Source: Gemmataceae bacterium (GTDB lineage: Bacteria; Planctomycetota; Planctomycetia; Gemmatales; Gemmataceae). Taken from it: a DNA stretch of 32,502 nt. The stretch spans positions 1 to 32,502 of the forward strand of contig DASXAN010000859.1 in the NCBI GenBank assembly GCA_036406755.1, written 5' to 3'. Numbering within the stretch: the first letter of the stretch is position 1; each line of letters begins with the position of its first letter. The notes beneath the pieces were generated by a model. It was not told the origin of the DNA. It made no database searches and saw nothing but the letters and a program-made list of their open reading frames with translations. Positions 1 to 32,502 of the stretch are shown here, piece after piece. Position numbers and translations under genes: made by a program.

Positions 1-443
1 AGGACGTGCGCCTCTCGGGCGAACCGCTTCTCGAGGTCCGGCGACGCCAGGCCGGGGCGGATCATCTTCAGGGCGACGGGGCGGCGCGGGTTGTCCTGCT
101 CCGCCTCGTACACCGCCCCCATGCCGCCGCGGCCGATCAGGCGGACGACGCGATACCCGCCGACCCGGGTCGGCAGGGTATCCGGCGGGACGGGCCGCGT
201 GCCGGTCGGCGGTACCGGTCGCGTGTCCAGGCATTCCCGCTCCAGCCGGCGGAGGAACTCTTCGTTGGGTTCGTCGCCGGCGGGCCGGGCCGCGGCCGGC
301 CCGCATGCGGGCGCCTCGCGGTCGGTGAGCTGCTCCAGGGCCCGCTGGCAGGCGGGGCAGCGTTCGACGTGGTCAGCGGCGCCGTCCGCAGCCTCGCCGT
401 CGAGCAGACGGCGGAGTTCGTCCGGCAAGAGGCATCCGGTCAT
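1..443 (-). CDS. Ser/Thr protein kinase (Hanks type), N-terminal part; the gene continues past the window start
   Basis: ATG at 443-441, 8 nt after the sigma-factor stop. Own translation: MTGCLLPDELRRLLDGEAADGAADHVERCPACQRALEQLTD...TRVGGYRVVRLIGRGGMGAVYEAEQDNPRRPVALKMIRPGLASPDLEKRFAREAHV. It shows the glycine-rich loop GRGGMG and the VALK lysine motif. It is absent from the ORF track, probably because it runs off the window edge. Confidence 0.8.
   Translation of the reverse strand, partial: MTGCLLPDELRRLLDGEAADGAADHVERCPACQRALEQLTDREAPACGPAAARPAGDEPNEEFLRRLERECLDTRPVPPTGTRPVPPDTLPTRVGGYRVVRLIGRGGMGAVYEAEQDNPRRPVALKMIRPGLASPDLEKRFAREAHV
348..371 (-). other. HxxxCxxC (ZAS-like zinc-binding anti-sigma motif) in the kinase N-terminal extension
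   Basis: Residues 25-32 of the kinase read H-VER-C-PA-C, encoded by the reverse complement of 348-371. They lie upstream of the catalytic domain. Confidence 0.45.
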
Positions 444-451
444 CCCCGCCC

Positions 452-1051
452 TCACATCCCCTGGAGATGCCGAACTTCTTCCCGCAGCATCTTCTGCACT
501 TTGCTCTTGGCCGCGAACAGCGACGCCACCTTCATCCCCAGCCGGGCGGCCGCATCCGCCCCGGAATGTCCTTCCAGGGCGGTCAGCCGGAAGGCGTCCC
601 AGGTGTGCGGCTCGACCCGCGCCCGCACCCGCTCCGTCGCCAGCTCCAGCACCTCCTGGTCGAACTCGCGTTGCAGCCGGTCGGTCAGGTCGTCGCGGGC
701 CTCGACGGCGGCCAGGGCGTCGGCCACGGCGCTGTCGCCGGAGCCGGCGTCGGGCCGCCGCCGCCCCTCCAGGAAGTCGCACCAGGCGTAGTGGGTCAGC
801 GTCTTCAGGTAGGCGCGAAAGCTCCGCTTCGGGTCGTAGTCGAAACCGCGGAGCTTCGCGACCAAGCGGACCAGGACGGCCTGCGTCACTTCTTCGGCCT
901 CGTCCTCCGGGAGTCGCCAGCGGCGGCACCACTGGTAGATGAGCCGGCCGTAGCGGCGGACGAACTCCGCCCAGGCCGTCTGGTCCGGCACCCCCAGGCG
1001 GAGCCGGGCCAGCAGCGTGGCACTGGTCCCCCCGGAGAGGCTGCTGTCCAT
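452..1051 (-). CDS. ECF-type RNA polymerase sigma-70 family factor (199 aa)
   Basis: This is the C-terminal part of track ORF 452..2191; the internal ATG at 1051-1049 is preferred. MDSSLSGGTSATLLARLRLGVPDQTAWAEFVRRYGRLIYQWCRRWRLPEDEAEEVTQAVLVRLVAKLRGFD looks like region 2, and AFRLTALEGHSGADAAARLGMKVASLFAAKSKVQKMLREEV looks like a region 4 HTH. The ORF extension upstream of 1051 is Arg/Gly/Pro-rich off-frame sequence overlapping the divergent giant gene. Confidence 0.85.
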   Translation of the reverse strand: MDSSLSGGTSATLLARLRLGVPDQTAWAEFVRRYGRLIYQWCRRWRLPEDEAEEVTQAVLVRLVAKLRGFDYDPKRSFRAYLKTLTHYAWCDFLEGRRRPDAGSGDSAVADALAAVEARDDLTDRLQREFDQEVLELATERVRARVEPHTWDAFRLTALEGHSGADAAARLGMKVASLFAAKSKVQKMLREEVRHLQGM

Positions 1052-1288
1052 CTCGGTACCCGTGACGGCCGTCCGCCCGGCCGAGAGGCGGGAGAGTCGG
1101 CCCGAAAAAACTCGTTGCGGCGCCGCTAGGTCGGGGCCGCATCGGCTGACTGATCCATTAGACGGTACCGCATGCCGCCCGCCTTTCCAAGGGTCAGGGC
1201 CGGCCGGGGCCGCGGCGCCCTTCTGCCCGGTGGCAGCCCGGGGCGCCGTGCGCCCCTGTTGCCCGTGTCGCGCGAAGGGACCGTAACC

Positions 1289-4200
1289 ATGCTCACGCCC
1301 CGCCGTGCCGCCCTGGCCGCCCTGACCGCCCTGGCCCTGGCCCCCGCGGCCCTGGCCCAGACGTGGACCGGGACGACCGCCAACCAGGACTGGAACACCT
1401 CCGGCAACTGGACCATCCCCGCCACCGTCCCGAATTCGGCCACGGCCGCGGTGATCTTTCCCAGCCAGTCCAACCCGTCGAACATTTTCTTCGGCGTAGC
1501 CAACATCTCCAGCGGCATCCAGGCCCAGTCGATCACCTTCGGCAACACCTCCGGAAACTACTCGATCACGGGCCAGACGATTTCCAGCCTGCAAACGATC
1601 ACCGTCAATGCGGGCGTCACGACCACCGACACGATCAGTGCCCCGATCCAGTGGGCCGGCGGCAACACGTCGCTGGTGATCACTAACAACGCCGCGCCCT
1701 CCGCCCTCCCGACGCTCGTCCTCGCCGGCGGGCTGGGCACGCCCGGCCTGGGCGGCATCAGCGTGACGGGCAGCGGATTCACGAGCATCACCGGGGACAT
1801 CTCCGTCTCGGTCATCGGCGGGTTGACCAAGTCCGGCAGCGGCCAGCTCAACCTGACCGGGACCAACAACTACAGCGGCCCTTCGGGCGGTTACGGCATC
1901 ATCGTCAGCGGCGGGACCCTGGGCATCAGCAGCGACGGCGCCCTGGGGTCCGTCGGCTCGCCGCTGAAACTCGACGTCAACTCGGACACCGAAGGCGGGC
2001 TGGTGTTCCTGAACGGCGGGGTCCAGCTCGCCGGCGGCCGATCGATCACCCTGAACAGGACCACCCGGATCGTGTCCAACGGCACCGACTCCAACACCAT
2101 CGCGGGCCGTATCACCAGCCCTCTGACCGGCGCGACGCTCGTGAAGGACGGCACCGGGACGCTGATCTTGACCAAGAGCGGCAACACGCAAACGGCCGTC
2201 ACGATCAACGCCGGCACGCTCGGCGTGACGTCCGACGGCGCGCTAGGTGCCGTCGGCTCGAACAACAACGTGCTCACATTCAACGGCGGGGCGCTCCAGT
2301 TCGACGCCAGCTTCGCCGCCTCGGCCGCGCGGCGCTGGGTCGTCAACGGTGGTGGCGGCACCGTCCAGATCGATTCCCCCTTCACCGCCACCGTCAACGC
2401 GTCGATCGGCGGGACCGGGGTGCTGACCAAGACCGGCGCTGGTACGCTCGTCCTGGCGGGGCTCAACAACACCTTCGCCGGCCTGACGGTCCAGCAGGGG
2501 TTGGTCCAGCTGGCAAACTCGACCGTCCCCCTCGGAGCGGCCCTCACCCTCGGCGGCGGGGCGAACAGCGGGACCCTCGACCTGAACGGGCAGGGCGCGG
2601 AAATCTCCGCTCTGGCCGTGAGCGGCACCGGTACGGCGAACACCGTGACCAGCAGCTCTGGCTCCCCCACCCTGACGGTGAACAACGCCACCGCCCAGAC
2701 CTTCGCCGGCCAACTGACCGGCCCCCTGGCCCTGACGAAGAAGGGGCCCGGGACGCTGACCCTCACTAACGCGTCCAACACCTACACCGGCGGGACGACG
2801 CTCGAGGGCGGGACGCTCGCCGTCCCGGCAGACGGGGCGCTCGGGGCGGCCGACGGCGGCCTGCTGTTCGCCGGCGGTGCGCTGGAGGCGACGGCCACGT
2901 TCACCTCGGCCCGCAGCGTGTTGCTCAGCCTCGACAACACCATCTCGGTCGACGCCGGTGCCACGCTGACGCTCTCCGGGGCCGTCGACGGCTCCAACGG
3001 GTTGACGAAGGCCGGGCCCGGCACCTTGGTCCTCACCGGGGCCGGTATCACTTACCCCGGCGGGACGCGGATCAACGCCGGTACGGTCGCCGTGGCCGGC
3101 GACGGGGCCCTCGGGCAGGCGGGAACCGGCCTGACGTTCGGCGGCGGCACCCTGGAGGCGACGGCCGGTTTCACCACCTTCCGCCCCGTGACGCTCAACG
3201 CCGGCGGCGGCACGTTCTTCGTGGACCTCGGGCAGAGCCTGACCGTCTCCGGGGCCGTAACTGGCACCGGCGGGCTGAGCAATGCCGGGGCCGGCAAGCT
3301 GATCCTGACCAATGCCAACAACAACTACTCGGGCGGGACGACCGTCACGAACGGCACGATCGTCGTCTCGGCCGATGGCCTCCTGGGCGCGCCGTCCGGC
3401 GGTGTATCGCTCAGCGGCTTGGCCACGCTCGAAGCAACGGCCACGTTCAGCTCCGCCCGCCCCGTGACCATCGGCGGCGCGGGCGGCCAGATCCGCGTGG
3501 ATTCCGGCGCGACCGTGACCTGGTCCGGCGCGCTGTCCGGCACCGGCTTGTTCAACAAGGCGGGACCCGGCACGCTCGTCCTCACGGCCGACGACAGTGG
3601 CTTCACCGGCACCACGCAGATCGGCAACGGCGGCGTGCTCCGCCTGGGCAACGCCAACGCCCTGGCCGGCAGCACCCTGAGCAACGGCCCCAGCGGCACC
3701 CTGGACTTCAACGGACTCGCGGCCGCCGCGCTCGGCGGCCTGTCCGGGTCCGGGACCCTGAGCTTCGGCACGACGGCCCTGACCGTCGGCGGCAACAACG
3801 CCAGCACGACCTTCTCCGGCGTCCTCAGCGGCACCGGGTCGCTCACCAAGGTCGGCACCGGCACGCTCACCCTGACCGCGAACAACTCCGCCTACACGGC
3901 CGACGTCACGGTCAACGCCGGCGTGCTGAAGATCGCCGCCGGCGGCGGCCTGGCCGGCAGCGCGGTGACGGTCAACGTCAACGGCGGCCTGGACCTGGGC
4001 GGGTTCGCGGCCCAGACCCTGGCCGGCCTGGCCGGCACCGGCAACATCAACCTCGGCGGGACCGCCCTGACCGTTGGCGGCAACAACGCCTCGACCACGT
4101 ACTCGGGTCTGCTCAGCGGCACCGGGTCGCTCACCAAGGTGGGCACCGGCACGCTGACACTGTCGAACACCTCCAACAGCTATTCCGGCGGCACGACGGT

Positions 4201-7200
4201 CACCGGCGGCGTCCTGAGCATCGCCGGCGACGGCACCCTCGGCAGCACGTCCGGGGGTCTGACCCTCAACGGCGGCACCTTGAAAATCACCGGGCCGGCC
4301 TCCGGCGGGGCCCTGAGCGGGAGCCGGTCCGTGATCCTCGGCGCGTCGGGCGGGACGATCGACACGTCGGCCCTGCACGTCACCGCGATCCCCTCGGTGA
4401 TGTCCGGGACCGGCCCGCTCACCCTCGCCGCCCAGGGCAACACGAGCGACACCGGTGAGACCAGTTTCGACAAACTCGTCTTGTCCGGGGCCAACACGTT
4501 CACCGGTACGGTGACCATCACCTCCGGCCTCGTGGACGCGGCCAGCAATTTCGGCAACCCGGCCAACGCCATCGCCATCGCCGGCGTCGGCGGGTTCGTG
4601 GCAACGAATAACATCTCCCTCGGCCGCACCATCACCCTGTCCGGGACGGGTGATCGCATCTTCCGCGTCTACGACATCGCGACGTTGACCGTGGGCGGCG
4701 TGATCAGCGGCTCGGGCAACCTGCGGAAGACGGACGACGGCGTGCTCGTCCTGACCGGGGCGAACACGTACACCGGTGGCACCGTCGTCGCCAGAAGCAC
4801 CCTCCGGGCCGGGGCGGCCAACACCCTGCCGCCCGGGACGGCGGTCACCCTGGGCAACGTCGGCGGCGTGACCCTGGACCTGAACGGGTTCTCGCAGGCG
4901 ATCGGCTCCCTGGCCGGCGGCGGGTCGGCCGGCGGGAACGTCACCCTCGGCGGCGGCACGCTGACCGTCGGCACCGACAACTCCTCGACGAGCTTCGCCG
5001 GCACACTCTCCGGCACCGCCGGCAGCACGCTCGCCAAGGCGGGGACCGGCGCCCTCACGCTCACCGGCGCCGGCAGCAGCATCGGCGTACTCAACATTAA
5101 CGCCGGCTCGCTCGCGGCCAACGGCGGCAGTATTGCGTTGACGAATACTAGTAGTTGGCCTCTCATCGTCGGCACGCCGACCACCGCCGCCACGATGTCA
5201 GTCAGCGGCGGGACGACGGTCAGCGTGCCGTCGACCGCCTCCAACATCGGCGTCATCGTGGACGGGCCGACCGGGACCACCGTCACGATCAGCGGCACGG
5301 GCAGCTCGATGAACTCGGGCTCGTTCGCCCTAGTCGCCGTAAACTCCACCGGCAATCTGATCGTGCAGAACGGCGGCTCCTTGACCGAACCGTCCAGCGG
5401 GATGCAGGTCGGCAACAACGCGGGCAGCGTCGGAATCATGCTGGTCCAGTCCGGCGGAACGGTGGTTTCCCCCCAAGTCATTGTCGGCACTTTCGGCGGT
5501 TCGACGGGAACGTTCGCCGTGAGCGGCGCCGGTAGCCAGGCCACCACCTCGACGGTGGTCGCCGGCTATAGCGGCATCGGCAGCGTCCTGGTCCAGTCGG
5601 GAGCGGCGGCCGTGTCCCATTTCACGGCCATCGCCAACAACTCGGGCTCGACGGGCTCCGTCACCGTGACCGGCCCCGGCTCGATCTGGACGAACACCGT
5701 CAACACTTACCTCGGCGGCAATGGCGCCAGCCCGCCCGCCCCCGGCGGGACCGCCACACTGACGGTCGCCAACGGCGGCACGTTCATCAACGGCGGCACG
5801 TTCTACATTCTGCGGCCCGACGCCACGATCAACGTGGACGGCGGCTCGCTCTCGGTCGGCAGCTTTTCCGTCGCCGGCGTCACGCCGAATATCACGCTGT
5901 CCGACCCGGTCGGCAGCGGGGCGGCCCTGACCATCGGCACCGACAACTCGTCCAGCACCTGGCCGTTCCCGTTCGCCGACGGCCCCAACGGCCCGGCCAC
6001 GATCGCCAAGGCCGGCACCGGCACGTTGACCCTGACCGGCCACCTGACCAACACCGGCGGCTACACGGCCAGCCGGGGCACGATCGACTTCAACGGGGCG
6101 CTGGTCCAGCCCGGGTCCGGCAGCCTGACCGCCGCCGCCGGGGCGACCGTCAAGTACGACGGCGGCACCCGCGTGTTCGGCGGGTTCCTCCGCGGCCCCG
6201 GCACGCACACCGTCAACGGGGCCGCCCTGACCGGGGTCACGTCGTTCCCCGGCGCGGCCGTCAGCGTGACCGGGCCCGGGTCGTTCGTCACCTTCACCAA
6301 CGGCGGGCCGATGACCGTGACGGCCGGGGCCAACACGCCGGCCACGTTCAGCGGGTTCACCAACCAGGGGAGCGGGTCCGTGACAGTCGGCACGGCCACC
6401 GGGGCGGGTAGCCGGGTCAACGTGTCGGACTTCCAGAGCTACGGCGTCTTGACCATCCCGAACGCCCCGGGCGCGTTCGGGGCGGACAACCGCCTGGCCA
6501 ACGTCGGCACGACCCCGCTGTCGTTCAACGGCGGCAGCCGGACGTTCCTGGGGACGCCGGCGACGGCCGGGCAGTTCGGGGCGGTCCTCGACCTGGGCGG
6601 CCGCAACGCCACCGTGGCCGGTGGCCTGCTGGTCAACAACGGCCTGGTGTACGACTCCACCAACGGCGGCACGGCGACGCTGATCGCGGACTTCGGTGCC
6701 CTGGTCAAGGGCGGCGGCACCTACGGGGTGCCGGTGGTGACGGTCAACGGCGGCCGGTTCCAGGCCGGCAACAGCCCCGGCCGGGCCGACTTCGGCAGCT
6801 TCGCCTTCGGCCCCGGCGGCGTCTCGGACTACGTGTTCGCCATCAACGACGCCACCGGCGAGGCTGGCCCGACGCCGGATGCGCAGGGCCAAGTGAGCGG
6901 CTGGGGGCTGGTCCGGGCGGTGCGGCAGGTCGGCCCGGCGACGGCCAGCGGCGACTTCGCCTGGACGGCCGACCCGGCCCACAAGCTAACCGTCGCCATC
7001 GACACACTGGTCAACCCGACGACCGCCGGGACCGACGTGGCCGGGCCGATGGCGAACTTCGACTCGACGAAGTCGTACTCGTGGCCGGCCGTCATCTGGG
7101 CCGGCACCTACGCCGGGCCGGCGGACGCGGCCGCCCTGGACGCGGCTACGGCGTTCGCCACCACCGGCTTCCTCAACCCGGGGGCGGGGACGTTCGGCTG

Positions 7201-7327
7201 GTCCCTGGATGCCGCCGGCCACACCCTGTCGCTGACGTTCACCCCGGTGCCCGAGCCGTCCACGCTGGCGTTGGCGGGGCTGGCCGCCGCCGGACTGGCG
7301 TACCGCCGCCGGCACCGCCGCTGGTAG
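1289..7327 (+). CDS. Giant secreted surface protein with autotransporter-associated beta-strand (PATR-like) repeats and a C-terminal PEP-CTERM sorting signal
   Basis: Track ORF 1172..7327. ATG 1289 gives the signal peptide MLTPRRAALAALTALALAPAALAQ. There are about 13 copies of G(T/P)GTLxLTxxNxY(T/S)GGTxxxxGxLxxxxDGALG. The second half has Gly/Ser/Thr-rich beta-helix-like segments. The protein ends PVPEPSTLALAGLAAAGLAYRRRHRRW. Confidence 0.85.
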   Translation: MLTPRRAALAALTALALAPAALAQTWTGTTANQDWNTSGNWTIPATVPNSATAAVIFPSQSNPSNIFFGVANISSGIQAQSITFGNTSGNYSITGQTISSLQTITVNAGVTTTDTISAPIQWAGGNTSLVITNNAAPSALPTLVLAGGLGTPGLGGISVTGSGFTSITGDISVSVIGGLTKSGSGQLNLTGTNNYSGPSGGYGIIVSGGTLGISSDGALGSVGSPLKLDVNSDTEGGLVFLNGGVQLAGGRSITLNRTTRIVSNGTDSNTIAGRITSPLTGATLVKDGTGTLILTKSGNTQTAVTINAGTLGVTSDGALGAVGSNNNVLTFNGGALQFDASFAASAARRWVVNGGGGTVQIDSPFTATVNASIGGTGVLTKTGAGTLVLAGLNNTFAGLTVQQGLVQLANSTVPLGAALTLGGGANSGTLDLNGQGAEISALAVSGTGTANTVTSSSGSPTLTVNNATAQTFAGQLTGPLALTKKGPGTLTLTNASNTYTGGTTLEGGTLAVPADGALGAADGGLLFAGGALEATATFTSARSVLLSLDNTISVDAGATLTLSGAVDGSNGLTKAGPGTLVLTGAGITYPGGTRINAGTVAVAGDGALGQAGTGLTFGGGTLEATAGFTTFRPVTLNAGGGTFFVDLGQSLTVSGAVTGTGGLSNAGAGKLILTNANNNYSGGTTVTNGTIVVSADGLLGAPSGGVSLSGLATLEATATFSSARPVTIGGAGGQIRVDSGATVTWSGALSGTGLFNKAGPGTLVLTADDSGFTGTTQIGNGGVLRLGNANALAGSTLSNGPSGTLDFNGLAAAALGGLSGSGTLSFGTTALTVGGNNASTTFSGVLSGTGSLTKVGTGTLTLTANNSAYTADVTVNAGVLKIAAGGGLAGSAVTVNVNGGLDLGGFAAQTLAGLAGTGNINLGGTALTVGGNNASTTYSGLLSGTGSLTKVGTGTLTLSNTSNSYSGGTTVTGGVLSIAGDGTLGSTSGGLTLNGGTLKITGPASGGALSGSRSVILGASGGTIDTSALHVTAIPSVMSGTGPLTLAAQGNTSDTGETSFDKLVLSGANTFTGTVTITSGLVDAASNFGNPANAIAIAGVGGFVATNNISLGRTITLSGTGDRIFRVYDIATLTVGGVISGSGNLRKTDDGVLVLTGANTYTGGTVVARSTLRAGAANTLPPGTAVTLGNVGGVTLDLNGFSQAIGSLAGGGSAGGNVTLGGGTLTVGTDNSSTSFAGTLSGTAGSTLAKAGTGALTLTGAGSSIGVLNINAGSLAANGGSIALTNTSSWPLIVGTPTTAATMSVSGGTTVSVPSTASNIGVIVDGPTGTTVTISGTGSSMNSGSFALVAVNSTGNLIVQNGGSLTEPSSGMQVGNNAGSVGIMLVQSGGTVVSPQVIVGTFGGSTGTFAVSGAGSQATTSTVVAGYSGIGSVLVQSGAAAVSHFTAIANNSGSTGSVTVTGPGSIWTNTVNTYLGGNGASPPAPGGTATLTVANGGTFINGGTFYILRPDATINVDGGSLSVGSFSVAGVTPNITLSDPVGSGAALTIGTDNSSSTWPFPFADGPNGPATIAKAGTGTLTLTGHLTNTGGYTASRGTIDFNGALVQPGSGSLTAAAGATVKYDGGTRVFGGFLRGPGTHTVNGAALTGVTSFPGAAVSVTGPGSFVTFTNGGPMTVTAGANTPATFSGFTNQGSGSVTVGTATGAGSRVNVSDFQSYGVLTIPNAPGAFGADNRLANVGTTPLSFNGGSRTFLGTPATAGQFGAVLDLGGRNATVAGGLLVNNGLVYDSTNGGTATLIADFGALVKGGGTYGVPVVTVNGGRFQAGNSPGRADFGSFAFGPGGVSDYVFAINDATGEAGPTPDAQGQVSGWGLVRAVRQVGPATASGDFAWTADPAHKLTVAIDTLVNPTTAGTDVAGPMANFDSTKSYSWPAVIWAGTYAGPADAAALDAATAFATTGFLNPGAGTFGWSLDAAGHTLSLTFTPVPEPSTLALAGLAAAGLAYRRRHRRW
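7244..7324 (+). other. PEP-CTERM sorting domain (VPEP motif, hydrophobic helix, Arg cluster)
   Basis: The translation PVPEPSTLALAGLAAAGLAYRRRHRRW lies immediately before the stop codon. Confidence 0.8.
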
Positions 7328-7336
7328 GACAAGACG

Positions 7337-7368
7337 GCGGCCCGGCGGGTTTGACTCCGCCGGGCCGC
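7337..7368 (+). terminator. GC-rich hairpin 10 nt downstream of the giant gene stop (candidate intrinsic terminator, no U-tract)
   Basis: GCGGCCCGGCGG (7337-7348) pairs perfectly with CCGCCGGGCCGC (7357-7368) around the 8-nt loop gtttgact. No T-run follows, so function is uncertain. Confidence 0.4.
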
Positions 7369-7593
7369 GTCCCGTAACTTGCGCCCCGGACAATTGAGTT
7401 AGGCACATCGGACCGGCCCAGCTGCCACGGTGGCCCAGATGGCGCCGCCGGCCCGTCAGCCGATAATCCCTCCTGTGCCACCTCGCCCGCCGGCTCGATC
7501 ATAACCCGCGGTTCATCTGCGAGGCGTTCGCCGTGGCCAACGATGTCCTTGTGGAGTTAGTCGGCGAAAGGCACTGGCCGCAGCGGCCGGGGC

Positions 7594-8187
7594 GTGATCG
7601 TCCGGCCGCGCGCCGACGGCGACCTACACCTCCACTGGGACGGCGGGCACGAAACGGTCGTCTCAGCCGCCGGCGGTGACATAGACCTGGACGAGTTCGC
7701 CGCCTTGCTGGCGCCGGTGGACGGCCCGGCCCCGGATGGGCCGCGGGTCATCGACCTCCCCGACAACCGTGCCAACTCCGGCCGCGCCTTCCAGCCCAGT
7801 GGAGCGGCGTGCCCCGGAGCCGACCCGATATGTGGCCGGACCAAGGTCAACAACGGCCGCCTGGACAAAGCGCGGGCCCTGTACCGCCAGATGGGCCGGG
7901 GGAGAATGGAGGAAGAGTTCCAGGCGCTCCTGGCCCGCCACGACGGCCGCACCGACGCGGATGGAAAGCCTCGCCTCGTCTGCTGCATAGTGCCGTCGTT
8001 CCGCCGCGGGCTCCGCGGCCACGGCTCGTCCTCCCCACCCCGAGAACCGACGCCTCCGGCCGGCCGTCACCAGCACCGCCTGCGGCCACTCTGCTCGACA
8101 CGGGCGTGCGCCCGGGGCGAGTCGGCGTGTCGCTTGAGGGGACCTCCACGACCACGCGCACGTCCCCTTGCGCGCCGCGTCCTCTAG
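7594..8187 (+). CDS. Hypothetical protein or gene fragment; only about 7594-7985 looks coding
   Basis: Third-codon-position G+C is high by eye in this frame from 7594 to about 7985. The sequence there is protein-like (…GRTKVNNGRLDKARALYRQMGRGRMEEEFQALLARHDGRTDADGKPRLV). The tail after about 7985 is Arg/Pro-rich. A protein-like stretch in a different frame (LDHNPRFICEAFAVANDVLVELVGERHW, 7494-7577) sits just upstream, suggesting a frameshifted remnant. The start is GTG and no family was recognised. Confidence 0.3.
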   Translation: MIVRPRADGDLHLHWDGGHETVVSAAGGDIDLDEFAALLAPVDGPAPDGPRVIDLPDNRANSGRAFQPSGAACPGADPICGRTKVNNGRLDKARALYRQMGRGRMEEEFQALLARHDGRTDADGKPRLVCCIVPSFRRGLRGHGSSSPPREPTPPAGRHQHRLRPLCSTRACARGESACRLRGPPRPRARPLARRVL

Positions 8188-8520
8188 CACGATGTGCAGG
8201 TCGCCGTCGTGCTCGGCCCGGCCGAGCACAACCCGGCCCGTCAGCTCGTACTACTCCCGCTCCCGGCCAGGCCGCGGCGTGCCCCGGTCGATCCGCCCCT
8301 CGAGCGCGTGTCAGCCCCCGACCTCGGCGGGGGCAGCCGGTGAGACTCGGGGACCGAGGCCGACGCCCGGTCCTCCTCCGTCTTCGCCGTCCACGGCCAC
8401 GCGCCTGATCGCCCTGGCACCTGTTCAGTGACTCGTACGTGACGGCCGACTTCTCCTCCGCCCAGGCCGGCGGGACCGCCACGGCGCAAATCACCAGCGC
8501 ACCAAATCGCCGGCGACGCA
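8080..8520 (-). pseudogene. Possible decayed small secreted-protein gene
   Basis: Protein-like pieces are spread over more than one minus-strand frame. They are a signal-peptide-like ILRRRRFGALVICAVAVPPAWAEEK (about 8520-8450), …IDRGTPRPGRERE-TAG(8251-8253)-YELTGRVVLGRAEHDGDLHIVLEDAARKG, and VRVVVEVPSSDTP in another frame (about 8160-8120). There is no ATG and no intact ORF. Confidence 0.25.
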
Positions 8521-8546
8521 GAATCGCCCCCTGGTTTGCCCGACGA

Positions 8547-8565
8547 CGCGGCGCGACCCGCCGCG
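8547..8565 (-). terminator. Short GC hairpin downstream of the lipocalin-like gene
   Basis: cgcggcg (8547-8553) pairs with cgccgcg (8559-8565) around a 5-nt loop, 15 nt past the TAG stop at 8580-8582. Stems of this size arise by chance at this GC content. Confidence 0.25.
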
Positions 8566-8579
8566 CCCGACCCAGCGGA

Positions 8580-9023
8580 CTACTTCCGCTCGACCCGCTC
8601 CCACACCTCCTCGATGGTCAGCCCGGTGCTCAGCTTGCCGGTGTGGTGCCACTTATTCCCCTCGACCTTCCAGGTGAACGTCTGCGGCTTGCCCTTGAGC
8701 TGGTCGAGCAGGCCCTCGCCCAGCCCGTACTCGGGCGTCTCGACGTACTCGGTGCCCTTGAGCGTGTACGCCCCGCCCAGGGCGGCCTCCACCTTGCCGT
8801 CCTTGTCGTAGGTCGCCCACATGAACTGCGTCGGGGTGACGTGCTTCAGCTGCGTGTACCCCTCCGGCCGTTTGGCCTCCTCGCCGCCGAACTTGGCGGA
8901 AACGCACTTCCACGTGCCGACCAGCGGGTTGTCCGCCTTCGCCGGGTCGGCCGCCCCGGTCGGGGCCGCCAGCACGACCAGGCCGACGACCGTCCCCACG
9001 AGCCACGCCGCGCGCTTCGTCAT
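8580..9023 (-). CDS. Small secreted lipocalin-like domain protein
   Basis: Track ORF 8580..9050. ATG 9023 is preferred because GGAGGG (reverse complement of 9031-9036) lies 7 nt upstream. The signal peptide is MTKRAAWLVGTVVGLVVLAAPTGAA. This is followed by NPLVGTWKCVSAKFGG…FMWATYDKDGKV…GGAYTLKGTEYVETPEYG…FTWKVEGNKWHHTGKL, which is typical of lipocalin-like beta-barrel domains. Confidence 0.75.
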   Translation of the reverse strand: MTKRAAWLVGTVVGLVVLAAPTGAADPAKADNPLVGTWKCVSAKFGGEEAKRPEGYTQLKHVTPTQFMWATYDKDGKVEAALGGAYTLKGTEYVETPEYGLGEGLLDQLKGKPQTFTWKVEGNKWHHTGKLSTGLTIEEVWERVERK

Positions 9024-9255
9024 CGGTTCGCCCTCCATCGTAATACCCACCCACTCACGATCGGAGCCGCCAGTGAAACGCCCCCGTCTGCCGGCGGGCG
9101 CCAGGAGGACGTGCGCGGCTGGGCCGCGAATGAGCCGTCCCAGGGGAGCGGCCCCATCGTCCGCCCGGCGGCGGCGGCCGTCAACAATAAACCGGTTGGC
9201 CCGGGTCGGACAGAGGGACGGACGCGGGGCCGTCGGGTCACGCGACCGGGGACGC

Positions 9256-11394
9256 TTATTCGAACCACACGGGCTGCGTGAACGCCCCGTTCCCGGCCAC
9301 GTCCCAGACCTCCAGCCGCACCCACCGCGCCACCGTCAGCGCTACGTCCGCCCGGACGTCGGCCTTCCCGAACGCCCGCTCGGCCGACAGGTCCACCCGG
9401 TGCCGGTGGACGGCGGTCCCGTCGCCCCACACGACCTCGGCGAACGACGGCGGGAATGTCCACGTCACATGGGCCGTCACCGCCGTGGTGGTACCGCCGC
9501 CGGGCCGCACCGTCGCGCCGCTCGGTCGGCCGCCGGCCGCGAACGTCGGGATCAGCACCTCCCCGGTCGTCACGAAGAACCGGCCGCCCCGCAGTGCATC
9601 CAGCACCGGTTGCCAGCCGGCGTCGAACCGGGGCAGGGCGTCGAGCCGCAGGTAGTTGACGTTCATGTGGCCGTACAGCTCGGAGGACGGTTTGACCTGG
9701 AACACGTCCACCTCGCCGGGGAGGTACTTCCGCGCCCCCCAGTTCGCCATGTCGTCGAGCAGATCCAGCGCCCGCGTCCCGAGCCGGGGCTTGGAGTCGT
9801 CGGCCGGCAGCGCTTTCCACGCCGCCCCCAGGAACCGGTCGGACCGGAAGAAGTCGCTGTCACGGTATCTGTCCGGGTAGCCGTAGGAACTTTTCGTCCG
9901 CGGGTGGGCGGTCCACATCAGCCCCCGCTCCCGCACCATCAGTCGGAGGACGTCGGCGGCGGACCGGACGGCGTAGACGGTCCCCAGCCCGCCGGCCGAC
10001 CGCTCGAACGGCACCCCGTCGGCCGGGTGTAATTCCCAGTAGACCGGCTTGGGGAACAGGCTGATCCAGTGACCGCCGAGGTAGACGTTCGGCTCCTCCC
10101 CGGGCAGCAGCAGGAACCGGTCGTCCGACAGCCGCCGGCATTCGGCGTGGAGCGTCTTGAGCAGCTCCAGCCGCCGGGCGCTCATCTCGGGCGTGTGGGG
10201 GACGTGGAACTCGGCTAGGTGGACGATGTCCACGCCGTGGGCCTTGAACGTGGTCACGAACGGCGGCTCCTCCAGCCCGCGGGGGACGCCATCGGTGTTC
10301 TGCCGCCGCTGCTCTCGGACGAACGCCAGCGTGTGCTCCACGTGGTAGTGGCTGGTGAACGTCTTGTACCCCGGGAGCGGCTGGAAGCGGTCGCCGTGGG
10401 TGAACCGCCGGACTTCCTCCAGGGCGGCCGGGCCGTCGCCGCGGCCGAGCAGGTAGAACACGCCGAGCCGCTGGTCGGTGCCGGGCGGCGCGTTGACCCA
10501 GGGGACGAACCGGCCGTCGCCGTCGGGGGGTTGGCGGACGCCGAACCCCCAACCGTGCTGCTGGCGGTAGCCGGGCCCGTGCCACACCAGCTTGAAGTTG
10601 TCGGCGAAGTCGAGCGGGTACAGGAATTGGTGGGGCGGCGGGAAGACGGCGACGGACCCGCCGGCCGCCTCGGCGACGATCGCCCGGTGCCGGGAGGCGA
10701 CGGGCGCGGCGGGGGAGGATTCCGCCCCCTTCACCCGCCGGGGGCGGTCGTCCGTGTCCACCCAATAGACCGAGGTCCAGTCCGGCGTCGGGCGGGTCAG
10801 GCCCGCGTCGTAGAGGATGGCACAAGCGTCCCGGTCGGTGCGGAGGACGGCCTCGGCGTGGACGAGCCGGCAGCCGGGGTAGACGGTAAATTGCAGGTGG
10901 CCGCGGAACGGCCCCGCCGTCAGCCCGTCGATGACGACGGCGGTCCGCGCCCCGCGGGTGCGGACGGTCACCGACTTCGGATCCAGGGCGGCGAGGCAAG
11001 TCTGGTGCGGCCGCCGCGGCGGGTTGTCGAAGAAGACGTTCCACCCCTGGGCGGACAGGTCGCGGGTGCCCACGGTCAGGAACGTTACCGGGGTCAATCC
11101 CCGCAGGATCGGGACGGTCGGCCCGGCCGCGGTCGTCGCGGTGCCGAGTTCCTCGATCAGCGGCTCGGTTCCCCGGAACCGGAGGGTCAGGGCCCCGAAC
11201 TCGTTCTCGGCCATCGGCCAAGTGAGCCGCAGCTGCGAGCCGTCGCGGCGGACGGTGACCCCGAGTCGCGGGTCGTGGGCGGAGATGTCGATCGGCACGT
11301 CCCCGGATGGCGCCTGGGCCACGGCGGCCGGTGCCAGAGCGACGGCGGTAAGTGCGGCGATGACAAACGAGCGTGTGGCGGTCACGGCGGTCAA
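9256..11394 (-). CDS. Secreted hypothetical protein; the C-terminal half has His-rich motifs suggesting a metal-dependent hydrolase (PHP/amidohydrolase-like)
   Basis: 712-aa ORF with the signal peptide TATRSFVIAALTAVALAPAAVAQA. The start is TTG 11394 or GTG 11385, 15 nt after the upstream gene stop. Motifs are TSHYHVEHT, GVDIVHLAEFHVPH and WTAHPRTK. The gene call is solid; the functional call is weak. Confidence 0.75.
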   Translation of the reverse strand: MTAVTATRSFVIAALTAVALAPAAVAQAPSGDVPIDISAHDPRLGVTVRRDGSQLRLTWPMAENEFGALTLRFRGTEPLIEELGTATTAAGPTVPILRGLTPVTFLTVGTRDLSAQGWNVFFDNPPRRPHQTCLAALDPKSVTVRTRGARTAVVIDGLTAGPFRGHLQFTVYPGCRLVHAEAVLRTDRDACAILYDAGLTRPTPDWTSVYWVDTDDRPRRVKGAESSPAAPVASRHRAIVAEAAGGSVAVFPPPHQFLYPLDFADNFKLVWHGPGYRQQHGWGFGVRQPPDGDGRFVPWVNAPPGTDQRLGVFYLLGRGDGPAALEEVRRFTHGDRFQPLPGYKTFTSHYHVEHTLAFVREQRRQNTDGVPRGLEEPPFVTTFKAHGVDIVHLAEFHVPHTPEMSARRLELLKTLHAECRRLSDDRFLLLPGEEPNVYLGGHWISLFPKPVYWELHPADGVPFERSAGGLGTVYAVRSAADVLRLMVRERGLMWTAHPRTKSSYGYPDRYRDSDFFRSDRFLGAAWKALPADDSKPRLGTRALDLLDDMANWGARKYLPGEVDVFQVKPSSELYGHMNVNYLRLDALPRFDAGWQPVLDALRGGRFFVTTGEVLIPTFAAGGRPSGATVRPGGGTTTAVTAHVTWTFPPSFAEVVWGDGTAVHRHRVDLSAERAFGKADVRADVALTVARWVRLEVWDVAGNGAFTQPVWFE

Positions 11395-11409
11395 TCCTTC
11401 GGCGGCGGG

Positions 11410-14091
11410 TTACACGGCTTGGCGGACGACGAAGTACGGCTGGTGACACAGGTCCGCCCCGAGGCCGGGAAATAGCGTAGCCCGGCCGGGGCCGGCGCGC
11501 AGCTCGAAGAAGTACAGCAGCGGGTACGGCGAGCGGGTGTACTCGCCGGGCACGGTCGCCCGCCAACGGCCCCCATCGGCCTGCATGTCCGCGACGCGGT
11601 AATCCTCCGCCTGGTGGACGTGCCGGTAGTGCAGCCGGACTGCGGATGGCCGCTCCCCGACCGCATCCCGGCCGAGCAGCAGATCAATCATGACCGCCTC
11701 GCCAGGGCGGAACGGGGCCGGCGGGGTGTGCCGGCCGGCCGGCGGCGGCCGGCGGGGCGGTGCCAGGATCGCTTGCAGCACGGCCGGGTCGCCTGTCGCC
11801 GTGCCCGCATCGGCCCCGCGCTTCTCCATACGCTCGATGTCCTGGTCGATGGCCGGCAGCCGGTCCGACCAGTGGCCGCGGAGGTGGCGGACCAGGCCGA
11901 ACGTCAGGTCGCGGACGTAGACACCGTCCGCCCGTCGGGCCAGCTCCGCCCACGCGGCGCGGGCCGCCCGGTACGCCTTCACGGCTTCCTCCAGCGCCGC
12001 CCGGTCCCGGCCGCGTTCGTACACGGCGAAGAGCACGCCGGCCCGCAGCTTGTGGGCGAAGAAGAGGCCCAGGCCGCTCTGGATCGCCACGTCCGCGGCC
12101 AGCCGGCGGAACGCGGGGCCGTGCACATCCGGCGATTTGGCCTGCGCCTCGGCGAGTCGGGTGGCGGCGGATTCGGCCAAATCCTGGAGCCACTGGGCGA
12201 CTTCCAGCGGCGAATACCGGCCGTCGTGCTCGCCCTTGAGCAGCGCGGCGGCGAAGTCGTCCACACGGGAGAAGAGTGCCGGGTCCAGCGGGCTGACGGT
12301 GCCGAACCGCTTGGGCGACGGCGTGTCGCCGTACGGGTGGGGCACGGTCGCGTCCACGATCGACATATTGGTGTAGATTTCCGGCCAGTAGTTGTTGTTG
12401 GCCGCGGACGGCAGGTGGGCCGTGGTCACCAGCGACAGGATGCGGCTGGCGTGGGCCAGGGCGGCTTCGGCGGGTTCCGCGGCGGCACCGTACTCCACCC
12501 GCAGGTGGCGGCGCCAAACCTCCGGCTCGGCGTCGGGGCTGTAGAGCAGCCGGCCCCACAGGCGGTAGCCGTGGACGTACTTCTCCCAGTCTCCGGCCTT
12601 GGGCTGCAACGCCGGGTCCGCGTACCCGGTGCGGTGGCCGGGCAAGCCGGAGCCCTTGCGGCCCTTGAACGACAGTGGCTCGCACAGCTCCAGCCCAAGG
12701 CTGCCGCAGAAGCCCGACGCCCGCCCGTAGGCGGCGGCCATCGCCGGATCGCCCCAGAGCAAGAGCCGCTGCGTGCCCGGCCACATGCGGAAAAAGACGC
12801 CGTAGCGGCGGCCCTCGGCCAACAGGTCGCCGTAGCCGTAGCGGAGGAACCGCCGCGAGCCGGAACTTTGCGCGAAGAAGCCCTCGTCCTTGCGGCCGCG
12901 CGGCGGCAGCTCCAGGGGGCGGATGGCGGCCTGGTGGTAAGGCAACCCCATGTGCTCCGCCCAGAACTTGGGCGAGACGGTCACGGGCAGGCCGGTGGCC
13001 AGGGCCGCGTCGATCGTCGGCCGGTCGATGCCCTTGGCGTGCAGGTCGATCTCGACCGGCCGGCCGCACCCGGCGGCGCCGGCGAAGACGGTCTTCCAGA
13101 AGTCGTAGCTGCCTTCGGCCACGCCGCTCTCGCCGTGGATGCGGAAAGTCACGCCGGCGATGGCCGGGCACGCCCGCAGGACTTCCCGCAGCGCGTCGCG
13201 GCAGTAGGCGGCGTACGTTTCCGGGGTCAGGCCGGCGATGGTGTAGTTGGCGTCGGGGCTGTCGGTCCACCGGTAGGCGTGGGTCCACAGGCCGAGCTGG
13301 AAGTGCAGTCCGCGCTTGGCCGCCTCGTCGCTGACGAAGCGGAGCGTCTCCAGGTTCCTGACCCGCTCCGCGTCGGGCAGCCCGACGGCGCGGACGTTGG
13401 CGCCGGGCAGGGAGACGAAGAACGGGTAGGCGAAGTGGAAGTAGGCGTCGCGGATCTGCGTCGTGAAGTCGTAGCCCAGCCCGAGGGTCAGACTGAAGCG
13501 GTTGAACCGCTGGGCGGCGAGCATCGTCAGGTAGCGCTGCCAGAACGCCCGGTCGTTGAACCAGGGCTTGTCCTCGACCTCGCTGACAAACAGGCGGGCC
13601 ACGCCACGGATCGGGTTGGCCGGCTTCTCGGCGACGGGCCGTTGGACGTCAAGCCCCGCCAACGGCTGGTCGGCACACGCCACGCGGTCGGCCAGTTCCA
13701 GCAGCGCGTACGCCAGGCCGCGGGCGTCGCTGCCGCGGGCCAGGACGACCCTCCGCCCGGCCGCCGTCGAAGGCTGGAGGGAGAGTGCCTCGCGGGACTC
13801 GTGCGCGAAGTGTTCGGCCACGACGCAGATTTCGTCGGCCGTGACCTCACCGACGGTCCGGCAGACGCGGGCCGCGACACCCCGCGCCGCCAACGTCGCC
13901 CGCAAGTGGTCCAGGGCCCACCGGGCCGGGGCGACCGCCGCGACCTTGTCCTCCGGGTCGGCGACGAGCGCGACGCCCTTCCTGCCGTCACCGGGTCCGC
14001 CGGCCGCCACGCCTGTCCGGGTCAGCAGGCCCGCGCCGGCCAAGCCGGCGTGTCGGAGGAAACCCCGGCGGTCGATCGTGGGGTATGGCAT
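11410..14091 (-). CDS. Tat-signal secreted protein, glycoside-hydrolase-like (TIM-barrel-type) enzyme of unknown specificity
   Basis: Track ORF 11410..14301. The internal ATG 14091 gives MPYPTIDRRGFLRHAGLAGAGLL, a twin-arginine signal. ARGLAYALLELADR…NPIRGVARLF…RFNRFSLTLGLGYDF…HFQLGLWTHAYRW…TFRIHGESGV resembles the N-domain plus catalytic barrel of GH-like enzymes. The function is inferred from motif memory only. Confidence 0.75.
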   Translation of the reverse strand: MPYPTIDRRGFLRHAGLAGAGLLTRTGVAAGGPGDGRKGVALVADPEDKVAAVAPARWALDHLRATLAARGVAARVCRTVGEVTADEICVVAEHFAHESREALSLQPSTAAGRRVVLARGSDARGLAYALLELADRVACADQPLAGLDVQRPVAEKPANPIRGVARLFVSEVEDKPWFNDRAFWQRYLTMLAAQRFNRFSLTLGLGYDFTTQIRDAYFHFAYPFFVSLPGANVRAVGLPDAERVRNLETLRFVSDEAAKRGLHFQLGLWTHAYRWTDSPDANYTIAGLTPETYAAYCRDALREVLRACPAIAGVTFRIHGESGVAEGSYDFWKTVFAGAAGCGRPVEIDLHAKGIDRPTIDAALATGLPVTVSPKFWAEHMGLPYHQAAIRPLELPPRGRKDEGFFAQSSGSRRFLRYGYGDLLAEGRRYGVFFRMWPGTQRLLLWGDPAMAAAYGRASGFCGSLGLELCEPLSFKGRKGSGLPGHRTGYADPALQPKAGDWEKYVHGYRLWGRLLYSPDAEPEVWRRHLRVEYGAAAEPAEAALAHASRILSLVTTAHLPSAANNNYWPEIYTNMSIVDATVPHPYGDTPSPKRFGTVSPLDPALFSRVDDFAAALLKGEHDGRYSPLEVAQWLQDLAESAATRLAEAQAKSPDVHGPAFRRLAADVAIQSGLGLFFAHKLRAGVLFAVYERGRDRAALEEAVKAYRAARAAWAELARRADGVYVRDLTFGLVRHLRGHWSDRLPAIDQDIERMEKRGADAGTATGDPAVLQAILAPPRRPPPAGRHTPPAPFRPGEAVMIDLLLGRDAVGERPSAVRLHYRHVHQAEDYRVADMQADGGRWRATVPGEYTRSPYPLLYFFELRAGPGRATLFPGLGADLCHQPYFVVRQAV

Positions 14092-14350
14092 GGTGAGCTC
14101 TGACGGGATGAGAACTCGCTCGGCGCCTGGTGTTACACGGCGCGATTGGCACGGCGTCATTTTGCCCCGACGGATGGCCGGAACGAGCCGGCGACGGGCC
14201 ATGCGGCCAACGTACCGGACCACGGGGGCGGGGGCCAGCGGCCGGCCTGACCCGGCCGCCGTCAGCTGGCGGACGGCCGACCGGGTGCCGGTGCACCTCA
14301 ATAGGCGGTTTCAGGGAACCGCCCGCGCCCGAACAGCGATTTCGGTGCGC

Positions 14351-14386
14351 GGCCGACCGGCGGACCGGGATCCGCGCCGGTCGGCC
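14351..14386. repeat. 36-nt imperfect palindrome (12-bp perfect GC stem) in a gene-free divergent spacer
   Basis: ggccgaccggcg (14351-14362) pairs with cgccggtcggcc (14375-14386). The 12-nt spacer has inner gga/tcc pairing. Confidence 0.5.
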
Positions 14387-14791
14387 TGAGGGCGGCGGGC
14401 GGCGACGGCCATCAACCTGATGACCGGGGAGGGCGTCGCCCGCCGTCGCTTTCGTGCGCCCCCGTGGCGGACCGCCCGCCGCAATCCCCCTCTTCCTGAT
14501 GCCGGCGGCGGTACTGGTTCACCTGATTTGGGCGACAGGTGGGCTGGACCGCCCGCCGGCTTTTGCGTTGCCGCCCGTCCTGGGCCGGCGGTGCCGAGTC
14601 GCGGGGAGTTCGCAACGCGGATCGTTGCCGGCCGGCGGGGCTTGGACCCGCGATCTCCCGCACCCGTTCGGGCCAGGTGCCTCTCCCCGTTTTCAAGCAC
14701 TTCCACTACCCTGCGAGTGGCGGGCGTTCCGGCCACACGGCAAGCCCCTGACACGAAGTGACGTTCGGAAGCCGCCGATGCGGACAGCACA

Positions 14792-15691
14792 ATGAGATAC
14801 GTTCTCCTCACTCTCCTCGCCTTTTCGTGTTTCTCCTGGGCGCGGCCCGTCGGGAACTCGCCGTACGCGGATGAGATCCGAAGGTGGCGATCGGACCGGG
14901 AGACAAAGCTGCGCGCCGACAACGGCTGGCTGACGCTCGCCGGCCGCTACCCCCTCAAGGAAGGGCGGAACACGTTCGGCACCGGGAAAAGCAACGACGT
15001 CATCTTCCCGGCCGCACTCAAGGGGACCGGCCCCGAACGGTTGGGGACCATCGACGTGGACCCCAAGGCGAACAAGGTCACCCTGAAACTGGCGGACGGG
15101 GTGTCGATGGTGAGAGGCGGCAAGTCGTTTTCGGGCGAGCGGGCCCTCGGGACGGCCACCGACAAGCGGGACTGGGTCGGGCTGGGTCGCCTGAGCATGC
15201 ACGTCATCGAGCGCGACGGCAAGTACTTCTTGCGGTTGGCGGACAACGAGTCGCCGGTTCGCAAGAACTTTGCCGGGTGTGTTTGGTACCCGCCCGACGA
15301 GGCGTATCGGGTCGAAGCCAGGTTCGTGCCCTACCCCGAGGTCAAGACGCTGTCCATCGTGAACATCGTCGGCGAAGTGTCCAAGCAACCGTGCCCGGGG
15401 TATGCGGAATTCCAACTCCACGGCAAGGCCCACCGACTGGACGCGATCAAGGAAGGCGAGGGGTTGTTCTTCGTTTTTCGCGACGCCACGGCCGGCGACA
15501 CCACCTACAGGGCGGCGCGGTTTCTCGACGTCGAAAAGCAGCCGAAGGCGAACGAGACGTTTACTCTGGACTTCAACAAGGCCTACAACCCGCCGTGCGC
15601 CTTTTCCGCGTACACGACCTGTCCCCTGCCGCCGAAACAGAACATTCTGAAGACGCGAATCGAAGCCGGTGAGAAGTACGAGAAGCACTGA
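14792..15691 (+). CDS. DUF1684 domain-containing protein
   Basis: 299-aa ORF with the N-terminal signal MRYVLLTLLAFSCFSWA. The family-typical C-terminus is FRDATAGDTTY…FTLDFNKAYNPPCAFSAYTTCPLPPKQNILKTRIEAGEKYEK. The gene is visibly less GC-rich than its neighbours. Confidence 0.9.
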   Translation: MRYVLLTLLAFSCFSWARPVGNSPYADEIRRWRSDRETKLRADNGWLTLAGRYPLKEGRNTFGTGKSNDVIFPAALKGTGPERLGTIDVDPKANKVTLKLADGVSMVRGGKSFSGERALGTATDKRDWVGLGRLSMHVIERDGKYFLRLADNESPVRKNFAGCVWYPPDEAYRVEARFVPYPEVKTLSIVNIVGEVSKQPCPGYAEFQLHGKAHRLDAIKEGEGLFFVFRDATAGDTTYRAARFLDVEKQPKANETFTLDFNKAYNPPCAFSAYTTCPLPPKQNILKTRIEAGEKYEKH

Positions 15692-15734
15692 GGGTGGGCA
15701 TTCCCGCCGCAACGGCGCGTGACTCCGCGCCACG

Positions 15735-15764
15735 GACACCGGCGTGGCTCGCCGAGCCGGTGTC
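15735..15764. terminator. Hairpin between convergent genes (candidate bidirectional terminator)
   Basis: gacaccggc (15735-15743) pairs with gccggtgtc (15756-15764), a 9-bp stem with a 12-nt loop. It lies between the DUF1684 stop (15691) and the RHS stop (15771). Confidence 0.4.
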
Positions 15765-15770
15765 GGCACG

Positions 15771-18700
15771 TCACGGCAGGACGATGAACAGCCGTTGGAC
15801 GAACTGGTTGAGGTCGAGCAGGTCCACGTCGCCGTCGCCGTCGAAGTCGAACCCCGGGTTGTAGTTCGGCTGGCCGAGAATGCCGAACAGGGCGGGGACC
15901 AGGGGATTGAGGTCCAGCAGGTCCACGTCCTTGTCCCCGTCGATGTCCCCGAACAGCCGGTGGGTGTCGAACCGCCGGTCGCCGCCCGCCGCCCCGTCCC
16001 CATCCCCGTCCAGGGCCGTGCCGAGGGCGTCGGCCACCCCGGACGCGCGGACCGACAGCGTGTACAGGCCGTCGGCCAGCGACCCGAACTCCGTCCCCGC
16101 CCCGGAGAACGTCAGCGTCGCCACCGTCCGACCGTCGAGGACCGTGACTGTCGGGGTCAGCGTGATTGCCAGCCCGTCCGACCGGCGGAGGTCGAATGCG
16201 CCCGCCCCGAGGGTCACGACCTGGTTGAACGTCACGGCGAGACTGGTCACTCGGGACCGCTGGGCGGACCCGTCGTTGACCGTGATGCCTACCACGGTCG
16301 GCGGCCGGGCGACGACGGTCGTGGTCGCCTGGGCCGCGGCCGGGGTCGGCTGGCGGTTGCCGACGTTGTCGATGGCCTCCGTGTAGAAGGCGTAGGTGTG
16401 CCCGTCCTGGGCCGTGTACACCGCCGACGTGGCCGCGGTGGCTTGCCAGAGGGTGAACGGGCCGCCGTTGTCCGAGACGAACACGGCGTAGGCGGCCACC
16501 CCGGACCCGCCGGCGTCGTCCTGCCCGGACCACCGCACCAGGAACGAGGCGGTGTCGGTGACGGCGGGCAGGGCCTGGACGCTGCTGGTCGGCCGGCCGG
16601 CGTCCAGGGTGTTGCGGGCTTCCTTCGCCGGGTCGGTCCCGGCGGCGGGGTTGTGCGGATCGACCTGGTTGGTGTCGATCGGGTCGTTGCCGTCGAAGAC
16701 GATGCGGGCGACGTTGCGGAGCGGGGTGCCGGTCGGCAGCCCGGCCTTCGGCCGGACGGTGTAGCCGAGGAACCCGATGCCGCGGCCGGTGCCGTCCTCG
16801 GGCGGCAGGAAGCCGGTGAGGGCGTCGGGGGGCAAGCCGGTGGCCGGGTCGATCGAGTCGAAGACGGCGGTGAGCCGGCCGGTCTGCGGGTCGAGGTCCA
16901 GCTCGATCTCGACCTGGAACGTGCGGCCGTTTTGCGTCAGCGGCACCGTAGTCCGGTAGTGCCGGCTACCCTCGGGGACGGTGAGGATCACGTCGCCGAA
17001 GCCGATTTGCGTCCAGGCGAAGGTGTCCCAGTCGAGGTTGGCGTCGAGCTGGTCGGTGACGATGACGCGGTGGGCCGGGGCGGTGGCGTCGGCCTCGTTC
17101 TCGAACTCGACGCGGTAGGGGACGACGCCGTCGGCCGCGATGTAGTGGGCCGGGCCGAAGCCGGCCGGGCCGGTCTTCTCGTTGGGGTCGATCGCTCGGA
17201 CGAGCCGGCTTGCGCCAGAAGTGACGCTCCCGGAGATGGTGCCGGACGGAGCGACCGGGGCCGGCATCGGGGGAATCGCGGGTCCACTGTCTGCGCCCGG
17301 GGAGCCGCCCCATATTCCGATGCTCAAACCGAACCCCGGGCCCGACGAGGCAGCCGCGGCCATGGACGCCACCGCATCATCAGGCGGGAACTGGGCCATG
17401 GCGGCGTCCACGAGGTCCTGGAGTCCCGCGTCGTCCGCGGCTGCCGCCGCGGCGGCCACGAGGTCCGACAGATCCGCTTCGTCCGCGGCCCGCTCCACGG
17501 CGGCCACGAGTTCCGCGAGATTCGCCTCGTTGGCGGCAGCATCCGCGGCGGCGGCGGCGGCCGCCGCCAGGGTCGCCAAAGCGGCCTCTCGCTCCATTGT
17601 GATCGCCGCGCGCACGTCTTGTTCCATGTGGTTATTAGGCCATAGGCCTGTCGGATCGACCCGGTTCACCGGGTCGTTCGATACGTACCGGTACCAATTG
17701 ACATCACCGCCGCTCAGGCCGATCGGGTCATGAGCCGTGAAGCGACCCTGGGCGGGGTCGTACCACCGCTCGCGCATGAACGACAGGCCCTGGCCCCCGT
17801 TCATCACGCCGAATTGACCCACATAGGTGAACGGGTTGGCAACGGTCCCGGTCGCGGTCAGCGACTCCCCGAACGGGAGGTAGCGGTAAGTGTTCAGGAC
17901 GACGCCCGCGGCGCCGGTGAGCTGGGCCGTGTTGCCGTTGCCGTCGAAGTCGAAATAGGCGGCTCCGCCGGCCGGCTCGACGCGGCTCGTCAGGCCCAGA
18001 CCGACCACGTAGTCGGCGATCAGGCTGCCGTTCCCGGCATACTCACCGACCACGTTGCCCATGCCGAACGGGTCGATCAGATAGTCGGTCCGCTGACCGT
18101 CGTGGACGGTGGCGGTGCGGTCGCCAAGGGCGTCGAACAGATAGCTCCAGGTGCCGCCCGGCGCGGTCACGCCGGTCAAACGATTCAGCGCGTCGTAGGC
18201 GTAGGTCGTGGTCCCGCCGCCGTCGGTGCGTGAGACCAGGTTGCCGTCGAGGTCGTAGCCGAGTGTCGCCGTGCCGATCTGCGTGTACTGGTTGAGGTTG
18301 TTGGTCACGTAATTCGTGGTCACGCCGTTGAGGACCGTGCGGACCCGGTTGCCGACCGCGTCGTAGGCGTACTGCAAATCCTGGTTGGGGATCACGGCCG
18401 GGTTGTTCGACGTGAAGACCGCCCGTGTCAGTTCGCCGATGCCGTCGCAGGCGTAGTCCCACACGCCGTCGAGCGTCGTCATCTGCGTCCGCCGGCCAAG
18501 GGCGTCGTAGACGTAATCGAACCGCGAGTTGACCGTGCCGTCGGGGGCCCTGTTGATCAGGTGCTCGAGCTGGCCGGCCGCGTCGTGCTGGTACTCGGTG
18601 GAGGTGCCGTTGCCCTTGTCCTCGTGGTCGAGCCGGCCGGCGGGGTCGTAGTGGTAGTGGGCGATCAGAGCGCCGGCCCCGTCGCGGAGGAACTCGAGCC

Positions 18701-21700
18701 GGCCGGCGGCGTCGTAGAAGTAGGTGGTCGTGAACCCGTCCTGATCGACCATGCTGGTGCGGCGGCCGTTCTGGTAGGTGTATTGCAGGAATCGGCCGTC
18801 GGGGTAGGTGACCTTGGTGACCCGGTCGGGGTTGAGCGGGTCGAGATACTCCAGCACCGTCGCCCCGGTCGCGTCGACGGCCAGGTCCACGTTGCCGCGG
18901 GCGTTGTAGTGGTACTGCACGAACGAGCCGTCGGGCAAGGCTCGCCGCTCCAGCCGGCCGTCGCCGTTGACCTGGTAATCCACCAGCTGGCCGCGGCGAT
19001 TTGTCCACGCGTCGGGCTCGCCGCGGGCGTCGGGACTGAAGCGGTCGGCGCTGCCGTCGGCGTAGGTGATCGAGGTCAGGTTGCCGCGGCTGTCGTAGCC
19101 GTAGGTCAGCGGGTTACCGCGGGCGTCGGTAAGGGATGCGAGCCGGTTGAAGTCGGCGGTGTAGCCGAAGGCCGTGACCTGGCCCAGCGGGTTGGTGGCG
19201 CGGACCACATTCCCACGGCCGTCGTATTGGTACAGGTAGTTCTGCCCGAGGGCGTCGGTGACGCTGGTCAGGTTGAAGTCGTTGTCGTGGCCGAAGAGGG
19301 TGCGGCGGCCCAGTGCGTCCTCCACGGCGGCCACTTGCGCCTGGTGGTCGAAGAAGAACTTCGTGGCGTTGCCCAGGGCGTCGGTTGCCGTCACCCGGCC
19401 GGCCGAGTCGTAGGTGAAGCTGACCCGCTCGGCGTTGTTGTCCCGCGCCATCGAGTCCAGCCGGCCGTGGGTGTCGTAGGTGAAGAACGCGTGGGTGTTG
19501 TCGGGGTACGCGATCGACAGCAGGCCGTGTGCGCTGGCCCCGGCGGCGGTGCTGTAGGTGTAGTGCGTCGTCTGGCCGTCGATGCCCTGGACGGCCAACA
19601 GGTGCTCGCCGGCGGGGTCGTAGGTGTAGACCACGGTGCGGCCGGCCTGGTCGGTCAGGCCGGTGATCCGGCCCGCGGTGTACGTGATCTGCAGGAACTG
19701 GCCGGCGGAGTGGGTCAGGCGGGTCAGTTGTGTGCCGGTCCAGGTGGCGGTGACGCGGTTGCCGTTGGGGTCTTCGACGTAGTCCACCCGGCCGTCGCTG
19801 CGGAAGCGGGTCACCAGGCCGTCCGGCTCGCGGAGGACGAAGGCCCCGCCGACCAACCCCGACAGCGTGGCGTGGTCGCCGGCCTGGGCGAAGTAGCGGC
19901 CGGCGAAGCGGGCGTCCGGCTCGAACCGGCGGTCGTGGCCGTCCAGCCCCGAGACGACCGCGGTGCCGTCCGGCTCCAACGTCACGGACCGGTCCCAGCC
20001 GTCGGCCCACGCCCAGCCGCGGCCGAAGGGCCCTTGCTCGTACCGGCCGACGGTGCTGGTGGAGAAGACGCGGGTCAACCGGATCGGTAAGCCGGGCGCA
20101 TCGACCTGGAGGTCGGTGGCGGCGGCCAGGGTCGGCACCGGACTGAAGCCGATCGCCTGCTCCACCTCGAACCGCCACAGGCTGTCCACGTCCTTGACCG
20201 TCTCCCCGAGCCGCCCGAGGTACTGGGCGTTGTCGCTGAGCATGGTTTGGAAGTCGCCCCAGGTGGGGCCGACCTGGGCGACGAGGTTGCCGTAGATCGG
20301 CGCCCAGGCCTCGGCCGAGATGTCGGGCGGGCGGAGCGTGTCCTGCAACGAGGGCCAGTCGATCGGCGTGGTACTCGCGTTGAATACTGATAGGGAGGAG
20401 TGCAAGAAGCCGTCGCCGAAGTCCAGGGGCCCACCCAACCCGACGAAATAGACGGGGACACGAACGTGTTCGCCCGGTTGGAGCAGGCCGGGGGTGGCCC
20501 CGGAGGCGTTGATCTGCACCGTGTCGCTGAAGCCGCCGGGCTTCGCCGAGGTCCGCGCCCCCGGCAGCAACCGGCTTTCGTCGAGTGTGAACAGCGCCTT
20601 GTTCGAGCCGTGCAGGGCCAGGAGCGGGGCGGGCATGGGGGCGTCGCCGTTGTTGCCGTACTCGACGTAGAGGCGTTCGACAACGCCGAAGTAAAAGACC
20701 TGTCCGGGGACAATCAGGTGGACCTCGAGGTCCGGGTGGCCGCCCGCGACAACCCGGAAGGCGCCGGCCAGCACGGCCGCCCCGCCGGCGGGGCGGCGGA
20801 CTCGCACCGAGTAAGTCCCCGGCGGGACGCTCCCGGCGGCGAAGTTGGCCGTCAGGTGGGTGGGCGTGTCGATCGACACGGCGTCCGCCGGGTAGGTCGC
20901 CCCCCCGGAATCCGACAGCTCGACGATCGTCGTCCGGTCGAAGCCGGCGCCGGTCAGGGTGAGGGTCATGCCCGTGCCGTTGCCGAGGTGGGTTGGTGAC
21001 GTGTTGGTCAGGAAAAGGGCGCCGGCGTCGGCGGTCAGCGTGTACGCGTCGGCGGAGAAGACGGACTGGCTGTAGAGCAGGACGTACCAGGCGCCCGGCG
21101 CCGCACTCGGCACGGACAGCAGTTGGTCCCCCGACGCCGCGGTGGCGCTGAACTGGAAATCACCCCGGGTCGGCGGCGTGCCGAACTTCGCGTACAGCTC
21201 GTTGCGGTTGAAGTTGGCCTGGTCATCGAGGACGACGCGGAGCTGCTGGCCGGCGGGCACGTCCACGCGGAAGAGTCGCGCCTGACCGCTGCCGATCAGG
21301 TTGCCGGCAAAGGGCGTCCCCAGAGTCAGAACGGTCTGGCTCGTTTCCAGGAGGCGGAAGGCGTAACTGCCGTCCTGGTTCGCCCCTGCGGTCACCTCCA
21401 GCGTGTACGTCCCGTCCGCCGGCAGGGTGACCGGGCTGGAGTCGCCGGTCAGGCCGGTGAAGCCGACGAAGTCGTTCGGCCCGGTCAGCTTGAACTGGAG
21501 CGTCGTCGGCGCGGCGTTGACCCAGTCGAACGTCACCTGTTGGTTGGCGGCGGCCGTGAAGGTCCAGTGATCGATGCCGAACGGGGTTTCGAGGGTGCCG
21601 TGCGTCTCCTGGTTGAGCTGAACCGGCCGCGTGCTCACGCTCGCATTCCAGAGGGCGAGCACGTAGTTACCCTGGTCGCCCCCCGACGCGGCCCGCACCT

Positions 21701-24032
21701 GAATGCGGTAGGTGCCGTCGGCGGGCAGGACGACAGCCGGGAGCGTCACGATCTGCCCGGACGCGTTGCTGAAGCCGGAAGCGACGAGCGCGCCGGAGGG
21801 GTTCAGCAGGCGGACGTCGGCAAGGTTCAGCGTGGGCGGCAGCGCCGCCGGCGCGCCCGTGGTGCCGGGGTTGGCCACGACGGTGACGGACTGGCCCGCC
21901 CTGCCGAAGAACGTCCACTCGTCCACTTCGCCCGTCGCCCCGATGGTGCCGGCGGTCGCCGAATTCAGGGCGATCGGGCCGCCGTCGAGAGCCCGCGTGA
22001 CGGCGCCGCCGACGACCGTCCCGTCGACCTGCGTCTGCCGGGCGTACACGTGGAACGAGTTGAGGTCCAGCGTCGCCCCGGCCGGCACGATCAGGCGGTT
22101 GACGTACAGTGCCTCCGGGCCGGCCCCGGGGGCGTTGTCGGCGTCGTCCACCAGGCGGACGTAGGTGCCGCTCTGGAACGGGGACGAGCCGCTGAGCGAC
22201 AGCGACTCGAAGGCGAAATTGCCGGCGAACCCGGCTGCGGTGCCGCCCCGGTCCTCGCCCAGGACCTCGAGGAGCTGCGGGCTGGCGGCAGTGCCGGGGC
22301 CCGTGAAGCGGACGGTCGCCTGCGGGGCAAACAGGTCGGCATTGGTGGTTGACCCCAGCAGGCTGCCGAGGTTTGACCCGTTCGTGCCGCTGATGGCAAA
22401 CGTCCCCGTCGGCTGGCCGGTGAGGGCGCCGGGGCCGTTGTTCCGGAGGGCCATGCCGGCAACGGTCAACGTGGCGTTGCCGCCCACGTCGAGGACGCCG
22501 GTGTTAATAAAGGTCTGCCCCGTTCCGGCCTGGCCGATCGTGAAGCTACCGCCTGTGAACGTGATGGTGCCACTGTTGGCGTGCGCCGCTCCGGGCTTGC
22601 TGACGGTCAGCGTGGTCTGCCCATCGAGCTGGGCGGTGAACATGCCCTGGTTGTCCAGCTGCGCGGCCAGGAAGCGGCTGCCGCTCGGCAAGACGCGGAT
22701 GGTCCCGCCCACGGCGTTGGTCAAGGTGCCGCTCGTGACCGACAACTGGGTGGTGAAGTTCTGCTGGCCGGTCAGCTCGATCGTGCCCTGGTTGGCGAAG
22801 CCGCTGGCCACCGTCGAGATCCCGTTCACCCGCAGGGTGCCGCCCGGCGCGTTGCCGAACGCGCCGTTCAGCGTGCCGGATTGCAGCAGGAGCGTGCCCT
22901 GATTGAGCAGGGGGGCGTTGAAGGCGCCTCCCGACAGCGTCACCGACTTGCCCGCCGGATTGGTGAACGTCCCCGGCGAGGTGACGGTCACGTTGCTGAG
23001 CTGTAGCGAGGCCAGGCCGTTGCTGAAGTCCCCGCCGAAGTCGGCCGTCGAATTCGTCAGTGACAGGGTGCCCGCCCCGCTGATCGTGCCGGCGTTGTGA
23101 TGGAACGGGCTGTTACTGATGCTAACGGTGCGCCCGCCGCCGATGGTCACGGTGCCGGTGTTGGTGAAGGACGGCCCGGTGCCGGACTGGAGGATGAAGA
23201 CGTCACCGCCCGTCACGCTGATCGTGCCGCTGTTGGCGTAGACGGCCGAGGGCTTGTTGAGGGTCAGCCGGCTCTGCACCTGCAGGGCGCCGCGGTTGTC
23301 GAGCGAGGCCTCCACGATGTGTAAGACGCCGGACGTGGTCACGGTCCGGATCATCCCGCCCGCCGCGTTGAGCAACGTGCCGCTACTAACCGTGAGCTGC
23401 GAACTGAAGCCCCCGTCGCCGGTCAGCTCGAGCGTGCCCTGGTTGGTGAAGCCTTGGGCCACCGTCAGGTGCGAGCGGTCCGCCCGGAGGAGGGAGCCGG
23501 GCGCGGTGCCGACCACGCCGTTGAGCGTGCTGTTCCCCTGAGATAGCAGCGTTCCCCGGTTGTCCAGGGCCACGTTCAGGGTGCCGTTGACCAGCTCCGT
23601 CGCGGCCGAGTTGGTCAGCGTACCGGCGCCGTTCAGCGTGCTCCCGGTGAGCCGCAGCGTGCCACCGGCAACCGTAAGGCCGGCGTCGACCTGGGACGTG
23701 GCGGCGCCGAGGGCAAATGTCCCCGCCGTGATCCGGAGGGCCGCGGCACTGGCCACGCTGCGGACCGTGACGCTGCCCGAGGACGCGACGGTGACGCCGG
23801 CGAAGGCACTGCCAATCTGGGCGTCGTCCGCCGCTCCCGGCAGCACGTCGCCGGCCCAGTTCACCGGGTCGTTCCAGGTCGTGCCGGTGCCCGCGGGGCC
23901 GCCGTCCCAGGCGACCACGGCCGGCGCCAACCGGGTTTCCAGGGGTTCCAGCACCAGCGGCCGCCAACGCCGGCGCGGCTGCCGACTGCCGGGGAGGCGC
24001 TTCAAGAATGGCGGGACGACGGGGTGGCGCAC
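15771..24032 (-). CDS. Giant secreted RHS/YD-repeat protein (2753 aa). Order: N-terminal beta-helix modules, three pre-peptidase-C-terminal-like domains, an Ig-like region, the YD shell with a canonical C-terminal core motif, then a 623-aa tail ending in dockerin-like repeats
   Basis: GTG start at 24032 with AAGGAG (reverse complement of 24040-24045) 7 nt upstream. The N-terminus is RRRWRPLVLEPLETRLAPAV. A ~230-aa module is duplicated (…GFTNQGTLELTGDGGFSSQLTVSSGTLLNAAGGMIRTV / …GFANQGTIELTGQQNFTTQLSVTSGTLTNAVGGTIRVL). PPC-like units include GEVDEWTFFGRAGQSV and GIDHWTFTAAANQQV. There are many YD repeats (YTYDPAGEHL, FTYDSAGRV, YQYDGRGNV…). The core end reads RERWYDPAQGRFTAHDPIGLSGGDVNWYRYVSNDPVNRVDPTGL. 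Confidence 0.9.
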   Translation of the reverse strand: MRHPVVPPFLKRLPGSRQPRRRWRPLVLEPLETRLAPAVVAWDGGPAGTGTTWNDPVNWAGDVLPGAADDAQIGSAFAGVTVASSGSVTVRSVASAAALRITAGTFALGAATSQVDAGLTVAGGTLRLTGSTLNGAGTLTNSAATELVNGTLNVALDNRGTLLSQGNSTLNGVVGTAPGSLLRADRSHLTVAQGFTNQGTLELTGDGGFSSQLTVSSGTLLNAAGGMIRTVTTSGVLHIVEASLDNRGALQVQSRLTLNKPSAVYANSGTISVTGGDVFILQSGTGPSFTNTGTVTIGGGRTVSISNSPFHHNAGTISGAGTLSLTNSTADFGGDFSNGLASLQLSNVTVTSPGTFTNPAGKSVTLSGGAFNAPLLNQGTLLLQSGTLNGAFGNAPGGTLRVNGISTVASGFANQGTIELTGQQNFTTQLSVTSGTLTNAVGGTIRVLPSGSRFLAAQLDNQGMFTAQLDGQTTLTVSKPGAAHANSGTITFTGGSFTIGQAGTGQTFINTGVLDVGGNATLTVAGMALRNNGPGALTGQPTGTFAISGTNGSNLGSLLGSTTNADLFAPQATVRFTGPGTAASPQLLEVLGEDRGGTAAGFAGNFAFESLSLSGSSPFQSGTYVRLVDDADNAPGAGPEALYVNRLIVPAGATLDLNSFHVYARQTQVDGTVVGGAVTRALDGGPIALNSATAGTIGATGEVDEWTFFGRAGQSVTVVANPGTTGAPAALPPTLNLADVRLLNPSGALVASGFSNASGQIVTLPAVVLPADGTYRIQVRAASGGDQGNYVLALWNASVSTRPVQLNQETHGTLETPFGIDHWTFTAAANQQVTFDWVNAAPTTLQFKLTGPNDFVGFTGLTGDSSPVTLPADGTYTLEVTAGANQDGSYAFRLLETSQTVLTLGTPFAGNLIGSGQARLFRVDVPAGQQLRVVLDDQANFNRNELYAKFGTPPTRGDFQFSATAASGDQLLSVPSAAPGAWYVLLYSQSVFSADAYTLTADAGALFLTNTSPTHLGNGTGMTLTLTGAGFDRTTIVELSDSGGATYPADAVSIDTPTHLTANFAAGSVPPGTYSVRVRRPAGGAAVLAGAFRVVAGGHPDLEVHLIVPGQVFYFGVVERLYVEYGNNGDAPMPAPLLALHGSNKALFTLDESRLLPGARTSAKPGGFSDTVQINASGATPGLLQPGEHVRVPVYFVGLGGPLDFGDGFLHSSLSVFNASTTPIDWPSLQDTLRPPDISAEAWAPIYGNLVAQVGPTWGDFQTMLSDNAQYLGRLGETVKDVDSLWRFEVEQAIGFSPVPTLAAATDLQVDAPGLPIRLTRVFSTSTVGRYEQGPFGRGWAWADGWDRSVTLEPDGTAVVSGLDGHDRRFEPDARFAGRYFAQAGDHATLSGLVGGAFVLREPDGLVTRFRSDGRVDYVEDPNGNRVTATWTGTQLTRLTHSAGQFLQITYTAGRITGLTDQAGRTVVYTYDPAGEHLLAVQGIDGQTTHYTYSTAAGASAHGLLSIAYPDNTHAFFTYDTHGRLDSMARDNNAERVSFTYDSAGRVTATDALGNATKFFFDHQAQVAAVEDALGRRTLFGHDNDFNLTSVTDALGQNYLYQYDGRGNVVRATNPLGQVTAFGYTADFNRLASLTDARGNPLTYGYDSRGNLTSITYADGSADRFSPDARGEPDAWTNRRGQLVDYQVNGDGRLERRALPDGSFVQYHYNARGNVDLAVDATGATVLEYLDPLNPDRVTKVTYPDGRFLQYTYQNGRRTSMVDQDGFTTTYFYDAAGRLEFLRDGAGALIAHYHYDPAGRLDHEDKGNGTSTEYQHDAAGQLEHLINRAPDGTVNSRFDYVYDALGRRTQMTTLDGVWDYACDGIGELTRAVFTSNNPAVIPNQDLQYAYDAVGNRVRTVLNGVTTNYVTNNLNQYTQIGTATLGYDLDGNLVSRTDGGGTTTYAYDALNRLTGVTAPGGTWSYLFDALGDRTATVHDGQRTDYLIDPFGMGNVVGEYAGNGSLIADYVVGLGLTSRVEPAGGAAYFDFDGNGNTAQLTGAAGVVLNTYRYLPFGESLTATGTVANPFTYVGQFGVMNGGQGLSFMRERWYDPAQGRFTAHDPIGLSGGDVNWYRYVSNDPVNRVDPTGLWPNNHMEQDVRAAITMEREAALATLAAAAAAAADAAANEANLAELVAAVERAADEADLSDLVAAAAAAADDAGLQDLVDAAMAQFPPDDAVASMAAAASSGPGFGLSIGIWGGSPGADSGPAIPPMPAPVAPSGTISGSVTSGASRLVRAIDPNEKTGPAGFGPAHYIAADGVVPYRVEFENEADATAPAHRVIVTDQLDANLDWDTFAWTQIGFGDVILTVPEGSRHYRTTVPLTQNGRTFQVEIELDLDPQTGRLTAVFDSIDPATGLPPDALTGFLPPEDGTGRGIGFLGYTVRPKAGLPTGTPLRNVARIVFDGNDPIDTNQVDPHNPAAGTDPAKEARNTLDAGRPTSSVQALPAVTDTASFLVRWSGQDDAGGSGVAAYAVFVSDNGGPFTLWQATAATSAVYTAQDGHTYAFYTEAIDNVGNRQPTPAAAQATTTVVARPPTVVGITVNDGSAQRSRVTSLAVTFNQVVTLGAGAFDLRRSDGLAITLTPTVTVLDGRTVATLTFSGAGTEFGSLADGLYTLSVRASGVADALGTALDGDGDGAAGGDRRFDTHRLFGDIDGDKDVDLLDLNPLVPALFGILGQPNYNPGFDFDGDGDVDLLDLNQFVQRLFIVLP
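15774..15950 (-). other. Dockerin-like / EF-hand Ca-binding repeat pair at the extreme C-terminus of the RHS giant
   Basis: GDIDGDKDVDLLDLNPLVPALFG…FDFDGDGDVDLLDLNQFVQRLFIVLP contains two DxDxDGxxDxxD-type loops. Confidence 0.7.
17388..17531 (-). repeat. Three tandem 48-nt (16-aa) Ala/acidic repeats inside the RHS tail
   Basis: The units are NEANLAELVAAVERAA / DEADLSDLVAAAAAAA / DDAGLQDLVDAAMAQF. The anchor ccacgag recurs at 17408, 17456 and 17504, exactly 48 nt apart. Confidence 0.8.
17643..20048 (-). other. RHS/YD-repeat shell region (about aa 1329-2130) ending in the DPxGL autoproteolysis-type motif
   Basis: Runs from GRYEQGPFGRGWAWADGWDRS (codon top at 20048) to DPTGL (Leu codon 17643-17645). 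Confidence 0.8.
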
Positions 24033-24156
24033 GCTGGAACTCCTTGCGTAGGGTCCGGCAGGGAAGGCGGCCGGCCTTCGGGGACTTCAAGGCGGCGAAC
24101 GGAACGGCGCCCCGCCGGATCGCCGGGTACGGCTCCCGCCGTCGCCGCCCTCCTGT

Positions 24157-24204
24157 GCGACGCCGGCGCCCGAAACACGTCAGGCGCACGTCGGTTTTCT
24201 TCGG
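24157..24204 (-). promoter_or_regulatory. Copy A of a conserved 48-nt element, 124 nt upstream of the RHS giant start
   Basis: Plus strand: gcgacgccggcgcccgaaacacgtcaggcgcacgtcggttttcttcgg. It overlaps the last 7 codons and the stop of the 24180..24980 gene. It shares blocks GCGACGC(1-7), GAAAC(16-20), CGTCAG(22-27) and a T-run (from position 39 or 40 to 45) with copies B and C. Confidence 0.6.
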
Positions 24205-24980
24205 ACGGCCCGGCAACCCGCCGCTCCGGCCAGACTGCCGATGCCGGTCAGGACGAGCGTCAGGCCGCCCGGCGTGGGGGCGGCGAACGCCGCCGGCGGG
24301 ACGGTCAACACGCTGGAGTAGCCGTAGAGGTGGTGTTGCTCGGTGCGCGGCGCATCATTCTGGGAAACCCAGCCGCTGTCGGAAATGTTGCGGGCGGAGC
24401 CGAAAGTGACGAACGCCCCGCCGCCCAGCGGCTCGAAGGCGGTGCCGTCCTGCAGGGTGCCCGTCCACACGATCACCTCGCCGCCGACGTCAACGCCCGA
24501 CTCCGTCACGGTGATGGGGAAGCTGCCGGGGCCGCTCACCCACAAAGTCCCGGCGGAGGGCGCCACCAAACCGCCGTCGAGGCGGTACAGGGGCGGGGAG
24601 CCGGCCACCCGCGGGAGCCGGTCCACCGCGTCCACGGTCGGGGTGGACGCGAGGGCCTGCCAGGTGACGGGGGTGCCGAAGTAGGTGTCGATCCCCGCCA
24701 CCACGGCCAGGTTGGTAATGAACTGATCGTAGTCGGCGATGTCGGCCGACCGGGCGTCCCGGGTGGCGCTGGACAGGAACGCGATCCGGAACTGGTCGCC
24801 GGGGTGCAGGCCGGCCGGGACCAACATCAGGTCCGCCCGGCCGGGCGACGCGGACCAGAGGCCCACGACCAACGCGCCCAGGGCGACCGCCGTCCACGTC
24901 CTGACGGCCCTGTCGCCGGCGTGCCGGAACGGCCGGTCGGAGCGGACGGAAGCCAATGGGCCGCACGGCAGAAGCACCAT
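24180..24980 (-). CDS. Small secreted or anchored protein with a PEP-CTERM-like but non-canonical C-terminal tail
   Basis: Track ORF 24180..25046, which starts at GTG. ATG 24980 is preferred because GGAAGG lies 4 nt upstream. There is a hydrophobic leader RTWTAVALGALVVGLWSASPGRA, and a body segment FRIAFLSSATRDARSADIADYDQFITNLA recalls PEP-CTERM cargo proteins. The tail is TPGGLTLVLTGIGSLAGAAGCRAVRRKPTCA, a hydrophobic helix plus basic cluster without a PEP motif. Confidence 0.6.
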   Translation of the reverse strand: MVLLPCGPLASVRSDRPFRHAGDRAVRTWTAVALGALVVGLWSASPGRADLMLVPAGLHPGDQFRIAFLSSATRDARSADIADYDQFITNLAVVAGIDTYFGTPVTWQALASTPTVDAVDRLPRVAGSPPLYRLDGGLVAPSAGTLWVSGPGSFPITVTESGVDVGGEVIVWTGTLQDGTAFEPLGGGAFVTFGSARNISDSGWVSQNDAPRTEQHHLYGYSSVLTVPPAAFAAPTPGGLTLVLTGIGSLAGAAGCRAVRRKPTCA

Positions 24981-25085
24981 GATGCCTTCCGGTCGAGTGA
25001 CGAAGGTGTTCCCGTCGCCTTCAGGGCCCTCCGGGGACGGGTTCACCGCGGAGGCCGCAGAGACAGTGCGTGGTCCGCCTGATAT

Positions 25086-25133
25086 GCGACGCGGCGGCGT
25101 GAAACACGTCAGTCGGGATGGGGTTTTCTTCAG
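25086..25133 (-). promoter_or_regulatory. Copy B of the conserved 48-nt element, between the kinase stop and the small-protein start
   Basis: Plus strand: gcgacgcggcggcgtgaaacacgtcagtcgggatggggttttcttcag. 35 of 48 positions are identical to copy A with no gaps. It lies 105 nt upstream of ATG 24980 (39 nt from GTG 25046). Confidence 0.6.
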
Positions 25134-25258
25134 AATCGTCGCCGGCCTTGGCGGCGTACTACCAGCCGCGGTCGGCGGGAGACGGCGAGATGGTCAGAAA
25201 CTCGGCGTCCTGCGCCAGGTCGGCACAGGGCGGCGGCCACGTCGGCAACGTCGGTCCT

Positions 25259-28200
25259 TCACTTCGCCGTCGGGGCCGGCAGCGCCGCCTCGCGCGCCTT
25301 TAGCTTGTCCTCCAGGTCCGCGACCAGTTTGCTGAAGTCATCGCGGTCGCGGAGTACGGCGAAGGCGCGGTCATTCTTCAGGCGAGCCATCCAGTTGCGG
25401 ATCGCGACGAGGGCCCAGCCGCTCTTCGGATTGGTGATCCAGTCCAAGTCGGCAGCGATGGCTCGCTTGAGCCAGGCCATGGCCCGGTCGGCTTCGGCGG
25501 CGTCCTCGACCGGTGGAGCGGATTTCGGGTCGGCCGCCCGAATCACGGCGGCCGTCACCGCCCGCATGCGGGCCGCCGTGTAGAGGCTGTCGGCGTCGGT
25601 GCGGTTGAGCCGCTCCCACATCTCGGCGGTCGCCCGGCAGCCGGCGGCGTCCTTGGTGGTTTCAAAGTGGCGCAGCCGATAGTTCATCAGGGCTGAAATC
25701 GACTTCGAATTGACGTCTTTGCCGGCCGCATGCTTGACGTACTCGTCGATCAGTGGCACCGCCTCCGCGCCGCGCCGGAGGTTCATCAAGATGATGACAA
25801 CGGCGTCCATGCTGTCGAGGGTGTCGGGGTGGTCGGGGCCGAACGTGCTCCGCCGGGCCGCGAGGACCTCTTCCGCGAGTTTCAGAGCGACCGAGTACCG
25901 GCGGGCGGCCGCGTGGATGGACGCGAGATCGTCCTTGGTGGCGAGGGTGTCGCGGTGCCGGGGTCCGAGTTTGGCGGTCCGAATCGCCAGGACTTCTTCG
26001 GCGGTCTTGACCGCCTCGGCGTCGCGGCCGGCCCGGCTGTACGCGACGGCAAGCTGGCTCGCGGCACGGAGGGTGGCGGGGGCCTCCGGGCCGAACTTCG
26101 CCCTGTGCAGCACGATCAGCTCTTCGCCAAGTTGGATCGCCTCGGGGTGCCGGTCGAGGTGGGAACAGCACCGGGCCAGGTTCCCCAGGGCCGCGAGCAG
26201 CAACGCGGAGGGGTGGTCGGGGCCGTCCCTGGCCTGACACAGCGCAAACAGGTCGTCGCGGATCGTGAGCGCGCCGGCTTGCCGGATCGGAGTGACGTAG
26301 TTCGCGTTAGGGGCGGCCCGGCTCGCGGGGCGGTCGGGGGCGTCAGAGCCGGCCTTCCCCCGTTCTAGCGCCCGCCGTTCTTCGAGGACCAGGAGCCCTT
26401 CGGCGTGCCGACCCAGGCTGGCGTAGGTGCTCGCCAGGTTAAACACGCTATCGAGCGTGTTCTTGTGGTCGCGGCCGTCCTTGGCCTTGTGCCGCGACAC
26501 CAGCTCCAGGCGGAGCTTCAGAGCGTCTTCGTGTTGGCGGGCAAAGGTGTAGCGCGACGCCAAAATGTTCATGCGCGCGAGGGTGTCGGGATGATCGCGG
26601 CCGAGCTTGGCACTTTGCACCGTCAGCACTTGTTCTTCGAGTCGTAACGCTTCCGCGTGCCGGCCGAGGGAGCGGTACGTCTCGGCCAGACGGTCCATGG
26701 TCCAGACCGCGGTAGGGTGGTCCGGGCCGAGCTTGGCCCGGACCACCGCCAGGCTATCCTCGTAAAGTTTGGCGGCCTCGGCCCCGCGGTCGAGGGAGTA
26801 GTATGCGTGAGCGAGGTTAGTCATGCACCGGGCCGTGTCGGGGTGGTCGGCGCCCCGGTGCGTCACGTAGAGCCTGCGGGCCGCCTCGAATTGCTCCGCC
26901 GCGGCCTTGAAGGTTTCCGGCCTGCCCTGCAGGAAGAACGATTGACCGACCGTCATCCGCAGCCGCGCCTCCGTGAGCGGCTGCTTCTTGAAACTGGTTT
27001 CCACGAACGGCAGCGCCTGTTCGATGGCCCGCCGCAGGGTCGCCTGCTGACCCAGGCCGCCGTTGTTCACCGGCCGCATGGCGGCCAGGATCCGCCCCTC
27101 CACGAAGTCGAGCACCGCCCGGGCCTCGGCGTCGCTGGCCTCGGCGGCCTCTTTCGCCGTCTGCTCGGCGGCCGCCGCCGCGAGCGCTTTCTGTCCGGCC
27201 TTCACGGCGTCGTCGCGGGCGAGGGCGGCCGCGTCCCGCTCCCGGCGGGCGTGGACCAGCCCCAGCGTCGTGCCGACGATGCCGCCGACGAGCACCACGG
27301 CCACCGCGGCCGCGGCCAGCACGGGGCCCCGGTGCCGGCGGGCGAACTTCCGCAGCCGGTACGCCAGCGACGGCGGGCCGGCCAGCACCGGCTCGTCGGC
27401 CAGAAACCGCTCCAGGTCCGCGGCGAGTTCGTTGGCCGTCCCGTACCGCCGCCCGCGGTCCTTCTCCAGGCACTTCATCACCACCCAGTCGAGGTCGCCG
27501 CGGAGGGCGGCCGTCCGTTTGTCCGGCCCGGCGTGCCTCACGGCCGCCAGGCTCGGCCGGGGCGGGTCCACCTCCCGGATCATCCGCAGGACCTCGGAGA
27601 GCGGCAGGGTGGTCAGATCCTTGCGGGGGAACGGCACGCTGCCGGTGAGCAGTTCGTACAGGACCACGCCGAGGCCGTAAACGTCGCTGCGGGTGTCCGT
27701 GTCGGGGTTCGTCAGGTCCGCCTGCTCGGGCGACATGTACTCCAGGGTGCCGATGAACGAGCCGGCCTCCGTGTCGATACTTTGCTCGGTCAGCCGCGGG
27801 CCGGTCGCCTTGGCGATGCCGAAGTCGATCACCTTCGGGACCGGCCGGCCGTCCACGTCGGCGACCAAGATGTTGGACGGCTTGATGTCGCGGTGAATGA
27901 CGCCCTTCTGGTGGGCGTGCTGCACCGCTCGACAGACGGGGAGGAACAGCCCCAGCCGCTGGCGCGGGGTGAGGGCGTTGGCATCGCAGTAGGCGGTGAC
28001 GGGGACGCCGTCGATGTACTCCATGACGAAGTACGGGCGGCCCGCGGGCCCGCCCGTGTCGGATTCGGGCCCGCCGACGCCGGCGTCGAGGATCTTGGCG
28101 ATGTTCGGGTGGTCCATCAGGGCCAGGGCCTGCCGCTCCTGCTCGAACCGGGCCAGCAGGCGGGCGGAGTCGTGGCCGGGGCGGACCACCTTGAGGGCGA

Positions 28201-28513
28201 CGCGGCGGCGGACGGGGGCGGTCTGGTCGGCGACCCAGACCTCGCCCATGCCCCCTTCGCCGAGCTTCCGACGGAGGACGAACCGGCCGGCGAACGTCCG
28301 GCCCGCGGCCAGCGGCTCCGGCCAGCCAGGCCCGGCCGCGAGGCCGTCGGGGCCGCGCTCGAGGATACCGCGGGTATGGCAGTCGGCCGCCAGCAGCCGC
28401 TCCACCCGCGCCCGCAGGGCCGCGTCGCCCGCGCAGCCGGCGGCCAGGAACGCCTGCCGCTCGGCCGCGGTGGCGATCTCCAGGGCGGCCGCGAACAGCG
28501 ACTCCTCGTTCAT
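25259..28513 (-). CDS. Ser/Thr protein kinase with one transmembrane helix and a long C-terminal TPR (TPR_10/12-like) domain (1084 aa)
   Basis: ATG 28513. Kinase motifs are LGEGGMGEVWVA, VALKVV, HRDIKPSNILV, DFGIAK and YMSPEQ. The TM helix is VLAAAAVAVVLVGGIVGTTLGLV. About 8 repeats follow of …LG(P/R)DHPDTL…(L/M)A..Y..LGR..EA type. Confidence 0.92.
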   Translation of the reverse strand: MNEESLFAAALEIATAAERQAFLAAGCAGDAALRARVERLLAADCHTRGILERGPDGLAAGPGWPEPLAAGRTFAGRFVLRRKLGEGGMGEVWVADQTAPVRRRVALKVVRPGHDSARLLARFEQERQALALMDHPNIAKILDAGVGGPESDTGGPAGRPYFVMEYIDGVPVTAYCDANALTPRQRLGLFLPVCRAVQHAHQKGVIHRDIKPSNILVADVDGRPVPKVIDFGIAKATGPRLTEQSIDTEAGSFIGTLEYMSPEQADLTNPDTDTRSDVYGLGVVLYELLTGSVPFPRKDLTTLPLSEVLRMIREVDPPRPSLAAVRHAGPDKRTAALRGDLDWVVMKCLEKDRGRRYGTANELAADLERFLADEPVLAGPPSLAYRLRKFARRHRGPVLAAAAVAVVLVGGIVGTTLGLVHARRERDAAALARDDAVKAGQKALAAAAAEQTAKEAAEASDAEARAVLDFVEGRILAAMRPVNNGGLGQQATLRRAIEQALPFVETSFKKQPLTEARLRMTVGQSFFLQGRPETFKAAAEQFEAARRLYVTHRGADHPDTARCMTNLAHAYYSLDRGAEAAKLYEDSLAVVRAKLGPDHPTAVWTMDRLAETYRSLGRHAEALRLEEQVLTVQSAKLGRDHPDTLARMNILASRYTFARQHEDALKLRLELVSRHKAKDGRDHKNTLDSVFNLASTYASLGRHAEGLLVLEERRALERGKAGSDAPDRPASRAAPNANYVTPIRQAGALTIRDDLFALCQARDGPDHPSALLLAALGNLARCCSHLDRHPEAIQLGEELIVLHRAKFGPEAPATLRAASQLAVAYSRAGRDAEAVKTAEEVLAIRTAKLGPRHRDTLATKDDLASIHAAARRYSVALKLAEEVLAARRSTFGPDHPDTLDSMDAVVIILMNLRRGAEAVPLIDEYVKHAAGKDVNSKSISALMNYRLRHFETTKDAAGCRATAEMWERLNRTDADSLYTAARMRAVTAAVIRAADPKSAPPVEDAAEADRAMAWLKRAIAADLDWITNPKSGWALVAIRNWMARLKNDRAFAVLRDRDDFSKLVADLEDKLKAREAALPAPTAK

Positions 28514-28580
28514 CGTGCTCGCCCCTGGTCAAGAACGGGGTGGGGCCACGCCAAGCCCTGACATTATGGTCAGACTCCTC

Positions 28581-30881
28581 CTAGATCACAACGAACGGAC
28601 CGAAGATGTCGTCGTCGCTCGTGGAGGCGTGGTTCCACGCGACCAGGGTGAGCGGGTCGAGGTCGAGCAGGCCGAGATTGTAGACGCCGCCGCCCACGCC
28701 GGCGCGGCCGGTGGCCCGGTTGTCGATGACCAGGCTGGCCCGCAGGTGGAGGGCGGACGTGGCGTCGTTGTACGCCCCGCCGCCGTAGCCGTTGCTGCCT
28801 GGGCCGCCGGCGGCGCGGTTGTGGGCGAGCACGCTGCCGGTCACGGTGGTGGTGGCCGAGAAGAGGTTGGCGATCCCGCCGCCCCAGCCATCGCTGCCGT
28901 GGCCAGCGGCTTCCTGCCCGCCCTGCGCCTCGTTGTGGTCCAGGCGACTGCGCGCCAGGGTCACGACGCTGGGTGCCAGCACGGAGCCGTCGGGGAACAG
29001 GAAGTTGCCGAACGCATTGAAGACGGCGCCGCCGGCGCCCAGGCCGGCGGGGAGGAGACCGCCGTCGGCCGTGTTACCATGTCCGCCGACCGCGCGATTG
29101 TGATCGAGGCCGCTGTCGCTGACGTCCGCCGCCGACCCGAAGAAGTTGGCGACGCCGCCGCCCAAGCCGGCGCCGACCAGCAGCATCTCGCCGTGGCCCG
29201 TGTTGTCATCACCGCCGAGTGCCTGGTTGTGCGCGACGACCGAGTTGAGGATCGTCAGCGCCGTGGGCCCAAAGTCGGGCTGATCTTCGAATTCGCTGTC
29301 GATGCCGCCGCCCACTCCGGCGCCGACAAAGCCGGTGGGATTCGTGCCGACGTTGCCGCTGCCGCCGACGGCCCGGTTGTTCATGATGATGCTGTCGCGG
29401 ACGACGGTCTCAGCCTCCTGGGCGTAGATCGCGCCACCCTCGGCCATGCCGGTTTTGGTCGGGAACGGGAGGTCGAGCCCGGAGGTGTTCCGATCCCCGC
29501 CGAAGGCCAGGTTCCCCACGAGCGTGCTCTGATTGACCTCCAGTCGTGAGCCAAGCACGTTGATGATCGCGCCACCGTAGGCTTCGCCGGCATCCGCCAG
29601 GGCCAAAGCGGAGTCGGTGATCCCGCTGCCTCCGACCGCCCGATTGTCCGAGAAGGTGCTGTGAGTAATCGAGCCGTCACTGAAGAAATACAATGCGACC
29701 GCGCCGCCGACAGCGTGGGCAGCGTCATAGGCGATCTCGGCGGTCTGACCGGCGATGGCCTGGTTGCCGGTGAAGGTGCAGTTGTTAGCCACGAGGGTAG
29801 CGAATGCCAAGGTGATGCCGCCGCCGCTGCCGTTGCCGCCGCCTTGGCCGCCGACCGCACGGTTATCGCGAATGACGCTGTCGTTAACCGTCAGAGTCCC
29901 AGCCAGAGAGTGAATGCCGCCCCCGTCGCCGATGCCGGCGGCATCCGCCCCGACGTTGCCGTTGGCCTCGTTTCCGGCAATCGAACAGCGCGTGATCACG
30001 GCCGTGGAGAGATTAACTTCGATGCCACCAGCAAAGGCTCCGCCGCCCGGGAACCCGAGCGCGCGGTTGTTCGTGATGGCGCTGTCCTCCACGGTGAGTT
30101 CACCGTCCTCGACATCGATACCGCCGCCTACAGCAGAACTGTTTCCTGAACGGGCCTCGTTGACGTTAACCGCGCTGTTGCGGACCACAGCGGCCCCGTC
30201 GAGGACAAAGATGCCGCCACCGACCCCCTGACGGACGCTCGCGACGCCGTCCGCGGCGTTACCGGTCAGGACACAATCGGTGACGCTCAAACGGTTGCCG
30301 CTTCCGGAGCTAGAGATCCCCCCGCCACTCGCGTTCAGGCTGTTGAGAACACCGACCGCCCGGTTGCCGGACACGACCACATGCGCCAGGGTCAAGTCGC
30401 TGAAGTTGGCGTTCTGGATACCGCCCCCGCGGTCGGCCACGCCGTCGGTGATGGCAAGCCCCGAAATGCTGACCGTAATCGCGGTGCCCGCGTCGGCGCC
30501 GCCGACCACGTCGAAGATGCGAGAGGCATGACTGCCGCTGACCGTGACCTTGTCGGCTCCCGGGCCGTTGATCGTCAGATCGCCGGTGATGGCGAGTTCG
30601 CCGGTGGTCAGGCGGATCGTCCCGTGGACGTTGTGGGCGAAGTCGATCGTGTCCGGGCCGGGGTGGGCCTCGGCCGCCTGAATGGCCGCCCGCAGCGACC
30701 CGGGGCCGCCGTCGGCCAGGTTGAGCACCGTGAACGTGCTGGGCAGCGCCCGGCCCTCCAGAAATTCAATCTGGGGCACAAAGCTGCGCCGGCGGACATG
30801 GTGTCGTCGATCGGATCGGCCCGAAGTCCCGGCCCGGATGACCGGGCCGGAGGCCAGCAGCCCGCGCAGCGTCTCCCACAT
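28581..30881 (-). CDS. Secreted right-handed beta-helix repeat protein (choice-of-anchor-Q / Pmp-like GGxI repeats)
   Basis: ATG 30881 with AAGGAG (reverse complement of 30888-30893) 6 nt upstream. The N-terminus is RRHHVRRRSFVPQIEFLEGRALPSTFTVLNLADGGPGSLRAAIQAAEAHPGPDTIDF. Repeats are of the form …N.A..GGGI… / NRAVGG. Confidence 0.85.
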   Translation of the reverse strand: MWETLRGLLASGPVIRAGTSGRSDRRHHVRRRSFVPQIEFLEGRALPSTFTVLNLADGGPGSLRAAIQAAEAHPGPDTIDFAHNVHGTIRLTTGELAITGDLTINGPGADKVTVSGSHASRIFDVVGGADAGTAITVSISGLAITDGVADRGGGIQNANFSDLTLAHVVVSGNRAVGVLNSLNASGGGISSSGSGNRLSVTDCVLTGNAADGVASVRQGVGGGIFVLDGAAVVRNSAVNVNEARSGNSSAVGGGIDVEDGELTVEDSAITNNRALGFPGGGAFAGGIEVNLSTAVITRCSIAGNEANGNVGADAAGIGDGGGIHSLAGTLTVNDSVIRDNRAVGGQGGGNGSGGGITLAFATLVANNCTFTGNQAIAGQTAEIAYDAAHAVGGAVALYFFSDGSITHSTFSDNRAVGGSGITDSALALADAGEAYGGAIINVLGSRLEVNQSTLVGNLAFGGDRNTSGLDLPFPTKTGMAEGGAIYAQEAETVVRDSIIMNNRAVGGSGNVGTNPTGFVGAGVGGGIDSEFEDQPDFGPTALTILNSVVAHNQALGGDDNTGHGEMLLVGAGLGGGVANFFGSAADVSDSGLDHNRAVGGHGNTADGGLLPAGLGAGGAVFNAFGNFLFPDGSVLAPSVVTLARSRLDHNEAQGGQEAAGHGSDGWGGGIANLFSATTTVTGSVLAHNRAAGGPGSNGYGGGAYNDATSALHLRASLVIDNRATGRAGVGGGVYNLGLLDLDPLTLVAWNHASTSDDDIFGPFVVI

Positions 30882-30960
30882 GACTCGCTCCTTGGCCCAC
30901 GGCGTAGTAATTTCGCCGAAACATGACGCACCGCATCGGCCACAATCGTTACCCCACCAT

Positions 30961-31008
30961 GCGACGCCGGGGGGTGAAACGCGTCAGACGGGAATCACCT
31001 TTTTTCGG
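30961..31008 (-). promoter_or_regulatory. Copy C of the conserved 48-nt element, 79 nt upstream of the beta-helix protein start
   Basis: Plus strand: gcgacgccggggggtgaaacgcgtcagacgggaatcaccttttttcgg. It has the same length and block spacing as copies A and B. It lies 55 nt downstream of the HlyD-type gene stop. Confidence 0.6.
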
Positions 31009-31063
31009 AGTCGTGCCGGTCACGCACGGGGACCCGCCGGGATTCGACCGCCGGCCCCGCCGG

Positions 31064-32502
31064 CTACCACCACCAGCATTCGGTCCGCAGGAAGCGGAGG
31101 GCCCGGTCGAATAGGATCCCGCCGAGCGGCCGCGGGCCCGTGCAGACGCGGCCGTAACCGGTCATCCCCGGCCGAAGTCCCGGCCGGCAATCGCCGAGCC
31201 GGCAATACACGGTGACGGTACTCTGCGCGTCCCCGCGCCCGGCCGCGGGGGCGATCCGGTCCACGCGGGCGGTCAGGGTTTCAAAGGGCAGCGTGCGTAC
31301 CCGGAGTGCGGCCGCCTGGCCCGGCCGCACCCGCCCCACGTCCTCCTCGGGGATGGCGATCTCAACCTCCAGGCACTCCGGCTCCTCGACCAGACAGATC
31401 AGCTCGCCCTCCCGCACGTACTGACCGACCTTTTCCTTCAGCCGCGGTGTCGTGACCAGCCCCGGCACGGGGCTGTGGACCGCCAGCCGGTCCCGGAGCT
31501 GCTCCAGGTAGCCGGCCTCCTCCTGCAGTCGGGCCAGCCGGGCGCGCTCGGCCTCGACCTCCTCGGCCCGCGGGCCGGCCTCCAGCAGCCTCAGGGCGGC
31601 CTGGGCGTCGGCCAGTTCCCTCTCCCGGCGGGCCAGTTCCGTCTCGGCGTCCAACGTGCCCCGCGCCTCGCGGGCGCGTTTCTCCGCCCGGGCCTGTTCG
31701 AGCTGGGCCTGACACACGTGGTCCCGCCGCTGGGCCTCCTCGTACTGTTCGGCGGGGATGGCGTTGCCGAGCAGGCGGGCCGCGCGGCGGGTGGCGCTCT
31801 GGGCCGCGACCAGTTCGGCCTGACACTGGGTGATGTACTTGTCCAGCCGGGCCAGGTCCGTCTCGTAGGCCAGCCGCAGGCGGCCCAGGTCGTGCCGGGC
31901 CAGGTCGTGCCACGCCCCCGCCCGCTCCACCCGACGGCGCTGTTCCGCGACCTCCTCGGGGCGCGCCCCGGACTCCAGGAGGCGCAGCCTCGCCTGGGCC
32001 TCGCGCACCTCGGCCCTCTTCTGGGTCAGGCGGCTGGCCAGGTCGGGCACCTCCAGCCGTGCCACCGGCGCCCCGGGCGAAACCCGGTCGCCCTCGTCGC
32101 AGTAGACCTCGCGGAGGAAGCCGGCGGCCGGGGCCCGCAGCTCCGCCCGGGTCGCCGGGCGGAGCTGGAACGTGCCGCCCGCCCGGTCCTCGATCTGGAT
32201 GACACACGGCCCCGCGACCAGGCCTCCCAGCGCCAGGGCCCACACGACCGCCCGCTTGCGGCGCATCCGGATCATCGTGCTCACCTCCCCGGCACAGAAC
32301 CCACAGAACAGGCCGGGCGTGGCCGCCAGCCCCACCAGGGCGACGACTCCCAGCCCCACCCACCCCCACCGCGCCCCCAGGACCCGGAGGATCGCCGCGA
32401 GCGCCACGGCGAGAAAGGCGAACGAACACAACCAGGCCGCCAGGCCGAAGCCCGCCAGCAGCCCGCCGTGCGGCTCGCCGTCCGCCGCCGGCGCCCCCCA
32501 GA
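31064..32502 (-). CDS. HlyD-family membrane-fusion/periplasmic adaptor protein, apparently fused in frame to an upstream polytopic membrane segment; the 5' end is outside the window
   Basis: Track ORF 31064..32431 begins at a TTG, but the frame stays open to the window edge with high GC3 and hydrophobic sequence (LLAGFGLAAWLCSFAFLAVALAAILRVLG…VGLGVVALVGLAATPGLFCGFCAG). The adaptor part is MIRMRRKRAVVWALALGGLVAGP…LRAPAAGFLREVYCDEGDRVSPGAPVARLE…, then a long coiled coil, then …HSPVPGLVTTPRLKEKVGQYVREGELICLVEEPECLEVEIAIPEEDVGRVRPGQAAALRVRTLPF. The internal ATG 32275 has GGAGGTG 6 nt upstream. Confidence 0.8.
   Translation of the reverse strand, partial: WGAPAADGEPHGGLLAGFGLAAWLCSFAFLAVALAAILRVLGARWGWVGLGVVALVGLAATPGLFCGFCAGEVSTMIRMRRKRAVVWALALGGLVAGPCVIQIEDRAGGTFQLRPATRAELRAPAAGFLREVYCDEGDRVSPGAPVARLEVPDLASRLTQKRAEVREAQARLRLLESGARPEEVAEQRRRVERAGAWHDLARHDLGRLRLAYETDLARLDKYITQCQAELVAAQSATRRAARLLGNAIPAEQYEEAQRRDHVCQAQLEQARAEKRAREARGTLDAETELARRERELADAQAALRLLEAGPRAEEVEAERARLARLQEEAGYLEQLRDRLAVHSPVPGLVTTPRLKEKVGQYVREGELICLVEEPECLEVEIAIPEEDVGRVRPGQAAALRVRTLPFETLTARVDRIAPAAGRGDAQSTVTVYCRLGDCRPGLRPGMTGYGRVCTGPRPLGGILFDRALRFLRTECWWW

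Follow-up and report, generated by a model that had tools for sequence, protein, structure and literature searches.

The 32,502-nucleotide stretch of Gemmataceae DNA analyzed here (the window) encodes a 2753-residue protein whose domains follow one another in the order stalk (repeats and four PPC domains), Rhs/YD cocoon, hypervariable cassette, DUF7619 plus FN3-like module and variable distal domains. It belongs to a large and seemingly undescribed group of bacterial Rhs cocoon proteins, found for the most part in Planctomycetota, whose cargo slot is internal and is followed by a conserved adhesin-like tail of a size that the cocoon cannot hold; the literature searched contains no description of this subfamily. 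The overall explanation that is narrowly favored is that the gene product is a predicted secreted or surface Rhs/YD-shell protein, belonging to a large subfamily centered on Planctomycetota. The original prediction, made from the sequence of the window, treated everything after the Rhs cleavage motif as a single 623-residue adhesin-like tail that replaces the usual toxin. This reading is in need of revision because the tail consists of two parts: residues 2281 onward are adhesin-like, as proposed, but residues 2131-2280 form a hypervariable cassette.

The gene and its Rhs shell

The gene occupies positions 15771..24032 on the minus strand, as do all of its features described below, and forms one uninterrupted frame that begins with a GTG start codon and maintains a GC3 of ~0.9 along its full length. 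The frame and its Pfam and NCBIfam matches confirm the giant ORF, complete shell and 623-residue tail that had been predicted. The first 40 residues (23913..24032) form an Arg-rich leader in which the motif LEPLETRLAPA was found by inspection; in the form LExRxxP/L, this motif is also present in 18 of 84 full-length relatives. The leader has no hydrophobic signal-peptide core and no Pfam match, and neither a signal peptide nor a secretion system was identified for the protein. The Gly/Thr/Ser/Asn-rich repeats of residues 41-640 (22113..23912) gave no Pfam match when the threshold was relaxed to E<=10 and, judged from composition only, probably form a beta-helix-like stalk. They are followed in residues 641-1290 (20163..22112) by four PPC (pre-peptidase C-terminal) domains, detected with Pfam in four stretches (E 6e-18), and by Ig-like domains; the Kre9_KNH and CarboxypepD_reg matches in this region are both weak.

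Residues 1304-2130 (17643..20123) comprise a complete Rhs/YD cocoon, with a DUF6531 plug region (residues 1304-1370, a weak Pfam match), YD repeats (RHS_repeat, E 3e-49 in eight stretches) and the Rhs-associated core. The shell aligns with PDB sequences of Rhs effectors (E 9e-45) and of a bacterial TLP (2e-29), and the AlphaFold2 (AF2) model has pLDDT values mostly >90. In Foldseek searches, the top match of this model is RhsA (7q97, E 6e-48 over ~1000 columns), and the TLP 9ifo is placed after the Rhs effectors, with an E value of 2e-42 for the TLP fold. The NHL and FN-plug families are absent from the Pfam scans of the protein, in which the YD shell is the only such part detected.

The Rhs-associated core (residues 2051-2130, 17643..17882) was recognized by the NCBIfam model Rhs_assc_core (TIGR03696, E 5e-19), and its candidate catalytic residues, R2089, D2102 (DPIG) and D2126 (DPTG), were located by motif. 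DPIGL starts at residue 2102 and DPTGL at residue 2126; the latter is present as originally quoted and ends the core at L2130, with 623 residues beyond it. Among 57 family members, R2089 is preserved in 57, D2102 in 54, D2126 in 56 and G2129 in 57. Three members of the wider family lack DPxGL entirely. The roles of the equivalent Arg and Asp autoprotease residues have been proven experimentally in BiTLP and TcC (PMC13018210), and autocleavage after L2130 is predicted for the window protein. Neither a second Rhs core nor a second copy of the downstream module is present within the window.

The two parts of the tail

The hypervariable cassette (residues 2131-2280, 17193..17642) was delimited by BLAST breakpoints, pair similarity and GC3. 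BLAST identity with the relative P0122 ends at residue 2131 and restarts at residue 2281. In a set of 137 relatives, similarity is confined to 0.2% of the cassette pairs (16 of 10,011), against 99.6% of core pairs and 99.9% of module pairs, and cassette length ranges from 78 to 419 residues with a median of 135.5. In the window gene, the cassette has a GC3 of 0.79 versus 0.93-0.97 in its flanks. Of 54 loci compared, 51 have a lower GC3 in the cassette than in the flanking sequence (median difference -0.17, p = 3e-10). The comparison of sequences that had been called for at the DPTGL junction separates a variable region from a conserved module that starts at residue 2281, and shows residues 2131-2280 to be, by position and size, the counterpart of an Rhs C-terminal toxin.

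In the window protein, the cassette consists of Ala/acidic helical repeats (residues ~2131-2230) and a Gly/Pro-rich disordered linker (residues ~2231-2280), both of which had been noticed before. The repeat is real, with 40 Ala and 18 Asp or Glu versus 3 Lys or Arg in the first 100 residues of the tail, and is modeled by AF2 as helices of low confidence; the linker has pLDDT values <40, and the whole cassette falls to 22-35 when modeled in the context of the shell. This acidic, Ala-rich, low-complexity sequence has no Pfam match, no homologue in 5.8e9 clusters and no toxin signature, and it may be mere filler.

The cassettes of relatives are more varied. A TM-like segment is present in 34% of them, versus 0% and 0.7% in shell and module controls, and five phospholipase-A2-like family matches were obtained among 113 scanned cassettes (~4%). 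No nuclease, deaminase or ADP-ribosyltransferase was found among these 113, the majority of which have no recognizable toxin domain. Several relatives, such as L070, have disordered-looking cassettes, and a disordered Gly/Pro linker precedes the DPN motif that opens the module in almost all members. From the TM-like and phospholipase-A2-like features, the relatives' cassettes look chiefly membrane-directed. The view that these proteins carry no cargo is not established, because the first ~150 residues of the tail are a hypervariable cassette that is phospholipase-A2-like or TM-like in some relatives.

From residue 2281 onward, the tail is modeled with confidence as a series of beta domains, and the structures that it resembles most are not toxins but isopeptide-bonded adhesins and pilins, together with cohesin/dockerin modules. 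It begins with a DUF7619 domain (residues 2281-2485, 16578..17192; Pfam E 1e-16, the beta-sandwich of the original prediction) of CnaA-like fold and intramolecular-isopeptide type, assigned by Pfam, AF2 and Foldseek. The domain starts with IDPNEK, in which DPN is invariant, is modeled with pLDDT >90 and matches AgI/II C123, SpaD, GBS80 and Cna. DUF7619 has been classed among the isopeptide domains, with a triad of Lys, Asp and Asn (PMC12617251), and in the window protein K2286, D2327 and N2440 constitute a putative triad. These positions covary: K-D-N is found in 31 of 57 alignment rows, and the Lys, present in 33 rows, is accompanied by both D and N in 31 of them.

The FN3-like beta-sandwich that follows (FLVRWSGQDDAGGSGVAAY...YAFYTEAIDNVGN, residues 2486-2575, 16308..16577) had also been proposed; it was delimited by alignment, is modeled confidently and is annotated as PF00041 in homologues. 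It is conserved together with DUF7619 as a single module, with 46-71% identity over 20 members (alignment A1). The variable distal tail comprises an Ig-like (Big_5-type) domain (residues 2576-2695, 15948..16307), in which the strands are modeled confidently and the Pfam match (E 3e-4) is under the cut-off, and a dockerin-like segment in which a Ca-binding loop and helix are duplicated, DIDGDKDVDLLDL / DFDGDGDVDLLDL (residues 2696-2753, 15774..15947). In this pair, which the original prediction had listed, DxDGDxDVDLLDL occurs twice, helices are modeled at tail residues 575-584 and 608-616, and Foldseek matches the region to the scaffoldin cohesin-dockerin complexes 3kcp and 4fl4, but the Dockerin_1 score (E 4e-4, 20.8 bits) is under the Pfam cut-off of 22.9 bits. 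Tail lengths measured from the DPN motif range from 183 to 3367 residues in relatives, with a median of 607.

It is therefore correct, as first proposed, that no short toxin ends the protein, since adhesin- and pilin-like domains are found instead. The accompanying claim that the tail is too large for encapsulation also stands. Bacterial TLP C-terminal domains average ~15 kDa and are limited by a cavity of ~44,000 cubic angstroms (PMC13018210); the 472 residues from 2281 onward far exceed this capacity. What does not stand is the idea that an adhesin tail was swapped in for the toxin, since comparison with relatives identifies the adhesin part as an added, conserved module.

Recurrence and genomic neighborhood

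With the tail as query, 8,000 candidates were scored, of which 342 matched at E <= 0.001; these matches carry the DUF7619 module. The GTDB species genomes contain 330 relatives. Of the 80 best loci, 67 are from Planctomycetota and 70 have an Rhs core that ends 94-304 residues upstream of the module (70 of the 75 testable, the upstream sequence being too short to test in five of the ten core-negative loci); three of the remaining core-negative loci retain RHS repeats. Core, cassette and module are in one frame with no stops at 62 loci. In an RHS-agnostic search, a profile of the module matched the representatives of 7,492 clusters at E <= 1e-30. Of the 61 library proteins that could be tested, 47 have the Rhs core 83-236 residues upstream of the module (median 134). 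The other 14 are giants that bear the module but no Rhs core; as judged by profile matches, the DUF7619 plus FN3-like module is not confined to Rhs proteins. By the same kind of evidence, the architecture is predicted in thousands of proteins and is not an isolated case. Some carriers are in culture, among them Opitutus terrae, Singulisphaera sp. Ch08 and Syntrophorhabdus aromaticivorans UI.

Downstream of the window gene, the Rhs transcription unit ends at a convergent DUF1684 gene (14792..15691, plus strand, Pfam E 2e-44). The two stop codons are 79 nt apart, which leaves no space for an immunity gene, and no immunity-type ORF was found downstream in the window; small minus-strand ORFs in the spacer were considered as immunity genes and rejected as off-frame, Arg-rich artefacts. 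The spacer also contains a hairpin with a 9-bp stem at 15735-15764. No T6SS, PAAR or VgrG family was detected in the 20 window ORFs scanned. Both the convergent neighbor with no immunity gene and the missing delivery context had been reported in the original prediction. Among relatives, no immunity candidate was found at 25 of 55 loci, and the candidates at the others are mutually unrelated. Such a lack of a consistent immunity gene is unusual among polymorphic toxins.

Topology, alternatives and related systems

The model that is slightly favored combines a self-cleaved cassette inside the shell with a linker that leads out of it to an external, force-bearing adhesin or anchor, a teneurin-like topology in which cleavage has been kept; the teneurin-like reading offered originally is thus plausible. 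The core would cut its own chain after L2130, and the cassette would be retained in the shell, where it would serve either as cargo or to plug the lumen. The linker would exit the shell, by analogy with the C-terminus of metazoan teneurins, and the isopeptide-locked tail outside would act as a force-bearing tether that serves as an anchor, through the dockerin, or binds a target. Such an arrangement would couple the cassette to an external handle and could allow its withdrawal and delivery. Passage through the lumen and exit of the chain from the shell are features that we infer from sizes only, and every solved bacterial Rhs or TLP shell is closed, with no exit (PMC13018210). The lack of a consistent immunity gene would fit membrane-directed cassettes. 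A more specific and speculative version, to which a low probability is attached, is that the cassette is tethered cargo, continuous with the external adhesin, and that target binding and tension pull it onto the target surface or membrane. The effectors, namely phospholipases and membrane-inserting peptides, would then act from outside on non-kin, which would make a linked immunity gene unnecessary, and cassettes would be swapped via recombination between the conserved flanks.

It is possible, if on the unlikely side, that the protein is instead a pure adhesin or scaffold, as first proposed, with the YD shell serving as a platform as it does in metazoan teneurins and the ~150 residues after the core being unconstrained, nontoxic filler. 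The low-complexity, acidic and low-confidence cassette of the window protein, with no homologue and no toxin signature, could be read in this way, as could the disordered-looking cassettes of several relatives, the loss of DPxGL in three members, the lack of an immunity gene after the window gene and a cassette length similar to that of the teneurin internal linker. However, the autoprotease residues are near-invariant, whereas teneurins lost them on becoming adhesins, and the cassette is a compositional island with sharp, recombination-like borders, as in classical Rhs toxin tips. Filler also needs no size range fitted to shell capacity, and some cassettes are phospholipase-A2-like and one third are TM-like, comparable in this to the membrane-damaging BiTLP C-terminal domain. 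The closed state of known bacterial shells would be more easily accommodated by a precursor with a second cut near the linker or the [S/A/P]-x-DPN boundary, giving a closed capsule with ~15 kDa of cargo and a separate adhesin. This is improbable, despite the invariance of D-P-N, the presence of S, A or P at position -2 in 125 of 137 members and the disordered linker ahead of the motif. DPN conservation is accounted for by its position at the native N-terminus of DUF7619, with the isopeptide Lys two residues on, the analysis turned up neither a protease motif nor a partner protease, and the chain must still leave the shell before the cut, so that the topological problem remains.

Two further explanations retain almost no probability. 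That the entire 623-residue tail is encapsulated cargo, as in a canonical Rhs toxin, is suggested by its location after DPxGL only and is effectively refuted by fold, conservation and size: 472 residues are modeled with confidence as four domains, of beta or dockerin type, that match adhesins and pilins, the module shows conservation and not polymorphism, and relatives have tails of up to 3367 residues for a shell capacity of ~15 kDa. An artefact of frameshift, gene fusion or assembly, by which unrelated genes for an Rhs protein and an adhesin were joined, would have some precedent, since frameshifted long-read assemblies are the source of some "stand-alone DUF7619 proteins" in databases. Nonetheless, the coding signal is unbroken across the junction, isolate genomes have the same arrangement, and an identical in-frame junction at 62 independent loci rules out an artefact.

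Rhs and Tc cocoons are regarded as closed capsules in which a polymorphic toxin comes last and is paired with an immunity gene. Three of these rules are broken here, by an internal cassette between conserved flanks, by a large adhesin module that is necessarily outside and by immunity genes that are not consistently linked. To our knowledge, the giant surface proteins of Planctomycetota are nearly unstudied. If the chain does thread out, the release of cargo from an Rhs cocoon, the origin of the teneurin exit topology and the role of intramolecular isopeptide domains in diderm bacteria would all become testable, and if the cassette is indeed tethered cargo, this would be the first bacterial precedent of the shell exit behind teneurins as receptors. 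If there is no threading, the family would still amount to a new class of Rhs architecture of considerable size, and database entries that give frameshift fragments as stand-alone DUF7619 proteins would be amended.

Among related systems, the Tc toxin TcB-TcC has in common with the window protein a YD cocoon (Foldseek E ~1e-27), an autoprotease of aspartyl type and a hypervariable region that would be encapsulated here as well, but here the shell is formed by one chain with no beta-propeller gate and no TcA partner, and the protein continues past the hypervariable region. The Rhs/YD polymorphic toxins (RhsA, Tse5 and Tse15 of T6SS, and the Gram-positive WapA) likewise have a complete YD cocoon, a DPxGL core with a catalytic Arg and two Asp, and a cargo-sized, compositionally distinct hypervariable segment directly after the cleavage motif. 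In those proteins this segment is terminal, whereas here 472 residues of conserved or folded domains lie beyond it; PAAR, VgrG or T6SS context and an adjacent immunity gene are missing, and the cassettes do not contain the usual nuclease, deaminase or ART domains.

Bacterial TLPs (BiTLP, PDB 9ifo/9pt5) also have a surface-type YD shell, N-terminal adhesion domains, a bipartite DPxG...DPxG autoprotease with a conserved Arg and a ~15 kDa polymorphic post-core segment that is often hydrophobic or membrane-active. The FN-plug and NHL domains of TLPs were not detected in the window protein. The TLP C-terminal domain ends the protein and is wholly enclosed, an immunity gene follows almost all TLPs, and Planctomycetota are not among their reported sources (PMC13018210). 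With the CnaA-like isopeptide domains of DUF7619/CLIPPER type in fibrillar adhesins, the module has its profile, covarying triad and fold in common, but here one copy follows directly after the Rhs cassette and linker, in place of tandem stalk repeats; the survey of these domains makes no mention of an association with Rhs shells (PMC12617251). Metazoan teneurins have the same order of parts, with a YD shell, ~126 residues inside the shell and then folded external domains (PMC5851990), compared with a cassette of ~135-150 residues here. The teneurin internal linker is conserved and teneurins have no DPxG autoprotease, whereas here the cassette is hypervariable and the autoprotease is retained. 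The external domains differ as well, being ABD and Tox-GHH in teneurins and DUF7619, FN3-like, Ig-like and dockerin-like here, although an adhesion-type function of the external parts would be common to both.

The Rhs gene, its shell and its predicted cleavage site

The Rhs gene (15771..24032, minus strand) is an uninterrupted frame of 2753 codons, with a GC3 of ~0.9 along its entire length in a window of ~71% G+C. Its product contains PPC domains, eight RHS_repeat stretches (Pfam, E 3e-49), a weak Pfam match to DUF6531 (aa 1304-1370) and an Rhs-associated core at aa 2051-2130 (NCBIfam, E 5e-19). The shell region was modelled by AF2 with pLDDT values mostly >90, and the top PDB matches to this model in Foldseek are complete Rhs cocoons, including RhsA (7q97, E 6e-48, ~1000 columns). 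A teneurin-like protein (TLP; 9ifo, 2e-42), the teneurins (~1e-34) and TcB-TcC (~1e-27) rank lower, and a PDB search at the sequence level agrees. The nearest relative of the shell is a Gemmataceae MAG protein with 69% identity, which makes a Gemmataceae-like planctomycete the probable source of the window. The RHS_repeat and RhsA matches bear out the complete YD shell described in the original prediction. Its DPTGL motif is present too: the first residue of DPIGL is aa 2102 and that of DPTGL is aa 2126, the core ends at L2130, and 623 residues lie beyond it.

In the bacterial TLP BiTLP and in TcC, autoproteolysis depends on the two Asp residues of a bipartite DPxG...DPxG motif and on an upstream Arg (PMC13018210). 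Their counterparts in the window protein are R2089, D2102 and D2126, and conservation among 57 family members is close to complete (R2089 57/57, D2102 54/57, D2126 56/57, G2129 57/57). Judging from these sequences, the presence and conservation of the catalytic residues make self-cleavage after L2130 likely.

At the other end of the protein, aa 1-40 (window 23913-24032, minus strand) are Arg-rich and then read LEPLETRLAPA, with no hydrophobic signal-peptide core in these 40 residues. Of 84 full-length relatives, 18 begin with the same LExRxxP/L motif, which matches no Pfam model and might serve planctomycetes as an export or processing signal of their own.

The C-terminal tail and its conserved module

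The tail was modelled by AF2 with an alignment of 50 relatives (mean pLDDT 83.5). Tail residues 1-100 (aa 2131-2230) are helical with low confidence, residues 100-150 (aa 2231-2280) are disordered, and residues 151-623 (aa 2281-2753) form four confident domains. The first of these is DUF7619 (Pfam, E 1e-16), which a 2025 survey classes as a CnaA-like intramolecular isopeptide domain with a Lys/Asp/Asn triad (PMC12617251). It is followed by an FN3-like sandwich, then by an Ig domain of the Big_5 type and by a dockerin-like pair; the Ig domain and the pair both score under Pfam thresholds. Foldseek matches to the tail in the PDB include isopeptide-bonded Gram-positive adhesins and pilins (AgI/II C123, SpaD, GBS80 and Cna) and cohesin/dockerin scaffoldin modules, and there is no toxin fold among them. 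The AF2 domains, the Pfam matches and the adhesin, pilin and dockerin similarities therefore uphold the earlier account of the tail as a helical repeat, a linker, beta domains and a dockerin-like pair. In an alignment of the module, K2286 (the Lys of DPNEK), D2327 and N2440 covary: the K-D-N combination is present in 31 of 57 family rows, 31 of the 33 rows with K also have D and N, and rows lacking K mostly lack D and N as well. This covariation supports a functional isopeptide triad, as yet putative, in the window protein.

When 5.8 billion protein clusters were searched with the tail, there were hundreds of proteins sharing only a ~300-aa module, DUF7619 plus the FN3-like domain, at 45-76% identity. 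The Rhs-bearing relatives have a common layout, with a core ending in DPxGL, an unrelated stretch of ~90-170 aa with a Gly/Pro-rich end, and a conserved module starting at an invariant D-P-N; the domains beyond the module vary, and include dockerin, PKD, Ig, MBG, cadherin, FG-GAP and even cohesin. When the module profile was run on GTDB species-representative genomes, 330 relatives were detected, and Planctomycetota account for 67 of the best 80 of these loci. In 70 of the best 80, a distance of 94-304 aa separates the end of an upstream Rhs core from the module, and 62 of the 80 have core and module in one frame with no stop; these in-frame loci and the continuous GC3 signal effectively refute a frameshift, fusion or assembly artefact. 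Five of the ten core-negative loci are too short upstream to test, so that 70 of 75 testable loci are positive. Three others (L016, L063 and L082) have RHS repeats and the DUF7619 module with a degenerate core lacking DPxGL, and may be natural uncleaved, teneurin-like variants.

The matches to the tail gave a first impression of DUF7619 as a generic C-terminal module of non-Rhs Ig/MBG/PKD proteins. Most apparent non-Rhs matches start just ahead of DPN, and where their context is readable they are pieces of Rhs genes interrupted by frameshifts in long-read assemblies. In the loci L001 (protein P0004) and L003 (P0050), the "stand-alone DUF7619 proteins" are C-terminal parts of frameshift-broken Rhs genes; in L003, a 2676-aa Rhs ORF stops 2 nt ahead of the DUF7619 ORF, which is in a different frame. 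The generic-module reading was rejected because DPN lies near the fragment N-termini, the Ig/MBG/PKD domains are C-terminal to DPN, and frameshifted Rhs genes lie upstream, with the core found in nearly all testable loci.

When 1.84 billion representatives were scanned with the module profile, regardless of Rhs content, 7,492 clusters matched at E ≤ 1e-30. An Rhs core lies 83-236 aa upstream (median 134) in 47 of 61 testable top matches; the remaining 14 are other giants without an Rhs core, and the module is thus not strictly Rhs-exclusive. In these 14 (within P0246-P0343; e.g. P0251 and P0310), the module again sits behind a Gly/Pro linker, in some cases with a lipase-like or other enzyme-like domain directly upstream of the linker and module. 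The scan suggests that the module generally follows effector-like domains. Isolates with full-length examples include Opitutus terrae PB90-1, Singulisphaera sp. Ch08 and Syntrophorhabdus aromaticivorans UI. Cohesin (PF00963) is present in some family tails (P0059 and P0147) and dockerin (PF00404) in many, and cohesin-dockerin pairing among family proteins or with a scaffold is a possibility.

The hypervariable cassette and its surroundings

The region between core and module, hereafter the cassette (aa 2131-2280), is 78-419 aa long in 142 proteins, with a median of 135.5 aa. Sequence identity between the window protein and the relative P0122 extends to aa 2131 and picks up again at aa 2281. 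The original prediction had posed conservation and swapping of the tail at the DPTGL junction as alternatives, and each describes a part of it: detectable similarity is found in only 16 of 10,011 cassette pairs, whereas 99.9% of pairs are similar over the next 200 aa of the module, as are 99.6% over the preceding 85 aa of the core. The window cassette (17193-17642, minus strand) has a GC3 of 0.79 vs 0.93 upstream and 0.97 downstream, and cassette GC3 is below that of the flanks in 51 of 54 loci (L004-L083; median difference -0.17, Wilcoxon p = 3e-10), so that one gene here contains a compositional island, the cassette. Classical E. coli rhs genes are likewise G+C-rich in the core and A+T-rich at the tip.

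A 19-aa transmembrane-like hydrophobic stretch is present in 34% of cassettes, compared with 0% of shell and 0.7% of module control segments; those of Opitutus P0131 and Syntrophorhabdus L023 are examples. Among 113 cassettes, Pfam detects phospholipase A2 families in ~4% (five family matches), as in P0146, L018 and L041, along with a single glycine-zipper and a single VWD domain; nucleases, deaminases and ADP-ribosyltransferases are absent from its matches. The window cassette itself is an acidic, Ala-rich helical repeat with no Pfam match at E<=10, no homologue at E ≤ 1e-3 when searched alone, and pLDDT values of 22-35 even when modelled with the shell. The 150 aa that follow DPTGL lack a Pfam match, a confident fold and a homologue, and the presence of a known toxin there was rejected on these grounds. 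Orphan cassettes were rejected as well, since the window has no second copy of core or module.

Downstream, as originally described, lies a convergent DUF1684 gene (14792..15691, plus strand; E 2e-44), separated from the Rhs gene by 79 nt, with no immunity-type ORF. The small minus-strand ORFs by the stop codon, candidates for a missed immunity gene, are off-frame, Arg-rich artefacts overlapping the Rhs or DUF1684 gene. A terminator scan of the spacer found no canonical terminator; an inverted repeat at 15735-15764 (GACACCGGC ... GCCGGTGTC) has a 9-bp stem, a 12-nt loop and no T-run. Of 55 relatives with sufficient sequence beyond the Rhs gene, 30 have a co-directional ORF close to the stop codon (60-250 aa in 19 of the 30) and 25 have none, although this survey was crude and GC3-filtered and its counts are an upper bound only. 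Ten of the best such candidates contain no immunity-type family, their annotations being unrelated or absent. TLPs, in contrast, have a downstream gene after almost every ORF (PMC13018210), and the Rhs family has no consistent one. Double crossover could exchange a cassette between its conserved flanks with no immunity gene travelling along, which makes sense only if cassettes spare the producer, for example by acting externally on membranes, or are not toxins.

Twenty other ORFs scanned in the window contain no PAAR, VgrG or T6SS families, in line with the original prediction. The Rhs gene is directly preceded by a gene for a Ser/Thr kinase with TPR repeats (25259-28513, minus strand), and the window also contains an ECF-type sigma factor region at ~452-960 (minus strand); such genes also neighbour family genes in three relatives' loci (L001, L002 and L003), possibly by coincidence, as planctomycete genomes are rich in kinases. 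The window encodes another giant surface protein (1172-7327, plus strand; 2051 aa), which combines ten PATR (autotransporter passenger-associated) repeats with a PEP-CTERM sorting motif at its C-terminus. Four minus-strand ORFs have no Pfam family: 9256-11394 (712 aa), 11410-14301 (963 aa), 24180-25046 (288 aa) and 28581-30881 (766 aa). GC3 is 0.87-0.93 in the first three, and 28581-30881 is below the 0.85 cut-off.

Possible arrangements and comparison with known systems

TLP shells have no opening, and their C-terminal domains average ~15 kDa, a size that the authors suggest may be limited by the cavity of ~44,000 cubic angstroms (PMC13018210). In teneurin-2, the shell encloses 126 residues past the Rhs core, and the chain then exits by a gap in the wall and forms external domains (PMC5851990). 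The cassette, at ~150 aa (family median 135), matches an enclosed cargo or an internal linker in size. The tail from DPN onward is 472 aa in the window protein and has a median of 607 aa in relatives, reaching 3367 aa; this string of folded domains is too big for the shell interior and cannot be inside. Encapsulation of the whole 623-aa tail as cargo is effectively refuted by its confident folded domains, the conservation of the module and the length of the longest tails, and the original prediction that the tail is too large for an encapsulated toxin holds when 472 aa of folded domains are set against the ~15 kDa of TLP cargo.

The most parsimonious model comprises four elements: a self-cleaved cassette would sit in the shell lumen, the Gly/Pro linker would lead the chain out of the shell, the isopeptide-locked domain would take load outside, and the distal domains would anchor the protein (dockerin) or bind. 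That the protein is instead purely an adhesin or scaffold, with the cassette as a filler linker, would suit the bland cassette of the window protein and the missing immunity gene, but it leaves the conserved protease, the sharp compositional island and the PLA2-like and TM-like cassettes unexplained, and we consider it rather unlikely. A second cut at the linker/DPN boundary is considerably less probable still.

Database entries for these proteins are named merely "RHS repeat-associated core domain-containing protein", and the literature searched contained nothing linking DUF7619 or isopeptide domains to Rhs proteins, nothing on domains after the Rhs variable region (post-toxin modules) and nothing on Planctomycetota Rhs systems. 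What emerges is a family of Rhs/YD-shell proteins in which the hypervariable cassette is internal and an external adhesin module is conserved, an arrangement absent from that literature. TLPs are defined by FN-plug/NHL, a definition that the window protein fails. In canonical Rhs toxin systems the toxin is terminal and an immunity gene lies next to it, whereas in this family the cassette is internal and no immunity gene follows consistently. Teneurins are uncleaved and have a conserved linker, in contrast to the predicted self-cleavage and hypervariable cassette found here. Finally, the solved bacterial Rhs and TLP shells are all closed with terminal cargo, whereas the family as modelled would combine an internal cassette with a chain that exits the shell.

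Follow-up and report, generated by a model that had tools for sequence, protein, structure and literature searches.

The three copies of a short conserved element found in the window (the whole 32,502-nt stretch of Gemmataceae bacterium DNA that was analysed) are most likely instances of a single specialised promoter. Its reader would be an alternative sigma factor under kinase control, whose gene lies just beyond the window, and the genes it would most likely turn on form a cluster for secreted proteins in a planctomycete from soil. The probability that the element is an ECF-type promoter specific to this lineage and the mark of a sigma/kinase regulon is put at about 65 %, judged from sequence comparison. 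The sigma factor reading it is most likely the PF07638/TIGR02999 (ECF43-like) protein at the head of the same cluster. The regulon prediction is useful, and the kind of biology ordinary.

Three copies of the element in the window

The original prediction had placed three same-strand copies of 48 nt at 24157–24204 (A), 25086–25133 (B) and 30961–31008 (C), which was borne out by both a repeat search and a pattern search. The repeat search independently reported a 56-nt family, D15, at 24155–24210, 25084–25139 and 30959–31014. The 18-base pattern GCGACGC-N8-GAAAC-N-CGTCAG had exactly three matches in the window, even with three mismatches permitted; shuffled controls gave a mean of 0.13 matches and none of 100 shuffles reached three. 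No fourth copy was found in the window by profile search (nhmmer --max), in agreement with the earlier statement that no other full-length copy was present. Copies A and B were identical at 35 of the 48 positions, the value first given, A and C at 34, and B and C at 35, with 29 positions common to all three. Similarity among the copies exceeded 48 nt, continuing for about 20 nt more downstream (GCAT-RRAGRGG...), and at copy B it reached about 100 nt upstream, into a decayed sigma-factor gene fragment. The copies and their parts were as follows.

24155..24202, minus strand: copy A of the promoter element, predicted to drive the RHS giant; A-tract GAAGAAAA at 24202–24195, −35 block TGACGTGTTT at 24182–24173, −10 block CGTCGCAC at 24162–24155
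25084..25131, minus strand: copy B of the promoter element, predicted to drive the 266-aa tail-anchored protein gene; A-tract at 25131–25124, −35 block TGACGTGTTT at 25111–25102, −10 block CGTCGCAT at 25091–25084
30959..31006, minus strand: copy C of the promoter element, predicted to drive the operon of the beta-helix-like protein and the Ser/Thr kinase; A-tract at 31006–31000, −35 block TGACGCGTTT at 30986–30977, −10 block CGTCGCAT at 30966–30959

The genes around them, with the sigma gene beyond the right end of the window, were the following.

15771..24032, minus strand: RHS-repeat giant of 2727–2753 aa (Pfam RHS_repeat, DUF7619, PPC and DUF6531; L135 gene call)
24180..24980, minus strand: 266-aa protein, or 288 aa from the GTG at 25046 (ORF list, gene calls and sequence)
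25132..25228, minus strand: 3' fragment of a decayed PF07638 sigma gene (sigma-4 helix-turn-helix and C-terminus), directly upstream of copy B
25259..28513, minus strand: Hanks-type Ser/Thr kinase with TPR repeats, 1084 aa (Pfam Pkinase 9.8e-39, TPR_10 and TPR_12)
28581..30881, minus strand: beta-helix-like protein of 766 aa, N-terminal LExLExR motif, the first gene that follows copy C
31064..32502, minus strand: 3' part of a HlyD/RND-adaptor-like gene whose full product has 807 aa (Pfam HlyD_D23 and HlyD_3)
Source contig L134, 2786–3391, outside the window and upstream of the HlyD-like gene: PF07638 sigma gene (gene calls)

The distances originally given from the copies to the downstream starts (124 nt for A, 39 or 105 nt for B and 79 nt for C) were confirmed. 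Measured from the motif, they were 122 nt (first GTG) or 200 nt (called start) between the end of copy A and the RHS gene, 103 nt to the called ATG behind copy B and 77 nt to the ATG at 30881 behind copy C. Copy A is not purely intergenic: the upstream 266/288-aa ORF terminates at the TGA within the CTGACG of this copy, and the RRK tail of the protein is encoded by the A-rich block. The HlyD-like gene ends 77 nt upstream of the copy C motif. The kinase gene adjoins the 766-aa gene, and the 67-nt gap between them was confirmed to be without a copy. No GC-rich hairpin with a T-run behind it, as expected of an intrinsic terminator, was detected on either strand around the copies.

The N-terminus of the RHS giant, the gene behind copy A, carries the planctomycete LExLExR motif. 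The 266-aa protein behind copy B possesses a signal-like N-terminal segment and a hydrophobic C-terminal tail with an RRK end, and gave no Pfam or NCBIfam match. Faint NosD/Beta_helix Pfam matches were obtained for the counterpart of the 766-aa gene at a related locus.

Conservation of the element beyond the window

A pattern or profile search of relatives, which had been suggested together with the prediction, gathered 28 copies from about 12 Gemmataceae-like genomes and soil metagenome contigs. The family anatomy comprised TGACGTGTTT, a 10-nt variable spacer and CGTCGCAT, usually with an A-tract about 12 nt upstream. Half of the copies (14/28) came from strict-pattern retrieval, so that the invariant cores in those 14 are invariant by construction. 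An 11-copy set was retrieved via the sigma protein or a profile and not by pattern; in this set GAC, GTTT and CGTCGCA were invariant and the 10 positions between the blocks varied, with which a 22-copy logo agreed. The CGTCGCA of the −10 block was invariant in all copies, pattern-selected or not. The spacing GAC-N16-CGTC was found in 27 of the 28 copies, the remaining one being 1 nt shorter (N15), and in a genome-wide scan permitting N7–9 the family flanks were seen only in N8 matches. As a putative promoter, GAC-N16-CGTC matches the geometry recognised by ECF sigma factors.

The conservation had been placed at the DNA/RNA level and not in a protein, and conservation of the DNA is supported. 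An element acting as transcribed RNA, whether as a 5' leader, a processing site or a small RNA, and including the semi-conserved GGAGGGGUGACGAGCACGG, would fit with similarity that goes about 20–25 nt beyond the core in most copies and with a GC-rich hairpin slightly further downstream at L110, L119, L120, L121 and L127. These hairpins vary among copies, however, and are missing from the three in the window. RNAalifold, applied to 21 copies, yielded one 6-bp hairpin of invariant bases (−4.75 kcal/mol) with no compensatory pairs in its stem; the sole natural stem variant (L133) breaks a pair without compensation, and Rfam gave no match at the gathering score. Conservation was strongest in two blocks separated by a variable spacer and therefore has the pattern of DNA recognition, and a function as RNA is considered decidedly unlikely.

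Orientation and downstream genes

The copies in the window were all co-oriented with the downstream gene (3/3). The same held in the sigma-retrieved loci, 115 kb in all, where each of the 13 copies pointed to the next same-strand gene; for the 10 with a called downstream gene, its start was 53–329 nt away. At L128, a divergent intergenic region contained two copies back to back, of which one pointed towards hcp and the other towards vgrG. The proposed action on the gene strand (minus in the window) upstream of genes is supported. The description of the element as standing in front of secreted-protein genes holds within the window but not for the family, as elsewhere the genes behind it encode a kinase, Hcp, VgrG and small cytoplasmic-looking proteins.

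The layout had also been read as CTGACG, 17 nt, TCGCAY, in which case the element would be a housekeeping sigma-70/RpoD promoter of a high-GC lineage. TGAC indeed matches four bases of TTGACA, and TCGCAT shares T1, A5 and T6 with TATAAT at 17-nt spacing. Against this, a scan for the consensus TTGACA-N16–18-TATAAT returned no sites in 23900–25400 and 30700–31300 and was thus empty at every copy, the −10 hexamer is without A at position 2, and a sigma-70 promoter would have no use for the invariant GTTT or for the CG in CGTC. The motif is also rare, with three copies in the 32.5 kb of the window and 13 in the 115 kb of sigma-retrieved loci; it is limited to sigma-linked genes and a small number of particular others, and the remaining genes of these loci lack it. 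A sigma-70 promoter is thus very unlikely. The invariant GAC, GTTT and CGTCGCA do not fit TTGACA/TATAAT but the ECF layout, GAC-N16-CGTC with a T-run behind the −35 block, and the evidence favours what had been offered as a fallback, an alternative-sigma promoter.

Linkage to a PF07638 sigma gene and to kinases

Nine loci with close PF07638 sigma genes were sampled independently of the motif, and at eight of them the element started −3 to +8 nt from the sigma stop codon. The linked sigma factors matched PF07638 at 1e-55 to 1e-58 and TIGR02999 above the cut-off, models that we take to represent ECF43. In the source genome, the PF07638 sigma gene is located 2.6 kb past the right end of the window, with a fourth copy of the element at its stop codon; because the gene lies just outside the window, its link with the element was invisible to the original prediction. 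The source cluster thus comprises the sigma gene, the kinase gene and four copies, on one strand throughout.

The gene linkage also bears on a third reading, in which the element is an operator, that is, a site for a repressor or activator in the promoter regions of co-regulated genes, possibly bound through the short inverted repeat TGACG...CGTCG. Nearly all copies do contain an inverted repeat of 4–6 bp (TGACGT/GCGTCG), and an activator site would also suit a fixed position and orientation upstream of genes. The conservation is, however, strongly asymmetric, with GTTT after the left half and GCAT after the right, the centre is no axis of symmetry, and the repeat arms are merely 4 perfect bp, 15 nt apart. 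No transcription-factor gene was consistently linked, compared with a sigma gene at eight of nine loci, and no separate sigma-70-type promoter on which such a factor could act was detectable near the copies. We regard an operator as unlikely.

ECF sigma genes are massively duplicated in Gemmata (PMC7671368), and common descent may account in part for the closeness of the element to the sigma stop codon. The decayed fragment of about 100 nt at copy B reads ...ADLAQDAEFLTISPSPADRGW*YAAKAGDDSEEN and, aligned with an intact sigma 3' end from the same genome, shows a deletion of 18 nt and is interrupted by a TAG in frame. At copy C, about 30 nt are similar to a sigma tail. Because copies B and C keep these sigma 3'-end remnants, the A-tract and flanks may be inherited and not selected. 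The suggestion that the A-rich block is UP-like is plausible but confounded, as in most copies the block is, or descends from, the last codons of the sigma gene (..EKK*). Both the duplication and the remnants would also be expected of a selfish or non-functional repeat, either REP/MITE-like or a duplicated 3' flank of a much-copied sigma gene. Yet the core is invariant although the adjacent sigma relic has decayed by deletion and a stop codon, the copies before hcp, vgrG and the RHS gene are without any sigma remnant, and each copy shares the orientation of its downstream gene. There were no terminal inverted repeats, target-site duplications or strong hairpins. A mere repeat is highly improbable, and the earlier preference for a promoter-type element over a REP/MITE repeat is supported by the lack of orientation scatter and of a strong inverted repeat.

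Kinase genes (Pkinase) were found beside or near the sigma gene at L128, L131, L133, L136, L137, three further loci and the source cluster, and no anti-sigma gene was recognised among the genes neighbouring the linked sigma. The 1084-aa Hanks-type kinase of the window is a candidate activator of the sigma factor. Region sigma-2.2 of the linked sigma aligned as D-A-T-A with EAEE in the other ECF sigma of the window and DVPD in RpoE, the sigma factors that this alignment covered; in DATA the Thr and the loss of the last acidic residue would fit an ECF43-type replacement of the acidic DAED motif, but the first Asp is kept.

By profile search, the element was absent upstream of all seven sigma genes examined (L128, L131 a and b, L133a, L134, L136 and L137), so the usual ECF hallmark of autoregulation is missing. 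Autoregulation is not universal among ECF groups (PMC7826278).

Predicted mode of action

From sequence comparison we infer that the element is a promoter, which sigma factor reads it, that a kinase takes part and where transcription starts. As an ECF-type promoter, the element would be served by a sigma factor that is made but weakly active; at sigma-2.2 (RNA polymerase contact) it reads D-A-T-A, where canonical ECF sigmas have an acidic DxxD/E. A Hanks-type Ser/Thr kinase, such as the TPR-repeat kinase encoded in the cluster, would phosphorylate the sigma factor. The holoenzyme would bind TGACGTGTTT near −35 and CGTCGCAT near −10, at the fixed 16 nt from GAC to CGTC, possibly assisted by the upstream A-tract, and transcription would start a few bases downstream, within the purine-rich GCAT-RRAGRGG. 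Four promoters in one 12-kb cluster would thus switch on together, the first driving the genes for a 183-aa repeat protein, a TPR protein and the HlyD-like protein, the second those for the beta-helix-like protein and the kinase, and the other two those for the tail-anchored 266-aa protein and the RHS giant. As the kinase gene stands behind the copy C promoter, positive feedback would arise.

Comparison with known sigma systems

Examples of ECF promoters are those of Escherichia coli RpoE (GGAACTT-N16-TCAAA) and Bacillus subtilis SigW (TGAAAC-N16-CGTA). In such promoters, AAC in the −35 region and CGT in the −10 region are the hallmark, and SigW has ATTGAAACCTTT as its −35 box (PMC8103513). 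The element resembles them in its two-part structure, its rigid spacer of about 16 nt and its CGTC downstream block, in the T-run directly after the −35 core (as in the SigW and RpoE boxes), in a possible A-rich upstream stretch, in its physical linkage to an ECF sigma gene and in its predicted target genes, which mostly encode envelope or secreted proteins. The hallmark CGT(C) is present in the −10 block, whereas AAC is absent from the −35 block (TGAC(G)TGTTT: GAC), the core being TGAC(G) and not (G)AAC. The −10 block CGTCGCAT is unusually long and invariant. The putative promoter also follows the sigma gene instead of preceding it, its −35 block overlapping the stop codon of that gene, and for this reason gives no sign of autoregulation.

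A kinase-activated model has been described for ECF43 (PMC13147305, PMC8999054), which the recurrent kinase genes and the DATA reading would fit, and the ECF43 pair EcfK/PknS controls the T6SS in Xanthomonas (PMC6653060). Both EcfP-PknT of Vibrio parahaemolyticus and EcfK-PknS of Xanthomonas citri have the PF07638/TIGR02999 sigma type found here, and the recurrence of Ser/Thr kinase genes beside the linked sigma, with no anti-sigma gene recognised nearby, is a further likeness. DATA may represent a replacement of the acidic DAED, with Thr at the presumed counterpart of the position phosphorylated in EcfP, and the promoter motif stands before hcp and vgrG in one related genome, which recalls the control of the T6SS by EcfK. 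Unlike those systems, the present one belongs to a planctomycete (Gemmataceae-like) clade with many paralogues, its kinases are cytoplasmic-looking TPR or WD40 types, the linked sigma keeps the first Asp of the DAED motif, and the predicted target genes in the window encode RHS, beta-helix-like and tail-anchored proteins, phosphorylation and sigma dependence being predicted here. No published target-promoter motif for the ECF43 group was found in the literature covered.

Planctomycetes also possess the kinase-associated groups ECF59–62 and ECF217 (Jogler 2012; Casas-Pastor 2021), which are from the same phylum and likewise form sigma–kinase pairs without an anti-sigma factor, whereas the element-linked sigma is of the PF07638 type. 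A second sigma/kinase pair is located at the left end of the window (sigma 452–1051, kinase gene downstream). For this sigma the sole matches were to two generic models, Sigma70_r2 and sigma70-ECF, and the profile search placed no copy beside it; the pair resembles those of ECF59–62 and ECF217.

Copies of the element in the window

The three copies were found on the minus strand where the original prediction had placed them. An 18-base pattern gave exactly three matches with up to three mismatches allowed, against 0.13 expected from shuffled sequences, and a repeat search of the window independently recovered a 56-nt family at 24155–24210 (copy A), 25084–25139 (copy B) and 30959–31014 (copy C). 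No further copy in the window was detected by the profile search either. Recomputation reproduced the identity between copies A and B (35 of 48 positions), the distances from the element to the downstream gene starts (124 nt for copy A, 39 or 105 nt for copy B and 79 nt for copy C) and the 67-nt gap without a copy ahead of the kinase gene. Read on the gene strand, the window copies follow GAARAAA-N12-CTGACGYGTTTC-N8-GCGTCGCAY, in a window with a G+C content of 71 %. The genes around them lie in the minus-strand order HlyD-like, copy C, 766-aa protein, kinase, copy B, 266/288-aa protein, copy A, RHS.

Minus-strand genes around copies A, B and C (Pfam and gene calls)
31064 to past the window end, minus strand, HlyD/RND-adaptor-like gene
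28581–30881, minus strand, gene for a 766-aa protein, behind copy C
25259–28513, minus strand, Ser/Thr kinase with TPR repeats
24180–24980/25046, minus strand, gene for a 266/288-aa protein whose C-terminal tail is hydrophobic and basic, behind copy B
15771–24032, minus strand, RHS giant, behind copy A

Family members and anatomy of the element

A genome collection was scanned with the variable-gap pattern CTGACGNGTTTC-N{7,9}-GCGTCGC, which matched at least 118 loci. Among the matches listed, nearly all were chance occurrences inside genes of unrelated phyla; the only real ones were in L027, a Gemmataceae MAG, and L110, a Planctomycetota MAG with two copies, all three copies having the N8 spacing and the same flanks. 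A stricter pattern applied to a metagenome collection yielded nine soil contigs (L119–L127), and a profile built from these added one diverged copy in L110. One soil contig, L121 (Ga0137405_1333700), carries the same copy twice, mirrored and with small indels, at 1338–1366 and 2812–2840; this looks like a fold-back assembly artefact, and the pair was therefore counted once.

The consensus of 22 non-redundant copies was ccGAAAAAAA-N11-cCTGACGTGTTTC-gggcccCc-GCGTCGCAT-g.aGgGgtgacga; in short form, the profile of the element is TGACGTGTTT-N10-CGTCGCAT. Because half of the copies had come through the strict pattern, the count was repeated on the 11 that the sigma protein or the profile had retrieved, in which GAC, GTTT and CGTCGCA were invariant and the spacer variable. 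Spacing was constant in 27 of 28 copies, the exception (L137) being one base shorter. The layout of the element, GAC-N16-CGTC and a T-run following the −35 core, is that of ECF promoters. The hallmark of such promoters is AAC at −35 and CGT at −10, and the SigW −35 box is ATTGAAACCTTT (PMC8103513); the GAC of the element, where ECF promoters generally have AAC, is a real departure. The sigma-70-like geometry proposed in the original prediction was not borne out, since a sigma-70 promoter scan around the copies (23900–25400 and 30700–31300) found none, and a terminator scan there was equally empty. A palindromic operator, bound by a dedicated regulator, is disfavoured by the asymmetry of the conservation and by the lack of any transcription-factor gene consistently linked to the element.

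Coding sequence and promoter signal overlap at the −35 block and the A-tract. At 24178–24183 in the window (266-aa ORF, copy A) and at several sigma genes (L134 3389–3391, L128 10601–10603 and L122), the upstream gene ends with the TGA inside the CTGACG of the −35 block, and the A-tract supplies codons for the final basic residues of the upstream protein (RRK or EKK).

The stretch from +1 to about +25 downstream of CGTCGCAT is semi-conserved (RRAGRGGTGACGARCACGR) across genomes and gene contexts, for example at 30958–30935 in the window. The −35/−10 model does not account for these 20–25 nt; possible readings are a discriminator or initial-transcribed region, a leader element and simple shared descent. 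Action of the element as a structured RNA found no support: RNAalifold on 21 copies returned only a 6-bp stem of invariant bases with no compensatory change, one natural variant breaks that stem, and Rfam contained no match for the element. A mini-ORF was also rejected, as GCATGGAGGGGTGA encodes M-E-G-stop in several copies, but in others the start position carries ATA or lacks an ATG, and no ribosome-binding site is present.

Linkage to a PF07638 sigma gene

The 70 nt before the core in L027, L122, L123 and L110 make up the 3′ end of an ORF terminating in ...STADRGWRYARAWLYAAMAGDDPEKK and a stop codon; L120 was assigned from the 3′ end alone. The ORF encodes an ECF sigma factor of the Pfam PF07638/NCBIfam TIGR02999 type (E ~1e-55), for which a PDB sequence search returned no relative. 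A small ORF upstream of the core, MAGDDPEKK and stop, had been considered as a gene in its own right and is really the C-terminus of the full-length sigma gene.

Sampling was then made blind to the motif by searching with the sigma protein, which gave ~8000 relatives, and inspecting the contigs of several. The element lay behind eight of the nine close sigma genes whose DNA was retrieved (in L128, L129, L131, which has two such genes, L133a, L134, L136 and L137), with its start at −3 to +8 nt relative to the stop codon. The ninth, in L130, has no element behind it, and the next gene there is convergent; L133b, a more divergent paralogue, also lacks it. Upstream of the sigma gene the element was found in none of seven cases.

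Source contigs, including L134, which runs past the right end of the window, were retrieved via the window's kinase. L134 carries a PF07638 sigma gene on the same strand, 2.6–3.2 kb past the window, with a fourth copy (P0) at its stop codon. In order, the full cluster comprises sigma, P0, 183-aa repeat protein, 296-aa TPR protein, 807-aa HlyD-like protein, copy C, 766-aa protein, kinase, copy B, 266-aa protein, copy A, RHS. The 183-aa protein (L134 3531–4082), encoded by the first gene behind the sigma-linked copy, consists of four ~45-aa repeats, each with IVKLEQRIAPK..TNHNETLVR, so that the planctomycete N-terminal ‘LExR’ motif occurs several times inside it.

The gap separating the kinase stop codon from copy B (minus strand, 25132–25228) is filled by a decayed PF07638 sigma fragment comprising the sigma-4 helix-turn-helix and the C-terminus. 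The ~100 nt upstream of copy B align to the 3′ end of the cluster sigma gene but have lost 18 nt and acquired a TAG in frame, which indicates that copy B came about when the sigma 3′ end and the putative promoter were duplicated together. That the core stands intact beside a decayed sigma relic argues against a selfish repeat or a mere duplicated flank.

In L110 (2275–4579) a DDE-transposase-like ORF adjoins a PF07638 sigma gene with a frameshifted C-terminus (..WRYSRALAVYRDGRRRSHLKTTPA). Three copies lie within 3 kb after that sigma gene, two of them preceding paralogous genes with near-identical 110-nt leaders.

Orientation and downstream genes

Across 115 kb of sigma-retrieved loci, each of the 13 copies faces the next same-strand gene, which starts 53–329 nt from the copy wherever a downstream gene was called. 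That every copy obeys this orientation rule likewise argues against a selfish repeat or a mere duplicated flank. The most telling case is L128, in which back-to-back copies occupy a divergent intergenic region, one directed toward four hcp genes and the other toward vgrG. On this related metagenome contig (11206–17386) four tandem hcp genes, vgrG and a DUF4280 (PAAR-like) gene adjoin the sigma gene, which suggests that T6SS-like genes belong to the regulon of this sigma factor in some genomes. Downstream products across the family comprised proteins with a planctomycete LExLExR N-terminus, kinases, Hcp, VgrG and small proteins. Given this variety, the claim that each copy precedes a secreted-protein gene holds within the window but not for the family, where kinases, Hcp, VgrG and small proteins occupy that position elsewhere.

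Proposed regulation and significance

The element is well supported as an ECF-type promoter specific to this lineage and marking a sigma/kinase regulon; what we infer beyond the motif itself is that it acts as a promoter, which sigma factor reads it, and the kinase step. Hanks-type kinase genes recur with PF07638 sigma genes in these loci. In the alignment of sigma-2.2, the PF07638 sigmas have DATA where the window's other ECF sigma has EAEE and RpoE has DVPD. PF07638 sigmas, which probably correspond to ECF43, resemble that group in the recurrent kinase genes; at sigma-2.2, the Thr of DATA and the loss of the last acidic residue agree with ECF43, but the first Asp is kept. In the ECF43 model, a Thr in the de-acidified DAED is phosphorylated by the neighbouring kinase, whereupon the sigma factor binds core polymerase (PMC13147305, PMC8999054), and the ECF43 pair EcfK/PknS controls a T6SS in Xanthomonas citri (PMC6653060). 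The recurring kinases and the partial agreement of DATA with this model are the ground for a proposed chain in which the kinase would yield phospho-sigma, which would act on the element promoters, with possible feedback onto the kinase gene behind copy C.

It is conceivable, if rather unlikely, that the sigma 3′ end (last 30–100 nt) and the promoter move as a duplicating cassette, the recipient gene joining the sigma/kinase regulon. Copy B, next to its decayed sigma-4 fragment, would then be a recent case and copy C an earlier one. Because the stop codon of the sigma gene lies within the promoter and the A-tract doubles as the ..EKK and stop codons, the sigma C-terminus would form one co-evolving unit with its own target promoter. 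Additional control at the RNA level could come from the first 20 nt of the transcript, which are conserved (GGAGGGGUGACGAGCACGG).

Gemmataceae have dozens of ECF sigma factors and ~100–150 Ser/Thr kinases, and to our knowledge almost none of these have known targets. The motif offers a specific candidate recognition sequence, open to testing, for one large clade of planctomycete sigma factors (~8000 close relatives), together with a first sketch of its regulon: RHS, beta-helix-like and tail-anchored proteins, the kinase and, in other loci, Hcp and VgrG. Published ECF promoter predictions scan only upstream of sigma operons (bioRxiv 10.1101/2019.12.11.873521) and would therefore miss a promoter behind the sigma gene. 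In the accessible literature we found neither a promoter sequence for ECF43 or Gemmata nor a description of this motif. A sigma-phosphorylation circuit would become testable in a phylum with difficult genetics, and an orthogonal sigma/promoter pair is offered to synthetic biology. The value is moderate, as a handle on planctomycete signalling that leaves the general view of promoter function unchanged.

Left end of the window

A second sigma locus lies at the left end of the window.

1172–7327, plus strand, PATR/PEP-CTERM giant, 2051 aa, divergent from the 452–1051 sigma gene
452–1051, minus strand, second, unrelated ECF sigma gene

In the giant, 11 PATR (passenger-associated transport) repeats are combined with a PEP-CTERM sorting signal at the C-terminus; no copy of the element precedes its gene. 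Directly behind the sigma gene, another Ser/Thr kinase gene starts at 443 and leaves the window. Upstream of the same sigma gene, at 1118–1091 on the minus strand, GCAACGAGTTTTTTCGGGCCGACTCTCC looks like a different ECF-style promoter, with AAC followed by a T-run.
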